Source: Candidatus Latescibacterota bacterium
GTDB taxonomy: Bacteria > Latescibacterota > UBA2968 > UBA8231
Length of the DNA stretch: 64,000 nt
Assembly: GCA_965206595.1 (NCBI GenBank)
Contig: OZ242214.1
Coordinates: 6,560,001 to 6,624,000, forward strand
Reading direction: 5' to 3'
Each line of letters begins with the position of its first letter. Positions within the stretch are counted from its first letter, which is position 1. Positions 1 to 64,000 of the stretch are shown here, one piece after another. Both the position numbers and the translations under genes were made by a program. Below the pieces are notes generated by a model. That model worked only from the letters and a program-made list of their open reading frames with translations. It ran no database searches and had not been told where the DNA came from.

Positions 1-1
1 C

Positions 2-361
2 GAAGCGGCTTACGACGACAGCGAGGGTGTGACGGCCCGCTTCAACAAAAACATCCTGGGCCGGATCAACCGCGATCTCGGGGGGCGCTTTGCCCTCGAG
101 CGCTTCCGCCACCGCGCCGTCTGGGACGAACGGCTCGGGCGCGTCGAGATGCACATCGAGAGCGCCGGCGCCCAGACGGTCCCCATAGAGGAGCTGGGGC
201 TCGAGATCCGGTTCGCCGACGGCGAGACCATCCACACCGAGAACTCCTACAAATATTCCACCGCCGAGATCGAAGCCCTGGCCGCGGCCGCGGGGATGAC
301 CCTCGAGCGCCAGTGGTTCGACCCGGGGCGCCGCTTCAGCGTCAACCTCTTTCGCCCCTGA
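2..361 (+). CDS. egtD: L-histidine N-alpha-methyltransferase (hercynine synthase), C-terminal part; 5' end outside window
   Basis: Reads EAAYDDSEGVTARFNKNIL...RVEMH...GETIHTENSYKY, the conserved C-terminal motifs of the EgtD/Methyltransf_33 family; lies near senA/senB. Confidence 0.88.
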   Translation, partial: EAAYDDSEGVTARFNKNILGRINRDLGGRFALERFRHRAVWDERLGRVEMHIESAGAQTVPIEELGLEIRFADGETIHTENSYKYSTAEIEALAAAAGMTLERQWFDPGRRFSVNLFRP

Positions 362-369
362 CCAACCCG

Positions 370-453
370 ATGGGTCTCGTCCTCGTCACCTACAACCGCG
401 GCCACTACCCGATGGACGACATCTCCCTGTACGAGCCCATGCCGCCGGTATGA
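370..453 (+). pseudogene. Possible remnant of the C-terminus of a PIN/VapC toxin
   Basis: MGLVLVTYNRGHYPMDDISLYEP resembles the VapC end motif 'L.LVT.N.KHYP/F'; no N-terminal PIN portion present. Confidence 0.4.
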
Positions 454-547
454 AGCCTTCCCGCAGGCATGGCGCTCATCCCGGCCTCGACAATTCGATC
501 CGCACTGCACGCGCTCCATTGCGAGCGACCCATCCAGGAGCTGCGCC

Positions 548-2986
548 ATGATCGTTTCCATCGCCTGTCTGCTGACCCTCGTATTCCTCACCTCGCCCGG
601 CCGGGGGCAGCAGGAATTCCCCCCGCAACAAACCCTTTCCCCGTTCTTCTTCGTCGAAACCGACGATCCCGACCTCGACCAGCTTCCCCTGAAGTCGGTT
701 GCCGCCACGGTGGCGATCGCCGGGGTCATCGCCGACGTCAGGATCCGCCAGGAGTACGCCAACGAAGGGGAACGGCCCCTCGAGGCCACCTACATATTCC
801 CCGCCTCCACCCAGGCCGCGGTGTACGGAATGGAGATGACCATCGGCGACCGCATCATAACCGCCGAGATACGAGAACGGGAGCAGGCGCGCCAGGAGTA
901 CGAAGAGGCGGTCGAAGAGGGCCGCACCGCCTCCCTCCTCGAGCAGCAGCGGCCCAACGTCTTCCAGATGACCGTGGGCAACATCCTGCCGGGAGACACC
1001 ATCTTCGTCGAGCTGAGCTACACCGAAACCCTCGTGCCGACCGCAGGGGAGTACGAGTTCGTGTATCCGACCGTGGTCGGACCGCGGTACTCGGAGACCC
1101 CCCTGGCGGAGGCCGATTCCAGGGATCTGTTCGTGGCGACGCCCTACACCCATGAAGGGGAGCCGGCCACCTACGGTTTCGACATCGACGTCGAGTTGAC
1201 CACCGGGGTGCCGATCCAGGCCCTGTACTCGATCTCCCACGAGGTCGACGTCTCCTATCCGGAGGCCGGCCGGGCGCGGGTCGGGCTGCTCGAGTCGGAC
1301 CAGTCCGGCGGCAACCGGGACTACATCCTGCGCTACAGCTTGGCGGGCGACCGGATCGAAGCCGGCCTGCTGCTCTACGAGGGGAAGGGCGCAAGCTTCC
1401 TGGACGAAAACTTCTTCCTGTTCATGGGCCAGCCGCCGGAGCGCGTCTCCGAGGAGGAGATACCCCCGCGGGAGTACATCTTCGTCGTCGACGTTTCCGG
1501 GTCGATGAGCGGCTATCCGCTCAATGTGTCGAAGGCGCTGCTGAGGGACCTGATCGAGCCGCTTCGTCCGACCGACCACTTCAACGTGCTGCTGTTCGCC
1601 GGGGTTTCCAACCTGATGTCGGAACAGTCTCTTCCGGCATCGACCGAGAACATAGAGCTGGCCCTCGAGTTCATCGATGCCAGCGAGGGAGGGGGCGGCA
1701 CCCGGCTCGGGACGGCCCTCGAGCGCGCCATGCAGCTGCCGAGAACGAGCGAGAAGACCTCCCGCTCGATCGTGATCGCCACCGACGGGAAAATCTCCGC
1801 GGAGGCGGCAGTATTCGACCTGATCAGGGACAATCTCGGGGAAGCGAACGTCTTCGCCTTCGGCATCGGCACGAGCGTCAACCGCTTCCTGATCGAGGGA
1901 ATCGCGCGCGTCGGATTCGGCGAGCCGTTCGTCGTCACCCGGGAGGATGAGGCCGAAGAGACGGCCGCCCGGTTCCGCGAGTACATCGGCACGCCGGTCC
2001 TCTCGGGAGCGACCTTCGCGGCCGAGGGTTTCGACATCTACGAGGTGGAGCCGGCCGTCATCCCGGACCTGCTGGCGCAGCGGCCCGTTCTGGTCTACGG
2101 GAAATGGCAGGGGGAACGGCAGGGCACCCTGTCGCTGCGGGGTCATACGGGGCAGGGGGAGTACGCCTTCGAAATCGACGTCTCGCAAGAGACCCCGGAC
2201 GAGTCCAACGCGGCGCTCCGCTATCTCTGGGCCCGCCGGCTCATCGCCACCCTGGGGGACTACGCGGGGCTGGTGAACGGTGACGAGTTTTTGCGGGTGC
2301 AAAGCCACATCATGGAGCTGGGTCTGACCTACAATCTTCTCACCGCCTATACCTCTTTCGTCGCGGTGGACCGGGTCGTGCGCACCGACGGCACCGAGCT
2401 GTCGAGGGTGGTACAGCCGCTGGTCCTGCCCCAGGGGGTCTCGGACGAAGCGGTTGGCGATGGAAGTTCCCCCTCGGCAGTCGAAGAACAGCTCGCGAGC
2501 GCCTCCTGGTTGGGCAGGCAGTTCTACTTGAGCGGCGGCGTCTGGATCGACTCCGAGTACACCTTCGGGGACCCGGTCGTCGAGTACGACACGGTGCGGT
2601 CTCCGCCGGCCGAGCTTAAGCCGTTTGCCGCCCTTCAGCAGGAAATGATCGTGGTGGCGGAAGAACGAGCCTATCGGCTGCGGGCGCCGGCGCTGCCAGT
2701 GGCTGCCGTACTGTATCAGAACGTGCCCAATCCGTTCAATGCCGGGACCACCATCCGCTTCGACGTCCTCGGCAGTCATGGGGGCCGGCCGCTGCATCTG
2801 GAGATCTTCGATCTGTCAGGGCGGAGGGTGAAGCTGCTGACCTGGGAGGGCCTCGGCCCCGGCGGGCACGCCTTCACCTGGGACGGCAGGGACGAACAGG
2901 GGCGCGAGGCGGCGAGCGGCGTCTACCTCTACCGCCTTTCCAGCGCCGGCTTCATGTCGATGCGGAAGATGCTGCTGCTGAGATAG
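548..2986 (+). CDS. Secreted VIT + vWA domain protein with C-terminal FlgD-Ig/sorting-type domain
   Basis: Signal peptide; VIT motifs (EATYIFP, LLEQQRPNVF); MIDAS DVSGSM; C-terminal QNVPNPFN...WDGRDEQG...SGVYLYRL...RKMLLLR. Confidence 0.9.
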   Translation: MIVSIACLLTLVFLTSPGRGQQEFPPQQTLSPFFFVETDDPDLDQLPLKSVAATVAIAGVIADVRIRQEYANEGERPLEATYIFPASTQAAVYGMEMTIGDRIITAEIREREQARQEYEEAVEEGRTASLLEQQRPNVFQMTVGNILPGDTIFVELSYTETLVPTAGEYEFVYPTVVGPRYSETPLAEADSRDLFVATPYTHEGEPATYGFDIDVELTTGVPIQALYSISHEVDVSYPEAGRARVGLLESDQSGGNRDYILRYSLAGDRIEAGLLLYEGKGASFLDENFFLFMGQPPERVSEEEIPPREYIFVVDVSGSMSGYPLNVSKALLRDLIEPLRPTDHFNVLLFAGVSNLMSEQSLPASTENIELALEFIDASEGGGGTRLGTALERAMQLPRTSEKTSRSIVIATDGKISAEAAVFDLIRDNLGEANVFAFGIGTSVNRFLIEGIARVGFGEPFVVTREDEAEETAARFREYIGTPVLSGATFAAEGFDIYEVEPAVIPDLLAQRPVLVYGKWQGERQGTLSLRGHTGQGEYAFEIDVSQETPDESNAALRYLWARRLIATLGDYAGLVNGDEFLRVQSHIMELGLTYNLLTAYTSFVAVDRVVRTDGTELSRVVQPLVLPQGVSDEAVGDGSSPSAVEEQLASASWLGRQFYLSGGVWIDSEYTFGDPVVEYDTVRSPPAELKPFAALQQEMIVVAEERAYRLRAPALPVAAVLYQNVPNPFNAGTTIRFDVLGSHGGRPLHLEIFDLSGRRVKLLTWEGLGPGGHAFTWDGRDEQGREAASGVYLYRLSSAGFMSMRKMLLLR

Positions 2987-3184
2987 GAGAGATGCCGGGG
3001 GCTGCGCCCCTCTTGCCGCAGCTCCCGGCATCCGGGCAGGCTGCCCCTGGACTTCGGCGACCGGCAGGAGTCCTGGGCTGCAACCGGATGCAGGTCGGCG
3101 ATCCGGCAGGAACTCCTGGAGCGATGCCGCCCTTTCTGCGGGCGATCCGGATTCCTGGACCCGGTCTGCGCCCCCCGCGACCGC

Positions 3185-4684
3185 CTACCGCTGGTAGGTG
3201 AACACCGCCCCGGTGCTCACCCGCAGCCGCCTCCTGATCCGCTGCGAAATCGTGTCGATGCCGATGTTCAGCACCGCGGTTACCAGGATCAGGAACACCG
3301 CCTTGTCGAGCTTGTCGTCGGCGATGGCGCTGTCGATGAAGAACCCGAGGGTCGAGATCCCGAGAATCCCGAGGATGGCCGACTCCCGCATCATCACCTC
3401 CCAGCGGTAGAACAGGAAGGCCATGAACTGCCCGTACACCCGCGGCAGGACCTCGAACAGGTAGCGGTTCGCCCGCTTCCTGGCCGCGTCGATCTCGAGC
3501 TTCACGAGGTTGGCGTTCTGGCCGGTGAGGTGCGACAGGATGGCGCCGTTGTGCAGGGTGATGGCGAGGATCGCAGGCAGCATCGACGGGCCCCATAGCT
3601 GCAGGAAGACGTAGGCGAGGATGTACTCCGGGGTCGTCCTCATGACGATGAGGAAGTAGTTGGCCAGCCCCCGCCAAACCCTGGTCCTGACGAAATGGCG
3701 GCAGATGCCGCCGAAGAAGACGAGGGTGAACAGCCCGGTCCCCACCAGCACCACCTGCGTCAGCAGCACCGTGTTCCAGACCCCGGGCAGGGCTTCCTGC
3801 GACAGGATTTCCAGGGCCCAGTCCCAGACCCTGCCCGCGGGGAACGAGATCTCGCCACTGCCGTCGAGGAACCCCTCGCGCCGCATCGGCCAGGGCAGGA
3901 TCTCCCAGGTCGCGAAGCGGGCGATGTTCTGCCAGGAGAGGTGGATCTCGGTCGAGATCAGGGCGAACGAGGCCGCAACGCAGGCGATCGCGACCTTCGG
4001 CTTCAGCCAGTAGCGCAGCGAGGCGATAAGCAGGTAGAAGGCGTAGAGGAGGGCCGGGGCCTCGCTGTAGAGCCCTTCGCGGAAGGCGGTCTCGAGGTGG
4101 AACCCCAAAGTCGGCAGGCCGATGAACCCGAGGATGGCGCTCGAGCGCAGGGCGCACTCGAACCGGTACGAGGTGTAGTGCCTGACGTCGGCGTAGATGA
4201 CCGGCAGCACCCCGTAGAAGAACCTGCTCAGCCTCGGGGTGTGCAGCGGCAGGCCCTTCAGCGGCGTCTGGTCCGCCTCCTGCATGATCTCGGCGAACAC
4301 CTTGGCGAAGATGCCGGCGTAGGGAATGCCGATGGCCAGCACCCCGCACACCGGGTTGAGGCCGACGACCGGCAGGAACAGGAAGGCCCAGAAGATCTCG
4401 TGGATCGCCCGGATGAAGGCGCAGAACAGCCTCACCGCGGTGAACTGGAAGAAGAGGGCCAGGACGCTGCCGAGGGCGAGGCCGAGGGAAATGCCGCAGA
4501 AGGCGAAGGTGACGGTGTTGAGCAGGGCCTCGCGGAAGGTGTAGAGAACCGGCAGGTCGGGGGTGAGGAAACCCAGGCCGATCCGTTGCAGCTCCCGCCA
4601 GGGATCGAGGGTGGTGACCTCCAGGTCGGCCAGGACCAGGCAGGCCAGGGCGACGCCGACAAACTGCAGACTCGTTCGCAGCAT
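3185..4684 (-). CDS. PhnE/PtxC-like ABC permease with two fused TM domains (putative selenate transporter)
   Basis: Two repeated PhnE-like modules (RAIHEIFWA...YRFECALRSSAILG; RTTPEYILA...YRWEVMMRESAILG); operon context. Confidence 0.85.
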   Translation of the reverse strand: MLRTSLQFVGVALACLVLADLEVTTLDPWRELQRIGLGFLTPDLPVLYTFREALLNTVTFAFCGISLGLALGSVLALFFQFTAVRLFCAFIRAIHEIFWAFLFLPVVGLNPVCGVLAIGIPYAGIFAKVFAEIMQEADQTPLKGLPLHTPRLSRFFYGVLPVIYADVRHYTSYRFECALRSSAILGFIGLPTLGFHLETAFREGLYSEAPALLYAFYLLIASLRYWLKPKVAIACVAASFALISTEIHLSWQNIARFATWEILPWPMRREGFLDGSGEISFPAGRVWDWALEILSQEALPGVWNTVLLTQVVLVGTGLFTLVFFGGICRHFVRTRVWRGLANYFLIVMRTTPEYILAYVFLQLWGPSMLPAILAITLHNGAILSHLTGQNANLVKLEIDAARKRANRYLFEVLPRVYGQFMAFLFYRWEVMMRESAILGILGISTLGFFIDSAIADDKLDKAVFLILVTAVLNIGIDTISQRIRRRLRVSTGAVFTYQR

Positions 4685-4696
4685 CCGGCGCCGTCT

Positions 4697-5380
4697 CTAC
4701 GAAAGTTCCGGCGGCAGAGCTGCGCTTGCCTCGCTGCGGTAGAGGTCGGCGAGGATCCCCTCGTCGACGTCGGCGGCCGCCAGGTCGAAGGCGAGGCCGC
4801 CTTCCCGCAGTCCGACGATGCGCGGGAAGTGGGCGAGCGCCAGGTTGACGTCGTGCATGGCGAGGACGACGGTGGCGGAGCTGTCGCGGATCAGTTGCAG
4901 CACGGTGCCGGCCTGCAGCGGATCGATGGCCGAAACCGGCTCGTCGCCGAGGATGACGTCGCAGCCGCGGTACACGGCGCGGCCGACTGCGACCCGCTGC
5001 TGCTGCCCTCCCGAGAGGTTGCTGACCCGCTCGAACATCTTCTCCTCCATGCCGAGGGCGGCGAAAATCGGCCGGATCTCGTCGATTTCGCCGCGCCCCG
5101 GGCGGATGAGGTTCAGCAGGTTCCTGGTGGTGGGGCGCTGGTCGAGGCGGCCGATGTAGACGTTGTGAAACGCCGACAGCTGCGGCACCAGGGCGTAGTC
5201 CTGGTGGATGAAGGCGCACTGCTGCTGGCGCAGCTCGTACAGCTTCTTCAGCAGCGTCGTCTTGCCGACGCCGCTGGGGCCGATGACGACCACCTTCTCC
5301 CCGGCGCCGATGCGCAGGGAGACGCCGGCCAGGACCGGGGTGTCCTCGTAGGCAACGCTCAGGTCTTCGAGATCGTACAC
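4697..5380 (-). CDS. PhnC-like ABC ATP-binding protein
   Basis: Walker A GPSGVGKT, signature LSGGQQQRV, Walker B ILGDEP. Confidence 0.9.
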   Translation of the reverse strand: MYDLEDLSVAYEDTPVLAGVSLRIGAGEKVVVIGPSGVGKTTLLKKLYELRQQQCAFIHQDYALVPQLSAFHNVYIGRLDQRPTTRNLLNLIRPGRGEIDEIRPIFAALGMEEKMFERVSNLSGGQQQRVAVGRAVYRGCDVILGDEPVSAIDPLQAGTVLQLIRDSSATVVLAMHDVNLALAHFPRIVGLREGGLAFDLAAADVDEGILADLYRSEASAALPPELS

Positions 5381-5412
5381 GGGTCAGGGCGCCGCCGCCG
5401 GGATGGCCCGGC

Positions 5413-6273
5413 TCATTGCTCGAAGATGCCGATGGCGGTCCCGGTCTCGAGTATGGGGCCGTACATCGAGTTGTCCGCGGCGATGAAGCGGGTGCGCGGG
5501 AACTGGTCGAGGATCTCGCGGTCGTCGAGCGCCAGCAGGGCGTCCTTTACCTTGGCGATGAAGCCCTCGCCGTACTTCTCCTCGACGTCGCCGCGGATCG
5601 ACCAGTTGTAGTCCGGGTAGGCCGGGGTGCGCCAGATGACGCTCACCCTGGTCGAGTCGACGTTGCCGGCCGCCTTCTCCTTGTCGAAGACCTTGAAATT
5701 CAGGGCCCCGACCTCGTAGCTGCCGGACTGCACCAGGGCGAGGGTCTTGGAGTGGTCGCCGCTGAAGCCGACGCGCTTGAAGACCTCGTCGGGCGCCTTC
5801 CCGAAATGCTGCCTGAGGTAGAACTCCGGCATCAGGCGGCCCGACGTCGACCCCTTGGAACCGAAGGTGAAGGTGCGGCCCGCGATCGCCGCGGGGAACT
5901 CCTCTCCCGGCTCGATGCCGGTGCTGGCGTTGGCGATGAAGTAGGTGACGAACTGCAGATCCTCCTCACCCTGGGCGATCGCCTGCGACCCGGGCACGGC
6001 GCGCCGCGCCTTGACGCCGGACAGGCCCCCGAACCAGGCGAGCTGCACCTCGTCGTTCTTGAAGGCGTTCACCGAGGCCGCGTACGACTTGACCGGTATG
6101 TACTCGACGTCGATGCCCAGCTTGCCCGACAGGTATCCGGCGACGCGGTCGAAGCGCTCCTTGAGGCGGGCAGTGTTCTGATCTGGAATCGCGGTGAAGC
6201 GGAACATGTCCGCGGCCGACGCCTGGCTCGCCAGGACCATGGCCAGGACAAAGCAGATCCTACGCAGTTTCAA
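5413..6273 (-). CDS. PhnD-family substrate-binding protein, putative selenate ABC transporter type
   Basis: FTAIPDQ, AWFGGLSGV, FTFGSKGSTSGRLMP, FSGDHS motifs; TTG start at 6273 after AGGAGG; signal peptide; directly downstream of selD. Confidence 0.85.
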   Translation of the reverse strand: MKLRRICFVLAMVLASQASAADMFRFTAIPDQNTARLKERFDRVAGYLSGKLGIDVEYIPVKSYAASVNAFKNDEVQLAWFGGLSGVKARRAVPGSQAIAQGEEDLQFVTYFIANASTGIEPGEEFPAAIAGRTFTFGSKGSTSGRLMPEFYLRQHFGKAPDEVFKRVGFSGDHSKTLALVQSGSYEVGALNFKVFDKEKAAGNVDSTRVSVIWRTPAYPDYNWSIRGDVEEKYGEGFIAKVKDALLALDDREILDQFPRTRFIAADNSMYGPILETGTAIGIFEQ

Positions 6274-6352
6274 TCTCGTCCTCCTTTTAAACGCGGATGA
6301 TGTGGATCGGATATGGATTTTGTATGGGGAAACGGTCCGGACCAACGGTCCG

Positions 6353-7408
6353 CTACTGGAACTTCAGGTAATGCGGCGGCGACAGGCCGACGGCGCGGCC
6401 GACGATGCAGGCCGCCTCCACGCCGGCCTGCTGCAGGGCTTCGACCGCGGCCGCGGCCTGGGCCCCGGGAACCGCGGCGAACAGGCCGCCGCTGGTCTGC
6501 GGGTCGACCAGGATCTCGCCCTGCCTGTTCGGCAGCTCCTTCTCGTACAGGGCGGCTTCCCCGACCTGCGCCCGGTTCCCGGCGTTGGCCCCGGTGGTGA
6601 CGCCGCGCTCGTACATCTCCAGCGCTTCCGGCAGTACCGGCACCGAGTCGACTTCGATTTCGATGGTAACCCCGGAGCCTTTGGCCATCTCGAGGGCGTG
6701 CCCGGCGAGCCCGAAGCCGGTGATGTCGGTCGCCGCGTGCACGTCGAACCGGGCCAGGGTCTCGGCCGCGGCCCTGTTGAGATCGGTCAGCACTGCCAGG
6801 GTCCGCTCCAGGGCTTCCCGGGAAAGCAGGCCTTTCAGGTTGGCGTTGAAGATCACGCCGCTGCCGATCGGCTTGGTCAGGATCAGCGCGTCCCCGGGAC
6901 GGGCCCCGGCGTTGCGCCAGTACCTGTCAGGGTGCACGACCCCGGTGACCGAGAGCCCGAACTTCGGCTCGTCGTCGTTCGTGGTGTGGCCCCCGGCCAG
7001 CACCGCCCCCGCCTCGGTGATCTTGCTCAGAGCCCCTTCGACGATGCCGTGCAGCACCTCGGGGCCGAGGTCCTCCTCGGGAAACCCGATCAGGTTGAGG
7101 CAGGCCACCGGCCGCCCCCCCATGGCGTAGACGTCGCTCAGGGAGTTGGCGGCGCCGATCTGGCCGAAGGTGAACGGGTCGTCGACCGGCGGCGTGATGA
7201 AGTCCGCGGTGACGACGATGGCGGTGTCGTCGCCGAGGCGGTAGACGCCGGCGTCGTCGCTGGTCTCGAATCCGACCAGCAGGTTCGGGTCCGACTTGCG
7301 CGGCAGGCCGGCCAACAGTTTCTCGAGCCCGACCGGGCTCGCCTTGGCCGCTCACCCGCAGGTCTTGGCGAGACTCGTCAGGGTCTTCTCTTTTGATTGC
7401 AGCGCCAT
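6353..7408 (-). CDS. selD: Selenide, water dikinase (selenophosphate synthetase; SenC role), selenocysteine-containing, 351 aa
   Basis: ATG at 7408 gives MALQSKEKTLTSLAKTCG-(TGA 7354-7352)-AAKASP, in frame with the 320-aa ORF (DDAGVY, DFITP, ANSLSDVYAMGG, GGHT, TDITGFGLAGH, DPQTSGGL). The TGA sits at the catalytic GU/CxxK position. Confidence 0.95.
7324..7341 (-). promoter_or_regulatory. SECIS-like hairpin of selD
   Basis: On the mRNA CGAGCCC-GGUC-GGGCUCG: perfect 7-bp stem; G-led loop begins 17 nt after the UGA. Confidence 0.75.
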
Positions 7409-7479
7409 GGGAATCCGTCGATTCGTCGATGTGGGCTCTATTCGGTGCGGGCGACAACTTATTCAGGTCCCCGCCCCGA

Positions 7480-7517
7480 GGCAACGCGGTTGCCCCGAGC
7501 CGGGGACTGACTACACT
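7480..7517 (+). promoter_or_regulatory. Putative senA promoter with inverted repeat in the selD/senA divergent region
   Basis: TTGCCC (7490-7495)-16 nt-TACACT (7512-7517); inverted repeat GGCAAC-GCG-GTTGCC (7480-7494) overlaps the -35. Confidence 0.35.
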
Positions 7518-7574
7518 CAGGGAGCATCGGGAATCGCCTGACCCCGCAACAGGAACAGCAACAGGGAAGGAAAC

Positions 7575-8882
7575 ATGTCCGTCCGACAACTGGCGTCCCC
7601 CGAAGAGCTCGCCGATTGGGTAAGAGACGCCAGGGAGCGCACCTTCGAGCTCGTCGCCGATCTCAGCGACGGGCAGCTGATGGGCCCGGAGCTCTCCACC
7701 GTCAACCCCGGCCTCTGGGAGATGGGGCACCACGCCTGGTTTCAGTCGCTGTGGGCGCTCCGGCACGCCTGCGGCGAGCGCCCCGTCCGCGAGGACGAGG
7801 ACGCCCTCTACGACTCGATGGAAATCGCCCACGACACGCGCTGGGGTCTGCCGCTGCCCTCGCGCGAAGAGACCCTCGAGTACATGCGCGAGGTCCGCGA
7901 CCGCCTGTTGCGGCACCTCGCAGGCGACCCTTCGGAAGAACTGCTGTACCACGCCCTCTACAGCACCCTGCACGAGGACATGCACACCGAGGCCTTCACG
8001 TACACCCGCCAGACCCACGGCTACCCGCGGCCAGGGCTGACCGGCTTCGACGGGACCGGGACCCCGGGGGGCGGCCCCCTGCCGGGGGACGTCGAGATCC
8101 CTGGGGGCTCCTTCATGCTCGGGTCGACGCCGGAGGAGCCGTTCGTGTTCGACAACGAGAAGTGGGTGTTCGCGGTGGAGCTCGAGGCCTTCCGCATCGC
8201 CCGCGCCTGCGTCACCCAGGCGGAGTACGCCGCCTTCGTCGACGACGGCGGCTACGGAAGGCGGGAGCACTGGTGCGGCGAAGGCTGGGAGTGGCTGCAG
8301 CAAAGCAACGCCGCCGGCCACCGCTACTTTCGCCGGGCAGGCCGCGGATGGGAGCGCCGGCACTTCGATTCCTGGGTAGCGCTCGAGCCGGACAAGGCCG
8401 TCATCCACGTCAACTGGTTCGAAGCGGACGCGTACTGCCGCTGGGCCGGCAGGCGCCTGCCGGCCGAAGCGGAGTGGGAGGCCGCGGCCACTACAGAGCC
8501 CGGACCGCGCGGTCTCGGTAACGGCGCGGCCAAGCGCCGCTATCCCTGGGGCGACCGCCCGCCGGCGCCCGACCTGGCCAACCTAGACTGGCGCGGCATG
8601 GGGACCGTCGACGTCGGCGCCTACCCAGCCGGCGACAGCGCCCACGGCTGCCGCCAGATGATCGGCAACGTCTGGGAATGGACGAGCTCCGATTTCCAGC
8701 CCTTCCCCGGATTCACTCCGGATCCGTACAAGGATTACTCCGAGCCCTGGTTCGGCACCCGCAAGGTGATGCGCGGCGGCGGCTGGGCGACGCGCTCGCG
8801 GCTGATCCGCAGCAACTACCGCAACTTCCAGACCCCGGACCGCGGCGACGTCCTCACCGGGTTCCGCACGTGCGCCCTGTGA
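7575..8882 (+). CDS. senA: Selenoneine synthase (EgtB-like DinB + FGE-sulfatase domain)
   Basis: NPGLWEMGH and HEDMHTEAFTYTRQT iron-binding motifs; FGE domain (RLPAEAEWE, GNVWEW, YSEPWF, GFRTC); between selD and senB. Confidence 0.88.
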   Translation: MSVRQLASPEELADWVRDARERTFELVADLSDGQLMGPELSTVNPGLWEMGHHAWFQSLWALRHACGERPVREDEDALYDSMEIAHDTRWGLPLPSREETLEYMREVRDRLLRHLAGDPSEELLYHALYSTLHEDMHTEAFTYTRQTHGYPRPGLTGFDGTGTPGGGPLPGDVEIPGGSFMLGSTPEEPFVFDNEKWVFAVELEAFRIARACVTQAEYAAFVDDGGYGRREHWCGEGWEWLQQSNAAGHRYFRRAGRGWERRHFDSWVALEPDKAVIHVNWFEADAYCRWAGRRLPAEAEWEAAATTEPGPRGLGNGAAKRRYPWGDRPPAPDLANLDWRGMGTVDVGAYPAGDSAHGCRQMIGNVWEWTSSDFQPFPGFTPDPYKDYSEPWFGTRKVMRGGGWATRSRLIRSNYRNFQTPDRGDVLTGFRTCAL

Positions 8883-9042
8883 CCGCGGCCCTGCTGCCCG
8901 GGGGAGGCGCAACCGGGAGTCCGGGCAGCCAGAGCAGCGCGGAGCGGCTACCTGGGTTCCCCGGATTCGCCACTCCCGGGAAGAGCGGCGGCCGCAAGCG
9001 GCGGGTGGCCCCGGGATTCCCCGGGCGCCGGGAGCGAACCCC

Positions 9043-10008
9043 ATGAGGATCCTCATCGTCACCCCGGCCCCCCCCGGCTCGCGCAAGGGGAACCGGGTCA
9101 CGGCGATGCGCTGGCGGCGTATCCTGCGGGAGCTCGGACATACCGTCGCCGTGGCCGAGGAGTTCGGGCGCCAGCACTGCGACCTGCTGGTGGGGCTGCA
9201 CGCGCGGCGTTCGGCCGCGTCCCTGGCGCGCTTCGCCGCCGCCCACCCGGAACGGCCCATCGTCCTGGCGCTGACCGGCACCGACCTCTACCGCGACATC
9301 CAAACCGACCCCGAGGCGCGGAGATCCCTCGAGCTGGCCGACCGCTGCGTCGTGCTGCAGGAGCTGGGAGCCGCGGCCCTGCCCGAGCGGTTCCGGGGCC
9401 GGGCCCGCGTCATCTACCAGTCGATCGTTCCTCCGAGCCGCGAACCCTCCTCGCGGGCCCGCACCTTCAACCTCTCCGTGGTCGGCCACCTGCGCCCGGT
9501 CAAGGACCCGTTCCGCGCCGCCGAGGCCAGCCGCCTGCTGCCGCCCGGCTCGCGCATCCGGGTGCGCCATGCCGGCGCCGCGCTCAGCGACGACATGGCG
9601 GTCCGGGCGCTGCGGGAGCAGCGGGAAAACCGGCGCTACCGCTGGCTCGGGGAGCTGCCGCGCTGGCGCGCGATGCGCGAGATCGCCCGCAGCCGCGCCC
9701 TCGTGCTGACCTCGGAAATGGAGGGGGGCGCCCACGTCGTCTGCGAGGCCCTCGCCTGCGGGGTGCCGGTGCTTTCCACCCGCATCGACGGATCGGTGGG
9801 CATCCTCGGGGAGGAGTACCCCGGGTACTTCCCGGTCGGAGACACCCGCGCCCTCGCCGACCTGATGCTGCGCTGCGAAGAGGACGACTTGTTCCTGCGC
9901 CGGCTGCGCCGGCACTGCTCCGAACGGGCGGCGCTGGTCGATCCGGAGCGGGAGCGGCGCTGCTGGGAGGAGCTGCTCGCCGAGATGGCGGTTCCGCCAT
10001 CCCGCTGA
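9043..10008 (+). CDS. senB: Selenosugar synthase, TIGR04348-type glycosyltransferase
   Basis: GNRVTAMRW, LHARRS, LTGTDLY, VGHLRPVKDP, SEMEGGAHV motifs typical of SenB; adjacent to senA and selD. Confidence 0.92.
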   Translation: MRILIVTPAPPGSRKGNRVTAMRWRRILRELGHTVAVAEEFGRQHCDLLVGLHARRSAASLARFAAAHPERPIVLALTGTDLYRDIQTDPEARRSLELADRCVVLQELGAAALPERFRGRARVIYQSIVPPSREPSSRARTFNLSVVGHLRPVKDPFRAAEASRLLPPGSRIRVRHAGAALSDDMAVRALREQRENRRYRWLGELPRWRAMREIARSRALVLTSEMEGGAHVVCEALACGVPVLSTRIDGSVGILGEEYPGYFPVGDTRALADLMLRCEEDDLFLRRLRRHCSERAALVDPERERRCWEELLAEMAVPPSR

Positions 10009-10045
10009 CCGCTCCCATATAACCCCAACCTACTGGATTGACAGC

Positions 10046-11101
10046 ATGCTGATCGTCGATTCCCACCTCGATATCGCCTACAACGCCCTGGAGTGGAACC
10101 GCGACCTGCTGCAGCCGATCGCGGCGATACGGGAGTCCGAAGCCGGGATGGCCGGCAAGGGGCGCGGCGCCAACGTCGTCTGCTTCGACGAGCTGCGCCG
10201 CGGCCAGATCGGCCTGTTCGTGGCCACCTGCCACAGCCGCCTGGCCTCGGTTGGAAAACGCTTCCCCGGGGTGCGCACCCAGGACATCGCCTACGCCAAG
10301 TGCCGCGGCGAGGTCGCCTACTACCGACTGATGGAGGCGAAGGGGGTTCTCAGGCAGATCCGCGACGCGGACGGTCTCGACGCCCACTTGCGGGAATGGG
10401 AACGGGACAGCGCCTCGTCGCCGCTCGGTTTCGTGCTCTCCATGGAGGGGGCCGACGGCATCGTCGGCGAGGAGCAGGTGGCGGAGTGGTGGGACGAGGG
10501 CCTGCGCATCGTCAGCCTCTGCCACTACGGCATCAGCGCCTACTCGCACGGCACCCAGGCCCCTGGCGGCCTGACCCCGAGGGGGGCGCCTATGCTGAGG
10601 GCCCTGCAGGAAGCCGGCATGATCCTCGACGTCAGCCACCTCGCCGAAAAGGCGTTCTGGGAGGCGCTCGAGGTTTTCGGAGGGCGCGTCATCGCCACCC
10701 ACAACTGCTGCCGCGCCCTGTGCGACCACGACCGCCAGCTCGACGACCGGCAGATATCAGCGCTGGTCGAGCGCGGCGGCGTCATCGGCACCGCCTTCGA
10801 CGACTGGATGCTGTCCCCCTGCTGGGACAGGGAGGTGGTCGACAACACCGGCATCACCCTGGACACGGTGGTCGACCACATCGACCACGTCTGCCAGGTG
10901 GCGGGCAATGCCGGCCACGCCGCCATCGGCACCGACCTCGACGGCGGCTACGGCAAGGAGCAGAGCCCGGCCGACATCGACACCATAGCCGATCTGCAGC
11001 GCATCCCCGCCCTGCTCGAAAAGCGGGGTTACAGCGCCGGCGACACCGCCGCAATCATGCACGGCAACTGGATCCGCCTGCTGAGGGAGGCCTGGGGTTA
11101 G
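10046..11101 (+). CDS. Membrane dipeptidase (peptidase M19)
   Basis: DSHLD, LSMEGAD, DVSHL, THNCC, DHIDH, IGTDLDGG, GNWIRLL. Confidence 0.9.
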   Translation: MLIVDSHLDIAYNALEWNRDLLQPIAAIRESEAGMAGKGRGANVVCFDELRRGQIGLFVATCHSRLASVGKRFPGVRTQDIAYAKCRGEVAYYRLMEAKGVLRQIRDADGLDAHLREWERDSASSPLGFVLSMEGADGIVGEEQVAEWWDEGLRIVSLCHYGISAYSHGTQAPGGLTPRGAPMLRALQEAGMILDVSHLAEKAFWEALEVFGGRVIATHNCCRALCDHDRQLDDRQISALVERGGVIGTAFDDWMLSPCWDREVVDNTGITLDTVVDHIDHVCQVAGNAGHAAIGTDLDGGYGKEQSPADIDTIADLQRIPALLEKRGYSAGDTAAIMHGNWIRLLREAWG

Positions 11102-11349
11102 CAGGTTTGGCGGGACTGGAGTGATCGCCTCGCCTGCAAGATCTTGCTGCACTCAAGCTTTGCCGCCGCAAGCTTTGGCGCGCTGCAAACTGTTTTTGCG
11201 CCTGGATATTCTGGCGGAAAGGACGGGAAGAGCGCTCCTGCAATCCTTGCCTACCCCTGTGCTAGCTTTACCTTGGGAGACACAAAATGGGCAGTGAAGC
11301 GTAACGGCTCGGCCCGGTGATTTCGTGACCAGGAGCGACAGGATCTGAG

Positions 11350-12549
11350 ATGCAACAAGTGCTCGAGACTCTAACCGTCAGGACATTCAAATCCCTGGAG
11401 GACATGACCGTCGAATTGGGATTGGTCAATGTCTTCATTGGCGCCAACGGAAGCGGAAAGAGCAACTTGCTCGAGGCCTTGGGGGTACTCTCTGCGGCCT
11501 CGGATGGCAAGGTCGATGATCAAAGCTTGTTGGCCCGTGGTGTTCGTCCCGGCCTTCCCGCGCTTTTCAAGTCCGCCTTCCCCGGTAGAGACGGAAAGAA
11601 AATCCCACCACATCTGTATTTCGGGGCCCGCAGCGGGGGAGCGAAATACGAAGTTTCCCTGCACAATCCGCTTAATGATCCGGCGCCGGCCTGGAAATTC
11701 AAGACAGAGCGGTGGGAAGGTGACAACATCACATATGTTGGTCGTTCACCCGCACAAGGCAAAAAAACCAATCCCGAACGGGGGCTAGCTGCACTGAAGG
11801 CCGTGGAAGTCGACAGCGGTGCAGCTCTGGATCTCTTAAAGTTGCTGCAGGGCTACGTCATTTTTTCCCCGACAACACCTGTATTGCGCGGCGTTGCACC
11901 GGAAACGCAACCAAGACAGCCCGTTGGCTTGTCTGGCGGGAACCTGCCGCAAGCAATAAAGGAGCTACTTAAACAACGTGGAGAGGATCAAAACAGTAAA
12001 CAGATTTGCAGGGATGCCCTGAGACTTGTCGATTGGGCGGTGAGCTATGGGTATACATCTTCTTCTGAATTAGCTCTCTCTCCTGCTGCAGCTGCATCGG
12101 ATTCCGTGATTCGTTTTCGCGACAAATTCATGCGAGATGGGCGAAATGGACTTTCGGGCTATGACGCTTCCGAAGGGGCCTTGTACGTTCTGTTTCTCGC
12201 GGTGATTTCCGGTCACCCGAAAAGTCCTCGATTATGTGCCGTAGACAATGCGGATCACGGATTGAACCCCAGGTTGGCCCGGTCCTTGATGGAGCACCTG
12301 TGCCGGTGGTACCTGGAAGCAGAAGAGCCACGACAGATCCTGCTGACGACGCACAATCCACTGGTTCTGGATGGGCTTCCATTACAGGATGACCGCGTGC
12401 GTCTGTTCGCCGTGTCCCGAACCAACTCGGGCCGCACTTCCGTCAGGCGCGTGGTCGTCGATGAGAGCATGAGGGAAAAAGCGGAGCAGGGCTGGACCTT
12501 GTCTCGACTGTGGGTGATGGGTCACCTGGGGGGTGTCCCGGATGTCTGA
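11350..12549 (+). CDS. AAA_21/AbiEii-type ABC-like ATPase
   Basis: FKSL, VFIGANGSGKSNLLEA, ASEG, degenerate Walker B CAVDNADHGLNP, LLTTHNP; lower-GC codon usage. Confidence 0.88.
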   Translation: MQQVLETLTVRTFKSLEDMTVELGLVNVFIGANGSGKSNLLEALGVLSAASDGKVDDQSLLARGVRPGLPALFKSAFPGRDGKKIPPHLYFGARSGGAKYEVSLHNPLNDPAPAWKFKTERWEGDNITYVGRSPAQGKKTNPERGLAALKAVEVDSGAALDLLKLLQGYVIFSPTTPVLRGVAPETQPRQPVGLSGGNLPQAIKELLKQRGEDQNSKQICRDALRLVDWAVSYGYTSSSELALSPAAAASDSVIRFRDKFMRDGRNGLSGYDASEGALYVLFLAVISGHPKSPRLCAVDNADHGLNPRLARSLMEHLCRWYLEAEEPRQILLTTHNPLVLDGLPLQDDRVRLFAVSRTNSGRTSVRRVVVDESMREKAEQGWTLSRLWVMGHLGGVPDV

Positions 12550-13252
12550 ACCGCTGCGTATCGCCGTTGCCGTCGAAGGACCTACTGACGCAATCGTGCT
12601 GAGGGCGATCCTGGACGCCTTGTTGCCGAGAACCGAATTCATTTTCCAGACCTTGCAGCCGGAAGAATCCAGCGCCTTTGATACGGGGACATCAGGAAAA
12701 ACAGGTGTTGGGTGGGTCGGAGTCTATCGCTGGTGCCGTCAATCCGCTTCGGAAGGAGGAGGTTCCGTGTCCGGTTCTTCGGTCCTTCTTTTTCATGACC
12801 TGTTGATCATCCAGGTAGACGCGGACGTTGCAGGAACAAATTATTGCAGTGGAAGTATTCGAGACGCACCGCGCAATGATTTGCCTTGTGAAAAACCCTG
12901 TCCACCACCAAATAGAACTACGGATGCCTTGCGACCGGTTGTGCTCAACTGGCTCGGCGAATTTAAGTGTCCTCCGAAGGTGGTATTATGCACCCCTTCC
13001 AAGAATATCGAGGCTTGGGTGGTTGCTGCCGTCTGGCCCAACAATTCCCTGGTCCAACGCAACGACTGGGAATGCCGCCCCAATCCGGAAGCTCAACTAG
13101 GGAATCTTCCCAAGGCAAAGCAGTTTGGGAAACGCCCGGACGACTATGAAGCCAAGCGGGAGGAGATGAGGAAGGCGTGGCCGTGCGTGGCCTCACGCCT
13201 GACTGAGGCGGCGCGATTTGAAAGGGAATTCCTGGCGGCTATTCCCACTTGA
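12542..13252 (+). CDS. ATPase partner protein with TOPRIM-like motifs (DUF4276/RloB-like)
   Basis: N-terminal VAVEGPTD, DxD motif (QVDAD), IEAWV; start overlaps the end of the ATPase gene. Confidence 0.65.
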   Translation: MSEPLRIAVAVEGPTDAIVLRAILDALLPRTEFIFQTLQPEESSAFDTGTSGKTGVGWVGVYRWCRQSASEGGGSVSGSSVLLFHDLLIIQVDADVAGTNYCSGSIRDAPRNDLPCEKPCPPPNRTTDALRPVVLNWLGEFKCPPKVVLCTPSKNIEAWVVAAVWPNNSLVQRNDWECRPNPEAQLGNLPKAKQFGKRPDDYEAKREEMRKAWPCVASRLTEAARFEREFLAAIPT

Positions 13253-13275
13253 TCCGCAATTGAGGAAGGACCGCC

Positions 13276-13992
13276 ATGAGAAAAGTACTGTCGGGCCTTT
13301 TGGCCGGGGTGTTGCTGGTTTCCTGCTCTGACAACAGCAGCCCGGTCAAAAGCCAAAACCCACCGGCGGCAAAGCGAATCAGCAGCCCCATTACCTGGAG
13401 CCAGCCGGTAGCGAGCGTCGACAACCTGGCCGAACAGCGCACCGCGGGAAAAGCCGAACAGGCGCCGGAACCCGAAGCGCCACAGGAGGAGTTCGTTGTT
13501 TCCGGAACTATCCGGAACGAAACCGGAGCCGACTTGACCGGGACGAAAGTCGTTGCCTGGTGGGGTGTGGTGACGGGCGAGGACTACAACTATTTCTTCG
13601 GTGAAGGAACCGTCGACGTCCAGGACCTGACCTTCGAGTTGGTCTTCTCCGAAGCCCCGCCCGTCGAGGCCCTGAACCGCGACCTTGGGGTCGCCTATAT
13701 CCTGATAGCCAGATCTTCCGCTACCGGGATGGAGGAACCAGGAATCCTTCCCGAAGACTACGACTACTTCGAGAACATCCTGGGAGGGGCGACCCGGCAC
13801 TGCGTGATCTTCTCCACCGGGGAGAATGTCAATGGCATCCAATGGGTTGAGGAGTTCGAACCAGGATACGGCGTGGGGGAAGGGGTGAAGATTCCGGACT
13901 ACCACTTCGAGGGGCTCGAACCGGTGGACCCCTCCTCCGTAGAAATCGTTGTCGACGACCTGGAAAACCTGGTTTTCGTGAACTGGACCTGA
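13276..13992 (+). CDS. Hypothetical acidic lipoprotein
   Basis: RBS GAAGGA; lipobox LLVSC after a basic/hydrophobic leader. Confidence 0.75.
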   Translation: MRKVLSGLLAGVLLVSCSDNSSPVKSQNPPAAKRISSPITWSQPVASVDNLAEQRTAGKAEQAPEPEAPQEEFVVSGTIRNETGADLTGTKVVAWWGVVTGEDYNYFFGEGTVDVQDLTFELVFSEAPPVEALNRDLGVAYILIARSSATGMEEPGILPEDYDYFENILGGATRHCVIFSTGENVNGIQWVEEFEPGYGVGEGVKIPDYHFEGLEPVDPSSVEIVVDDLENLVFVNWT

Positions 13993-14247
13993 TCCCCGGT
14001 CTTCATTGGGGATGGCGGGTCCCGCCACCTGAATTGGGCCGGACAAGAGTGTCGCCGGGGGGTAGCGGCTGGCCATTCGTGGGGGCGTCTTCGGACAACG
14101 AACCCTTCCCTGCCTGTGGTTCCATTTTCTGCAGTTGCCGGGCAGCATGGGCGGAGTTACTCTTGCCCCTCGCAGCCGGCCTCCCGCCGCCTGAAGCTCC
14201 CCCAGCTATGTCTCCCCCGCCAGCACCTCCGTGAGCCCGACTAACCG

Positions 14248-14679
14248 ATGAGCTGCGAAACTACCCCCCATCCTGCCCGCTGTTCCTGGATCTGCCACCC
14301 TCTCTTCGAAGAGCCTTGGCCGAAATCCGCGGCTTTGGTGGCGGCGATTTTCGCCTTCTCCGCCCTCGCCGCGGTCGCTTTCGAGGGGCTCCTGTACGGC
14401 GCCATCGCCCTCGCCGTTCTCAGCGGGTCGATGTCGCGGTTCCTCCTGCCGACCCGCTACGAGATCGGCGCCGCCGGAATCACCGTGAGCCACCTGTTCC
14501 GGCGGCGGCTGCGAGCCTGGAAGGAGATACGCCGCGTCGAGGTCCGCGATGACGGGCTTTTCCTCAGCCCGTTCGCCCGTCCCAGCCGGCTGGACAGCTA
14601 CCGCGGTTTATTTCTGCCGGCCGCCGGGGTCGGGGTGGAAAAGCTCGAGGAACTGGTCGGACGGCATGTCCCGGGTTGA
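14248..14679 (+). CDS. Small membrane protein with PH-like C-terminal domain
   Basis: Two TM segments, then PTRYEIGAAGITV...WKEIRR...LSPFARPSRLDSYRGLFL; first gene of the operon. Confidence 0.7.
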   Translation: MSCETTPHPARCSWICHPLFEEPWPKSAALVAAIFAFSALAAVAFEGLLYGAIALAVLSGSMSRFLLPTRYEIGAAGITVSHLFRRRLRAWKEIRRVEVRDDGLFLSPFARPSRLDSYRGLFLPAAGVGVEKLEELVGRHVPG

Positions 14680-15028
14680 GCGGCTGCGGGCCTGGTGGTC
14701 GCACGCCTTCGCCGTCGAAGAAGCTGCCGACCGCGACATCGACAAGCCGGAGCGGGAGCTGATCGAACGGGTCGCCGACTTTCTCGGGGGCCGCGGACTG
14801 ACGGCACCTGCCGTCATGCTGCTCGAAGTGGGGCGACCGCTCAACTTCGTCGGCAGCCAGCTGCTCCTCTTCCTGAGTCCCTTCATCTCGCTGATCTTCA
14901 ACCCCGACGAGCTGAAACGTTTCACCCGGCTGCTCGCCAAGCGCCGCTCCATCGACGCCCTTGTCGAAGCCATCTCGAGCCGAGGCGGCCGGGGCTGGAA
15001 GCGGGACTCGGACGCGGACCGGCAGTAG
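14666..15028 (+). CDS. Conserved hypothetical protein
   Basis: MSRVERL...GLTAPAVMLLEVGRPLNFVGSQLLLFLSPF; overlaps the upstream gene; host-like codon bias. Confidence 0.7.
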   Translation: MSRVERLRAWWSHAFAVEEAADRDIDKPERELIERVADFLGGRGLTAPAVMLLEVGRPLNFVGSQLLLFLSPFISLIFNPDELKRFTRLLAKRRSIDALVEAISSRGGRGWKRDSDADRQ

Positions 15029-15046
15029 GGCAGGATCGAACCTGTA

Positions 15047-16879
15047 ATGGACGTCTTCATCGCCACCGACTGCGGCAGCACCACGACCAAGGCGATCCTC
15101 ATCGAGCGCCAGGCGGACGGAATCTGCCGGCAGACCTTCCGGGGCGAGGCCCCGACCACGGTCGAGGCCCCCTTCGAGGACGTCACGCGCGGCGTGCTCA
15201 ACGCCATATCCGAGGTGGAGGAGCTGTCGGGGCGGACGATCCTCGACGGGGAGCGGATCATCACCCCGGCCGCGGGCGACCGCGGCGTCGACATCTACAT
15301 CTCGACGAGCAGCGCCGGCGGCGGCCTGCAGATGATGGTCGCGGGGGTGGTCGCCTCGATGACGGGGGAAAGCGCGCAGCGCTGCGCTCTCGGAGCCGGG
15401 GCCATCGTCATGGACGTCCTCGCCGCCAACGACCGCCGGCTCCCCCATGAGAAGATCGAACGCATCCGCCGGCTGCGGCCGGACATGTTCCTGCTTTCCG
15501 GCGGCACCGACGGCGGCACCGTCTCCCACGTCGTCGAGCTCGCCGAGTTCATCGCCGCGGCCGACCCCAGACCGAGGTTCGGCAGCGGCTTCCGGCTCCC
15601 TCTCATCTACGCGGGGAATCGCGACGCCCGCCCAGAGATCGAAAAGGTGCTTGCGGAGAGAACCTCCCTGACCGTCACCGAGAACCTGCGGCCGGTGCTC
15701 GAGAGGGAGAACCTCGGACCCGCCCGGCATGTGATCCACGACCTCTTTCTCGAGCACGTGATGGCGCAGGCCCCGGGGTACCGCAAGCTGATGTCCTGGA
15801 CCGGTGCGCCGATCGTGCCGACCCCGGCCGCGGTGGGCCGAATCATCCAGACCATCGCCCGCCTCCGGGACATCGACGTCATCGGCGTCGACATAGGCGG
15901 CGCCACCACCGATGTCTTCAGCGTCTTCCGCCCCTCCGACGACGCCGGCACGGACCGGGAAGAGCCGGTCTTCAACCGCTCGGTCAGCGCCAACCTCGGC
16001 ATGTCGTACAGCATCTCCAACGTCCTCAACGAGGCCGGCCTGGAGAACGCCATGCGCTGGATACCTTTCGACATCGACGAGACCGACCTGCGCGACCGCA
16101 TCAAGAACAAGATGATCCGGCCGACCACCATACCGCAGCAGCTCGAGGAGCTGCAGCTCGAGCACGCCCTGGCGCGCGAGGCCCTGCGACTCGCCTTGGT
16201 CCAGCACCGCGCCCTCGCCGTCGGTCTCAAGGGGGTGCAGTCGGAACGCACCCTGTCCGACGTCTTCGAGCAGTCGGCGACCGGGGAATCCCTGATCGAC
16301 ATGGCGGCCCTCGACCTTCTCGTCGGCAGCGGCGGGGTGCTCTCCCACGCCCCGCGCCGGGTGCAGGCCGCGGCGATGCTGATCGACGCTTTCCAGCCTG
16401 CGGGGATCACCCGCCTCGCCGTCGACAGCATATTCATGATGCCCCACCTCGGGGCCCTGGCGGCGCTGGACGAACAGGCCGCCTCCGACGTCTTCGAGCG
16501 CGACTGCCTGATCGATCTCGGCACCTGCGCGGCACCAGCAGGCAGCGGCAGGCAGGGGGAGGCCTGCTGCGAGTTCAGCCTCACCGGCGCCGCGTCCGGG
16601 GAGGTGTCCGGCCAACTGCGGATGGGTGAACTGGTGCGGATCGAGTTCGCGGACGGCGAGGAGGCCGAGCTATCCCTCGAGCCTGCCCGGGGCTGGGACG
16701 CCGGGGCGGGCAGCGGGCGGGCGGTGCATGCGCGGGTGCGCGGAGGCGCTGCCGGCCTAGTGCTCGACGGGCGCGGGCGGCCGATCCAGTTCGCCGCGTC
16801 GGCCGCGGAGCGCCGCGAACAGGTGAAGGCCTGGAGCGAGGCCCTCGGATCCTACCCCGAGGGCGGAGAGCCGGGCTGA
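15047..16879 (+). CDS. GlmL/MutL (glutamate mutase L)-like ASKHA-fold ATPase
   Basis: DCGSTTTK, SSAGGGL, LGAGA, LLSGGTDGG, DIGGATTDVFS, SANLGM, GSGGVLSH. Confidence 0.88.
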   Translation: MDVFIATDCGSTTTKAILIERQADGICRQTFRGEAPTTVEAPFEDVTRGVLNAISEVEELSGRTILDGERIITPAAGDRGVDIYISTSSAGGGLQMMVAGVVASMTGESAQRCALGAGAIVMDVLAANDRRLPHEKIERIRRLRPDMFLLSGGTDGGTVSHVVELAEFIAAADPRPRFGSGFRLPLIYAGNRDARPEIEKVLAERTSLTVTENLRPVLERENLGPARHVIHDLFLEHVMAQAPGYRKLMSWTGAPIVPTPAAVGRIIQTIARLRDIDVIGVDIGGATTDVFSVFRPSDDAGTDREEPVFNRSVSANLGMSYSISNVLNEAGLENAMRWIPFDIDETDLRDRIKNKMIRPTTIPQQLEELQLEHALAREALRLALVQHRALAVGLKGVQSERTLSDVFEQSATGESLIDMAALDLLVGSGGVLSHAPRRVQAAAMLIDAFQPAGITRLAVDSIFMMPHLGALAALDEQAASDVFERDCLIDLGTCAAPAGSGRQGEACCEFSLTGAASGEVSGQLRMGELVRIEFADGEEAELSLEPARGWDAGAGSGRAVHARVRGGAAGLVLDGRGRPIQFAASAAERREQVKAWSEALGSYPEGGEPG

Positions 16880-18006
16880 TGGCGCACGCCTACACCCCGG
16901 GCCTGCGCGTCAGCGCCCACACGAAACTGCGGAAAACGCGGCGCTTGCCCCTGGCCGGCGAGCTCGCGGTGCGTCTCGGCGACCGCGTCGCCCGCGACCA
17001 GGTCGTGGCGCGCACCGAGCTGCCGGGAGACGCGGTGACCCAGAACCTCGTCAACCGGCTCGGCGTCACCGCGGCCGACCTGCCACACTACATGCTGAAA
17101 CAGGAGGGGGACCCGGTGCGGGAGGGGGAGCCGCTGGCCGAGACGCGGCCCTGGATCAAGTGGTTCAAGACCGTTGTCCCCGCCGAGACCGACGGCGTCG
17201 TCGAGAGCATCTCCTCGGTGACCGGCCAGGTGCTCTTGCGCAAGCCTCCGTCGAGCGTCGAGATTCCCGCCTTCGTCGACGGGGTGGTCGCCGAGGAGCT
17301 GCCAGGGGAAGGGGTCGTCGTCGAGACGGAAGGGGCCTACGTGCAGGGGATCTTCGGCGTCGGCGGAGAGCGCTGGGGGCCGCTTCGGGTCCTGTCGCAG
17401 ACCCACGACCAACCGCTTCAGGCAGGCCGGATCGACGAGAGCTGCCGCGGTGCCGTGCTGGTCGCCGGCGGCATCGCCGGCATCGAGGCGCTGGAGAAGG
17501 CCGCCGGGGCAGGCGCCGCCGGGGTGATCGCCGGCGGCATCCACGACCGCGATCTCAAGGAGTTGCTCGGCTACGACCTCGGCGTCGCCATCACCGGCAC
17601 CGAGGATATCGGCACCACCCTGATCGTCACCGAGGGGTTCGGAGAGATAGCCATGGCGCGCAATACCTTCGACATCCTGCGCTCGTGCGACGGCATGCAG
17701 GCCTCGATCTCCGGGGCGACGCAGATCCGCGCCGGGGTCCAGCGGCCCGAGATCCTGATCCCCTCCCCGAGCCCGGAGCGGGCCGAGGCAACCGCGGCCA
17801 AAGAGAACCCGGGAGGCATGGCCGAAGGGGACGCCCTGCGCGTCATTCGCGCCCCTCACTTCGGGAGAGTCGCCCGGGTGCGCGCCCTCGTCCCGGAGCT
17901 CCGGGAGATCGAAAGCGGCGCCCGGGTGCGGGTGCTCGAGGTCGAGTTCGAAGATGGAACCCGGGCGATCGTCCCGCGCGCCAACGTCGAGCTGATCGAG
18001 GAGTGA
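16879..18006 (+). CDS. Conserved hypothetical soluble protein (barrel-sandwich-like and C-terminal KOW-like segments)
   Basis: MAHAYTPGL, VQGIFGVGGE, VAITGTE, TEGFG, GATQIRAGVQRPE, VPRANVELIE; coupled to the GlmL-like gene (TGATG). Confidence 0.8.
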   Translation: MAHAYTPGLRVSAHTKLRKTRRLPLAGELAVRLGDRVARDQVVARTELPGDAVTQNLVNRLGVTAADLPHYMLKQEGDPVREGEPLAETRPWIKWFKTVVPAETDGVVESISSVTGQVLLRKPPSSVEIPAFVDGVVAEELPGEGVVVETEGAYVQGIFGVGGERWGPLRVLSQTHDQPLQAGRIDESCRGAVLVAGGIAGIEALEKAAGAGAAGVIAGGIHDRDLKELLGYDLGVAITGTEDIGTTLIVTEGFGEIAMARNTFDILRSCDGMQASISGATQIRAGVQRPEILIPSPSPERAEATAAKENPGGMAEGDALRVIRAPHFGRVARVRALVPELREIESGARVRVLEVEFEDGTRAIVPRANVELIEE

Positions 18007-18194
18007 GGATGGTGGGATTCTCCAGGTCCGACAGCGCCCAGCCCAAGGGCAACTTCAATCCGAATACACCGGGAACGGAATCTGCTCCTCGCGCAAGGGG
18101 CGGGTCTCGAACGCACAACCGCGGAATCTGCCGGACGCGGCCGAAGCTTATGCAGCTGACTTCAGCCAGCTGCAGCGAACATGGTATTTATTGA

Positions 18195-19394
18195 ATGAAA
18201 TCCTCCGGCCTGCTGCTGCTCTTCCTGCTTCCGTCCCTGGCCTGGGGACAGGCCGCGGCGCCGCCCCCCTTCGAGGCCTTCGACACCCCGAACGACGGCG
18301 GCAAAAGCATCACCGTTACCTGGCCGCTCGATGAGGCCGCCCCCAGGGACGCCGTATACAATATTTACGTCGCCGAGCTCGCCACCGGGCCGTTCCACCT
18401 GGCCGCCTCGGTTCCCGCCGCCGGCGGCCTGCAGTCGGAAGACCGCTCGGTCTTCGGCTTCGGCCCGGAGACCTCGCGGCACCAGTTCGCTCACATCGAG
18501 AAATACGAAGTCGACGGCGAGGCCGTGGCCCTGAAAAGCGACACCCCCTACTACCTCCGCGTGGGGGTGCGAACCGCCGCCGGGGAAGGCCGCGGGCAGG
18601 TGGTCGAGGCGACCGCGACCGCACAGCTGTTGGACTGGAGCAAGCTCAACAACCTCCTCCTCGGTCTGGCGCTGTCCGCCGCCATCCTGATCTCGATCTC
18701 GATGGCCAAAAGGAAGGACCTCTTCGTGCGCCGCATCGCCGGGCTCGAGGCGCTCGACGAGGCGCTGGGCCGCGCCACCGAGATGGGCAGGTCGGTGCTC
18801 TTCATCCACGGCCTTCGCGAGATGAACGCGATCTCCACCATCGCCGCAGTCAACATCCTCGGCCGCGTCGCCCGCCGCACCGCGGAGTACGACACCCTGC
18901 TGAAGGTGACCAACGCCGACCCGGTGGTGATGTCGGTCAGCCAGGAGACGGTGAAGGAGGCGTACATCGAGGCGGGGCGGCCGGACGCCTTCAACCCGGA
19001 CAACATCTTCATCGCCGGAACCGACCAGTTCAGCTACGCCGCCGCGGTCGACGGGATCATGGTGCGCGAAAAACCGGCCGCCCACATCATGATGGGGTAT
19101 TTCTACGCCGAGTCGCTGCTGCTCGCCGAGACCGGGGCCTCCACCGGGGCGATCCAGATCGCCGGAACCGACGCCTTCACGCAGCTCCCGTTCTTCGTCA
19201 CCACCTGCGACTACACCCTCCTCGGCGAGGAGCTGTACGCCGCCAGCGCCTACCTGTCTCGCGAGCCCCGGCTGCTCGGCAGCCTGAAGGGGCAGGACAT
19301 CGGCAAGGGACTGCTGCTGTTCGTCCTGATTACCGGCTCGCTGCTGGCGACGGCCGGAATCCCCTGGCTCACGCACCTGTTCACCGCTTTGTAG
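18195..19394 (+). CDS. Membrane protein with N-terminal FnIII-like domain and DUF6754-like domain
   Basis: Signal peptide, DTPNDGG, TM helix, RRIAGLEALDEALGRATEMGR, FYAESLLLAETG, QIAGT, LGEELYAASAYLS. Confidence 0.8.
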   Translation: MKSSGLLLLFLLPSLAWGQAAAPPPFEAFDTPNDGGKSITVTWPLDEAAPRDAVYNIYVAELATGPFHLAASVPAAGGLQSEDRSVFGFGPETSRHQFAHIEKYEVDGEAVALKSDTPYYLRVGVRTAAGEGRGQVVEATATAQLLDWSKLNNLLLGLALSAAILISISMAKRKDLFVRRIAGLEALDEALGRATEMGRSVLFIHGLREMNAISTIAAVNILGRVARRTAEYDTLLKVTNADPVVMSVSQETVKEAYIEAGRPDAFNPDNIFIAGTDQFSYAAAVDGIMVREKPAAHIMMGYFYAESLLLAETGASTGAIQIAGTDAFTQLPFFVTTCDYTLLGEELYAASAYLSREPRLLGSLKGQDIGKGLLLFVLITGSLLATAGIPWLTHLFTAL

Positions 19395-19442
19395 GCTGGA
19401 GAAATGCTGTTTCCGAGCCGCACTCTTCCGGTACTGGCCGCC
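19386..19442 (+). repeat. Left copy of a 57-bp imperfect direct repeat
   Basis: GCTTTGTAGGCTGGAGAAATGCTGTTTCCGAGCCGCACTCTTCCGGTACTGGCCGCC matches 20985-21041 at 52/57 positions (offset 1599). Confidence 0.92.
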
Positions 19443-20984
19443 GGCATACTGCTTGTACCCCAAGGAGGATAACAATATGCAAATGACATCGTCACCCGCT
19501 GCCGTCGTCCCTTCGGCATACGCCGAGAGTTATGCAAAGGCCCGCCTCCAAGACCAGGCAGCGGCCGACAACTATATCAAGCACACCACCATTGGCGACC
19601 CCGTGCTTGATCCGGTGATGGAGGAGTTGTCCTCGCTGCCTCCTGGTGATTTGCACAGGTTCATCAAGGCTGGCATAGAACAGCAGGATGAGGTTCTGCG
19701 CCGTGCACCGCAGCCGCTGCGCGATTTTTTAAAAATGTGGAAGACCCTCCCTGGTTCGACTATGAAGTCTTTCGGCCAGGGATCAATGCCTTCCACGCAA
19801 ATGTAGATCTCATGCTCGTGGCCTTCGTTACGGGGGTGCTGGTGGAAGGCTTTTCGACGCTTATCGCCAAGTCTTTCAGTATTACTGAGCGAGTGTCGTC
19901 AACCAAAAGACGCCTGCAGCAAAATAACCGCCACATGATGGACATATTTTTTCCCGGTGGCTTGCACAGAGAGAACGATGGATGGAAGCTATCCACGCGC
20001 ATTCGCTTCGTTCATACTCGAATAAGGCATCTGCCGGCGAAATCCGACGATTGGGATCACGAAGCCTGGGGCACGCCCGTAAGTGCGGCGCATCTGGGTT
20101 TTGCCATCTCCGTCTTTTCCAAGCGTCTGTTGGAATACTCGGAATTGGTGGGCGCGCGTTTCAGCGAGGAAGAAAAGAAGAGTGTTCTCGATGTTTGGCG
20201 CTACAGCGGCTATCTCATGGGAATACCTGAGACCATCCTCTATGCCGACGCCGCGGATGCGGAAGAAGTTTACAAGATCAGCTATATGTGCGAGCCGCCG
20301 ACGGACACCGCTTCGATAGCTGTTGCGAATGGGTTGATCCAGGCCATTCCTTCAGTTGCGGATGTAAAGGATCCAGTTGAAGTAGAGAAATTGACACATT
20401 TGGCCTATCGCCTTTCACGCGCACTCATTGGAAACAAACTCGCCAACTCGTTCCAGTTTCCAAAGACCAGGAATCTGGGAACACTGTTTAATTACCGGAT
20501 GAAACAACGCCTTCTGAGAGTGCTACAGAGAAAACAGGTTAGATTAAATAATTTTACTCAACTTCTCCAAATCTCGGTGTACGATGAGGATGGATTGAGT
20601 TACAGGCTGCCCGACCATGTAAAACACGCACTGTCAAACAAGTGGTGAACGGCGCTATGCGCTGTGATGCGGCCACCTCTATCCGGTAAATAAGCAATCA
20701 GGAAATCGGTCAGGTTGATCGAAGTTATCTACAGTTAGTGGCGTCGATAGTGCCATGCACTCGTATTGGCAAGCGAGTCGCCGCACCCCAACCCGGGATG
20801 GTCGAAGGAGTGACACTTTTGCAATTGGACCGTTCTTCCGCTGCCATTTTGCGCTATCGATGGTTGGTCATCGCGCTCGCAACACTGGTCATGCTGGCAC
20901 TGACGGCAGGAGTTCGCTTCATCACCGTTACAAACGATTATCGCATTCTGTTTAGCGAAGACAATCCGCAACTCCTCGCATTCG
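19443..20984. mobile_element. Lower-GC inserted segment between direct repeats; no integrase
   Basis: Abrupt composition shift; bounded by the 57-bp repeat; interrupts a contiguous operon. Confidence 0.65.
19477..20648 (+). pseudogene. ER-bound oxygenase MpaB/DUF2236 (Lcp-like) heme protein split by a -1 frameshift
   Basis: RBS AAGGAGG, ATG 19477; ...LRDF in frame 1 continues as KNVEDPPWFD in the -1 frame at T6A5 (19725-19735); downstream RIRFVHTRIR, WGTPVS, WRYSGYLMGIPE family motifs. Confidence 0.75.
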
Positions 20985-20998
20985 GCTTTGCAGGGTGA
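20819..20998 (+). pseudogene. Truncated N-terminus of an MMPL/RND-family transporter
   Basis: ILRYRWLVIALATLVMLALTAGVRFITVTNDYRILFSEDNPQLLAF resembles an MMPL TM1 and following segment; cut at the right repeat. Confidence 0.6.
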
Positions 20999-21041
20999 AG
21001 AAATGCTGTTTCTGAGCCGCACTCTTCCGGTACTGACCGCC
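20985..21041 (+). repeat. Right copy of the 57-bp direct repeat (contains start of the next gene)
   Basis: GCTTTGCAGGGTGAAGAAATGCTGTTTCTGAGCCGCACTCTTCCGGTACTGACCGCC. Confidence 0.92.
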
Positions 21042-21659
21042 TTCGCCTTCGGCGTCGTCGGGGTGGCGATCTTCTACATACCGCACCCGGCCGCGCAGGA
21101 GGTCGAGCGCGAGCTGGCCCTGTGGCTGCGCATCGCCTTCGCCTTCGCCTACTTCCTCGGGCTCTTCAGCCTGCTCAACCTGCACTGGAGCCGCATCCGG
21201 CAGCGGGTCGCCGGCTGGGGGTACAACGCCGTCGCCCTGGCGAGCTTCGGCGTCATGTTCCTCTTCGTCGTCCACAACGACGGCGCCGGACCGTTCGCCC
21301 CGCAGGCCCAGGAAGGGGCCTACCAGTGGATGTTCCAGTACGTCCACATCCCGTGCACGGCGACGATGTTCTCGATGCTCGCCTTCTTCATTGCTTCTGC
21401 GGCGTACCGCACCTTCCGCGCCCGCAGCGCCGATGCCGCCATCCTCCTCGTGGCCGCGGTCATCGTCATGGTCGGCCGCGTCCCGATCGGAGCCCTGATC
21501 TCCGACGCGCTTCCCGCCCTTTCCGACTGGCTGATGTCGGTGCCCAACCTCGCGGCCAAGCGCGGCATTCTGCTGGGGGTGAGCCTCGGCGCCATCGCCA
21601 CCTCGCTGCGCATCATCTTCGGCATCGAACGATCCTACGTCGGAGGCGGTGAGGAATGA
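21003..21659 (+). CDS. Integral membrane protein of the GlmL-like operon
   Basis: About 6 TM helices; ATMFSMLAFFIASAAYRTFRARS, RIIFGIERSY. Confidence 0.82.
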   Translation: MLFLSRTLPVLTAFAFGVVGVAIFYIPHPAAQEVERELALWLRIAFAFAYFLGLFSLLNLHWSRIRQRVAGWGYNAVALASFGVMFLFVVHNDGAGPFAPQAQEGAYQWMFQYVHIPCTATMFSMLAFFIASAAYRTFRARSADAAILLVAAVIVMVGRVPIGALISDALPALSDWLMSVPNLAAKRGILLGVSLGAIATSLRIIFGIERSYVGGGEE

Positions 21660-22492
21660 TCGACCGGCTTCTCGGCATCGACCGCCGCATCATCTTCGCC
21701 GCCGTCTTCCTCGGGGTCGCCATACCCCTGCTGACCGATCTGCAGTTCCCGGTCAAACCCAGGAAACAGGTGACGGCGGTGTTCGACGAGATCGAAAAAG
21801 TCGCGGGTAAAGAAGACCCCCTCGTCCTGCTCTCCTTTACCTACGGAGCCAGCACCGAACCGGAAATGCAGCCGATGGCCAAGGCCCTGCTGCGTCACCT
21901 CTTCAGCCGCGACGTCGCCGTCGTCGCCGTCTGCCTGTGGCCGGAAGCGCCCGGTCTCGCCCAGCTGGCCCTCGAGGAGACCGCGGCGGAGTTCGCAAAG
22001 ACCTACGGCGAGGATTACGCCTTCATGGGGTACAAGCCCGGCACCTACAGCGTCATCATCAACATGGGTCAGGATTTCGCCGACGCCTTCCCCAAGGACA
22101 ACTGGGGGACCGCCACCTCCGAGGTGCCGCTGACCGCCGGCGTCGCCGGTCTCTCCGACTTCGACCTGGTGATCGACCTGGCGGCCGGGGATTCGATCGA
22201 GTTCTGGTGGCTGCCGTTCGGGCAGGAGAGGCACAACCTCGCCTTCGCCGCGGGCTGCACCGCGGTGATGGCCCCCGATCTCTACCCGTTCCTGCAGTCG
22301 GGGCAGATGCGCGGCCTCATCGGTGGGCTCGTCGGCGCCGCCGAATACGAAAAGCTGATCGGCCATCCGGGTGGAGCGACCGCGGGAATGAGCCCCCAGT
22401 CGGTCACCCACCTGATCATCGTCTTCTTCATCCTGGTCGGGAACGCCGCCTATTTCGCGGCTAGGCACCGGCAGCGGAGGCGGCCGGAATGA
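21656..22492 (+). CDS. Membrane-anchored alpha/beta-domain protein of the GlmL-like operon
   Basis: DRRIIF, TM, soluble domain (GEDYAFMGYKPG, GCTAVMAPDLYPFLQSGQ, GGLVGAAEYE), C-terminal TM; ATGA overlap. Confidence 0.82.
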   Translation: MIDRLLGIDRRIIFAAVFLGVAIPLLTDLQFPVKPRKQVTAVFDEIEKVAGKEDPLVLLSFTYGASTEPEMQPMAKALLRHLFSRDVAVVAVCLWPEAPGLAQLALEETAAEFAKTYGEDYAFMGYKPGTYSVIINMGQDFADAFPKDNWGTATSEVPLTAGVAGLSDFDLVIDLAAGDSIEFWWLPFGQERHNLAFAAGCTAVMAPDLYPFLQSGQMRGLIGGLVGAAEYEKLIGHPGGATAGMSPQSVTHLIIVFFILVGNAAYFAARHRQRRRPE

Positions 22493-23214
22493 ATCGCGAT
22501 TCCATCCTGTTCCTCGCCGTTCTCCTGTTCTTCGCCGCGGCCAACGCCTACCTGTTCGCCGCCGGCAAGCTCAGCCCCGACTGGACCGGCTTCGGGATAA
22601 TCGTCGCCGCCGGCCTGACCCTGGCGCTCTACAGCTTCCTCTACCGCGACAACCCCTTCTTCAAGCTCGCCGAGCACGTCTTCGTCGGCGTCGCCGCGGC
22701 CTACGTGTTCGGCCAGACCTGGTACCCGACCATCTACGGCGAGGTGATCGACAAGCTCACCGGGCTGGGTGAAGCCGGCGCCTGGGAGGGAAACGCCTGG
22801 CTCGTGCTGTTCCCGACCGCGCTCGGGATCCTGATGCTGACCCGGTTCAGCACCCGCATCGGCTGGACCAGCCGCATCGCCTTCGGGTTCATCTTCGGCC
22901 TGGGGGCCGGGTTCACGATCCCGGCCTACATCTCGACGTTCATCCTGAAACAGGTGGAACCGACCCTGCAGCCGATCACCCTGTCCTGGGCCGGGCTCGA
23001 CCTGTTCATCATCCTCGTCGGCGTCGTTTCGGTGCTGGTCTACTTCTTCTTCTCCGTCGAGCACCGCGGCGCCGTCGGCATGGTCTCGAAGCTGGGGATC
23101 TGGGTGCTGATGATCTCTTTCGGCGCCTCCTTCGGGTACACGATCATGGCGCGGCTGTCGCTGCTTATCGGGCGTGTGAGGTTCCTTCTCGGCGACTGGC
23201 TGAACCTGATGTAG
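22489..23214 (+). CDS. Integral membrane protein of the GlmL-like operon
   Basis: YSFLYRDNPFFKLAEHVFVG, YFFFS, FGASFGYTIMARLSLLIGR; about 7 TM; ATGA overlap. Confidence 0.82.
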   Translation: MNRDSILFLAVLLFFAAANAYLFAAGKLSPDWTGFGIIVAAGLTLALYSFLYRDNPFFKLAEHVFVGVAAAYVFGQTWYPTIYGEVIDKLTGLGEAGAWEGNAWLVLFPTALGILMLTRFSTRIGWTSRIAFGFIFGLGAGFTIPAYISTFILKQVEPTLQPITLSWAGLDLFIILVGVVSVLVYFFFSVEHRGAVGMVSKLGIWVLMISFGASFGYTIMARLSLLIGRVRFLLGDWLNLM

Positions 23215-23218
23215 GAGG

Positions 23219-24127
23219 TTGATCTTGGAGTATCGACAGCTGGGAAAAAACGGTCCGCAGATTCCCGCGATCGCCCTCGGAGCCTGGCCGTTCGGCGGCG
23301 CCATGGGGGCCGTCGCAGAAGAGATGGCCGTCGCCACCGTGCGTGCCGCCATCGACCGCGGCATCACCATGGTCGACACCGCCCAGTCGTACCGCGCCAG
23401 CGAACGCATCGTCGGCCGCGCCCTCGCCGGCGGCTACCGCGAGCGCTGCTTCCTGGCGACCAAGGTGAGCGGCGACTTCTCGCCGCCGGCGATCCGCGCC
23501 GCCATGGAGAACAGCCTGCGGCAGCTCGACGTCGACTACGTCGACCTCTACCAGATCCACGGCTGGAACCCCGCCTACCCGGTGGATGCCAGCATGGAGG
23601 CGATGGAGCAGCTGCGCCTCGAGGGGAAGACCCGCTATATCGGCGTTTCCAACTACAACGCCGGGCAGATGGCCCAGGCGATGGAGACCGCCCCCTTTCA
23701 ATCGGTGCAGCCCGGTTACAACCTGCTCGCCCGCGGTATCGAGGCGGAGGACATCCCGTTCTGCGTCGAGCACGGCATCGGCATCCTGGCGTACAGCCCC
23801 CTGGGGCAGGGATTGTTGACCGGCAGGTACCGGCCGGGCCACCGCTTCGCCGCCGACGATTACCGCTCGGAGCGGGCCCAGTTCCAGGGGGAGCAGTTCG
23901 CGCGCACCGTCGCGGCGACCGACCGCCTGGCGGAGCTCGCCGCGGACAAGGGACTGTCGCTGGTGCAGCTGGCGATCGCCTGGATCCTGAGGCTGCCGGC
24001 GATCAGCACGGTCCTGGTCGGCGCCAAGAACCCCGGTCAGCTCGACGACCACCTCGGCGCCGTCGGGGTCCGTTTCAGCGACGACGAGCTCGAGGCGATC
24101 GACGCGGTCCTCGCCGACGCCGGGTAG
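23219..24127 (+). CDS. Aldo/keto reductase
   Basis: DTAQSY, LATK, DYVDLYQIH, IGVSNY, YSPLGQGLLTG. Confidence 0.92.
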   Translation: MILEYRQLGKNGPQIPAIALGAWPFGGAMGAVAEEMAVATVRAAIDRGITMVDTAQSYRASERIVGRALAGGYRERCFLATKVSGDFSPPAIRAAMENSLRQLDVDYVDLYQIHGWNPAYPVDASMEAMEQLRLEGKTRYIGVSNYNAGQMAQAMETAPFQSVQPGYNLLARGIEAEDIPFCVEHGIGILAYSPLGQGLLTGRYRPGHRFAADDYRSERAQFQGEQFARTVAATDRLAELAADKGLSLVQLAIAWILRLPAISTVLVGAKNPGQLDDHLGAVGVRFSDDELEAIDAVLADAG

Positions 24128-24130
24128 CCG

Positions 24131-25081
24131 GTGGCAGCGCCCGAACTCTCCCGCCCTTTCGCGAGCACATCCAGGGTCGTTGTCGGCCGCGACGCAGGCC
24201 TTCCCGTCGAGATGGCCTGCGCCGACAACGGCAACCTTTCCGCGGACTACACGCTGCTGCTGCTGCACGGCCTCTTCGACCACAAGGGTACCTGGGAGCT
24301 GATGGAGCCCTTTCTCGGCGAGCGTTTCAGAACGGTCGCCGTCGACCTCGTCGGCTTCGGGGAGAGCAGCAGGCCGCGCTTCCGGTCCCTGCCCGAGAGC
24401 GAGCGGTACTGCCTGGACCGGCTGGCTGCCTACGTCGGAGAGCTCATCCGCGCTCTCGAGCTCGACCGCCTCGTCCTCGTCGGCAACTCCCTCGGCGGGG
24501 CCATCGCCCTGCGGCTTGCCTGTGCCGATCCGCAGGAGCGTCCCTGGGCGGCCGGGCTGGACCTGCGCGGACTTGTGCTGATCTCCGCTGTCGGGTACCC
24601 GCAGCCGCTGCCGGGATTCGTGCCGCTCCTCGCTGGAAAACCGGGTGCCCTTTTGTTGAACCCCACCCTGCAGCGGCTGGCGGTGGCCAGCGGCCTTGTG
24701 CGGCGGTTCGCCGCATCGACCTATTACCGGATCTTTTACGATCCCCGCCGGATCCCTGAGCGGCTGGTCGACCGGGCGGTCGAGTACTTCGCCATGCCCG
24801 GCACCCCGTTCGCGTACCGGATGACGGTGCGCAACCTGACTCCGCCCGACATCGACACCTTTCCGGGCAAGTACGCCGAAATGTCGCTGCCCGCCCTGAT
24901 CCTCTGGGGACAGCAGGACCGCATCGTGCCCCCCCTCAACGCGCTCCGCTTCGAAACGGATCTGGCGGCGGCGAAACTGCACGTTTTCGACGACTGCGGG
25001 CACGCCCCGCACCTCGAATACCCGGAGGGAACGGCAGTCGCGATCCGCGACTGGATCCGCAACAGCGTGAATACGGACTGA
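24131..25081 (+). CDS. Alpha/beta hydrolase
   Basis: LLHGL, DLVGFGES, GNSLGG nucleophile elbow, WGQQD, CGHAPH. Confidence 0.9.
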   Translation: MAAPELSRPFASTSRVVVGRDAGLPVEMACADNGNLSADYTLLLLHGLFDHKGTWELMEPFLGERFRTVAVDLVGFGESSRPRFRSLPESERYCLDRLAAYVGELIRALELDRLVLVGNSLGGAIALRLACADPQERPWAAGLDLRGLVLISAVGYPQPLPGFVPLLAGKPGALLLNPTLQRLAVASGLVRRFAASTYYRIFYDPRRIPERLVDRAVEYFAMPGTPFAYRMTVRNLTPPDIDTFPGKYAEMSLPALILWGQQDRIVPPLNALRFETDLAAAKLHVFDDCGHAPHLEYPEGTAVAIRDWIRNSVNTD

Positions 25082-25088
25082 AGCACTC

Positions 25089-25484
25089 GTGACCAGCAGC
25101 CAAGACCTGTGCAACATCGAGGAGGACGGCAGGCGCTTCCGTCTCTTCTTCGGAATCCTGCTCTGCTGCTTCGCCCTCGGCTTCACCGCCCTGGTCACCG
25201 TGACCGACAGCCCCCTGCCGCTGCGCGCTGTCGTCTTCCTGCCGCTCTGGGTGGGCATCCTGTGCCTGCTGCAGGCCCACGGTTCGACCTGAGTGCTTCT
25301 CGCGGCGCGTGGTGCACGCGCTACCGCGGGAGGAACCGAGCCGATTCCGGACCGGGAGCTGATCGATAGGCTGCGTCGAAAAGCGGGCCGCCTCCATTTG
25401 CAGGCAATGCTGGCGGCCTTCGCGGCGACCATCCTGCTGTTGCTCGCCACCCTGTTCATTGCTTTGCGCCTGCCCGCGCTCTGA
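25089..25484 (+). CDS. Small membrane protein with in-frame TGA (candidate selenoprotein, 131 aa, Sec68)
   Basis: 67-aa and 63-aa ORFs abut in the same frame across TGA 25290-25292 (LLQAHGST-U-VLLAARG); strong hairpin follows. Confidence 0.7.
25298..25331 (+). promoter_or_regulatory. SECIS-like hairpin
   Basis: UCUCGCG/GCGCGUG-GUG-CACGCGC/UAC/CGCGGGA: two stacked stems with a 3-nt bulge; apical GGU 18 nt after the UGA. Confidence 0.65.
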
Positions 25485-25603
25485 ATCCGGACACCGATTC
25501 GGAACCCGGGGCGGGTCATCGGGGCCCGGAGCAGTAGAACCAGCCGTCGGCAAACGATCTCCGCCCCTGCTTCCAGGAACCTGCCGCCGCGAAAAGGAGA
25601 GCC

Positions 25604-26497
25604 CTACTTCAGCAGGGCGGCGAGGGTGTTGTAGATGTCGGTGTGGCGGAAGGAAAACCCGGATTCTATGAGGGCGTGGGGCCGCACCCTCGTGCTGGCG
25701 AGCAGCAACTCCCGCGCCATGTCGCCGAGCGCCAGCTCGAGCAGGACGGCGGGGACCGGGGCGAGCGCGGGGCGGCGGAGCACCCGTGCCAGGGCCGCGG
25801 TGAATTCGCGGTTCGTCACCGGTCCGGGCCCCACGAGATTGACCGGCCCGGAAAGCGAGCCGGTCTCCAGGGCGAAGCAGATCCCCCTCAGGGCATCTTC
25901 GAGGCTGATCCAGCTGATGAACTGATCGCCGCTGCCGAGGCGGCCGCCGAGGCCGAGCCTGAAGGCCGGAAGCATCTTCGCCAGGGCTCCGCCGCGGGGC
26001 GTCATCACCACTCCGAGCCGAGGGAGCACCACCCGGATCCCGCCGCTGACCGCCGCTCCGGTGGCCGCCTCCCAATCGCCGGCGACCTCGGGGAGGAAGC
26101 CGCGGCCCGGTGGGCTCTCTTCGGTGAGCTCCTCGTCCCCGCGGTCTCCGTAGTAGCCGATCGCCGACATGCTGACCAGTACCTTCGGCCGCGGGTCGAG
26201 ACGGGCAAGGGTTTGCGAGAGAAGGCGGGTGCCCTCGATGCGGCTTTCGCGAACACGCCGCTTGCGGGCGGGGGTCCACCGCCGCACGATCGGTTCTCCC
26301 GCCAGGTGGACGGCGGCGTCGATCCCATGCAGGTCTTCCCCGGCGAGCGCCCCGGCCGCAGGGTCCCACCTCACCGGCTCCTCCCCGGCTGCCGGAATCC
26401 CGCGCACCAGGCGGACGACGGTGTGGCCGCGGCGCGCCAGCAGGAGGACGAGCTGCGACCCGATCAGGCCGGTCGACCCGGAGACCAGCACCCTCAT
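25604..26497 (-). CDS. TIGR01777/YfcH-family NAD-dependent epimerase-like oxidoreductase
   Basis: MRVLVSGSTGLIG, HLAGEPI, SAIGYYG, GGRLGSGDQFISWI. Confidence 0.92.
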   Translation of the reverse strand: MRVLVSGSTGLIGSQLVLLLARRGHTVVRLVRGIPAAGEEPVRWDPAAGALAGEDLHGIDAAVHLAGEPIVRRWTPARKRRVRESRIEGTRLLSQTLARLDPRPKVLVSMSAIGYYGDRGDEELTEESPPGRGFLPEVAGDWEAATGAAVSGGIRVVLPRLGVVMTPRGGALAKMLPAFRLGLGGRLGSGDQFISWISLEDALRGICFALETGSLSGPVNLVGPGPVTNREFTAALARVLRRPALAPVPAVLLELALGDMARELLLASTRVRPHALIESGFSFRHTDIYNTLAALLK

Positions 26498-27609
26498 GGC
26501 CGCGTATCCTCCAGGACCTCCCGCAGGGCACGGGCAAAGGCGGCACGCTGCGGACCGGTGCCTACCGTAACGCGGATGCAGCGGCTCTGGGGGGCCGCGG
26601 ACGGCATGCGCACGAAGACCCCGCGCTGCAGCAGTTCCTCCAGCACGCGGCGGGCCTCCTCCGGGGCGCCGATGTCGAAGCAGACAAAGTTCGCCGCCGA
26701 AGGCACCGCGGCCAGCTCGAGCTCCCGCGCCAGCTGTTCGTACTCCCGGCGCCCGGCGACGACCTGGTCGACCACCCCGGCGACGAAATCGGGGTCGCGC
26801 AGCGACGCCAGGGCGCCGGCCTGGGCGACGCGGTTGACGCCGAAGTGGTTGCGCACCTTTTCCAGGACCGCGACGACGTCGCCGGCAGCGATGGCGTAAC
26901 CGACGCGCCCGCCCGCCATGCCGTGGGCCTTGGAGAAGGTCCGCATGCGCACCGCGCGGCAGTCGCCGGGGGCGCCCGGCATGGCGGTTCCGGAAGGGGC
27001 GAAGTCGTTGTAGGCCTCGTCGACGATGGCGATGCACCGCGGCGGCAGGGAATCGACGAACCCCCGGATCTGCCCGCCGGAGTGCCAGGTGCCCATCGGG
27101 TTGTCCGGGTTGGCGAGGTACACGAGGTGGGCCCCGGTCTCGACCACACGGTCATGCAACCCCTGCAGGTCGACGCGGTCGCCGGCGTAGGGCACCTGCT
27201 CGAGGCGGCCGCCGAAGCCGCGCACGTGATAGTCGAAGGTCGGGTAGGAACCGCGGGAGGTGACCACCGGGTCGCCCGCCTCGACGACGATGCGAACCAT
27301 GAGGCCGAGCAGGTCGTCGACCCCGGCGCTTATGCAGAGCTCGCCCGGGTCGATTCCGTGGTGGACGGCGAGCGCCCCGGCGAGGTCGAAGTTCTCAGGG
27401 TCGTTGTAGAGGCAGAGCTCCCCGACCGCGGCGAGCATCGCTTCGCGGGCCCGTGGAGATATGCCGAAGGCGGACTCGTTGGCCCCGACGCGAACAGCGA
27501 TCTGGCTGCCGCTTCGCCGCTCCAGCGCTTCTGGACCTACGAACGGCACCGCGGCGGGCAGGCCGCGCAGGACTTTGGTCAGCGGCAGCGACCCGATCTC
27601 TTTGGCCAT
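26494..27609 (-). CDS. HisC-like class I/II PLP aminotransferase
   Basis: GANES, YLANPDNPMG, DEAY, RTFSKAHGMAGGRVGY. Confidence 0.88.
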   Translation of the reverse strand: MAKEIGSLPLTKVLRGLPAAVPFVGPEALERRSGSQIAVRVGANESAFGISPRAREAMLAAVGELCLYNDPENFDLAGALAVHHGIDPGELCISAGVDDLLGLMVRIVVEAGDPVVTSRGSYPTFDYHVRGFGGRLEQVPYAGDRVDLQGLHDRVVETGAHLVYLANPDNPMGTWHSGGQIRGFVDSLPPRCIAIVDEAYNDFAPSGTAMPGAPGDCRAVRMRTFSKAHGMAGGRVGYAIAAGDVVAVLEKVRNHFGVNRVAQAGALASLRDPDFVAGVVDQVVAGRREYEQLARELELAAVPSAANFVCFDIGAPEEARRVLEELLQRGVFVRMPSAAPQSRCIRVTVGTGPQRAAFARALREVLEDTRP

Positions 27610-27791
27610 GGGAAGCTGGGTGATGCGATCGGCACGGTGTGGGCCCGGCTGTCTGATGTGGAGTGAGAAAAACCTGCCGGGCACAGCAGCCGGGCGGGGG
27701 CTGAAGGCCCCGCAAGGTTCGGTGGAGTATGCGGCCGGGCTTCGACGCCGCGCCTGAAACTGCGAGCCCGTCTGTCCCTGGACTTTCCGCC

Positions 27792-30290
27792 TCACCCCAC
27801 CTCGACTTGATCAGGTCCGCAGCTGATTACGGCACCCGGATGACTCAGCGCCAACCCCTTGCTCAGGTCCTGCTGCTGCCAGGGCGCCCCGTGGACCAGG
27901 GCGATCTGCTTCGGCTTGAGCATGGACGCGTACTCGAGCAGCCCGGGCCGGTCGGCATGGGCGGAAAGCCCGAACTGCTTGGCCGGCATCGCGGCCTTGA
28001 ACTTGATCTCCCCTCTCTCTCCCTGCAGGCGAACGACCCGCGGACCTCCGGAGCCGGAGATGTCGAGCAACGCCCTGCTGGGCGCGCCCTCGTCCTGGTA
28101 GCCGGTGAGGACGATGCGGTGGCGGGCATCGGGAAGCAGGTGACGGGCGTACTCGACCACCGGACCGCCGGTGAGCATCCCCGACGTCGTCACTATGATC
28201 GACGGTATCTTCTGGGCTTCGCGGGCGATTTCATCCCGGCCTGTTTCGCCATGCACCTCGAGGACGGCATCCTGCGGCAAATCGAAATCAGAATGTTCGC
28301 GATAGACAGGGTTGATGGACTTTATCATCCCGTCGACGAAAACCGGGACGTCATCCCGGAGATCTCCCTCCTCCTTCGCCCTGAGTATCAACTTCAGCAG
28401 CTCCTGGGCTCGCCCCAGCGCGAACGAGGGGAGGATCACCGACCCCTTGCGGTTCTCCGTCGTATCCCTGATGAAGTCGACGAGCTCGGCCCGGGTCGAC
28501 TCGGGCTCCTGGTGTTTGGAGTTCCCGTACGTCGATTCCAGGACAAGGAGGTCGACCTCGCCGAGATCCTCGGGCCAGCTCGCGGCCGGAACGGTCAGTT
28601 GGGGAAATGAGGAGAAATCACCCGAGAAGAAAACACGGCGCCCGGTCTCCTCCTCGATAAGGAGGCTGGCGGCGCCGAGAATATGGCCTGCGGGGAAGAA
28701 CCGGATCGAGGCGCCGGGGAACGGCAGGGCCTTCTCGCTCCCGAACTCGCAGGCGAGCGCTAGCTCGGGCACCCGGCGCACGTCATCCCCCCCGTAACTG
28801 GCGACCACCTCCTCGGCATTGGCGATATGTTGCGCCTGCTCGCTGCGGATCGCCAGCTGGCGAACGTAGCGGGAGTGACCGTCTTCCAGCATTACCGGAA
28901 GCAGCGCCTTGGTAGCGGGGGAGCAGAAGATGTCGAGCTCGCCGAAGCGGTTTACGAGGGCGGGGATCCAACCGATATGGTCGGTATGCGCGTGCGTGAC
29001 GATGAGAGCATCGATGCGTTCGAGACCGTCGATCGGAGGATTGAACCCGGAAGACCCGCCCGGCTTTATGCCGCAGTCCACGAGAATCCGGCGCTCGCCC
29101 AGCTCGACGAGGTAGCAGCTTCTGCCGATCTCCGCGGATCCGCCGAGGGCGACGAACCGCAGGGAGGTCTTGCGCCGAAGCTTTTTCGGAGCGGCGACCC
29201 GGAACTTGGGATAGGCGTCGAGAAACGCCGACTTCAGCTTGCGATGGAGTCGCCACTCTTCGTCGGCTCGCGCCTTGGGTGAACCGGAGAGAATCAGGCG
29301 GTCCCGCTTGATGCGCTCCTCCTCCTCGTGAAGGAAATGCTGAACTGCCTGATCGCCGCGAGGGAGGTCGCCGAGCCTGGATTCCAGCTCCTTCACCCGC
29401 AACTCCTTGGTGGCGAGCTGCCTGGCGAGATCGCTCCGTTCCGCGGCCAGCTCCCCCTTTTCCCGGTCCAACCGGCGGTGCTCTCGCTGAATGTCCTCCC
29501 TGATCTGCTCCGCCTTGTCGAGATCCCGCTCGATGTTGATGCGGGCGGCATCGGACTTGCGGATCTGCTCCCGGACCCGTTCGACCTCCTCGACGACTCT
29601 CCGGTGCTCCCTTATTTCCTCCCGGTACTCCGCCCTGAGCTTCTCGAGCTCCTGCTCCTTCCGCTGCAAGCTCTTCTCGGCAAGCTCGGAGTTCCGCCTG
29701 GTCTCCCTGTACTCCCTGCTGGTTTTGCGAAGCTCCCTCCTCAGCTTCTTCTCTTCGTCGACACGGGCCGCGCCCTGCCGAAATCCGAGCGAGAGATTGC
29801 CATCCGCAAGAGGTACGAGCAACCGGAAAAGCTCTTCGGCGTCCGGGCCATCGAACCTCGACGCCCAGAGAACCGCGGCCAGGCGGCGCAGGCCCTCCTT
29901 CCTGTCCTGGAGCAAGCCTGACAGCGTCTCACTTTCCAGCAGATTCCCGGTCGCAATCTGCTCGACCAGTTCCTCGTTCTCCCGGCGGATCATCGAGCGG
30001 ATGAAATCGACCAGATCGTGATTGGGATACGCCCATAACAGTCTGTTTACCTCCTGTCTGGCAGTCCGGAACCTGTCCGGACGCATCCCGCGGCGATACC
30101 CCAGGGGAGGAGGCACGTGTCCGCAGTCGAGATTCGGACACTCCTTGGCGTGCTTCACCAGCTCCTCGATGGCAATTTCGATCGGCAGGGCAAGTACGGC
30201 CGGGGGCACCGTCTCCGCTCCCAACCGACCTTCCGGTATGCGGTCGCCGTGGGTAGCCCTGAGAACGGCGAGAGCAGGCGACAGTGTCAT
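27792..30290 (-). CDS. Beta-CASP metallo-beta-lactamase nuclease with long N-terminal coiled-coil region
   Basis: HAHTDH, AGHILGA, SGDF, ESTYG, FALGRAQE, SGML, GYQDEG, SAHAD, LVHG; E/R/K-rich heptads upstream; start uncertain (ORF open to 30518). Confidence 0.85.
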   Translation of the reverse strand: MTLSPALAVLRATHGDRIPEGRLGAETVPPAVLALPIEIAIEELVKHAKECPNLDCGHVPPPLGYRRGMRPDRFRTARQEVNRLLWAYPNHDLVDFIRSMIRRENEELVEQIATGNLLESETLSGLLQDRKEGLRRLAAVLWASRFDGPDAEELFRLLVPLADGNLSLGFRQGAARVDEEKKLRRELRKTSREYRETRRNSELAEKSLQRKEQELEKLRAEYREEIREHRRVVEEVERVREQIRKSDAARINIERDLDKAEQIREDIQREHRRLDREKGELAAERSDLARQLATKELRVKELESRLGDLPRGDQAVQHFLHEEEERIKRDRLILSGSPKARADEEWRLHRKLKSAFLDAYPKFRVAAPKKLRRKTSLRFVALGGSAEIGRSCYLVELGERRILVDCGIKPGGSSGFNPPIDGLERIDALIVTHAHTDHIGWIPALVNRFGELDIFCSPATKALLPVMLEDGHSRYVRQLAIRSEQAQHIANAEEVVASYGGDDVRRVPELALACEFGSEKALPFPGASIRFFPAGHILGAASLLIEEETGRRVFFSGDFSSFPQLTVPAASWPEDLGEVDLLVLESTYGNSKHQEPESTRAELVDFIRDTTENRKGSVILPSFALGRAQELLKLILRAKEEGDLRDDVPVFVDGMIKSINPVYREHSDFDLPQDAVLEVHGETGRDEIAREAQKIPSIIVTTSGMLTGGPVVEYARHLLPDARHRIVLTGYQDEGAPSRALLDISGSGGPRVVRLQGERGEIKFKAAMPAKQFGLSAHADRPGLLEYASMLKPKQIALVHGAPWQQQDLSKGLALSHPGAVISCGPDQVEVG

Positions 30291-30755
30291 CTGCCCCTCC
30301 GGCCGGCTCCGGTATGCTGTTTCGAGGATTCCATCCTGTCCACGCTTAAATCCATTCTCCCTTACTTCGACGCCGCACCGTCCTGGCCGGGTCCTGCCGC
30401 CCTGTCTGCGGTGGTTGAAGTCGCTGTACGGGCGCTGAAATCGAAACGCGGGAAGGCGAATCAGATAGGGTTCAGCGAGCGCAAAGCGGTTGTCGACGGC
30501 ACAGGGCAAGCCTCCCATTACGCCCTGCCTCGCCGGCAGGCAGTCAGCCCGATTGGACGGTGCATATTCGTGCGCCCAAGGGTTGTTTTTCGCGGCGGAT
30601 TATAGCCCCTGAGGCCTGTTCCGGCAAGCAGCGGAAGGGGGGATCCCGGCCTGGAATCGAGGCTTTGCGGCACCCCGCCCCCGGAGAAAACAGGCCTCGC
30701 AGGGGCGCGCCCGGTCCCCGAGGCGCTCGATCTCTTCACCCGCAGGGCGTCTCTC

Positions 30756-31796
30756 TCATCGGCTCGCCGGTTGCTCCCACAGGGCACGCCTTCGCAGCAC
30801 TTCCTGCAACAGCGGGTGGACCAGCTCCGCCAACTCGCTGTTGGCGTAGGCGACCCAGTCCACCGGGGTCCTGACGTCGAGCGGGGGGCACAGCTGCCCG
30901 CCGTCGACGTCGGTGACGACGACGGCGGCCTCGCGCGCCGCCAGTTCGGTGCACAGGTCGTACGGATGGGCGCACGGTTCGCTGTACCTGCCTCCGGACA
31001 GCCTGCGCAGGGCCGTGGGGCGCACGTCGATGACGAAGCGGTCGCGGCCGGCCATCAGCTCGTAGAGCTGTCCGCCGGAGGAGATGTACTGATCCTCGAA
31101 GCAGGAGGCGCGTCCGTCGAAGGGGGTTCCGAGAACCGCCTCGAACAGCTCTTCGTCGATCCGGCCCAGAAGCTCGCGGGCACCCGGAAAGAAACGGACC
31201 ACGGTCGCGAAGCCGTGGCGCGGCGATGCCGCCGCAGACGGCGCCAGCCGCAGCGGCGTGCGCTCTCCGGTCAGCCGGTTGCAGCGCTCCGCCCCGACGC
31301 CCCCTCCCCTGAGGGCCCAGACCGCGTCGCTGAGGTGCTGCCTGACCAAGGGGATCTCGGTCTGCACGGCGACCTCGAGGTCGGCCAGGGTGGTTGCGGA
31401 GCCGCGGTCCGGGGCTGCCCCGGTCAGGATCCAGGCGCTCCGTTTCTGATGCATCAGGCCGCGGGTCCCGTCTATGGGATCGACGATCAGGCGCCAGCGC
31501 GACTCCTGCCGAGATGCACCCGGTGGCAGGACGAGGCTCCCATCCGGCAGCCCTTCGGCGATCAGAACCAGCGGGCCCGACTCCTCCGCCAGCTTTTCCA
31601 GGCCGGCGAGCAGCTCCTCTTCGACAAGGCGGTCGATGGCGTAGATCGTGTCCTCCGCGCCCTCCCGGTGCACTTGGGCAAGTCCTTCCTTCCCCGGCTG
31701 CCCGGCCGCCTCCTCGCAGGCGGCGACGACCCGGTCGCGCAGGCGCTCGTGCAGGCGCCTGACTGGATCGATCAATTCCTGGATGTCCCTACTCAT
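30756..31796 (-). CDS. Inositol monophosphatase (FIG) family protein
   Basis: DTIYAID, AEG, IVDPIDGTR, HPYD. Confidence 0.8.
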   Translation of the reverse strand: MSRDIQELIDPVRRLHERLRDRVVAACEEAAGQPGKEGLAQVHREGAEDTIYAIDRLVEEELLAGLEKLAEESGPLVLIAEGLPDGSLVLPPGASRQESRWRLIVDPIDGTRGLMHQKRSAWILTGAAPDRGSATTLADLEVAVQTEIPLVRQHLSDAVWALRGGGVGAERCNRLTGERTPLRLAPSAAASPRHGFATVVRFFPGARELLGRIDEELFEAVLGTPFDGRASCFEDQYISSGGQLYELMAGRDRFVIDVRPTALRRLSGGRYSEPCAHPYDLCTELAAREAAVVVTDVDGGQLCPPLDVRTPVDWVAYANSELAELVHPLLQEVLRRRALWEQPASR

Positions 31797-31976
31797 GGTG
31801 GTTACCCTTACCGGCCGGTTGAAACAACCTGATGCCTGAGCGCGAAAGCAAGCGTACGATCGGGGGCGCATCCGCGGCCGGGTTGAGGCAAAATCGTACC
31901 CGGCGCAGGCGGGCGGTGGCCACCTCGCCTGCAGTGCTATCCGGTCAGCGGGCCGTTACCTCGAAGAAAGAATCCC

Positions 31977-32669
31977 ATGTGCGGCCGTTTCACCCTTCAC
32001 CACTCGGTGCCGGAGCTCGTGTCGCGCTTCTCGGTCGAGCAGACCTTTCTCGAACTGCCCCCGCGCTACAACATCGCCCCGTCGCAGCCGGTGGCGGTGG
32101 TGATCCAGCGGCAGCAGCGCCAACTGCTCGAGTTCATGTGGGGACTCGTCCCCTTCTGGGCGAAGGCCGCGGCCATCGGCAACCGCCTGATCAACGCCCG
32201 CGCCGAATCGCTCCCCGACACCGCCGCTTTCAGGAACGCCTTCCGCCGCCGCCGCTGCATCGTGCCGGCCAGCGGCTACTTCGAATGGAAGCGCCGCGGC
32301 TCCGGGAAGGTCCCCCACTACATCCAGCTCGCGGACCGGCAACCGTTCGCCATGGCAGGCCTGTCGGAAAAATGGCACGCCCCCAACGGCGAGGTTCTGC
32401 GCACCTGCGCCATCGTCACCACCGAACCTAGCCCCGCGGTCGCCGGACTGCACCACCGCATGCCGGCGATACTGACGCCGGAGGCCGCGGAAATCTGGCT
32501 CGACCCCGAAACCGGGGAACTCCCCGCCCTGCTGTCGCTGCTGCGCCCCTACCCCGGAGAGCTCAGCCTGCACCCGGTGTCCCCGCTCGTCAACCGCGCC
32601 GACGTCGACGAAGCGGCCTGCGTGCAACCGGTCGACGCCCCGGACCTGCAGCTCGGCCTCAATCTGTAA
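31977..32669 (+). CDS. SOS response-associated peptidase (SRAP/YedK/HMCES)
   Basis: MCGRF N-terminus, RYNIAPSQ, WGLVP, INARAE, HHRMPAIL. Confidence 0.95.
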   Translation: MCGRFTLHHSVPELVSRFSVEQTFLELPPRYNIAPSQPVAVVIQRQQRQLLEFMWGLVPFWAKAAAIGNRLINARAESLPDTAAFRNAFRRRRCIVPASGYFEWKRRGSGKVPHYIQLADRQPFAMAGLSEKWHAPNGEVLRTCAIVTTEPSPAVAGLHHRMPAILTPEAAEIWLDPETGELPALLSLLRPYPGELSLHPVSPLVNRADVDEAACVQPVDAPDLQLGLNL

Positions 32670-32687
32670 GAGGGCAACTCCGCCGCC

Positions 32688-34244
32688 TCACTCCTTCGAC
32701 TCCGGCACCTCCCCGGATCCGGCCCTCAGCCAGCGCGCCATTTCGCGGATTCCCGGCGGCTTCCCCGTCATCAGGATGCCGATCCTGAAGAGCTTGGCCG
32801 CGGCGAGCAGGGCGAGGCAGATCCCCCCTGCCAGCACCGCCGTGGTCGTCAGGTACTCCCATGCGGGGGGAGGTCCCGCGGCGCGGTTCATCATCACGAA
32901 GGGGGTAAACGGCGGGATGTAGGACATGATGCGGGCAAGCGTGCCGTTCGGGTCCTGGCTGACCGGCACCATCGCAAAGAACACCACCATCATCGGAACC
33001 ATCACCGGAAGCACGAGGTTCTGCGCCTCCTTGAGGTTGTTGCAGACCGAGCCGAGGCCGACGAGGAAGGTGGCGTAGAGGAGGTACCCCATCGCGAAGT
33101 AGAGGAAGAAGGCGAGCAGGAAGAACGGGTCCGCGGCCAGACCGAGCAGGGTTTCGACCGCAGCCGGGGATCCGCCTGCCGCAGGGAGGAGGACGGCGGC
33201 GAGAACGATGAAGAATCCCCAGGATGCGACCATGGTGAGGCCGGCCCCCGCGGCGCCGGCGATCTTTCCCGCCATGAGCTGAACCGGAGAGACCGAGGAG
33301 AGCAGCACCTCGATGATGCGCGCCGATTTCTCCTCGATCGTGCTGGTGAGCAGCATCTGCGCGCTGGTGAAAATCGCGATCCAGAGGAGGTAGGTGAACC
33401 CGACCGGGGCCCATTGCCGCGCCGTGTCTTCCCCCGCGACCTCCGCCTCGCTGCCGTGGGAGTCGACCTTGCGGCCCTCGAACTCCAGCGGTTCCTCGAT
33501 CCAGGCCGCGGTTCCGGGTTCGACCTCCGCCGCGGCGATGCGGCGCTGGCGGATGACGGTGTTGGCCCTGGCGACGAACCACTCGTGCAGCTCGCGGTCG
33601 GTGAGGTTGTTGGAGACGTACTTACATCCCTGCGAGCCGACGACCGGGTCGGCCCCGATCGTCAGGTAGGCGAACAGCTCGCCGCTTTCGACGCGGCGGT
33701 TGAGAGCTGACAGGTTCCCCTCGGCGTTGTCGAGGCGGGTGAAGCGGGAATGCGAAAGATGGAGGTCGAGCGCCTCCAGCTCGTCCGCCGAGACCGACCG
33801 CCACCACTCGTACAGCTCGCTGCTGCGCGCCGGGTCGGCGAAGCTCCGCGCCCCTTCCGGCACCTGGCTTTCGGTCCGCCCAGCCAGGGCGCGTACGAAC
33901 GCCGCCCTCTCCTGCTCGTCGATCCCCATCCAGGCCAGGGTCAGCTCGCGAACGACCTCGGGCAGCCGCTCGAACTCGCGGCCTTTCCCGCGCTTCCAGG
34001 CGGCAGCCGCGGCGATCAGGTCGGTCAGGTCCCTTTCATAGATGAGGGCGTCGATCTCCCGCAACAGGAAACCCGATTCGTCGACCACGGCGTAGGTGCG
34101 GACGTCCTTGGCCTGGAGCAGGAACCTCGGCACCACCGCGGCGAGAGCGATGATGACGGGGAACGCCAGCAACCCGAGCCAGAAGGCCTTGGTGCGGACG
34201 GTCCCCAGGTATTCGTTCGAGGCGACCAGGAAGGCTTTCGTCAT
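32688..34244 (-). CDS. ABC-2 type permease (NatB-like)
   Basis: VRTKAF TM1, large loop, EEKSARIIEVLLSSVSP, PPFTPF. Confidence 0.88.
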   Translation of the reverse strand: MTKAFLVASNEYLGTVRTKAFWLGLLAFPVIIALAAVVPRFLLQAKDVRTYAVVDESGFLLREIDALIYERDLTDLIAAAAAWKRGKGREFERLPEVVRELTLAWMGIDEQERAAFVRALAGRTESQVPEGARSFADPARSSELYEWWRSVSADELEALDLHLSHSRFTRLDNAEGNLSALNRRVESGELFAYLTIGADPVVGSQGCKYVSNNLTDRELHEWFVARANTVIRQRRIAAAEVEPGTAAWIEEPLEFEGRKVDSHGSEAEVAGEDTARQWAPVGFTYLLWIAIFTSAQMLLTSTIEEKSARIIEVLLSSVSPVQLMAGKIAGAAGAGLTMVASWGFFIVLAAVLLPAAGGSPAAVETLLGLAADPFFLLAFFLYFAMGYLLYATFLVGLGSVCNNLKEAQNLVLPVMVPMMVVFFAMVPVSQDPNGTLARIMSYIPPFTPFVMMNRAAGPPPAWEYLTTTAVLAGGICLALLAAAKLFRIGILMTGKPPGIREMARWLRAGSGEVPESKE

Positions 34245-35173
34245 GCCGATTCTCCCTCGCCGCCGACGGCGCGGAGGAAAATCTCGTGCAGGGAGAGCTC
34301 GGTCAGGTCGAACCGCCGCACCCGGATGCCGTTTGCTATCAGGGCCTCAAGGACCTCCTGGGAATCGCCGCCCTGGGCGAGAAACAGCTCCGCCTGCTTG
34401 CCCGAGTCGTTGACGCGCTCGACCCCGGGGAGCTGGGCCAACGGGCTTCCGTTGCCGTCGTAGTCGAGACGGATCGACTGTCCCGCGGCGGCGCGAACCG
34501 ACGACAGGCTGCCGTCGAGAACCTTGGAGCCGCGGTCGATCAGGACTACGTAATCGCAGATCTGCTCGGCCTGCTCCATGATATGGGTGGAGAACAGCAC
34601 GCTCTTGCCGTTTCGCTTAAGCTGCAGTATCAGGTCCCTCACGACGTCCCGGTTGACCGGGTCGAGTCCGGAAAACGGTTCGTCGAGAATGACGAGGTCC
34701 GGCCCGTGCATGACGGTGGCGAGGATCTGCACCTTCTGGGCCATCCCCTTCGACAGGGTGTTGCACTTCTTCTCCCGCCAATCGCCCAGGCCGTATTCCG
34801 CCAGCAGGCGTGAGGAGACCTCACCGGCATGCCGCGCGCCCATTCCCTTCAGGCGGCCGTAGTAGGTCATCAGGTCGGCGAGGCGCATCCTGTCGTAGAG
34901 TCCGCGCTCTTCCGGGAGGTACCCGATGCGCTCCCTGATGGCCGCCGGGTCGCTCTGCCCCAGAACGCGGAGGCTGCCCTGGTCCGGGTAGAAGATCCCG
35001 ACGATCATCCGCAGGGTCGTGGTCTTTCCCGCCCCGTTGGGACCCAGGAACCCGTAGATGCACCCCGGCGGGACCTCGAGACAGAGATCGTCCACGGCGA
35101 CCTTGTCGCCGAAACGCTTGCCGACGTGATGGAGGGCGATAGCCGCTGTCATGTCACCGTTTCCCTGCTCCAT
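34241..35173 (-). CDS. ABC ATP-binding protein (NatA-like)
   Basis: GPNGAGKTT, YLPEERGLY, LSKGMAQK, LDEPFSGLDP; alternative start at 35152. Confidence 0.92.
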   Translation of the reverse strand: MEQGNGDMTAAIALHHVGKRFGDKVAVDDLCLEVPPGCIYGFLGPNGAGKTTTLRMIVGIFYPDQGSLRVLGQSDPAAIRERIGYLPEERGLYDRMRLADLMTYYGRLKGMGARHAGEVSSRLLAEYGLGDWREKKCNTLSKGMAQKVQILATVMHGPDLVILDEPFSGLDPVNRDVVRDLILQLKRNGKSVLFSTHIMEQAEQICDYVVLIDRGSKVLDGSLSSVRAAAGQSIRLDYDGNGSPLAQLPGVERVNDSGKQAELFLAQGGDSQEVLEALIANGIRVRRFDLTELSLHEIFLRAVGGEGESA

Positions 35174-35530
35174 TTCGGCGGGAGGGGTTCAGATACTCGA
35201 AAGAGGAGCGCCTCCCCTTCTTTCGCTCTTCGGACATCGTTTCTGGCGGGTCCGGCGTCCGATTCCAATAATATACCGGGCGGCGTCCCCGAACGACTCG
35301 CCGCATCGATGCCTCCCGACCTGCGGAGCGCGACCAAGCCTTGGTGGAATCCTGAACCTGGGCGGAACCTGCGGGACAGATGCATCGGCGAGAGAATGCG
35401 GTGAGCTGTCGGGGGTCGTCATATAAGCCCGGACTGCCGACCCCGGAACCGCAGCGGAGATCCCGCCTCGTTTTCGGACCGCCGAACCTCGTCGGGACCA
35501 TCGCCGGCACCAGGAGAACTTTCATACCCT

Positions 35531-36388
35531 GTGGGATCTTCAAGCGCCAACAGCTTCTACCAACCTCCAACAGCGGACCCGCTCTACCACCTGGTGCAGC
35601 AGCCGGATGCGGACATAGATCTCGCTTTCGGAGCCCTGCTGATCGCCCGCGACGCCTACCCTGCCCTCGACATCGACTCCTGTCTGCAGCGCATTCGCGG
35701 CCTCGCCCTGGAGGTCGAGCCCCGTGTGAATGGCCGCGAGCCGCATGACGCTGTGCGCGAGCTGAGCCGATTTCTCGCCGTCGAGCAGGGATTTCGCGGC
35801 AATGCCGACGGCTACGATGATCCGCGCAACAGCTATCTCAACGACGTCGTCGACCGCCGCCTGGGAATCCCGATAACCCTTTCCATCCTCTACATCGCGG
35901 TGGGCCGGGAGCTGGGCCTTCCCCTGGCCGGGGTCAACTTCCCCGGACACTTCCTCGTCAGGTGCGCGGCTGTTCCCGACCCGGTTTTCGTCGACCCCTT
36001 CAGCGGCGGCCGCGTCATCGGCCGGGCGGCTCTCGAAGGGATGCTGGCGCGAATGACGGTAAAGGATGCCGTGCTCGACGACAGGCTCCTCGCCGAGGCG
36101 GCCCCGGCGCAGATATTCGCCCGCATGCTGCGCAACCTCAGGCAGATACACGCCGGCCGTGAGGAGTTCGAACGCGCCGTCAGCGCCGGCGAGAGAATCC
36201 TCTGGCTGCAGCCGGAGACGGCCGCCGACCTTCGCGACCTCGGATATCTCTACTTCCGGCTCGGAGCCATTCACCGCGCCCTCTCCTGCCTGGACGAGTA
36301 CCTGCGCCGGGCGCACGGAGCCGGAGACGCCGTGACCATCGCCAACGACATCGCCCTGCTGCAGTCGCGGCTGGCGGTGTTGAACTGA
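35531..36388 (+). CDS. SirB1/transglutaminase-like protein with TPR
   Basis: GFRGN..YDDPRNSYLNDV..RRLGIPITLS, GVNFPGHF, RMLRNL. Confidence 0.88.
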   Translation: MGSSSANSFYQPPTADPLYHLVQQPDADIDLAFGALLIARDAYPALDIDSCLQRIRGLALEVEPRVNGREPHDAVRELSRFLAVEQGFRGNADGYDDPRNSYLNDVVDRRLGIPITLSILYIAVGRELGLPLAGVNFPGHFLVRCAAVPDPVFVDPFSGGRVIGRAALEGMLARMTVKDAVLDDRLLAEAAPAQIFARMLRNLRQIHAGREEFERAVSAGERILWLQPETAADLRDLGYLYFRLGAIHRALSCLDEYLRRAHGAGDAVTIANDIALLQSRLAVLN

Positions 36389-36514
36389 CTGCCTTGCCCG
36401 TCGCGGAGGCACTGCCGACGGTCGCTTGGCGGGATGACAGGGTGGCATTGGGGCGGCTGAAGTACCAGGCCTGGCGACGTCCCCGAAGACAATCCGCCCC
36501 GGGAGCTGACGCGC

Positions 36515-36712
36515 ATGGCCGCTCGTGAGAAAACTCCGCCGATCGATCCGGGACTCTGCGGGGACTGTCGGCACTGCCGCGTCGTCGCTGCCCGCAACAC
36601 TCGCTTCTACCTCTGCCGGGTCTCCGAGCGCGACACGCGGTTCCCGAAATACCCCCGGCTTCCGGTGGTTGTCTGCGAGGCCTACCAGCGGCAAGAGGAT
36701 GAATCGCATTGA
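36515..36712 (+). CDS. Small Cys-rich conserved hypothetical protein
   Basis: GLCGDCRHCR...FYLC...RFPKYPRLPVVVC. Confidence 0.65.
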   Translation: MAAREKTPPIDPGLCGDCRHCRVVAARNTRFYLCRVSERDTRFPKYPRLPVVVCEAYQRQEDESH

Positions 36713-36773
36713 TGGTCCGGGACCGACCGTTCCCCAAGATGGGGCGGGGGACCGGCCGATGAAGAGGAGGGGT

Positions 36774-37502
36774 TTACTTCCCGCGGACGCGCTCCCCGAG
36801 GGCGGTTATCAGGCGGGAGGACTCCGCCCGCGCTTTAGCGAGGCCTGCCGGCGTCGGTTCATCCGTCTTCAGGTAATCGAGGATGACCTGCTCGGCGGCG
36901 ACGAACTCCTCGCAGACATGGGCGACGTCGCTGGCGATATCGTTGGGAACGACGGCGACGCCGTTGCAGTCACCGTGCAGGAGATACCCCGGGAAGATGG
37001 CGATTCCGCCGACGTGAACGGTGCGCCCGAGATCGACCATGTGGTTGTACCCGTGGGAAGCGATGGCACCGTTGGTGAAGGCGGGAAAACCGAGGTCGCG
37101 CACCTGGTCGAGGTCGCGGCCGGTGCCGCTGGTGACCAGGCCGACGGCGCCGAAGGTCTGGTAGACGGAGCACATCACCTCGCCGAAGGTCGCCGCCACC
37201 GATGGACTGTCGAGGTCCTGGAAGACAACCACCGGCGGTCCGGGGACCTCGGAAAACGAGGCCACCTGCCTGTCCATGGTGGAATAGACGTCCCCCTGCG
37301 CCGGGGCCGAGGCGCGCATCGTCACGGTGCTGGCGTACCCGACCATGGGGGGCATCTCCGGGTAGCATGCCTGGATGCGGGAGTCGGTGTAGCCGACGTC
37401 CCGGGGCCTGACCTGGAACAGCTCGATGGCGTTGCAGATGGTCGGAGTATCGTACTTGCGCAGCAGCTCGAGGTCCTCGCTGCTCAGTCCTGGTTTCGAC
37501 AT
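36774..37502 (-). CDS. RraA/HMG-aldolase family protein
   Basis: DTPTICNAIE, PMVGYA, FGEVM, RDL, HGDCNGV. Confidence 0.88.
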   Translation of the reverse strand: MSKPGLSSEDLELLRKYDTPTICNAIELFQVRPRDVGYTDSRIQACYPEMPPMVGYASTVTMRASAPAQGDVYSTMDRQVASFSEVPGPPVVVFQDLDSPSVAATFGEVMCSVYQTFGAVGLVTSGTGRDLDQVRDLGFPAFTNGAIASHGYNHMVDLGRTVHVGGIAIFPGYLLHGDCNGVAVVPNDIASDVAHVCEEFVAAEQVILDYLKTDEPTPAGLAKARAESSRLITALGERVRGK

Positions 37503-37664
37503 TCGGCTTTTCTCCGGTGGAAGTGGGGCCGGCAAGATATCCCGCGGCGCGCGCGGGTGTCAAAGCTGCTTCGGGGGCCGGGGAACCTGCTTGCAGACCG
37601 GCTTTGCGCTGCCTATATCAGGGTAGCGGCAAGGACTAGCCTGCCCTGCCGAGCCGAGGACGAC

Positions 37665-37823
37665 GTGATCGAAGAGATCCTGGACATACTGCTCGACCGG
37701 CGATTGATATCGATCGTCGCCCTGCTCGTCGCCTGCTTCATTCTGCGCGACGTGGTGCGCACCCTGGTGTTCATTTTCGACGCCGGCCGGTGGCGGCGCC
37801 CTCCGAAGTCCCGGGGGAAATGA
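37665..37823 (+). CDS. Small single-TM protein (52 aa), not called separately in the ORF track
   Basis: GTG start after GAGGA; MIEEILDILLDRRLISIVALLVACFILRD...; upstream TTGCAG-17-TATATC (37591-37619). Confidence 0.55.
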   Translation: MIEEILDILLDRRLISIVALLVACFILRDVVRTLVFIFDAGRWRRPPKSRGK

Positions 37824-37882
37824 GCTCCACTGCGCGAGCGGAGTCAGGCGGCGAGGGCCGCGAAAACCCGCCGGTCGGCTCT

Positions 37883-38623
37883 TCAGCCGCCGGCCAGTCG
37901 CTCGGCGTCGTCCTCCGGTTCGTACCCGAGCTCCGAGCGGGCGTTGGAGATGTCCCAGTAAGCCCGGGTGTTACCCGAGATGCCGTAGTAGATCCCGGAG
38001 CGTACCTCCGCCTCGATGCTCCGCCACACCAGCTGCACGCAATCGCGGTGGCTCAACCAGGTCGACAGGATGCGGTCGCCGTCGCGCCCGGTAACCGACT
38101 TTTGCGGCTGGAACGAGCCGATGCGCAGGCTGATCACCTCGAGACCGAACTCGTCGACGTAGTACTGCCCCAGGTCTTCCCCGAACGCCTTGCTGACCCC
38201 GTAGTAGCTGTCGGGGCGCGTCGGCATCTCCGGCCTGGTGTACACGCCCTCCTGCTCGTAGAACCCCGTTACGTGGTTGGTGCTGGCGAACACCACCCGC
38301 TTCACCCCTTGGCGGCGGGCAGCTTCGTAGAGGCAGTAGGTGCCCTTGATGTTGGCCTCGAGCACTTCCTCCCAGGTCGCCGACACGTTGGGGTTGCCGG
38401 CGAGATGGACAATGGCGTCCATGCCGGCGACCGCGGACTCGACGAAGGGGATGTCGGTGATCGCCCCCTGGAAGACCTCCTCCCCGGGGCCCGCGGGCAG
38501 CACGGTCCGGTGATACATCAGGCGCAGGCTGTAACGGTCCCGCAGGCCATCGCGCAGCACTTGGCCGATGCGGCCTGCCGCCCCCGTGATCAGAACCCTT
38601 TTTCTCCGCCCGCTACCCTGCAT
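37883..38623 (-). CDS. NAD-dependent epimerase/uronate dehydrogenase-like SDR
   Basis: ITGAAGRIG, FASTNH, RPDSYYGVSKAFGE, LRIGS, WLSHRD. Confidence 0.85.
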   Translation of the reverse strand: MQGSGRRKRVLITGAAGRIGQVLRDGLRDRYSLRLMYHRTVLPAGPGEEVFQGAITDIPFVESAVAGMDAIVHLAGNPNVSATWEEVLEANIKGTYCLYEAARRQGVKRVVFASTNHVTGFYEQEGVYTRPEMPTRPDSYYGVSKAFGEDLGQYYVDEFGLEVISLRIGSFQPQKSVTGRDGDRILSTWLSHRDCVQLVWRSIEAEVRSGIYYGISGNTRAYWDISNARSELGYEPEDDAERLAGG

Positions 38624-38791
38624 GTCGTCTCATTCTCCCGAATCTCCTGCGCCTTGTCGACAGGCCGCACCAGCATGCGGCGGCCGGCACCATCCCCACC
38701 TGCAGCGGCGCACTGCCAAGCCTGCGGAGGAGAAAGCCTCCGCTCCAGTTTCCATCCCCTGTTCGCGGAGTTTCTTTGAACAAGCCCGGAA

Positions 38792-39442
38792 TCAGCGCGC
38801 CGCCCAAAGGCAGCCGCGGCGCTGGATCTCCCTGGCTTCCGGCACGTCGAAGTCGGCTGCCACGTGCCCCAGCGACGAATAGAACACCCTGCCCTCTCCC
38901 CAGCGACGCTTCCATACCACCGGCATGACCGTGCCTTCCACCCACGGCGCGCTTCGCCGCGGGCCGACGGCCGTCGTCGCCAGCACCTCGTTCCCGGGGT
39001 CGACGTGCATGTAGTACTGCTCCGAGTGCATCGAGAAGCTGCCCAGACCGCTGACGATCGGATCCTCCGGTCGGCAGATGTCGACCTGGTAGTCGATGAT
39101 GCCGTCCGGGTGGGCGATGAACTGGCCGCCGACCATGAACTGGTAGGTGCAGTTGTTTCTGAAGGCGTCCGCCATGCCTCCGTGCCAGCCGGCGACCCCG
39201 ACGCCGCTGTGGATGGCGTCGAGGAGGCCCCTTTCCTCGTCGCCCTCGATCCGGCCCATCGTCCAGATCGGAACGATCAGGCTCAACCCTCGCATGAAAT
39301 CCTCGTCGAGGTAGATGGAAAGCGATTCCGAAACGGTGACCTCGAACCCCTCCCCCTCGAGGATCGGCGCCCAGATCTTCGTACACTGCCGGGGCTGGTG
39401 GCCCTCCCAACCCCCCGAAACGATCAGTGCCTTTCTCATCAT
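38792..39442 (-). CDS. ThuA (trehalose utilisation) domain protein
   Basis: [43 protein letters not shown]. Confidence 0.88.
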
Positions 39443-39623
39443 TACCTTTCCCGGGTCCGCGGAAAGCGCGGCTGGTCCAACTACCGGCCGCCACCATTCC
39501 GCAACGAATCGCCATATCAGTAAGGAAGGGTCACGGGCGAAGTCAAGATTGCCGCCCCCCGGAGGATGGGTTTCCTTTCCGCCTCTGCAATCGGGCAGAG
39601 ATGCCGATCTCGTCCCTCCCACC

Positions 39624-39668
39624 GAAAAAACCACCATCACCTTTGAAAAAACCGCCATCACCTTCGAA
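39624..39668 (+). repeat. 21-bp tandem duplication directly upstream of the dehydratase start
   Basis: GAAAAAACCACCATCACCTTT GAAAAAACCGCCATCACCTTC GAA. Confidence 0.85.
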
Positions 39669-41392
39669 TGAATAACGCCCCACTGAGAAGCGCCGACTGG
39701 TTCGCACCGGTCACCCATCATGGTTTCGTCAGCCGCAGCTGGCTCAAAGGCCGCGGCCACCCGCAGCAGATGTTCGACGACAAACCCGTCATCGGCATCT
39801 GCAACACCTGGTCCGACCTCAATCCCTGCAACGCCCACCTGCGCATCCTCGCCGAGTCGGCGAAGCGCGGCGTGTACGAAGCGGGCGGCTTCCCCCTGGA
39901 GTTCCCGGTGATGTCGCTTGGGGAAACCCTGATGCGGCCGACGACGATGCTCTACCGCAACCTGCTGAGCATGGACGTCGAGGAGTCGATCCGCGCCAAC
40001 CCGATCGACGGTGTCCTGCTGCTCACCGGGTGCGACAAGACCACCCCGGGAGCGCTGATGGGGGCCTGCAGCGTCGATCTGCCGACCATGGTGGTCACCG
40101 GCGGACCGATGCTGACAGGCAAGTACCGCGGCCCCAACATCGGCTCCGGCACCGACGTCCACCGCTTTTTCACCTTCACCGAGCTGCGCGCCGGCAGCAT
40201 CAGCGAGGAGGAGTTCCTCGAGGCGGAGGGCTGCATGACGCGGAGCGACGGCCACTGCATGACCATGGGAACCGCCTCGACGATGGCCTGCATGGTCGAG
40301 ACCCTGGGACTGACCCTGCCGACCGGGGCGGCCATTCCCGCCTCGGACGCGCGCCGCCGGAACCTCGCCCACCGCGCCGGCAACCGCATCGTCGAGCTGG
40401 TGCGGGAAGGGGTGCGGCCGTCCGACATCGTGTCGCGGAAGTCGCTGGAGAACGCCATCAGGGTGAACGCCGCCATCGGCGGATCGACCAACTTCGTCGT
40501 GCACCTGCTGGCCATCGCCGGCCGCCTGGGACTGCCGCTGGAGCTCGACGACTTCGACCGGCTCGGCAGCCGCATGCCCCTGCTGGTCAACCTGATGCCG
40601 TCAGGGGAACACCTGATGGAGGACTTCTACTACGCCGGGGGGCTCCCGGCGGTACTGCGGGAGCTGTCGGGGCAGCTCCATGCCGACTGCCCGACGGTGT
40701 CCGGGGTGAGCCTCGGGGAAAACGTCGCGGGCGCGGAGTGCTACAACCGGGACGTCATCGCCGCCGTCGACGCCCCCTTCCAGGAAGAGGCCGGCATCGC
40801 CGTATTGCGCGGCAACCTCTGTCCCGGCGGCGCGGTGATCAAGCCCTCGGCCGCCTCGCCGGAACGCATGCGGCATCGCGGCCGCGCCGTGGTCTTCGAG
40901 AGCCTCGAGGATCACCGGGCACGCGTTGACGACCCGGACCTCGACGTCGACGAGGACTGCATCCTGGTCCTGAAGGGAATCGGCCCCAGGGAATTCCCCG
41001 GAATGCCGGAGTTCGGCAAGTTCGGCCTGCCCCGGAAGCTGCTGCAAAAAGGGGTGCGCGACATGGTCTGCATATCGGACGGGCGCATGAGCGGCACCGC
41101 TTTCGGCACCATCGTCCTGCACGTCGCTCCCGAAGCCGCAGTGGGAGGTCCGCTGGCGCTAGTGGAGGACGGCGACATGATCGAGCTCGACGTCCCCGGC
41201 AGGAGACTTGATCTCGACGTCTCCGCGGCCGAACTGGAGCGGCGGAGGCAGCGGTGGCAGCCGCCGCGGCCGCGAGCCGACCGCGGCTACGTCGGCATCT
41301 ACCTCGACCACGTGCTGCAGGCCGACCGCGGCGTCGACCTCGACGTGCTGATTGGCTGCTCCGGCTCCGTCGGTCCGCGCCCGTTCGTGTAG
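39668..41392 (+). CDS. IlvD/Edd-family dehydratase (pentonate/L-arabinonate dehydratase-like)
   Basis: [36 protein letters not shown]. Confidence 0.9.
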
Positions 41393-41485
41393 GAGCCGGC
41401 GACTCGCTCATGGGCCTTGGGGCAGTCCCGCACGAAATGGACGCCACTCCGGAAATGAGCCTGAATCCGTCCCACGAGTAACGCC

Positions 41486-42337
41486 ATGCCCTTCCTTTCC
41501 AGAGCCGTAGCAGGTGTGGGCGGTCGGCGCCGCCTCGGCACCCCCTCCCTGCTGCTGCTGCTCGTCGCCCTGAGCGGTTGCGCCGCGGTGCGCCAGCAGC
41601 TGGGGAGGAGCCTGGTCCCCCCGGAAACGGAGATCGAGCTCGGGCGCAAGCTCTCCCGGCAGATCGAAGCGGAGCAGCCGGTTCTGCGCGACCGCGAAAT
41701 CCAGCGCTACGTCGCCGAGATCGGCCGGCCACTCATCCTCGCCAGCCATCGCGACCGGCCCGGGATCCCCTACCGCATCCGCGTCCTCGACGACCCCCGC
41801 CAGGTCAACGCCTTCGCCCTTCCCGGGGGATTCATCTACTTCTACTCCGGCCTGCTGCTTTTCGCCGAGAACGAGGCCGAGGTGGCAGGCGTGCTCGCGC
41901 ACGAGATCGGCCACGTGGTCGGGAGGCACTCGGCCAACCAGCTGGCGACCCGCTTCGGGGTGCAGCTGTTGGCGGCGATTGCCCTGGGGGATAACCCGGC
42001 GCTTCTCGCCGAGCTGACGGCCGACATCCTCGAGGCCGGCTCTATGGCCGAATTCAGCAGGGACGACGAACGGGAAGCGGACCGCTACGGCGTCGCCTAC
42101 ACCATCGCCGCAGGGTACGATCCCCGGGGCATGATCACCTTTTTCTCCCGGCTGCTTGAAGCCGAATCCGCCCGGCGGCCGGGGTACTTCGAAAAGCTGA
42201 TGTCCACCCACCCCGCGACCGCGGAGCGCATCCGCGACATCGAGAGGCGGATCACCAGGGCCGGCGATCCGGATGGGCGGCTCGGAGCCGAGCGCTTTGA
42301 GCGCATGCGTGCCCGGCTGAAGCGCGGATACCGTTGA
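41486..42337 (+). CDS. M48-family metalloprotease lipoprotein
   Basis: Lipobox LSGC, NAFALPGG, HEIGH, EREAD, STHP. Confidence 0.9.
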   Translation: MPFLSRAVAGVGGRRRLGTPSLLLLLVALSGCAAVRQQLGRSLVPPETEIELGRKLSRQIEAEQPVLRDREIQRYVAEIGRPLILASHRDRPGIPYRIRVLDDPRQVNAFALPGGFIYFYSGLLLFAENEAEVAGVLAHEIGHVVGRHSANQLATRFGVQLLAAIALGDNPALLAELTADILEAGSMAEFSRDDEREADRYGVAYTIAAGYDPRGMITFFSRLLEAESARRPGYFEKLMSTHPATAERIRDIERRITRAGDPDGRLGAERFERMRARLKRGYR

Positions 42338-42526
42338 CGACCCGGAGGCGGCCACGGAATCAGAGAGGTGCCTCGCGCCTCCGGAGCTTTCAGGCAGGGG
42401 TGCTGCTGCGAAAACAGTGTTATGGAGAACGGCTTCGCGGGAGTTGTAGAGTACCGGCAGGCCGGGGTGAGAAATCTGGCTGCGTTTCCGCGGCCAGCCA
42501 GCAGGTGCGGCCCCGCGGAACCTCGC

Positions 42527-43333
42527 TCAGGCGAAGCGGTATTCCGGGGGATCGAAGAGGAATCCGTGGAACAGCTTGCGGCGCTCGGACGAGAGGGCGT
42601 TGTAGAACCCGGGCGGATAGCTCCAGTGTTCGGGGTTGCCCATGATCCAGGGGACCTCGTAGGCGTAATACAGCATGATGCGCCTGCCGCCGGGGCGCCG
42701 CTTGGGGCCGCGGGAGTGCCACAGGGCGTTGTGAAACAGGACCGCCGTGCCCCGAGGACCGCAGACCTGCACCGCCTCTGGAAGCGTATCGAATCCCCAC
42801 AGCTGCTCCGGGCCCGGCTCGTCGTCGTCGCGGTGGGACCCCGGGACGATCACCAGGTTCCCTTGATCCGGTTGGGTCATGTCCGACAGGATGTAACCAA
42901 TCTTCAGCTGGAGAAGCGGGATCCGCGGGCGCAGATTGCGGTAGCCGCGGTCGGCGCCGTCGATGTGCCACCCCGGCTCGCGCTCGCAGACCCCCTGTTC
43001 CCAGATGGCGTCGGAGGCGTGGAAGTGGGCCTCCTCGTGAAGCAGGGTGCGCACGTACGGCATGATGGCGCCGTAGTCGACGAGCTCGAGGAACTCCGGA
43101 TCGTCGTCGAGGATGTGGAAGATGCGCCGGTCCGCCCCCTCGATGGCGATCCGCTTTCCCGGGCTGTTCGGGGGGACGCCCTCGCGCTCGAGGAGGGCAC
43201 GCCGTTCCATCGCCGCGCCCAGCCGATCCGCGAGTTTTTCGACCAGGGCCGCGGGCAGAAACGAGTCGAGCTGCAGGTACCCCTTCGAATCGAAGAAGCC
43301 CCGCTCGCCGGCGGTAGGTCGCGTTTCCGTCAT
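42527..43333 (-). CDS. Phytanoyl-CoA dioxygenase (PhyH) family Fe(II)/2OG enzyme
   Basis: WHID, VPGSH, LWH..., R motif; alternative start at 43357. Confidence 0.85.
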   Translation of the reverse strand: MTETRPTAGERGFFDSKGYLQLDSFLPAALVEKLADRLGAAMERRALLEREGVPPNSPGKRIAIEGADRRIFHILDDDPEFLELVDYGAIMPYVRTLLHEEAHFHASDAIWEQGVCEREPGWHIDGADRGYRNLRPRIPLLQLKIGYILSDMTQPDQGNLVIVPGSHRDDDEPGPEQLWGFDTLPEAVQVCGPRGTAVLFHNALWHSRGPKRRPGGRRIMLYYAYEVPWIMGNPEHWSYPPGFYNALSSERRKLFHGFLFDPPEYRFA

Positions 43334-43470
43334 GGCCGGAACGGTACACTGTTGCATGGGGGGGGTTCAAGCGCTGAGAAGCCACGGCGTCCATCCGGAA
43401 ATCCTGATCTGCCGGTCGTCTGCCGCACCAGAAGGTCTTACCGGAAGTAGGGGAGGGGCGGTCGGATTCG

Positions 43471-44118
43471 CTATTCGATCAACCGCGGTTTCTCGCGCCG
43501 CAACAGCCCGTCTCCGTCGTTGATCCTGGCGCCGGAAGGAGCGCGAACCGGCCCGGACAGCAGTGGATCGCCGGTCTCTTTTATCCACTGATCCCGACGC
43601 CCGCGCATCAGGCCAAGAACTCCGGCCCCGCCGCGATCGGCCGCGAGGTTGCGCGCCTCGTTCGGGCCTGATGCCAGGTCGTACAGCTGCTCCGCCTCCG
43701 GCGCCGGGAGGGTTGCCCAGGAACTCGGCGGCGGCCGGGGCCGCTTCCGAGGCGCTGTTGGAGTCCGTATCGAGCACCTGGAGGCACCCCAGCTCCGCGT
43801 CGCGGTGCCCACGTGCTGGACACCGGGGAGTACGGTGTGGTACCCGCACTCCCCAATACGCGCGCCAGATGCCGGCGGGAGTCCGCCAGCGAGAAGCCGC
43901 GGTGCACCAGCCCCAGCATGCCGCTGCAGGGGGCCCACTTGCCCGTCAACAGCGCCGCCCAGCTCGGCTCCGCAGGTCGGTGCAGCGCAGAAGGCGCTCC
44001 GGAACAGCAGGCCCTGTTCGGCGAGCTCCTGTAGGACGGGGACTGCACCGTGTCCGTAGGGCTGCACGTAGCGGCCCGTATCGTGGGAATGCAGGTAGAC
44101 GACATCGAGTGATTTCAT
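43471..44118 (-). pseudogene. Degraded sulfatase
   Basis: HSHDTGR..AFCAAPTC in one frame, PSWAALLTG..GMLGLVHRGF in another, then jumps to C-terminal EQLYDL..PNE.RNLA..ETGDPLL; frameshifts and a large internal deletion. Confidence 0.8.
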
Positions 44119-44140
44119 GATTTCACCTGCGGAGGCCAAG

Positions 44141-44182
44141 TTGACAGCACCCTGCCATCCTGTAGGTTTAGTCGCGACTAAA
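44141..44182 (+). promoter_or_regulatory. Sigma70-type promoter with overlapping 16-bp palindrome (putative DtxR/MntR operator)
   Basis: TTGACA 44141-44146, TAGGTT 44163-44168; perfect palindrome TTTAGTCGCGACTAAA at 44167-44182. Confidence 0.7.
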
Positions 44183-44231
44183 AATCAGCCTCGATTGTGC
44201 GCGATTCAGTTGAAATACAGGTAACCCGGCG

Positions 44232-44954
44232 TTGACCCCGAAGAGCGACAGGCTCCCACCAGACGGGACGATCAGCGAGTCGGTCCAGGACTACCTGAAG
44301 GCGATATACAAGCTTTCCAACAGCCCGGATACGGAGCAATCCGGCGACGGATCGGTTACCACCTCCCTGCTCGCCGAGCGCATGCAGGTCTCGGCGGCTT
44401 CGGCGACCAACATGATCAAGAAACTGGCGGAGATGCGCTTGCTCCGGCACCGCCCCTACCAGGGGGTGCGGCTGACGGGCGCGGGCGAAAAAATGGCTCT
44501 CGAAATCATCCGCCACCACCGCCTGCTCGAGCTCTACCTGGCGCAGGCCCTCGGGTACGGGTGGGACCGTGTCGACGCCGAGGCGGAGCGTCTTGAACAC
44601 GCCATCTCCGAGGACTTCGAAGACCACATCGACCGCGCCATGGGGTACCCGACCGTGGGTGCCCACGGCGAGCCGATTCCCTCCAAGGAGGGAATCATCG
44701 CCGTCCACGACTACCAGCGGTTGTCGGATATCGAATCTGGACAGGTGGTCTGCATCTCGCAGGTCAGCGACCGAAGCCCCGAGCTGCTGCGCTATCTCGA
44801 CGAGAAGGGACTTCACCTCGGCACCGAGCTGGAGGTTCGCGACAAGGCCCCTTTCAGCGGCTCGATGCTCATCGCGATCCGCGAGTGCGAGCACCACCTC
44901 GGCCTCGAGGTCGCCGATCAGATCTTCGTCGCCCTGGTCGATGGCGGGGGCTGA
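44232..44954 (+). CDS. DtxR/MntR-family metal-dependent repressor with FeoA domain
   Basis: SVQDYLKAIY, RHHRLLELYL, EAERLEH, HGEPIP. Confidence 0.92.
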   Translation: MTPKSDRLPPDGTISESVQDYLKAIYKLSNSPDTEQSGDGSVTTSLLAERMQVSAASATNMIKKLAEMRLLRHRPYQGVRLTGAGEKMALEIIRHHRLLELYLAQALGYGWDRVDAEAERLEHAISEDFEDHIDRAMGYPTVGAHGEPIPSKEGIIAVHDYQRLSDIESGQVVCISQVSDRSPELLRYLDEKGLHLGTELEVRDKAPFSGSMLIAIRECEHHLGLEVADQIFVALVDGGG

Positions 44955-44957
44955 CGG

Positions 44958-45575
44958 CTACTCGTGGGGCCCGTATCCGTTCGATTTCACCCGGCGCTGC
45001 TGCTCCAGGCGCAGGCGCAGCTTCGGCAGCACTTCTTCGAAGTGATCGCAGAGGTAGCGCAGGCGTTCGCTCTCGCTGAGCATCTCCATCACCCTTTGCT
45101 TCTGCTTCAGGTCGAAACCACAGTTGACGGCGATCTCGAAGGCCGTCGCGTCCCTCCCGACCTCCTCGTCCGCTCCGGGAGCCGCCAGGGCAAGCAGCTC
45201 ACGGTAGGCGTCCCCCGCTTCCCGGGCCAGGGCCGGGTCGCCGGTTTCGCCGGCATCCTCGAGGAGCTCGACACGCCCCTGCAGGTACGGCTTGTCCTCG
45301 ATCACCTCGAGGGTGCGGTAGCGCTGTCTGCCGACGGTGACGATATGCATCGAACCGTCCGCATGACGCTTCGCTATCTCCGAGACCACCGCGGTGCAGC
45401 CGACCTCGGCGACTTCGCCATCGTCGAACAGCGAGATCCCGAACGGCGCGAACTCACCGGTTCCTTCCGGCTCGCAGTCGGCGATCATCGCCTTGTAGCG
45501 CTCCTCGAAAATGTAGAGCGGCACCGTCTGTCCCGGGTAGACGACGACGGCGAGAGGGAACAGTGGGATCAGCAT
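44958..45575 (-). CDS. LON peptidase substrate-binding (N-terminal) domain protein
   Basis: IPLFPL, PLYIFEERYKAM, VGC. Confidence 0.88.
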   Translation of the reverse strand: MLIPLFPLAVVVYPGQTVPLYIFEERYKAMIADCEPEGTGEFAPFGISLFDDGEVAEVGCTAVVSEIAKRHADGSMHIVTVGRQRYRTLEVIEDKPYLQGRVELLEDAGETGDPALAREAGDAYRELLALAAPGADEEVGRDATAFEIAVNCGFDLKQKQRVMEMLSESERLRYLCDHFEEVLPKLRLRLEQQRRVKSNGYGPHE

Positions 45576-45646
45576 CGGCCGGGAACGGTTTTTTTCGCCA
45601 TGGGTGCCTTTTGCGTGAATCCAATCGCCGTCGGTCCGCAGGAATC

Positions 45647-45946
45647 ATGACCGACTACTACACCCCCGCCTCCGAAGAGCATATCGAGAGAGAGAAGCAG
45701 AAGGGGCGGGAGCTGCGCCGGAGCCAGTGGTGGAAGAACAGGTGCGGCGAGGGCAGATGCCACTACTGCAACGGGCGCTTCCACCCCAGGGAACTGACCA
45801 TGGATCACGTCGTGCCTGTCGTTCGCGGAGGCTTCTCGGTCAAGAGCAACGTCGTCCCCTGCTGCACCGAATGCAATGCTACAAAGGGCGATCTCGTCCC
45901 TGTCGAATGGACGGAGTACCTCGAGCGCCTCGGCGGACGCAGCTGA
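45647..45946 (+). CDS. Small HNH endonuclease
   Basis: LRRSQWWK, CHYC, LTMDHVVP..RGG.S.KSNVVPCCTECN. Confidence 0.88.
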   Translation: MTDYYTPASEEHIEREKQKGRELRRSQWWKNRCGEGRCHYCNGRFHPRELTMDHVVPVVRGGFSVKSNVVPCCTECNATKGDLVPVEWTEYLERLGGRS

Positions 45947-46116
45947 CGATTCCGGGTCCCCTTCCCGACCTCCCGACACCCGCCGCTGCCGCCCCGCCCT
46001 TTCAGTAGATTTCTCTCGCCTTCCCGGGCGCCGGGATGGGCGCCCGTCCAACCGGTGCTGTTGCCCTGTGCCGGCCTCTCGTTGAGTCCCGCACAGGACG
46101 GCACCACGGTTCCCGC

Positions 46117-47082
46117 CTAGTGGTAGTGCCGGATTCCGTCGATGGCAGCCCGTACTTCCTCGGCCACCTCGGCGGGAACCCGGGGATTGAACGGCCCCCC
46201 TTCGCCGGCTACCACGTCCTGCCAGCCGCCGGCATGCATCGCCTCGACTACGGCGGAGTAGTTGTACATGCGCCCGTCGCGGAAGCGGATCTCCTCCAGC
46301 GCCGCGAGCTCTCCTTCGACCTTGAGCGAGACCTCGTAGTCGCCGCGGCGCTGGGCGTTGTTGATCTCGTCGGAGGCCTTCGAGAAGGCGATGTTGATGC
46401 CCGATGTGTGCCCGCTCGCACCGAGCTCGGCGGCACGGGTCGAGCGGTCGCCGATGCCCCAGATGACCATGCCGCGACTGCGGTCGACTTGCTCCACCAG
46501 GGGCACAACGTCCTCGTCACGGGTCCCGACCTTGACCCCTATGAAATGCGGCGAGTCGTTGACGAGCCCGACCACGTACGGGATCTGTTCCGGGGACCGC
46601 AGGTAGTAGAGCAGCCGCGCCCCGCACTCGCCTGCCCGCTCGGCGAACTCCATGTAGGTGTCGTAAAGCCCCGCAGGCTGGATGATCCCGGTCAGCGGCA
46701 TCACGAGATAGACGTCGGGGGGATGGTCGAGTGCGGACATGGTCTCGATCAGCCGGGCGGCGTCGGAAAGGGGGTTCGGCGCTATGCCGGCCATCAGCAC
46801 CCCCCTTCCTGCCATGCGCTCGCCGGCGACCTCCATCAGGCGGACCTGGTCTTCGCCGGATATGTGATGGACCAGGCTGGTACCGGCGACGGCGATGGCG
46901 CGCCGCCGGTCCCCCTCGAGATGGTTGGTGTTCATCAGGTAATCGACGTTTGTCGCGTGCCCCTCGAAGTCGACCTCTCCATTCCTGAACGGCACCACGG
47001 GAATCGAAATCACCGTGTCGAGGGCGTCGCGGAGCTCGTCGGTCTCCAGTCCGGGGCTCGCGGTATTCGTCAGTACTGTCAT
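46117..47082 (-). CDS. DHDPS/NAL-family aldolase or dehydratase
   Basis: PVVPF, AGTS, YYLR, GVKVG (Schiff-base Lys), TSG. Confidence 0.75.
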   Translation of the reverse strand: MTVLTNTASPGLETDELRDALDTVISIPVVPFRNGEVDFEGHATNVDYLMNTNHLEGDRRRAIAVAGTSLVHHISGEDQVRLMEVAGERMAGRGVLMAGIAPNPLSDAARLIETMSALDHPPDVYLVMPLTGIIQPAGLYDTYMEFAERAGECGARLLYYLRSPEQIPYVVGLVNDSPHFIGVKVGTRDEDVVPLVEQVDRSRGMVIWGIGDRSTRAAELGASGHTSGINIAFSKASDEINNAQRRGDYEVSLKVEGELAALEEIRFRDGRMYNYSAVVEAMHAGGWQDVVAGEGGPFNPRVPAEVAEEVRAAIDGIRHYH

Positions 47083-47193
47083 CGCAGCTGATTCCTCCGG
47101 TTTGGTTGGCAGGCTTTACGGTATCCGGGAGCCCGGTCGCTGTCAATTCACCGGCGGCCGGCATGAAGCCAAGGCTTCTCCTCCGGAAATGGC

Positions 47194-48294
47194 TTATCTG
47201 CGGATCCCGAAGAAGGACATGTCGCGCGACGCTTGCCCGGCGACGATCCAATCGGCGAGGACCCGACCGGTCAGCGGGCCGAGAAGCACCCCATTCCTGT
47301 AATGGCCGCTGGCGACGAAAAGGCGCGCGGACGGATCGACCGGGCCGATCACCGGCTTTCCTTTGCGAGGCTTGGGGCGCAGCCCCGCGGCCTGCGAGAG
47401 CAGGATCGATTCCATGTCGAGCACGCGGCCAAACACCCCCGCGAACTCCGCCGCGGCCGCCTCCGTGGTCCGGGTATCGAAGCCGACCTCCTCCACGGTC
47501 GCCCCGACGACGATGGCATCCCCGGCCGGGATCAGGTGATGCCCCCCCCAGCGCAGCAAGTGGCCGATCTCGCTTCCCCCGCGGTAACGGCAGTGCTGCC
47601 CGCGCACCGGCCTGATGCGGGGCCCGCCAGCCGCTTCCGCGACCAGCTCCCCGGTCCAGGAGCCGGCGGCGAGAACGGCGAAATCGAAGCGCTCCTCCCG
47701 GTTCTGGGTCTCCTCCCCGATCCAGGCCTTTACACCGCCGCCCCCGGCTTCGATCCGCAGCAGCTCGCAGCCGAGCCGAACCACGGCGCCGCGCTGCGCC
47801 GCAGCGGTGCGCAGGGCATGCCCCAGGGCCGGTGGATCGACGCGGTGATCGTCGGGGAAATAGACCCCGCCGCTGACATCGAAGGACACCTTGGGCTCAA
47901 GGCGGCGCACCCTGTCGTGGTCGAGCCACTCCCAGCGGCAATTGCGCCCTCGGTCCCGCAGCCGGGATCGAGCCTCTTCGACTTCCGCGTCTCCGAAGGC
48001 GAGGTCGATTCCACCCAGGGCTCTCCAGCCGACGTCGAGACCGGTCTCCTCCCGCAGCTGCCGGGCAAGCTCGGCGTGCAGGGCGTGGGCGTCCCGGTAA
48101 AAGGTCGAGTACGGGTCATCGCCGCCTTGGAAATGAGTCAGGACTCCGAGGGAGGCGCGCGTCGTCGCCGACGGATCGGGGTCGCGGTCGATCATCTGCA
48201 CGCGCGCCTCCCGGCAGGCGAGAAAGTAGCCGGCGCAGCTCCCGACGATCCCGGCGCCGACTACGAGCACGCTGGGTCGATCAGGGGACGCCAC
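47194..48294 (-). CDS. FAD-dependent glycine/D-amino acid oxidase (ThiO/DadA family)
   Basis: VVGAGIVG, AAGSW, PVRGQ, GLRP, GHYRNGVLL. Confidence 0.88.
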   Translation of the reverse strand: MASPDRPSVLVVGAGIVGSCAGYFLACREARVQMIDRDPDPSATTRASLGVLTHFQGGDDPYSTFYRDAHALHAELARQLREETGLDVGWRALGGIDLAFGDAEVEEARSRLRDRGRNCRWEWLDHDRVRRLEPKVSFDVSGGVYFPDDHRVDPPALGHALRTAAAQRGAVVRLGCELLRIEAGGGGVKAWIGEETQNREERFDFAVLAAGSWTGELVAEAAGGPRIRPVRGQHCRYRGGSEIGHLLRWGGHHLIPAGDAIVVGATVEEVGFDTRTTEAAAAEFAGVFGRVLDMESILLSQAAGLRPKPRKGKPVIGPVDPSARLFVASGHYRNGVLLGPLTGRVLADWIVAGQASRDMSFFGIRR

Positions 48295-48376
48295 GGCGGC
48301 TCCGTGTGCTTGACGGTATTCGGGACCGCCTCCATTGTTTGGTGCCTGACACGACTAGTGCGGAGGGAAAAAGAGG

Positions 48377-49177
48377 ATGCGCATCATCCGGTTCATCGAC
48401 GAGGAAGGTCAGACCTGTTTCGGGGAGGAGGGAGACGGCCGCCATGCGGCCCTGCTGTCCGGAGACCTGTACTCCGGGCTGACGCCGACAGGTGAGACGA
48501 GGAAGGTCTCCAAGCTGCTGGCCCCGGTCGACCCGGTTAACATCTTCTGCATTGGCCTCAACTACCGGGAGCACGCCAAAGAGTCGGGTGTCGACATCCC
48601 CGAACGCCCGGTCGTGTTCATGAAGCCGACCAGCGCCCTGAACCATCCCGGGGATCCCATTCGCCTGCCCTCCTGCCAGCACGGCGAGGAGACCGACTAC
48701 GAATGCGAGCTTGCCGTCGTCATCGGCAGGCGCTGCCGCGGCGTCTCCCAGTCGAACGCCCTCGATTTCGTGCTCGGCTACACCTGCGGCCACGACGTCT
48801 CGGCGCGCACCTGGCAGCTCCAGGGGGGCGGCGGACAGTGGATCCGGGGCAAGGGTTTCGACACCTTCTGCCCGCTGGGGCCGGTCCTGGTGACCGCCGA
48901 CGACATTCCCGACCCCCAGACGTTGGGCATCAGGACGCTGCTGAACGGCGAAACCATGCAGGACCACACCACGGGAGACATGATCTTCTCCGTTCGCGAG
49001 CTGATCGCTTTCCTGAGCCAGGATACGACCCTGTTGCCGGGAACGGTGATTCTGACGGGGACGCCGCAGGGAGTAGGGTTCGCCCGCACGCCGCCGGTCT
49101 GGCTGCGGGAAGGCGACGAGGTCGTTATCGAAGTGGAGAAGATCGGCAGGCTGCGCAACCCGGTGGCCGGCGCCTGA
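48377..49177 (+). CDS. Fumarylacetoacetate hydrolase family protein
   Basis: IGLNYREH, DYECEL, HDVSAR, GKGFDTFCP, TGTPQGVG. Confidence 0.92.
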   Translation: MRIIRFIDEEGQTCFGEEGDGRHAALLSGDLYSGLTPTGETRKVSKLLAPVDPVNIFCIGLNYREHAKESGVDIPERPVVFMKPTSALNHPGDPIRLPSCQHGEETDYECELAVVIGRRCRGVSQSNALDFVLGYTCGHDVSARTWQLQGGGGQWIRGKGFDTFCPLGPVLVTADDIPDPQTLGIRTLLNGETMQDHTTGDMIFSVRELIAFLSQDTTLLPGTVILTGTPQGVGFARTPPVWLREGDEVVIEVEKIGRLRNPVAGA

Positions 49178-49181
49178 CTGC

Positions 49182-50444
49182 TCACGCCGCGGGCTCGTAC
49201 AGGCTGAGCCGGTCCAAGCCTTCCTCTATATCGGGCTGGCCGTATCCGTAGAACCCGGCGAGCCTCTCAAGCACCCCGTTCATCAGGACATCTGGACAGG
49301 ACGCTCCGGAGGTCACGGCGATGGTAACCGGAGCCTTCGCCGGAAGCCAGTTGTTGGAGATCGTCAGTTCCTTGGCGTGGATGTCGAAGTGCCGGATGCG
49401 CTCCCGCGACAGCAGCTCCTCCTTGCCGCCGATCAGGTAGCTAGGCATCATCTCCGAGCAGATCTCCGCCAGGTGGGAGGTGTTGAAGCTGTTGTAACCG
49501 CCGACGATGATGGCGACGTCCGGCTGCGCCTCGAGCAGTCCCTTGGTGGCATTCTGATTCCGGTTCGTCGCGTAACAGAGCGTATCGTTGGTATCGGCGA
49601 AGTGGTAGTCGAGGTTGTCGTCGCCGTACCTGCGTTGCATCGCCGCGCGAATGATGTTCGCGACCTCTTTCGTCTCTTCGGCGAGCATCGTCGTCTGGTT
49701 GACCACGGCGATGCGAGTCAGATCGGTACCGGGATCGAATCCCTGCGACCACTTCCCCGAGAACTCCTCGGTGAACTCCTCCTCGGAAACGGCGCCGGCG
49801 ATGAAGGCGGCGACCCGGGTGGCGTCCTGTCTGTCGGGCACGACGAGCGTCTTGGCATGCTGCTTCGTGTGCGAGTGGGTCGCCTGCGTCTCCTCGTGCA
49901 GGAACTTCCCGTGAATGAGGATCGTGTAGCCCTCCTGTCCGAGCTCCTGCCCCCTGTCCCAAACCCTGGAAACGAACGGACACGTGGTGTCGTAGCGCTC
50001 GCGGTACTCCTCCGAATCGGTGTCGAGACCTGCCTGCTTCAGCGACTCCTCGATCTCCAGGGTGGTGCCGAAAGCGGGGATCATGACGATGTCTTCCCTG
50101 CCGATCTCCTCCTGGGAGATGCGGCGATCCCCGTCGGAATCGAAAATGAAGTCGATGCCCCTTTCTTTCAGGTCGTTGTTGACCAGGGGATTGTGGATGA
50201 TCTCGCTGACCAGGTGGACCGGACGACCGGGGTGTTCCTCGAGCGCGGAGAAGGCCATGTGGATGGCGCGCTCGACGCCGAAACAGAAGCCGAAATGCCG
50301 GGGGATCAGGAATTCCAGGTCCCCGACAGGGAGGCGGGTGGAGCGCAGTGACCGCTTGCCGACTTCCTGGCGAAAGTCCTTGATGCGCTGGATGATAGCC
50401 CCCTCGTAATGATTGGGCACTCTGTCGAATTTGGAGTATTCCAT
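49182..50444 (-). CDS. ispH: 4-hydroxy-3-methylbut-2-enyl diphosphate reductase
   Basis: FGFCFGV, IIHNP, DTTCPFV, NQTTM, TLCYAT, TSGASCPD. Confidence 0.95.
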   Translation of the reverse strand: MEYSKFDRVPNHYEGAIIQRIKDFRQEVGKRSLRSTRLPVGDLEFLIPRHFGFCFGVERAIHMAFSALEEHPGRPVHLVSEIIHNPLVNNDLKERGIDFIFDSDGDRRISQEEIGREDIVMIPAFGTTLEIEESLKQAGLDTDSEEYRERYDTTCPFVSRVWDRGQELGQEGYTILIHGKFLHEETQATHSHTKQHAKTLVVPDRQDATRVAAFIAGAVSEEEFTEEFSGKWSQGFDPGTDLTRIAVVNQTTMLAEETKEVANIIRAAMQRRYGDDNLDYHFADTNDTLCYATNRNQNATKGLLEAQPDVAIIVGGYNSFNTSHLAEICSEMMPSYLIGGKEELLSRERIRHFDIHAKELTISNNWLPAKAPVTIAVTSGASCPDVLMNGVLERLAGFYGYGQPDIEEGLDRLSLYEPAA

Positions 50445-50645
50445 ATTAGATAAGGGCCTTCCGTTTTGCCGCTGAATCTACGTTCGCGGGGACCCCTGTC
50501 AAACGCTACCTGTAGTCCCTGGGAAACCCCGAAAGGGCCCGGAGCCGACACGGAATCCGAACAGGTGCAGCCGGTATTTACGCACTGGATGCAGTCCAGC
50601 GTCATTTCACCCATTCCCGGCCGGGAACACTATATATTGGCAGCG

Positions 50646-51329
50646 ATGAATTCACCCATTCAGGCGGTCGTCCTTGTCAGCGGCGGCCTCGACAGCTGCG
50701 TGACAGCATCCGAAGCTGCCCTCGCCATCGGCGACCCCGGCGCGCTCGGTTTCCTCCATGTCAGCTACGGCCAGCGCACCGCCGAGCGCGAATTCGCCGC
50801 TTTCGAGGAGATCGCCGAACATTTCGGCGTTTCCCACCGACTCCTCGCCGACGCCGGCCACCTCGCCGCTATTGGAGGCTCTTCTCTGACCTGCCCGGGA
50901 TTTCCCGCAGGCGACAGGAACGGAGAGCCCGTCCCTTCGACATACCTCCCGTTTCGCAATGCCAACCTGCTCGCCATCGCGGCCGCCTGGGCCGAAGCTG
51001 CCGGAGCGAGGTCGGTTTTCCTCGGTGCCCACGAGCGCGACTGTCCGTACCCCGACTGCCGCGCCGTTTTCTTCGCGGCGTTCGCCCGGGCAATCGAAAC
51101 CGGAACGCGGCCAGAAACCGCCATCTCCGTCGAGACGCCCCTGCTCGCCCTCGATAAGCCGGGGATCGTGAAACGGGGACTCGAGCTCGGTGCACCATTG
51201 CACCTGACCTGGTCCTGTTACGTGGGCAGCGAGGCCCCCTGTGGCGAGTGTCACAGCTGCGAGCTGCGGCAGCGGGGGTTCCGCGACGCCGGAGTCGAGG
51301 ATCCCCTTTTCGCCACGGAGCCGCGCTGA
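50646..51329 (+). CDS. queC: 7-cyano-7-deazaguanine synthase
   Basis: SGGLDS, YGQR, PFRN, YPDCR, TWSCY, CGECHSC. Confidence 0.95.
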   Translation: MNSPIQAVVLVSGGLDSCVTASEAALAIGDPGALGFLHVSYGQRTAEREFAAFEEIAEHFGVSHRLLADAGHLAAIGGSSLTCPGFPAGDRNGEPVPSTYLPFRNANLLAIAAAWAEAAGARSVFLGAHERDCPYPDCRAVFFAAFARAIETGTRPETAISVETPLLALDKPGIVKRGLELGAPLHLTWSCYVGSEAPCGECHSCELRQRGFRDAGVEDPLFATEPR

Positions 51330-52939
51330 TGCTGGTCGGGTACGTCAGCGACGAGCGCTACGTGGCACTCCCGGACGCCCTGCTGGAATTCGAGGGGTGG
51401 AACCGGCGGGTGGAAGCCCGGTCCTCCGCCTCCGGCGCGGTGCATGCCGAGATCGAACCGGGGCGGTACAGGGTGACCATCGCCCGCGACGGCTACGGAT
51501 CGAAACGGGTGGACGTCACCGTCGCCGAAGGGCGGCCTTACCAGTTCCGGCTGCTCGCCGACGGCTTGCTCGGTTACGCCTGGCCCAAGTGCGTCCGCTC
51601 CGGAGAGCGGTCGGAATTCCGCGTGCACTCCAGCGAGCCGTACAAGCTCGAGCTGTTCCGCTACGGAAGAGAGAAGGAGTTCGTGCGCCCTGTGGGCTGG
51701 TTCGACGAGCACGGACCGCGCGCCACCGTGCAGATTACCCCGGACGGGGACTACACTCGGACCGGCGTGCGCTGGAATTCCATCGGCTACACCAGCCCCG
51801 CCCACAGGCAGTTCGTCAGCGCTCCGGAGCGCTCCGGGCTCTACTATTTCCACGCCTCGACGCGGAACCCCTTCACCGGCGCGGACGCATCGGTTCCGCA
51901 GGCATTTTTCAGCTTCCCCTGGATCGTCGCCCCCGCCCGCCCCCAGGCCCGGATCGCGGTGCTGGTGTCGGACGTCAACTGGAACGCCTACAACAACTTT
52001 GGAGGGCGCAGCAACTACGCCAACCCTGCGGAACTGGCGCCCGTTCCGACGGTAAACGCGCGTCAGGAGCTGCCGCGCTACACCGATCCGGACAACGTCG
52101 TCTACGACCGCGAGGAGTACGCTCCCCTGTCGTTCGAGCGCCCCGAGCCGATAAACCACATTCCACTGTCGGTCGGCCTGCACGACCCGATCGAAGGGCG
52201 GGCGGCCTGCCACGTCGCCGAGACGGAGTGGCGCATCCTCGGCTGGCTTGAGCAGGAGGGGTTCGACTACGACGTCTACTCCGAAACGCAGCTCCACCGC
52301 GGCGTGCTTAATCTCGACGACTACGAGGTCCTCCTTCTCGGACCGCATCCGGAGTACTGGTCCGCGGAGATGTACTACGGGGTCAAGGGCTGGGTGCACG
52401 AGCGCGGTGGCAAACTGGTCTACCTCGGCGGCAACGGCCTCAACTGTAAGGTGGAAATTCTCGACCAGTCGACCATGAAGGTGTTCAACGGCGATGCCCG
52501 GGAAATCGGACGCCGCGGACTGGAGAGCCGCTTCCACTACTACTGCGAATCGGAAGCCAACCTCCTCGGGGTCGTGTACAGCGACAGCGGCGTGATGACG
52601 GCTGCAGCGTACGAAGTGGTCGATGCCGATCACTGGATTTTCGAAGGCACCGGCCTGGCCAACGGCGATCTGTTCGGTGAGCGCAGCCTGCACATGCGCA
52701 TTTCCGGTGGGGCATCGGGGCACGAGACGGACAAGCGGTCCCCCAGCTCGCCGGCAGGTGTCCGCGTGGTCGCCCGGGGCCTCAATCCCGGCGGCGGCGG
52801 CGCCGAGATCGTCCACTACGAAAGCGGCAGCGGCGGCGAGGTCTTTTCAGCCGGCTCCATCTGCTACGCCAGTTCCCTGCTCGTCGACGAGGTCGTGTCC
52901 GCCATCACCGCCAACGCGTTGCGGCGCTTCATCGGATGA
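51329..52939 (+). CDS. N,N-dimethylformamidase large-subunit-like protein with N-terminal carboxypeptidase-regulatory-like domain
   Basis: WNAYNNFGG, PLSFERP, HPEYWS, LGGN, SGHETD, VFSAGSI; TGATG overlap with queC. Confidence 0.75.
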   Translation: MLVGYVSDERYVALPDALLEFEGWNRRVEARSSASGAVHAEIEPGRYRVTIARDGYGSKRVDVTVAEGRPYQFRLLADGLLGYAWPKCVRSGERSEFRVHSSEPYKLELFRYGREKEFVRPVGWFDEHGPRATVQITPDGDYTRTGVRWNSIGYTSPAHRQFVSAPERSGLYYFHASTRNPFTGADASVPQAFFSFPWIVAPARPQARIAVLVSDVNWNAYNNFGGRSNYANPAELAPVPTVNARQELPRYTDPDNVVYDREEYAPLSFERPEPINHIPLSVGLHDPIEGRAACHVAETEWRILGWLEQEGFDYDVYSETQLHRGVLNLDDYEVLLLGPHPEYWSAEMYYGVKGWVHERGGKLVYLGGNGLNCKVEILDQSTMKVFNGDAREIGRRGLESRFHYYCESEANLLGVVYSDSGVMTAAAYEVVDADHWIFEGTGLANGDLFGERSLHMRISGGASGHETDKRSPSSPAGVRVVARGLNPGGGGAEIVHYESGSGGEVFSAGSICYASSLLVDEVVSAITANALRRFIG

Positions 52940-52998
52940 AGCTTCCTTGCCCCCCTTGCCGGGACCCTTAGTTTCTTTACGGTTTGCAGAAAACGAAT

Positions 52999-53349
52999 AT
53001 GGCCTCACATTCCGCTCCGGTGCTCGAGACCTTCCCCAATCCCAAGCCCGACCGGGATTACACCATACAAATCGACTGTCCAGAATTCACCTCCGTCTGC
53101 CCGAAAACCGGGCAACCGGACTTCGGCACGGTCCGCATCAGTTACGTTCCCGACCAGAACTGCATAGAGCTCAAGTCGCTGAAAATCTACCTCGGATCCT
53201 TCCGTCAGCAGGGCATCTTCTACGAAGCGGTAACCAACCGGATACTCGACGACTTGGTTGCCGCCTGCGCCCCCAGACGCATGACGGTGACAGGCGACTT
53301 CAACGTGCGGGGAGGAATCGGCACCGCGGTCACGGCCGAGCATCCATGA
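52999..53349 (+). CDS. queF: PreQ0 reductase (type I)
   Basis: [31 protein letters not shown]. Confidence 0.95.
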
Positions 53350-53405
53350 TGGTCATGTGACTTCCCGGCATGACGGAATAACCCCACAACTTGGAGAATC
53401 GCCGC

Positions 53406-54257
53406 ATGGAAAACCGCAACATCGATTCAGAGGAGAGGGAACAGGACGCGGTCGAAGAAGCCGCTGAGGATTCCCCGGAAGGCGGAAACGACTCCCGGCC
53501 CTGGTATCCCTACATAACCAAGGCCCAGTTCGAGAAATTCCTCGCCAGACTTCAGAGCCGGATCCCGGACGAAATCGACCGCGACTACGTTCGAGCCATA
53601 ATCCGGACCCCTTCGATGATCCACCGCTTCCTGCGCGGCATCGAGGCGATGCAACTCATCGACAGCGACCAGAAGCCGACCGATCGCCTGCAGAAGCTGG
53701 TGAGTCAGGACACCCGCGCCGGCGCCTTCGACGAAATCCTCGAGGATCTCTACCCCGAGCTGCTCAAGGAATACCGGGCGAACGGGGAGATGACCGACCG
53801 CGACATCGTCTCCTTCTTCCGCAAGGAAACGGGGATGGGGAACGATTCGGCCAACAAGATGAAGATGTTCTTCAAGTACCTGACAAGCTGCACCGATCCC
53901 GACGAAGGAACGGGGGAAGCCGAGGACGGCAACGATAGCCCTGCACCGGACGCTCCTCCGTCGCCGGCACCTCCACGAACGGAGCGTGAGCGAGGGGAGC
54001 GAGGGGAACGTGAGCGAGGGGAGCGAGGGGAGCGCGGATCGAGCTCCAGATCTTCGCAGCAGTCCCGCAGCCAGGAGTCTTTGGGCAGCGGCGGGTCGAC
54101 CACCGGTTCGCGCACCCTGAGCGAGGCGCAACGCGCCTATCTCGACACCCTCAAATCGGTGCTGAAGGTCAATATCGACGGGGACTGGGACGACGACATG
54201 ATAAAGCTCGCCTTCGACCGACTCGAGCGCCTGTTCGACCGGGTCCGAAGGGGCTGA
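53406..54257 (+). CDS. Hypothetical protein with DUF5343-like N-terminal domain and low-complexity linker
   Basis: YPYITKAQFEKFL..P...LID...PT; acidic/Pro/ERG-repeat linker; C-terminal helical domain. Confidence 0.65.
   Translation: MENRNIDSEEREQDAVEEAAEDSPEGGNDSRPWYPYITKAQFEKFLARLQSRIPDEIDRDYVRAIIRTPSMIHRFLRGIEAMQLIDSDQKPTDRLQKLVSQDTRAGAFDEILEDLYPELLKEYRANGEMTDRDIVSFFRKETGMGNDSANKMKMFFKYLTSCTDPDEGTGEAEDGNDSPAPDAPPSPAPPRTERERGERGERERGERGERGSSSRSSQQSRSQESLGSGGSTTGSRTLSEAQRAYLDTLKSVLKVNIDGDWDDDMIKLAFDRLERLFDRVRRG
53982..54035 (+). repeat. 24-bp tandem repeat encoding (ERERGERG)2
   Basis: GAGCGTGAGCGAGGGGAGCGAGGG GAACGTGAGCGAGGGGAGCGAGGG GAGCGC. Confidence 0.85.
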
Positions 54258-54322
54258 CCGCAAGGAGCTGACCGCAGGGAGCTGACCGCCAACAGCGATT
54301 GGCGACGAGAATCCCCAAACGA

Positions 54323-54354
54323 AAAAGGCCCTCACTGGATGGTGGGGGCCTTTT
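54323..54354. terminator. Probable bidirectional intrinsic terminator
   Basis: AAAAGGCCCTCAC-TGGATG-GTGGGGGCCTTTT between convergent genes. Confidence 0.8.
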
Positions 54355-54398
54355 CCATTTCGAGTGCGCCGACGTACTGATGTTGCCAGAGTGTGCTG

Positions 54399-55367
54399 TC
54401 AGGCGCTGACGAACTCACCCATCGCTCCGAACTTGTCGACGCGCCTGTTCACCAGCTCCTCACCCGTCAGACCGCGCAGTTCCTCCAGCGCCTCCAAAAC
54501 CTGCTTCTTGAGATTGGCCGCGGCCCCGTCGTAGTCCCGGTGGGCTCCGCCGAAAGGCTCGGGGACAATGCGGTCGATGATGCCGTACTCGCGCAGATCC
54601 TCCGCGGACAGCTTCAGCGCCTCGGCAGCCTCCTCCTTGCGGTCGCGGGTGCGGAACAGAATCGTCGAACAGCTCTCCGGCACGATGACCGAATAACAGG
54701 CGTGCTCGAGCATCAGTATGCGGTCCCCCACGGTGATCCCTATGGCTCCCCCGCTGAAGGCCTGTCCGATGACGGCGACGACGATCGGTACCTCCAGGTG
54801 GGACATCTCGAAGAGGTTGCGGGCGATCGCCTCGGCCTGGCCGCGCTCCTCGGCCTCGATCCCCGGGTAGGCTCCCGAGGTGTCGACCAGGGTCAGGATC
54901 GGGCGCTTGAACTTGGCCGCCATCTGCATCAGCCTGAGGGCTTTCCGGTAGCCCTCGGGATGGGGCATCCCGAAGTTGCGGAACTTGCGCTCCTCGACGT
55001 TGCGTCCGTTCTGAATGCCGATCACCACGACCGCCTCGCCGTCGAGCCGCGCCGGTCCGCCCACGATGGCCGGATCGTCGGCGAAATACCGGTCTCCATG
55101 AAGCTCGACGAAGTCTTCGAGCATCCGCTCGATGTAGTCCAGGGAGTACGGCCGCTGCGGGTGGCGGCTCATCTGCACCCGCTGCCAGCGCGTCAGGTTG
55201 GTGTAGGTCTGGCGACGGAGCCTCTCGATCTGGCGCTCGAGGGTTTTCAGCTCGCGGTCGAGATCGAGCCCGTCGGTCCGGGCCTGCACCTGCATCTCCT
55301 CAAGCCGCTTTTCCAGCTCTGCGACCGGCCGTTCAAAATCTAGATAGAAGGATTTGTCGCTGTTCAT
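54399..55367 (-). CDS. accA: Acetyl-CoA carboxylase carboxyltransferase alpha subunit
   Basis: [42 protein letters not shown]. Confidence 0.96.
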
Positions 55368-55439
55368 CGGATCATGGCTCCCGGGTATCTGTATTACTGA
55401 CACCGGAGACCGCGAAGGTGTTCGGTTTTCGAGTCGGAC

Positions 55440-56651
55440 CTACCTGCGCAGGAGGGAAAGTGCCGCCTCGATTCGGTCCATCGCCGTCGCGATCTTTTCC
55501 ATCGACGTGGCGTAGGATAGCCGGATATGTTCTGCGGTCCCGAAGCCGACTCCGGGAACGCAGGCGACTTTTCCGACTTCCAGCAAGTATTCGCACAGGC
55601 CGGTGCAGTCTTCGATCTCCCACGATCCTTCGGGACCTTCGAACCGCGAACCGAAATAGCTCGACATGTCGGGATAGACGTAGAAGGCCCCCAGCGGCAA
55701 GGGGCATTCCACCCCTTCCAGGCCTTTGAGACGAGCGGTGATGTAGCGGCGGCGGCCGTCGTACTCGCGGCGCATGGTCTCGACCATATCCTGGGGTCCG
55801 GTCAGCGCCTCGAGGGCCGCTTTCTGCGACATCGAAGTCGGGTGCGACACCGTCTGGCTCTGGGCCTTGTCCATGGCCGCGACCACCTCCGCTTCGGCGG
55901 CCGCGTACCCTATCCGCCACCCCGTCATCGCGTACGCCTTCGAAGCCCCGTTGACGACGATGGCCAGCCTCTTGATCTCTTCGCCCATCGAGGCGATCGA
56001 TACGTGCTCGGCGTCGTCGTAAACCAGCTTCTCGTAGATCTCGTCGCTGAGCACGTAGATGCCGTGCTCGACGGCGACCGCGGCCAGCTGCTCGAGCTCA
56101 TTCCGGGTATAGACGCAACCGCTCGGGTTCGACGGGCTGTTGAGCAGCAGCATCCGCGTCCTCGGGGTGATCGCCGAGCGCAGGGCATCCGGAGTCAGCT
56201 TGAGACCGTCTTCCCGCCTGGTTCGCACCACCACCGACCCGGCGCCGACCAGCTTGGGCTGCTCGGTAAAGGTGACCCAGTAGGGCGTCGGCACGATCAT
56301 CTCGTCCCCGGGATTGAGCACCGCGGCGACGGCGAGGTAGAGGGAGTGCTTGGCGCCGCAGTTGACGATCACCTGGTCGGCGGAGTAGTCGAGGCCGTTA
56401 TCCTCCCGGAATTTCCGGCACACCGCCTCCTTGAGCTCGACGATGCCGGACGGCGGCGAGGTGTATTTCGTGAACCCCTCTTCGATGGCGCGGATGCCCG
56501 CGGCCTTGATGTGCTCGGGAGTGTCGAAATCCGGCTCTCCCGCCGACAGCGGGATGACGTCGATCCCCTCCCGTTTCATCGCCGCGGCCTTCGCCGAGAT
56601 CGCCATCGTCGCCGAAGGCTGAACTTGCTCGATGAAATGCGAAAGCGCCAT
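55440..56651 (-). CDS. aspC: Aspartate aminotransferase (class I PLP)
   Basis: AGEPDFDTP, GAKHSL, NSPSNPSG, DEIY, SKAYAMTGWRIGY. Confidence 0.88.
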   Translation of the reverse strand: MALSHFIEQVQPSATMAISAKAAAMKREGIDVIPLSAGEPDFDTPEHIKAAGIRAIEEGFTKYTSPPSGIVELKEAVCRKFREDNGLDYSADQVIVNCGAKHSLYLAVAAVLNPGDEMIVPTPYWVTFTEQPKLVGAGSVVVRTRREDGLKLTPDALRSAITPRTRMLLLNSPSNPSGCVYTRNELEQLAAVAVEHGIYVLSDEIYEKLVYDDAEHVSIASMGEEIKRLAIVVNGASKAYAMTGWRIGYAAAEAEVVAAMDKAQSQTVSHPTSMSQKAALEALTGPQDMVETMRREYDGRRRYITARLKGLEGVECPLPLGAFYVYPDMSSYFGSRFEGPEGSWEIEDCTGLCEYLLEVGKVACVPGVGFGTAEHIRLSYATSMEKIATAMDRIEAALSLLRR

Positions 56652-57850
56652 CAGGTGGTGTACTCCGCGTTCAGGCGCACGTACTCGTAGGTGAGATCGC
56701 AGGTGAAGATCTCGGTTGCCTCCCCGCCCATGGCCAAGTCGATGGCGATGGCGATCTCATCCGCCTGCATGGCCGCGCTCAGCTTCCCCTCGTCGTAAGA
56801 AAGTCCGGCTCCGTTTCCGTAAATATCGGTGCCGCACAGTGACACCCGCGCCTTTCCCGGGTCGAAGTCGACTCCGGCGTACCCCACAGCGCACAGGATC
56901 CGTCCCCAGTTGGGATCGTTGCCGAAAGCCGCTGTCTTCACCAGGCTCGAGTTGGCTACCGCGAGTCCGACCTGCCTCGCTTCCGCTTCGGTTGCGGCGC
57001 CGCGCACCGATATGGCGATCAGCTTGGAGGATCCCTCGGCGTCGCGCGCGATCTCCTGGGCCATCTGCCGGCAGACATGCTCGATCCCCTCGTAGAGGCG
57101 CTCGCCGTCGCGCCCACCCAACTCCTCCGGAGAAGCGCCGCCGTTGGCCATCAGGATCACCGTGTCGCTCGTGCTCATGTCGCCGTCGACGGTGATGCAG
57201 TTGAAGGTGCGCCGGATCGCCTGCGACAGCAGCTCCTGCAGTTGTCCCCCCGGCACCGCGGCGTCGGTGGTCACCACCGACAGCATCGTCGCCATGTCGG
57301 GGGCGATCATCGCTGCCCCTTTAGCCATCGCCCCGATGACGGCGGTGCCCGACTCCAGCTCGACCTCGACGGCGCAGCTCTTCGACACCGTGTCCGTAGT
57401 CATGATCGCCTCGGCGGCCTCAGCCCCTCCTTCCTCGGACAACGCCGCGACGGCCCTCGGTATTCCCGCTTCGATCTTGCCGATCGGCAGCGGCACCCCG
57501 ATAACGCCGGTGGAGCAGACCAGCACCTCCTCCGCGCCCAGTCCGAGCTCCGAGGCCGTCAGGGAGCACATCCGCCGGGCGTGGTCGAGACCGGCATCGC
57601 CGTTGCAGACATTGGCGTTGCCGCTGTTGAGGATGACCGCCCGCGCCCTGCCGTCGGCGAGGTGCTCGCGGTCGACGGCTATCGGCGCTCCCTGGACCTT
57701 GTTGGTGGTGTACACCGCGGCGGCATTCGCCGGACGCGTCGAGTACACCAGGGCCAGGTCCCTCGCCCCGGACTCCTTGACGCCCGTACTGATCCCCGCC
57801 GCAAAGTAGCCGGGCGGAGAGGCGACCCCTCCGCCTTCGAGGTTTCTCAC
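56651..57850 (-). CDS. argJ: Bifunctional ornithine acetyltransferase/N-acetylglutamate synthase
   Basis: NSGNAN, STGVIG, IMTTDT, PDMATML, DPNWGRI, CDLTYEYVRLNAEYTT. Confidence 0.96.
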   Translation of the reverse strand: MRNLEGGGVASPPGYFAAGISTGVKESGARDLALVYSTRPANAAAVYTTNKVQGAPIAVDREHLADGRARAVILNSGNANVCNGDAGLDHARRMCSLTASELGLGAEEVLVCSTGVIGVPLPIGKIEAGIPRAVAALSEEGGAEAAEAIMTTDTVSKSCAVEVELESGTAVIGAMAKGAAMIAPDMATMLSVVTTDAAVPGGQLQELLSQAIRRTFNCITVDGDMSTSDTVILMANGGASPEELGGRDGERLYEGIEHVCRQMAQEIARDAEGSSKLIAISVRGAATEAEARQVGLAVANSSLVKTAAFGNDPNWGRILCAVGYAGVDFDPGKARVSLCGTDIYGNGAGLSYDEGKLSAAMQADEIAIAIDLAMGGEATEIFTCDLTYEYVRLNAEYTT

Positions 57851-57853
57851 CGC

Positions 57854-59461
57854 TCAGTCCGTCCCGGTGTTGCCGGCGGACCGCCCGGCCTCGGCCAGCG
57901 TATCCCGCATCAGTTTGAAATGCAAGGAGTCGTTCAGGGCGATCCAGCTCGCTTCGATGATGTTTTCCGACACCCCCACCGTACCCCAGACTTCGCGGCC
58001 GTCGGATGACTCGATCAGCACCCGCACCCGCGCCGCAGTGCCGTTGCTGCTGTCGAGGACGCGCACCTTGTAGTCGGCGAGATGGACGTGTCTCAGGCTC
58101 GGCCAGGCCCCCTCGAGGGCCTTGCGCAGGGCGCGATCGAGGGCGTTGACCGGGCCCTCCCCTTCGGCCACGGTGTGCACCATCTCCCCGTTCACCTCGA
58201 CCTTGACAATCGCTTCGGCCACCTCGGCGCTGCCGTCGTCCTTGCGGCTGATGGTGCGGAAGCTCAGGGGCCGAAACTGGTCCTCGTAGAGTCCCATCGT
58301 CCGCCGCGCCAGCAGCTCGAACGAGCCCTCTGCGGCCTCGAACTGGTAGCCGTCGTGCTCGAGCCGCTTCACTTCCCCCAGCACCTGCGGGACGATCGGA
58401 TCCTTCTTGCTGAGCCCGGGGAAGAACCTGTTGAGCTTGGAAACCACCGTGCTCCCGCCCGACTGGTCCGAGACCAGGAAGCGGCGCTCGTTCCCCGTCG
58501 CCTGCGGGTCGATGTGCTCGTAGCAGCGCGGGTTCTTGGTCATCGCGTCGATGTGCACCCCTCCCTTGTGGGCGAAGGCGCTCTCGCCGACGTACGGCTG
58601 GCGGTGATCGTGATGGACGTTGGCGATCTCGCTGAGAAAGCGCGAGAAGTCCATCAGCTCGGCGAGGTTCTCCTTCCCGATGAGGTGCATGCCGAGCTTG
58701 AGCTCGAGGGTCGGGATCACCGTACACAGATTGGCGTTGCCGCAGCGTTCTCCATAGCCGTTGAACGTCCCCTGCACTTGGACCGCTCCCAGCTCGGCGG
58801 CGGCCACGGTGTTGGCTTCGGCCATGCCGGAGTCGTTGTGGGTGTGGATGCCGAGAGGAAGGGAAACGGCGTCGCGGGTCGCGGCGAAGATGCGGCTGAC
58901 CTCGCTCGGCCGCCGGCCGCCGTTGGTGTCGCACAGGACCAGCAGGCGGGCGCCGCCGCGCGCCGCGGCGCGCAGGGTCTCCAAGGCGTAGTCGGGGGCC
59001 TCGCAGTAGCCGTCGAAGTAATGTTCGGCGTCGTAGATCACCTCGCGGCCGTGGGCGGCGAGATACCCCACCGAGTTCTCGATCAGCTCCAGGTTTTCCT
59101 GGGGCGTGGTCTTGAGCGCCTCCGTCACGTGCAGAATCCAGCTCTTGCCGAAGATGCAGACAGACTCGGTCTCCGCCTGCAGCAGCGTGTTCAGGGTGGC
59201 GTCCTCTTCCGCCGGCACCCCTGCCCGGCGCGTGCTGCCGAAAGCGGTGACGCGAGCCCGGAGATCGAGCTTCTTCACCTCGCGGAAAAACGCCTGGTCC
59301 TTCGGGTTGGTCGGGTTCGGCCAGCCCCCTTCGATGTAGTGGACCCCGAGGCGGTCTAGGCGTCGGGCGATTAGCAGTTTGTCCTCGAGCGAGTAGGCGA
59401 TCCCCTCGGCCTGGGCCCCGTCCCGCAGGGTGGCATCGTAGACTTCCAGGGTATCGTTCAT
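57854..59461 (-). CDS. cimA: Citramalate synthase
   Basis: TLRDGAQAEG, YDAEHYFDG, CDTNGG, HTHND, FAHKGGVH, FEAAEGS. Confidence 0.93.
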   Translation of the reverse strand: MNDTLEVYDATLRDGAQAEGIAYSLEDKLLIARRLDRLGVHYIEGGWPNPTNPKDQAFFREVKKLDLRARVTAFGSTRRAGVPAEEDATLNTLLQAETESVCIFGKSWILHVTEALKTTPQENLELIENSVGYLAAHGREVIYDAEHYFDGYCEAPDYALETLRAAARGGARLLVLCDTNGGRRPSEVSRIFAATRDAVSLPLGIHTHNDSGMAEANTVAAAELGAVQVQGTFNGYGERCGNANLCTVIPTLELKLGMHLIGKENLAELMDFSRFLSEIANVHHDHRQPYVGESAFAHKGGVHIDAMTKNPRCYEHIDPQATGNERRFLVSDQSGGSTVVSKLNRFFPGLSKKDPIVPQVLGEVKRLEHDGYQFEAAEGSFELLARRTMGLYEDQFRPLSFRTISRKDDGSAEVAEAIVKVEVNGEMVHTVAEGEGPVNALDRALRKALEGAWPSLRHVHLADYKVRVLDSSNGTAARVRVLIESSDGREVWGTVGVSENIIEASWIALNDSLHFKLMRDTLAEAGRSAGNTGTD

Positions 59462-59465
59462 TTCT

Positions 59466-60536
59466 TCACCCTCCCGCGGGCCCGTCCGCCACCGCCTGTG
59501 CCACGAGGTCGCCGACCTCCGATGTCGAGTACCCCATCTCGCCGGCCCCCATACCCTTCAGCTGCCGCAGGGTCGAGACGATGGCCTCATCCAGGAGTTC
59601 CGCTCCCTCCTGCTTTCCGAGGGTGGAGATCATCAGCTGGCAGGCGGCGATCGCCGCCATCGGGTTGATCACATTCTGTCCCGTGTACTTGGGGGCCGAT
59701 CCGCCGATCGGCTCGAACATCGACACCCCCTCCGGGTTGATGTTGCCCCCTGCGGCGATCCCCATGCCACCCTGGATCATCGCGCCGAGGTCGGTGATGA
59801 TGTCGCCGAAGATGTTGTCGGTGACGATCACGTCGAACCACTCCGGGTTCTTGACCATCCACATGCAGATGGCGTCAACGTGGGCGTAGTCCCGCCGGAT
59901 CTCCGGGAAATCGCTCTCACCCACCTCGTGAAAGGCGCGCTCCCAGAGATCGAAGGCGAAAGTCAGCACGTTGGTCTTGCCGCACAGGGTCAGCGTATTC
60001 TCCCTGGCGCGCCGCCGCGTGAACTCGAAGGCGTAGCGCAGGCAGCGCTCGACGCCCTTGCGGGTGTTGATCGATTCCTGCACCGCGATCTCGTCCGGCG
60101 TGCCCTTCTTGAAGAAGCCGCCGGTTCCGGTGTAGATCCCCTCGGTATTCTCGCGCACCACGACGAAGTCGATGTCCTCCGGCCCCTTGTCCTTCAGCGG
60201 GGTCGGCACGTTCGGGTAGAGCTTCACCGGGCGCAGGTTGATGTACTGATCGAGTTCGAACCGCAGCCGCAGCAGAATCCCCTTTTCCAAGATGCCCGGC
60301 TTCACTTCCGGGTGGCCGATGGCGCCGAGGTAGATGGCGTCGAACTGGCGCAGCTCGTCGACCGCGGAATCGGGAAGCACCTCGTCGGTGGCGAGAAAGC
60401 GGTCGCCGCCGAAATCGAACTCGACGGTCTCGTATGCGAACCCGACCTTCGCGGCCACCGCGCCGAGGGCCTTCAGACCCTCGGCAACCACCTCGGGGCC
60501 GGTCCCGTCACCCGGCAGAACGGCAATCCTGTACAA
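59466..60536 (-). CDS. leuB: 3-isopropylmalate dehydrogenase
   Basis: PGDGTGPEV, NLRP, RENTEG, DNIFGDIITD, FEPIGGSAP; TTG start at 60536 after GGAGG. Confidence 0.93.
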   Translation of the reverse strand: MYRIAVLPGDGTGPEVVAEGLKALGAVAAKVGFAYETVEFDFGGDRFLATDEVLPDSAVDELRQFDAIYLGAIGHPEVKPGILEKGILLRLRFELDQYINLRPVKLYPNVPTPLKDKGPEDIDFVVVRENTEGIYTGTGGFFKKGTPDEIAVQESINTRKGVERCLRYAFEFTRRRARENTLTLCGKTNVLTFAFDLWERAFHEVGESDFPEIRRDYAHVDAICMWMVKNPEWFDVIVTDNIFGDIITDLGAMIQGGMGIAAGGNINPEGVSMFEPIGGSAPKYTGQNVINPMAAIAACQLMISTLGKQEGAELLDEAIVSTLRQLKGMGAGEMGYSTSEVGDLVAQAVADGPAGG

Positions 60537-60538
60537 TC

Positions 60539-60789
60539 TCACCTCCCTCTTTTTTCGATTCGATTTGAAAGCCAGAACAGCCCCGCAACCACGGGGTCGA
60601 CCACCAGGATTACGACCGCGACTATCCCCGCCGCGGCCAGCGCGATCCCGACATGTACCCGACATGTATCAGAACGGCGCTGACGATTGCCGCTGCAACG
60701 AAAGAGAAAATCAGCGCGAACGCGGTAATGATCAGCACCCGGGAGATCGGGTTGTTGATCTTCCGCCCGCCCACCTTGATGTATCCCAT
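60539..60789 (-). pseudogene. Small two-TM protein frameshifted by an 11-bp tandem duplication
   Basis: CCCGACATGTA occurs twice (60647-60668); removing one copy gives a continuous 79-aa hydrophobic ORF from ATG 60789 to the stop at 60539. Confidence 0.65.
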
Positions 60790-60801
60790 ACCGGCCCTTC
60801 C

Positions 60802-61401
60802 TCAGAGTGCCGCCACGTACGGCAGCTTCCGGGCAGTGCTCTCGATCTCGTCGACCGCCTCGAGCAGCTGCCCCAGGGCATCCCACGTACCGGTCACGAG
60901 CTGCTCGCGCGGCCCATCGGGGAGGGTCGCCGCTATGGAATCGGACGCGAAGCCCACGGTCTGCGCCTCGACATCGATCTCCAGCTCCAGGGGCGGATCC
61001 TCCTCCACCGCCTGCATCAGCCGCTCCACGTCCGCTTCGGAAGCGGTCATGCAGGGCAGCCCCATGGCGACGCAGTTGCCGAAGAAAATCTCGGCGAACG
61101 ATTCGCCGACGAAGCCCTGGATGCCCCAGCGCGCCAGCGCCTGCGGAGCGTGCTCCCGGGAAGAGCCACAGCCGAAATTCTTGTTGGCCACGAGGATGCC
61201 GGCGCCCTGGTAGCGGGCATCGTCGAACGGGTGATTGCGGGCACGGCGCTCGTCCTCGAAGGCGTGCTCCCCGAGGTTGTCGAAGGTTACCGTGCGCAGG
61301 TAGCGGGCAGGGATGATGCGGTCGGTGTCTATATCGTTGCCGCGCACCACCACCGCCCTGCTCCTGATCGCTCCCCTGCGGGAATCGGTTGCCGTTTCCA
61401 T
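60802..61401 (-). CDS. leuD: 3-isopropylmalate dehydratase small subunit
   Basis: DIDTDRIIPARYL, NFGCGSSREHAP, SFAEIFFGN. Confidence 0.95.
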   Translation of the reverse strand: METATDSRRGAIRSRAVVVRGNDIDTDRIIPARYLRTVTFDNLGEHAFEDERRARNHPFDDARYQGAGILVANKNFGCGSSREHAPQALARWGIQGFVGESFAEIFFGNCVAMGLPCMTASEADVERLMQAVEEDPPLELEIDVEAQTVGFASDSIAATLPDGPREQLVTGTWDALGQLLEAVDEIESTARKLPYVAAL

Positions 61402-61403
61402 TC

Positions 61404-62816
61404 TCAGTCTCCCTGCCCGAGCATGGCGCGCACGTCGGTCACCGCGCCCTCGATCGCCGCGGCGGCGACCATTGCCGGGCTCATCAGCAGTGTCCGCCCC
61501 GTCGGGCTCCCTTGACGGCCCTTGAAGTTGCGGTTGCTCGACGAGGCACAGACCTGCCGCCCCTGCAGCTTGTCCGGATTCATCGCCAGGCACATCGAGC
61601 AACCGGCCTCCCGCCAATCGAAACCGGCCTCGCGAAAGACCTCGTGCAGGCCTTCGGCCTGGGCCTCCTCGCGCACCTCGCGGGACCCGGGAACCACGAG
61701 CGCCTTGATGTTTGCCTTGACCTTGCGGCCCCTGGCGACCTTCGCCGCCTCGCGCAGGTCGGATATTCTCGAGTTGGTGCACGAACCGACGAAGGCGACG
61801 TCGATGGCCGTGCCGGCAATCCTGTCCCCTTCCTCGAACTCCATGAAGTCGAGCGCTTCCCGCACGCTCGCCCGTTCCGATTCCGGAAAGGAGGTCAGCC
61901 GCGGGATGGCGCCGTCGACACCCGCCGACTGGCCGGGGGTGATTCCCCAGGTCACGGTCGGGGCGATGGCTCCGCCGTCGATTTCGACGCGGTCGTCGTA
62001 ACTCGCGCCAGTGGAGGAGGGCAGTGAACCCCACCATTCCGAGGCCCTGTCGAAGGCGCTTTCCGGCGGTGCGTACGGACGCCCCCGGACATAGTCGAAC
62101 GTCGTCTGGTCCGGGTTGACGTAACCGCAACGGGCGCCCCCCTCGATCGACATGTTGCAGACCGTCATGCGCTCTTCCATCGACATGGCGTCGAAGACCT
62201 CGCCGCCGTACTCGTAGGCGTAGCCCGCCCCGCTTTTCACCCCCAGTTCGCCGATGATGTTGAGGATGACGTCCTTGGCGTACACCCCTTCTCCGAGCCG
62301 GCCGTTGACCTCGATGCGGCGCACCCGCGGCCGCGCCATCGCCAGACACTGGCTCGCCAGGACGTCGCGCACCTGACTGGTGCCTATGCCGAAGGCAATC
62401 GATCCGAAGGCCCCGTGGGTCGAGGTGTGGCTGTCGCCGCAGGCGATGGTCATCCCCGGCTGCGTCAGCCCCAGCTCGGGGCCGATAACGTGCACGATCC
62501 CCTGGCGCGGGTCGTTCATGTCGAACAGGGGCACGGCGAATTCTCTCGCGTTCTCCTCGAGCGCAGCCATCATCTCTTCGGCAAGCCCGTCGGCAAACGG
62601 GCGCCCGCGCCGGTCCGTCGGGATGATGTGATCGACGGTGGCGTAGGTGCGCTCCGGATGCAGCACCTTCAGGCCGCGCTCGCGCAGCATCTGAAAGGCC
62701 TGGGGGCTGGTCACTTCGTGGATCAGGTGGAGGCCGATGAACAGCTGCGATTGCCCCGAGGGGAGCCGCCGCACCTCGTGCATATCCCAGATCTTCTCGA
62801 ACAGATTCTTCGACAT
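61404..62816 (-). CDS. leuC: 3-isopropylmalate dehydratase large subunit
   Basis: [35 protein letters not shown]. Confidence 0.97.
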
Positions 62817-62831
62817 TTCCCAGTCTCGTCG

Positions 62832-64000
<1,169 letters not shown>

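Follow-up and report, generated by a model that had tools for sequence, protein, structure and literature searches.

An eight-gene operon of Latescibacterota pairs a GlmL-family ATPase with membrane proteins in a possible complex of a hitherto undescribed kind

Across a phylum, eight genes (designated A to H; Table 1) are held in one order, and the third of them, C, is, on the evidence of its sequence, an intact GlmL-family ASKHA ATPase. We read this arrangement, with confidence just short of even, as a conserved operon that encodes a hitherto undescribed kind of multi-subunit complex, ATP-dependent and associated with the membrane; as a best guess, its ATP-driven activity in the membrane is tied to peptide acquisition. 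The basis for placing all eight products in one complex, or for docking the ATPase on any membrane subunit, is operon structure only. Literature and family searches returned no paper and no named family for the eight-gene system, in keeping with a preliminary description that had called it undescribed, and the role usual for a GlmL (i.e., as a glutamate-mutase accessory) is unlikely for C.

The genes lie in a 64-kb stretch of DNA, hereafter the window, and ORF calls reproduced every position and overlap previously given for them, so that all eight can be considered real. Consecutive reading frames overlap by 14 nt (A/B), 1 nt (C/D) and 4 nt (F/G and G/H); the tight coupling that had been reported is present at these junctions but fails between E and F, which are separated by a 1.54-kb insert. 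GC3 is 0.84-0.94 over the ORFs of B to H and matches that of the remaining genome. A PADLOC scan of C, D, E and G against models of anti-phage defence matched 0 families.

Table 1. Features of the eight-gene cluster and of the insert within it (positions in the window)
Feature	Position	Strand	Description
A	14248-14679	+	ORF; 143-aa membrane protein
B	14666-15028	+	ORF; 120 aa
C	15047-16879	+	ORF; 610-aa MutL/GlmL-family ASKHA ATPase
D	16879-18006	+	ORF; 375-aa soluble protein
E	18195-19394	+	ORF; 399 aa, DUF6754
57-nt direct repeat, copy 1	19386-19442	+	E end and first F codons; leaves 22-codon F stub
Insert, 1.54 kb	19443-20984	+	Low GC3; outside the conserved system
57-nt direct repeat, copy 2	20985-21041	+	91% identical to copy 1; holds functional F start
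F	21003-21659	+	218-aa polytopic membrane protein; ORF opens at TTG 20988
G	21656-22492	+	ORF; 278 aa
H	22489-23214	+	ORF; 241-aa polytopic membrane protein

Conservation of the cluster was assessed in the best 80 of 250 matches, all of them Latescibacterota-type MAGs that form one phylum-level group. Wherever the DNA reaches, the order A-B-C-D-E-F-G-H is common to these 80 loci, and the genes behave as the single conserved unit that they had been supposed to be. Presence declines from E (80/80) through F and G (79/80 each), H (78/80), D (77/80), C (74/80) and B (69/80) to A (68/80), and the missing genes mostly correspond to contig ends: true gaps occur in only two loci, one (L009) with neither D nor C within 3.4 kb upstream of E and the other (L062) in which A was not detected. 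All eight genes remain together even in loci whose flanks differ, and the cluster is single-copy per locus and nearly universal in the group sampled. Similar clusters had been supposed to occur in varied uncultured bacteria and in some archaea; synteny was found only in Latescibacterota-type MAGs, with no archaeal relatives among the matches found, and G-like clusters are recorded from Fidelibacterota and Zixiibacteriota.

The assignment of C to the GlmL-like ATPases is secure, in that it matches Pfam MutL (PF13941) over profile positions 2-450 of 450 (E 4.9e-128; 428.2 bits against a gathering threshold of 27). Its TDCGSTTTK, VDIGGATTD and GSGG stretches, which we take to be the ATP-binding motifs, are invariant in 27/27 aligned sequences, and its homologues are 66-96% identical to it, apart from one additional partial sequence (47%) at a contig end. 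Public records call relatives of C ‘methylaspartate mutase’ or ‘glutamate mutase L’, and these names, like the MutL match, would suit an ordinary GlmL-type reactivase that serves a B12-dependent mutase encoded elsewhere, the membrane genes being unrelated neighbors. We regard this explanation as very improbable: C falls below all three NCBIfam cut-offs (235.2 bits against the equivalog cut-off of 475 for GlmL, NF040745; 212.3 against 600 for Or-4; 176.1 against 204.05 for glmL_fam), and it is locked in synteny with the membrane genes. A bona fide GlmL, that of Peptoclostridium acidaminophilum, which is flanked by glmS and glmE, is colinear with C over C residues 1-490 and only 29% identical to it; the N-terminal GST.TK stretch and the VD.GGATTDV stretch align between the two, and C carries an additional domain of about 120 aa at its C-terminus.

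Gene content leads in the same direction. Searches by tblastn for GlmS, GlmE and methylaspartate ammonia-lyase gave 0 hits in the window and the 80 loci, and among the window ORFs that were scanned, no match carried the name of a B12-binding or B12-enzyme family. Canonical glmL, in contrast, lies between glmS and glmE (the order glmS-glmL-glmE is seen in L081), whereas C always lies beside six membrane-protein genes instead. The preliminary description was therefore correct both in reporting no glmS, glmE or B12 enzyme and in doubting the usual reactivase role, and we rejected the identification of C as the methylaspartate mutase accessory protein GlmL. Because the eight-gene order is conserved across the phylum and matches no described system, the ‘glutamate mutase’ label that C carries in public records is probably wrong, and such labels may mislead metabolic reconstructions from MAGs of Latescibacterota and related organisms into inferring glutamate fermentation.

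The predicted binding partner of C is D. Three predictions of the C-D complex yielded ipSAE values of 0.79, 0.80 and 0.79, against 0.01 for the best of three controls, with contact agreement of at least 94% and partner pLDDT of at least 84. Of 157 solved complexes 116 reach the mark, as do 2 of 215 mismatched pairs, counts that apply only roughly here because alignments of our own were used. Neither C (single-sequence and profile searches) nor D has a sequence relative in the PDB, so the pass is unlikely to derive from a sequence-similar solved complex. In the model, invariant loops of D (GFG 253-255, TQIRA 281-285, DLGVA 233-237 and the KOW face) and its N-terminal tail, which is conserved but disordered, are placed on C residues 345-369. 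This segment is invariant in C and is not conserved in a bona fide GlmL, which is without the invariant DLRDRIKNKMIRPTTIP segment that the model sets against D. Further interface residues of C (11, 286 and 434-437) fall within conserved glycine-rich loops that are presumably ATP-binding. The interface is richer in invariant residues both in D (26/49 vs. 64/326, p = 2e-6) and in C (28/47 vs. 239/563, p = 0.017), a test that shares its alignments with the complex prediction and is not fully independent of it.

The model of D (pLDDT 85.2) consists of the conserved N-terminal tail, a barrel-sandwich hybrid domain, an alpha/beta domain that is PA/swivel-like, and a KOW-like domain. The earlier characterization as a soluble barrel-sandwich/KOW-like protein agrees with Pfam matches among 27 D homologues, at the N-terminus to Biotin_lipoyl (26/27), RnfC_N (25/27) and NQRA_N (6/27) and at the C-terminus to KOW (5/27), and with Foldseek matches of the C-terminus to NusG/Spt5. 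Foldseek matches to D are at the level of domains only, including PA and swivel-type alpha/beta domains, and no reactivase is among those listed; neither D nor E has a close analogue (TM-scores ≤ 0.34), and neither Pfam on the 27 homologues nor Foldseek recognized a catalytic family in D. Two candidate identities for D were rejected. As a biotinyl or lipoyl carrier, the window protein reaches 20.8 bits against PF00364 (Biotin_lipoyl; cut-off 22.1), and its barrel-sandwich loop, AETRPWIKWFKT, in which K94 and K97 are conserved, contains neither MKM nor DKA, which we take to be the canonical modified-lysine hairpin motifs. RnfC and NqrA have in common with D an N-terminal barrel-sandwich hybrid domain (Foldseek match 8acy_A) and are likewise soluble proteins encoded beside small polytopic membrane proteins, but the resemblance ends with that domain: the C-terminal redox/family domains were not found, D matching no NADH, FMN or Fe-S domain and, over its remainder, only PA and KOW weakly, and no Rnf or Nqr families are among the matches listed for the scanned homologues of F and H.

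A pairing of this kind has precedents. The diol and glycerol dehydratase reactivases (DdrAB, GdrAB) and EutA are ASKHA ATPases that act by prying a partner open, and the swivelling domain of the reactivases belongs to the PA/swivel-type alpha/beta fold class. C and D are reminiscent of these systems in that an ASKHA ATPase is joined by a second subunit whose middle domain has PA/swivel-type matches; they were not assigned to the DdrAB/EutA type, and differ from it in that neither has a PDB sequence match, no B12 enzyme is nearby, and the putative target, possibly the Rossmann-like domain in the model of E, is membrane-anchored. The analogy draws on resemblance at the level of domains.

That putative target belongs to a large family. 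E matches DUF6754 (PF20539) over profile positions 2-256 of 257 (E 1e-114; 382.4 bits against a gathering threshold of 27), and its model (pLDDT 92.7) contains a signal peptide, an FnIII-like beta-sandwich (27-140), a TM helix (148-173), the DUF6754 domain (182-355) and a second TM helix (358-386). Eight K/R residues border the TM helices on the side of the domain. In the model, E is thereby bitopic, and its alpha/beta DUF6754 domain, which is very strongly conserved, is cytoplasmic and clamped at the membrane face between the two helices. Of the FnIII and DUF6754 domains originally ascribed to E, the second is thus firmly identified, and the first is represented by the modeled beta-sandwich before the first TM helix; Pfam fn3 is unmatched in the E of the window and appears only in some distant relatives. 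The DUF6754 profile retrieves 2561, 1879 and 980 clusters (50% identity) at E ≤ 1e-3, 1e-10 and 1e-30, and the domain keeps 52-67% identity in proteins assigned by name to Planctomycetota, Eremiobacterota, Vulcanimicrobiota and WOR-3, such that the family is unusually conserved between phyla, yet a full-text search found no paper that names it.

Although the inner domain of E is fixed, its extracytoplasmic part varies between phyla. DUF6754 is C-terminal in 63/63 long relatives scanned, and their N-terminal domains are fn3 in 2, a PQQ_2 propeller in 6, HEAT in 1 and none recognized in 54. A variable N-terminal part joined to a constant C-terminal part would also suit transmembrane signalling, with an extracytoplasmic sensor in E and a conserved cytoplasmic output read by the C-D ATPase; however, neither the cluster nor its conserved neighbors encode a kinase, cyclase, HTH or receiver domain, and G and two extra polytopic proteins would be hard to account for, so we consider signalling quite improbable. 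Rather unlikely as well is an envelope or cell-shape machine, in which the ASKHA ATPase would build a scaffold on bitopic and polytopic proteins, as MreB-RodZ-MreCD, FtsA or PilM-PilN do, and the variable outer domain of E (fn3, BamB-like propellers, HEAT) would reach envelope partners. In PilM-PilN, FtsA and MreB-RodZ, ASKHA proteins dock on membrane proteins that are bitopic; here, too, such a protein is encoded with single-pass and polytopic partners, and a conserved terminal peptide, the disordered tail of D, lies at the predicted interface with C. The single, nearly universal copy of the locus also favors this reading. Yet C belongs to the enzyme-like GlmL/hydantoinase branch and to no known filament-forming family, the partner families are unrelated, and the conserved neighbors include no peptidoglycan, LPS or division genes.

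The remaining products are less readily classified. A has one long hydrophobic stretch, probably a hairpin, followed by a soluble C-terminal domain, and its homologues are 37-96% identical. Its designation as PH-like is weak: the window protein has a single sub-threshold match to bPH_6 (20.2 bits; cut-off 22) that is absent from 5/5 other A homologues scanned. B has one hydrophobic stretch and no family match, and the lengths of its homologues (107-151 aa) fit an ATG start at 14666. The polytopic membrane proteins of the preliminary description are borne out by crude hydropathy scans, which give about six hydrophobic spans for F and about six to seven for H; F and H are without a family match, and F homologues (57-96% identity) fit the ATG start at 21003. 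G, also without a family match, comprises a TM span, a 212-residue domain that is probably periplasmic, a second TM span and a basic C-terminal tail. G had been proposed as a distant paralogue of E, an idea that found no support (BLASTP E values of 3.1 or worse; hhalign probabilities of 0.4%, 0.9% and 0.2%).

The neighborhood of the cluster offers a link to peptides. Opp-type peptide-transporter genes adjoin or interleave with it in 57/80 loci, and are found neither in the window, nor in the 12-row clade to which it belongs, nor in 23/80 loci overall. An SBP_bac_5 gene lies immediately upstream of A in 33/80 loci, Opp-type genes lie immediately upstream of D in 13 (11 of which have the binding-protein gene and both permease genes between C and D), an oppD/oppF-type ATPase pair directly follows H in at least 19, and permease genes are 3' of H in 3. 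In one clade, the resulting order is A-B-C-oppA-oppB-oppC-D-E-F-G-H-oppD-oppF. Other neighbors encode peptidases (MA_2+PD40, M19), an S33-type hydrolase and a class IV aminotransferase. The cluster itself was rejected as an Opp/Dpp-type ABC importer: none of A to H matches ABC_tran, BPD_transp_1 or SBP_bac_5, such genes being only neighbors in other loci, and the interleaved Opp set has two ATPases of its own. Because the association is clade-structured (4 changes on a 74-row tree) and 23/80 loci are without Opp genes, it could reflect inherited gene order and not function. Nonetheless, it narrows the earlier proposal of ‘transport, envelope biogenesis or signalling’ and connects the cluster testably with the acquisition of peptides, a trait central to these organisms.

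The same neighbors are compatible with a metabolic operon, in which C and D would be the two subunits of a soluble, ATP-dependent enzyme from the hydantoinase/oxoprolinase-like ASKHA branch that acts on a small peptide-derived substrate, and A, B and E to H would be a separate transporter or anchor. We judge this unlikely, though it deserves serious consideration. C weakly matches Hydantoinase_A (E 6.5e-4) and Hydant_A_N (E 9.6e-3) and can be separated from D-H by Opp genes, and the predicted interface contains both the invariant loops of D and residues 11, 286 and 434-437 of C, much as in a composite active site. This model does not, however, anticipate that D would be without a recognized catalytic family, that the cytoplasmic domain of E would be about as conserved as C and show no transporter-like feature, or that all eight genes would stay together where the flanks change.

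Under the preferred model of a membrane complex, the occurrence of Opp genes between C and D suggests that the gene order divides into two modules, A-B-C and D-E-F-G-H. In the first, A and B would serve as the anchor of C; in the second, D would bridge C to a membrane core of E, F, G and H; by analogy with reactivase-type ASKHA chaperones, ATP turnover in C-D may remodel the cytoplasmic domain of E and thereby drive a change in the core. Since the recurrent neighbors are Opp-type binding-protein, permease and ATPase genes, peptidases and aminotransferases, the output would most likely be the uptake or handling of peptide-derived substrates, and because F, G and H match nothing, ‘transport’ is a guess. 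More speculatively, and with fairly low confidence, the system may represent a new class of membrane machine that combines a GlmL-type ASKHA ATPase with a swivel-domain partner, is unrelated to the ABC, P-type, rotary and secretion ATPases, is of ancient origin and occurs in numerous bacterial phyla, mostly uncultured ones (Latescibacterota, Planctomycetota, Eremiobacterota, WOR-3 and others), and uses C-D to remodel the clamped DUF6754 domain so as to move or process peptide-derived cargo across the inner membrane. If true, an ASKHA-driven membrane complex would be a new way to couple ATP to a membrane process, and the predicted C-D pair, with its residue-level interface, is a biochemical handle on lineages without genetics.

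The insert between E and F had been overlooked in the earlier reading. It is strain-specific and lies between the two copies of the 57-nt direct repeat; L001 and L002, the closest loci, are without its DNA, and relatives of its two ORFs were found in 0/80 loci. GC3 in the insert is 0.57-0.66, against about 0.9 for the cluster. It encodes an MpaB/Lcp-type oxygenase (PF09995, E 3.4e-18) in two overlapping frames (19453-19806 and 19737-20648), followed by an 86-aa ORF fragment at 20738-20998.

The eight plus-strand genes A to H (window 14248-23214) encode a GlmL-like (MutL family) ASKHA ATPase (C), its soluble predicted partner (D), a DUF6754 membrane protein (E) and five further membrane proteins (A, B, F, G and H). 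They were recovered as open reading frames matching the eight genes of a preliminary description, whose overlaps also stand (A/B, 14 nt; C/D, 1 nt; F/G and G/H, 4 nt each). A profile search with an alignment of E relatives, taking one genome per species, returned 250 encoding stretches, the best 80 of which were analysed. When these best 80 of 250 loci were searched by tblastn with the window proteins, E was found in 80, F and G in 79 each, H in 78, D in 77, C in 74, B in 69 and A in 68, with gene order and strand constant wherever the genes occurred, such that the suspected co-occurrence across genomes is borne out within one lineage. Record labels divide the best 80 of 250 loci among Latescibacterota (56), Gemmatimonadota (19), Planctomycetota (1) and unlabelled entries (4), and differently labelled loci intermix on the tree as one group. 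Identities to the window proteins range from 66 to 96% for C (plus one 47% partial match at a contig end), 57 to 95% for E, 57 to 96% for F and 37 to 96% for A.

Genes that are missing fall at contig ends in all but two cases: A was not detected in L062, and L009, a 6.5-kb contig from a metagenome-assembled genome that is possibly misassembled, carries E-F-G-H without D or C in the 3.4 kb upstream of E (L009:1-3466), where its reading frames match nothing elsewhere in the locus set. Flanking genes vary by clade while the eight genes remain together, and within the sampled lineage they form a genuine unit maintained by selection. Two contigs of a single metagenome-assembled genome (L073 and L074), sisters on the tree, carry near-identical copies, explained either by a recent duplication or by mixed strains in the bin.

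Coordinates, in the window, of the cluster genes and of features in and around them
Feature	Position	Strand	Description
A	14248-14679	+	ORF, 143 aa
B	14666-15028	+	ORF, 120 aa
C	15047-16879	+	ORF, 610 aa
D	16879-18006	+	ORF, 375 aa
E	18195-19394	+	ORF, 399 aa
F	21003-21659 (ORF opening at 20988)	+	ORF, 218 aa
G	21656-22492	+	ORF, 278 aa
H	22489-23214	+	ORF, 241 aa
57-nt direct repeat, two copies	19386-19442 and 20985-21041		91% identical; duplicates E-stop/F-start junction
F stub left by insert	19404-19472		22 codons
ORF fragment in insert	20738-20998		86 aa
PDC-M31A and PDC-M31B	11350-13249		399 aa and 239 aa
Low-GC3 island	about 11139-14130		GC3 0.59-0.74
Aldo/keto reductase and S33-type alpha/beta hydrolase	23219-25081		after H
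Leucine-biosynthesis-type run	57854-63956	-	two HMGL-like/LeuA_dimer synthases, Iso_dh dehydrogenase, aconitase-family large subunit

The tight coupling originally ascribed to all of the genes does not extend to E and F, which are separated in the window by a 1.54-kb insert bracketed by the direct repeat. The GC3 of the insert is low (0.57-0.66), against 0.84-0.94 for the reading frames of B to H (that of A was left out of the scoring), which resemble the rest of this window of about 66% GC. Within the insert lie an MpaB/Lcp-type oxygenase gene spread over two overlapping frames, possibly through a frameshift, and a fragment that may resemble the N-terminus of an RND/MMPL exporter. Relatives of its two reading frames were found in none of the 80 related loci; the two nearest loci lack the inserted DNA, and in one of them, L001 (94-96% DNA identity), F lies directly 3' of E. 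We regard the insert as an intrusion specific to this strain, outside the A-H system. Just upstream of the cluster lies a candidate anti-phage defence pair, PDC-M31A (E-value 7.7e-150) and PDC-M31B (8.4e-69), inside a low-GC3 island; L001 and L002, the closest relatives, lack any counterpart of this island. Neither Rfam nor tRNA scans of the complete window gave a match, and a promoter and terminator scan gave no signal above shuffled expectation.

Because C matches the full length of the Pfam MutL family (PF13941; E-value 4.9e-128), and public records call its close relatives 'methylaspartate mutase' or 'glutamate mutase L', one could suppose that it is an ordinary GlmL. Its NCBIfam scores, the only such matches among the cluster proteins, all fall below the respective cut-offs (GlmL, 235 bits against 475; Or-4 of the ornithine pathway, 212 against 600; the glmL_fam subfamily, 176 against 204). 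Residues 1-490 of C align colinearly with GlmL (29% identity), and C differs from it in having some 120 additional C-terminal residues and an invariant segment, DLRDRIKNKMIRPTTIP (347-363), that is not conserved in GlmL. In a plasmid collection, tblastn with C matched nothing but canonical GlmL-type genes, annotated glmL and about 30% identical to it, and E had no match. Peptoclostridium acidaminophilum has the order glmS-glmL-glmE-methylaspartate ammonia-lyase; when its proteins were compared by tblastn with the window and the 80 loci, GlmL matched C alone, and GlmS, GlmE and the ammonia-lyase matched nothing. Nor did any B12-binding or B12-enzyme family name appear among the Pfam matches of the window reading frames scanned, in agreement with the absence of glmS, glmE and other B12 enzymes that had been noted beforehand. 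Judged from these comparisons, C is not a glutamate-mutase accessory gene, and we regard its being an ordinary GlmL as highly improbable.

The predicted partner of C is D. Two-chain predictions from 27-row alignments gave ipSAE values of 0.79, 0.80 and 0.79, versus 0.01 for the best of three controls, with at least 94% of contacts agreeing between runs and partner pLDDT of at least 84. In calibration, the predictor's mark was reached by 116 of 157 solved complexes and 2 of 215 mismatched pairs, counts that apply only roughly here because our own alignments were used for C-D. The predicted interface brings C 345-369 against D 222-226, 233-237, 253-255, 281-285 and the face of the KOW-like barrel; it also lists D residues 5-6 and C residues 11, 286 and 434-437, with the pairing between them unspecified, and these residues of C sit in conserved glycine-rich loops, presumably the nucleotide-binding loops. 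Invariant positions are enriched at the interface in D (26 of 49 versus 64 of 326 elsewhere; Fisher p = 2e-6) and in C (28 of 47 versus 239 of 563; p = 0.017), an enrichment that is not independent of the prediction because the same alignments entered both. Taken together, the models support, rather than show, binding of C and D.

The model of D (pLDDT 85.2, pTM 0.67) starts with a near-invariant yet disordered tail, MAHAYTPGLRV, followed by a beta-rich barrel-sandwich region extending to around residue 171, an alpha/beta domain (about 180-295) whose loop GATQIRAGV is invariant but modelled with low confidence, and a C-terminal KOW-like barrel. Pfam matches of D homologues (n = 27) were at the domain level only (Biotin_lipoyl in 26, RnfC_N in 25, NQRA_N in 6, PA in 5 and KOW in 5), as were its Foldseek analogues in the PDB, which were the NusG/Spt5 KOW domain, biotin carrier, NqrA, an aminopeptidase PA domain and a rifampin phosphotransferase domain. 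A single fold class probably includes PA domains, phosphohistidine swivel domains and the swivelling domain found in dehydratase reactivases. In the clade whose cluster is interleaved with Opp genes (see below), A is immediately preceded in 13 loci (L055, L068, L080:5406-6236 and 10 more) by a gene for an LplA/LipB-type lipoate/biotin ligase, with a 19-nt overlap in three. Since the barrel-sandwich domain of D is lipoyl/biotinyl-like and has two conserved lysines, K94 and K97, on a flexible loop, a putative post-translational modification of D is worth considering.

The membrane core is centred on E, which matches DUF6754 (PF20539) with an E-value of 1e-114. Its model (pLDDT 92.7, pTM 0.78) comprises a signal peptide, a beta-sandwich (27-140), a first transmembrane helix (148-173), an alpha/beta domain in which helices alternate with six strands (182-355) and a second transmembrane helix (358-386). 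Basic residues flank the domain side of both helices, which puts the alpha/beta domain on the cytoplasmic side; Foldseek found no close analogue of E in the PDB, the best being the HAD-like LNS2 domain of Nir2 (TMt 0.33). At the start of the outer beta-sandwich, residues 30-43 (within window 18195-18620) carry D-T-P-N-D-x-G...T-x-T-W, conserved without exception in 20 close relatives and persisting as DxPNDxG...W in the consensus of a 76-row alignment. G shares with the E domain a layout of transmembrane helix, alpha/beta domain and transmembrane helix. The proposal that E and G are distant paralogues nevertheless gains no support from BLASTP or from three profile-profile comparisons (hhalign probability 0.4% with narrow, 0.9% with broad and 0.2% with domain-only profiles, the last aligning about 90-125 residues colinearly and without significance). 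By the crude measure of charge bias (no K or R before TM2, five after), the 212-residue domain of G probably faces the periplasm, across the membrane from the domain of E. Profile comparison shows no relationship between F and H either (hhalign probability 0.4%).

No consistent Pfam or NCBIfam family emerged for B, F, G or H, even at E-values up to 1; A had a single sub-threshold bPH_6 match, absent from the five other A homologues scanned, and relaxed Pfam scans of homologues of A, B, F, G and H gave nothing consistent. PADLOC models had no match to C, D, E or G, and searches of the PDB with single sequences or profiles of C to H found no relative below an E-value of 0.1.

These observations support a conserved, co-functioning set in which a C-D ATPase pair accompanies a membrane core around E. 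We infer that the pair docks on the membrane proteins, where it would act in a reactivase-like manner on a clamped cytoplasmic domain of E. That the assembly is instead a scaffold for the envelope or cell shape is in our estimation quite unlikely, and a signalling device seems very unlikely.

Relatives of E extend beyond the sampled lineage. Against 1.84 billion representatives, its profile matched 2561 clusters at an E-value threshold of 1e-3, falling to 1879 at 1e-10 and 980 at 1e-30. DUF6754 is the C-terminal domain in all 63 longer relatives scanned, whose N-terminal parts contain fn3 (2), PQQ_2 propellers (6), HEAT repeats (1) or nothing recognised (54); relatives of 700-1475 aa, some named from Planctomycetota, Brocadiia, Eremiobacterota, Vulcanimicrobiota and WOR-3, are 52-67% identical to E residues 142-399. 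The ESM Atlas lists DUF6754 clusters in which Planctomycetota and Nitrospirota are the commonest phyla, and G-like clusters for Latescibacterota, Fidelibacterota and Zixiibacteriota. No archaeal relative was among those found. A search of literature other than subscription journals and preprint supplements found no paper naming DUF6754, PF20539, PF13941 or TIGR01319, and searches by GlmL, glutamate mutase, actin-like and Latescibacter gave nothing relevant to the system among the matches listed. None of the known classes of membrane machine that were tested fits A-H.

A clue to function comes from peptide-transport genes. Among the best 80 of 250 loci, an SBP_bac_5 (OppA-type) gene lies immediately 5' of A in 33, Opp-type genes lie directly 5' of D in 13 (in 11 of these, the binding-protein gene and both permease genes fall between C and D), an oppD/oppF-type ATPase pair (ABC_tran and oligo_HPY) lies directly 3' of H in at least 19, and permeases lie 3' of H in three. 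At least one such arrangement occurs in 57 loci and none in 23, six of which have short flanks. The order in one clade is A-B-C-oppA-oppB-oppC-D-E-F-G-H-oppD-oppF, followed in the two such loci annotated (L063 and L080) by a 1190-aa Peptidase_MA_2/PD40 protein; other neighbours on the same theme are a class IV aminotransferase, an M19 dipeptidase (upstream in the window) and an S33-type hydrolase (downstream in the window and five relatives). Our favoured reading, to which we give, taken as a whole, somewhat less than even confidence, is a membrane complex that is powered by ATP and linked with the acquisition of peptides. Much of the association with Opp genes could stem from inherited gene order: the presence of any Opp-type neighbour requires just four changes on a 74-row tree of concatenated D-H, and the window's own 12-row clade is without Opp-type neighbours. 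Moreover, the insertion of Opp genes between C and D makes A-B-C and D-H separable as two blocks. That C-D is a soluble enzyme encoded beside a separate transporter is an alternative we consider unlikely.

The S33-type hydrolase gene that comes after H in the window lies directly after H in L006, L007 and L029. Farther downstream in the window, ArgJ and an aminotransferase adjoin the leucine-biosynthesis-type run, an ordinary housekeeping context.

Follow-up and report, generated by a model that had tools for sequence, protein, structure and literature searches.

The window analysed here is a stretch of 64,000 nucleotides from a Candidatus Latescibacterota genome, and all positions are given within it. 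On its plus strand, a GTG at 25089 opens a 67-codon reading frame that runs to a TGA at 25290-25292, after which 63 further in-frame codons lead to a second TGA at 25482-25484. Reading through the internal TGA gives a product of 131 residues with the junction QAHGST-U-VLLAARG. A preliminary description of this DNA had reported two contiguous, in-frame reading frames parted solely by a TGA and a joined product of 131 aa with three transmembrane (TM) helices. The sequence and its translation agreed with the former, and an AlphaFold2 model with three long helices agreed with the latter. The following features were located:

6458..7381, minus strand: selD (selenophosphate synthetase), which has an in-frame TGA of its own (7352-7354) and a hairpin with loop GGUC; it served as the reference for the SECIS.
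24131..25081, plus strand: alpha/beta-fold hydrolase gene (Abhydrolase_1/6), whose stop lies 7 nt before the start of the putative selenoprotein gene.
25089..25484, plus strand: putative complete selenoprotein gene, with a GTG start, 131 sense codons including UGA-68, and a terminal TGA; product predicted to have three TM helices.
25113..25142, plus strand: conserved N-terminal motif N9-I-x-x-x-G...R18 (family consensus N-I-G-P-R-E-R-R-K-R; N9 and R18 invariant).
25290..25292, plus strand: in-frame TGA, predicted Sec68, in the alignment column that otherwise holds an invariant Cys (139/139 members have Cys or TGA there; in frame in 80/80 loci found by a DNA pattern).
25296..25333, plus strand: SECIS-like hairpin, with a lower stem (25296-25305 / 25324-25333) specific to this genome.
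About 25305-25321, plus strand: conserved upper hairpin over codons 73-78, with the Gly75 codon GGU (25311-25313) at +19..+21 from the TGA, in or at the apical loop.

Conserved motifs are kept on both sides of the internal TGA, with Q62-A-x-x-x-T before it and V-x-L-A-A-R-G75, G82 and D88 after it. In a within-genus comparison, both halves of the gene showed a similar excess of third-position substitutions. Rfam at its gathering thresholds gave no match anywhere in the 64-kb window, selD included, and ARAGORN found no tRNA in it.

The presence of the protein in other genomes was investigated with profile and six-frame searches, and it was found to belong to a large, unnamed family of membrane proteins of about 120-135 aa. 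The six-frame search of 61 related genomes returned the protein in 20, one of which (L042) was a false match, leaving 19 true relatives. A single frame spans both halves in 19/19, and the critical column holds TGA in seven, Cys in 12 and nothing else. In the profile search of 5.8 billion proteins, 8000 candidates were scored, of which 211 were full-length homologues at E ≤ 0.001, all of them labelled "hypothetical" and lacking a precomputed Pfam domain. An alignment of 139 members was built from the 19 relatives and 120 listed hits among these 211 homologues. Its critical column is Cys in 132 members and TGA in seven (139/139), as the preliminary description had stated of the homologues, and N9, R18 and G75 are likewise invariant. 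A Cys-form profile searched against 1.84 billion cluster representatives (50% identity) matched 2483 at E ≤ 0.001 and 939 at E ≤ 1e-10; the best 150 of the 2483 were all stand-alone proteins of about 104-215 aa. Metagenome contigs supplied 66 Cys-form loci.

The preliminary description had also proposed a redox or metal-binding pair formed by Cys8 and Sec68. Residue 8 is Cys in 8/139 aligned members and Ser in a genome of the same genus, and the pair was rejected; the conserved N-terminal feature is N9-I-G...R18, not Cys8.

A single-protein search for related loci in genome contigs returned none, and DNA patterns were used instead. A degenerate pattern specific for the TGA form found at least 119 matching stretches in GTDB species-representative genomes. 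We examined 80 of these loci (two, L109 and L115, in genomes flagged as unpublished), and all 80 were in-frame members with an intact, conserved C-terminal half. Judged by record titles, they fall under at least 13 phylum labels of NCBI: Gemmatimonadota 24, Acidobacteriota 18, Methylomirabilota 10, Chloroflexota 9, Rokuibacteriota 4, Binatota 3, Latescibacterota 2 and several singletons. Within the phylum of the window, the family was present in 28/168 genomes, and TGA occupies the column in eight of these 28, members of five genera and two families. Public gene calls contain about 20 clusters of 62-65-aa N-terminal halves ending in ...QAREKT at the column, and eight clusters of 63-aa C-terminal halves starting at codon 69. 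These clusters are gene calls cut at the TGA; in NCBI records, halves of this kind go by "hypothetical protein". A FastTree tree of 157 rows (83 Sec, 74 Cys; every row 100 aa or longer) required at least 16 changes between the Sec and Cys states, compared with about 52 when labels were shuffled, a count that is rough because the alignment is short. The low number of changes relative to shuffled labels indicates that clades of Sec forms persist and that switches have happened repeatedly.

The window's genome contains selA, selB, selD and tRNA-Sec, all above cut-off (tRNA-Sec at 71.6 bits). Among 40 Sec-form genomes drawn from the 80, selA exceeded its curated cut-off in 39. In the window's phylum, it was found in 131/168 genomes, including 28/28 carriers of the family. 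A family-level sample of 151 genomes around one Acidobacteriota carrier had selA in 143 and the family in 55, with 30 Sec-form matches in 28 genomes, 26 Cys forms and one undecided match (L303). All 28 Sec-form genomes of this sample have selA, and 4/4 selA-negative carriers of the family have Cys forms, which fits the prediction, yet four genomes is a small number. Since selA is nearly universal in both broadly sampled lineages (131/168 and 143/151), its co-occurrence with the family is a weak test there. Genomes flagged as unpublished within these counts are G220, G239, G224, G314, G332 and G345. The preliminary description had raised a restriction of TGA forms to genomes with Sec machinery, and the presence of selA in 39/40 and 28/28 Sec-form genomes is in line with it.

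Folding of the RNA downstream of the internal TGA was examined with RNAfold. The hairpin of the window comprises a 10-bp lower stem, a 5-7-bp upper stem and a GUGCA/GUG loop, and it starts 4 nt past the TGA. In selD of the same genome (TGA 7354-7352, minus strand), the loop is GGUC with GGU at +18..+20, and an fdhA-like gene at another place in the genome has the loop GGUCU with GGU at +19..+21. The spacing from UGA to GGU at 25290 therefore equals that of the fdhA-like gene and is one nucleotide longer than that of selD. The geometry given in the preliminary description was right in placing GGU after 18 nt, against 17 nt in selD, and off by one in starting the hairpin 5 nt after the TGA. The distance was judged SECIS-like by the criteria of the bSECISearch model. 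Taken by itself, the hairpin of the window is within chance for GC-rich DNA (z = −1.34 against shuffles, with 17/200 folding equally well), and it is the comparative evidence that exceeds chance.

For this comparison, 85 Sec forms (the 80 pattern loci and five phylum loci) were placed in an ungapped alignment and set against 78 Cys forms (the 66 metagenome loci and 12 of the 20 phylum genomes). The stem in Sec forms is made of codons 73-74 (GCG CGC) and codons 76-78 around the Gly75 codon, and it can pair in at least three registers. With the relatedness of the sequences ignored, as in all Sec-versus-Cys hairpin statistics given here, the mean fold energy over +10..+33 was −10.2 kcal/mol in Sec forms (n = 85) versus −7.0 (n = 66) and −7.4 kcal/mol (n = 12) in the two sets of Cys forms (Mann-Whitney p = 4.5e-13), at GC contents of 0.65 and 0.67, respectively. 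On the same footing, a hairpin of 5 bp or more was found in 81/85 Sec forms versus 44/78 Cys forms, codon 73 was GCG in 78/85 versus 48/78, and the third position of codon 73 could pair with the first of codon 77 in 82/85 (GC 76, AU 4, GU 2; three unpaired) versus 49/78. That 44/78 Cys forms fold as well means that part of the structure comes incidentally from the use of GC-rich codons for A-A-R-G-x-R, and the excess in Sec over Cys forms points to selection on the RNA.

In the commonest register, 86% of cells were paired, three pairs showed double changes, and 0/500 shuffles attained the observed covariation score. Some compensatory changes thus occur in the hairpin, the covariation of which had been suggested as a check in the preliminary description, with the caveat that register slides of ±2 pair nearly equally well. 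The RNAalifold consensus was a 3-bp helix at −1.9 kcal/mol, weak because the GC-repeat stem pairs in three or more registers. The Gly75 codon in the 85 Sec forms is GGU in 37, GGC in 24, GGG in 22 and GGA in two, so the loop U is not conserved. The likeness to fdhF/selD-type bacterial SECIS elements, including those of the genome's own selD and fdhA-like genes, lies in a coding-region hairpin just 3' of the UGA with a loop GG(U) 18-21 nt after it. Unlike those elements, most members have only a 5-7-bp GC stem and a 3-5-nt loop, with several registers. RNA and protein constraints overlap here because the hairpin is made from codons of the invariant protein motif. In the mechanism that we propose, SelB with Sec-tRNA(Sec) would recognize the short GC-rich hairpin of codons 73-78 (A-R-G-x-R-x), and the apical loop with the codon GGN of the invariant Gly75, 19-21 nt past the UGA, would lead the ribosome to insert Sec without terminating. 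In the gene of the window, the 10-bp lower stem would lengthen this hairpin.

Residue 77 differs between the two forms, being Arg in 78/85 Sec forms and Cys in 43/78 and Arg in 31/78 Cys forms. The preference of Sec forms for Arg77 may reflect the SECIS stem, in which CGC pairs with GCG of codon 73; alternatively, a Cys68/Cys77 pair may have been made dispensable by Sec. An independent-contrast test of Sec/Arg77 against Cys/Cys77 gave p of about 0.5; with five supported contrasts, it has little power and does not establish the association as a set of separate events.

Taken together, these data support the view that 25089-25484 truly encodes a selenoprotein, a membrane protein whose family is new and apparently undescribed; we assign this view a probability of about 0.88. 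Several other explanations for the internal TGA were weighed. Were the TGA a nonsense mutation in a gene of the Cys family, the sole product would be a truncated, non-functional protein of 67 aa. Gene callers and NCBI annotation do present each half as a short hypothetical protein in its own right, and the hairpin alone is statistically unexceptional. Such decay is nevertheless extremely improbable given the identical TGA column in at least 119 species genomes, the intact and conserved downstream frame in all 80 loci examined, the conservation of G75 and other C-terminal motifs, and the third-position bias of substitutions in the C-terminal half. The roughly 16 Sec/Cys changes on the 157-row tree, against about 52 with shuffled labels, and the persistent Sec clades also argue against it. 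A true stop followed by a separate gene from GTG 25293, with two small membrane peptides that assemble, would be compatible with the 63-aa reading frame that gene callers do call there and with codon 69 being GTG or ATG in the window and in 50/85 Sec forms. However, codon 69 is a non-canonical start (ATC, GTA, GTC, GTT or ATT) in the other 35/85, and a Shine-Dalgarno-like core precedes it in just 15/85. What joins the halves is in every case a single TGA, in frame and at the column of the invariant Cys; the halves never occurred as separate genes in the loci examined (their occurrence as independent genes was what the preliminary description had named as contrary to its proposal); and the Sec forms are associated with selA. 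We regard a split gene as very improbable.

Reading of the UGA as a standard amino acid, whether by a near-cognate tRNA for Trp, Cys or Arg or under a reassigned code, is hardly credible either, even if, in principle, read-through might be promoted by a hairpin downstream of a stop codon. TGA terminates both the gene itself (25482-25484) and neighbouring genes, so a reassigned code is excluded. In every case, the residue replaced is Cys, which is chemically analogous to Sec; the genome holds the full Sec machinery; and the position of the hairpin and its G-rich loop match the genome's own selD and fdhA-like genes. A variant compatible with the main Sec reading is that inefficient Sec insertion gives two outputs, the full-length selenoprotein and a 67-aa two-helix product, in a ratio set by selenium supply. 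Termination competes with UGA-Sec decoding in bacteria, and in the AlphaFold2 model, the 67-aa product is a complete two-TM hairpin. Its function is doubtful because the invariant Cys/Sec and G75 are missing from it, and we consider a dual output unlikely.

The architecture of the Sec-containing protein was modelled with AlphaFold2 from 121 sequences (mean pLDDT 93.8, pTM 0.85). The model contains long helices at residues 12-38, 43-65 and 89-127, a short helix at 69-74 and a beta-hairpin at 76-85. Mean numbers of Lys plus Arg were 4.0 for the N-terminus, 0.8 for loop 1, 5.1 for loop 2 (66-98) and 0.1 for the C-terminal tail. By this distribution, the N-terminus, the loop 66-98 and Sec68 are probably on the cytoplasmic side, in agreement with the same-side placement of the N-terminus and Sec in the preliminary description. 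From a cytoplasmic N-terminus, TM1 would thus run outward and TM2 inward, placing Sec68 at the cytoplasmic end of TM2; the short helix and beta-hairpin would follow, and TM3 would lead out again. By analogy with small membrane proteins in which a two-helix hairpin is directly followed by one conserved Cys (YgaP-like/DUF2892), we tentatively suggest, as a possibility rather than an expectation, that the lone Sec/Cys could act as nucleophile or ligand in a protein that is anchored in the membrane and carries or senses sulfur or selenium species or a soft metal(loid). Structural searches gave no closer pointer: Foldseek found no match in the PDB at E ≤ 0.001, a profile search of PDB sequences gave zero hits at E ≤ 10, and a wide VIA-align search reached a best Z of 7.5 (TMEM45A, an Mrp subunit and designed helical bundles), which is background for helical proteins. 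The ESM Atlas, queried with the natural Cys form P0003, returned unnamed clusters only, and a homodimer prediction on the Cys-form alignment scored 0.01, a value that carries no weight here.

The family resembles PF11127 (YgaP-like TM / DUF2892), as seen in 15 members of PF11127 from the phylum, in being a small membrane protein with N-x-G-x-x-x-R-x-x-R-x-x-x-G, a two-helix hairpin and a Cys directly after helix 2. It differs in the context of the Cys, T-[C/U]-[VI]-x-L-A-A-R-G versus G-[FW]-C-x-L-Y in PF11127, and in an added beta-hairpin and third TM helix. At the PF11127 gathering score of 25.3 bits, the window protein had no hit, and one of the 19 members gave a sub-threshold E of 0.029; the window's own genome had no PF11127 match above cut-off. 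An hhalign comparison of the family with PF11127 aligned the N-terminal motif alone (24 columns, probability 9%, E 0.0036), and membership in PF11127 does not follow from so short an alignment at that probability. Sec forms of DUF2892 are not known to us, and a literature search for selenoproteins with YgaP or DUF2892 found none.

Novelty was assessed against model libraries and published lists of selenoproteins. No Pfam or NCBIfam model matched the family (19 members). Table 1 of a 2026 review (PMC13188914) lists 119 prokaryotic selenoprotein families or subfamilies with model accessions. The membrane families given there include the MerT-like family (PF02411, putative mercuric transport), the YeeE/YedE thiosulfate transporter (PF04143), the SO_0444 Cu/Zn efflux transporter (NF033936) and the ABC permease SaoP (NF040733). 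These four resemble the new family in being membrane proteins with Sec in place of a conserved Cys and with Cys homologues, in which the replaced Cys is thought to contact a sulfur species or soft metal, and they were predicted by the same comparative logic. The new family differs from them in size and fold (131 aa, three TM helices) and has a single Sec, with no partner motif of the CxxU/UxxC type. When 19 members were run through hmmscan against Pfam and NCBIfam, none of the models for these four families appeared at E ≤ 1, nor did any other Pfam, NCBIfam or TIGRFAM accession from Table 1, whose cd- and PTHR-type identifiers lie outside those libraries. None of the 119 listed families corresponds to the new one, and the accessible part of the deep-Sep report (PMC12013277) describes nine new families with no membrane protein of such kind. 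The statement in the preliminary description that the protein is not among described families thus held against Pfam, NCBIfam and the 119-family table of the review. Literature searches on membrane selenoproteins, on groundwater and deep-Sep, and on selenoproteins of Gemmatimonad/Acidobacteri lineages found no description, and a prior listing as an unvalidated candidate is possible.

Since annotation splits the Sec forms into two "hypothetical proteins", they are absent from selenoproteome counts, which affects those of Gemmatimonadota, Acidobacteriota, Methylomirabilota, Chloroflexota and others. A curated family model would correct hundreds of gene calls. To our knowledge, few membrane-embedded selenoproteins have been recognized, and a single Sec at the membrane face would mean that bacteria of soil and groundwater use selenium in a way not yet explored. 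Programs that predict SECIS elements could usefully be tested on this family, whose very short SECIS overlaps a conserved protein motif. A broader picture joins these elements. The locus would represent an unrecognized, widespread membrane selenoprotein family (at least 119 species and 13 phylum labels, mostly lineages of soil and groundwater), with a lone Sec at the cytoplasmic face. The family would be a three-helix offshoot of YgaP-like/DUF2892 proteins acting as a selenol relay for sulfur or selenium species or a soft metal, with a minimal SECIS embedded in the A-A-R-G-x-R codons, so that motif and recoding signal co-evolved. In such a scheme, that co-evolution could lie behind the alternation of Arg77, in Sec forms, with Cys77, in over half of the Cys forms. 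As a whole, this combination is speculative, and we doubt that every part of it holds.

Gene neighbourhoods were compared among loci of different lineages. No neighbour conserved across phyla was found in the loci compared; TolC/HlyD-like genes lie upstream in Pyrinomonadaceae-type loci, and neighbours encoding RRM proteins were also seen in other lineages. Because the neighbours differ between phyla, the context gives no function. The hydrolase at 24131..25081 matched no specific NCBIfam model above cut-off. An alpha/beta hydrolase gene lies upstream on the same strand in 18/28 loci of the window's phylum versus 5/146 loci elsewhere, and it is a probable operon partner in that phylum only.

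Two further genes of the same genome carry an in-frame TGA, one within the window and one elsewhere in the genome:

6458-7381, minus strand: selD, a selenoprotein gene, with the in-frame TGA at 7352-7354 (junction KTCG-U-AAK)
G000:C1:2575331-2576068, outside the window: fdhA-like molybdopterin oxidoreductase gene (L291), with an in-frame TGA (junction CSRA-U-HAP)

The selD UGA is followed on its 3' side by a hairpin with a GGUC loop, and a distance of 18 kb separates selD from the candidate gene. The hairpin of the fdhA-like gene has a GGUCU loop with its GGU at +19 to +21, the same UGA-to-GGU spacing as in the candidate gene.

We also compared the residue encoded by family codon 77 between the Sec and Cys forms:

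25317-25319: family codon 77

This residue was Arg in 78 of the 85 Sec forms, whereas among the Cys forms it was Cys in 43/78 and Arg in 31/78. UGC occurred at codon 77 in seven Sec forms, and in four of these codon 73 was GCA, which yields an A-U pair. The difference at codon 77 between the two forms may be due to a constraint on the RNA or to protein chemistry. The JGI names given to three of the Cys forms (P0068, P0158, and P0052) were inconsistent and included "cytochrome c-type biogenesis protein CcmE", "membrane protein required for beta-lactamase induction", and "uncharacterized membrane protein"; none of the models searched supported these names. Two genomes, G199 (L310 and L323) and G218 (L316 and L324), each encoded two Sec-form copies of the family.

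The surroundings of the candidate gene include the following:

24131-25081, plus strand: alpha/beta-fold hydrolase without a specific family, ending 7 nt before the selenoprotein start
23165-25519, minus strand: 784-aa open frame, antisense to three real genes

The pairing of hydrolase and selenoprotein genes was found at 18 of the 28 loci from the phylum and was rare outside it. At Pyrinomonadaceae-type loci (L086, L095, L097, L110, L111, L116, L120, L126, L128, and related loci), two genes precede the family gene on the same strand, one a TolC-like outer-membrane efflux gene (Pfam OEP) and the other HlyD-like, an arrangement that probably reflects lineage synteny. The 784-aa frame is a high-GC artefact. 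Clustering across loci was also seen for antisense frames of the family.
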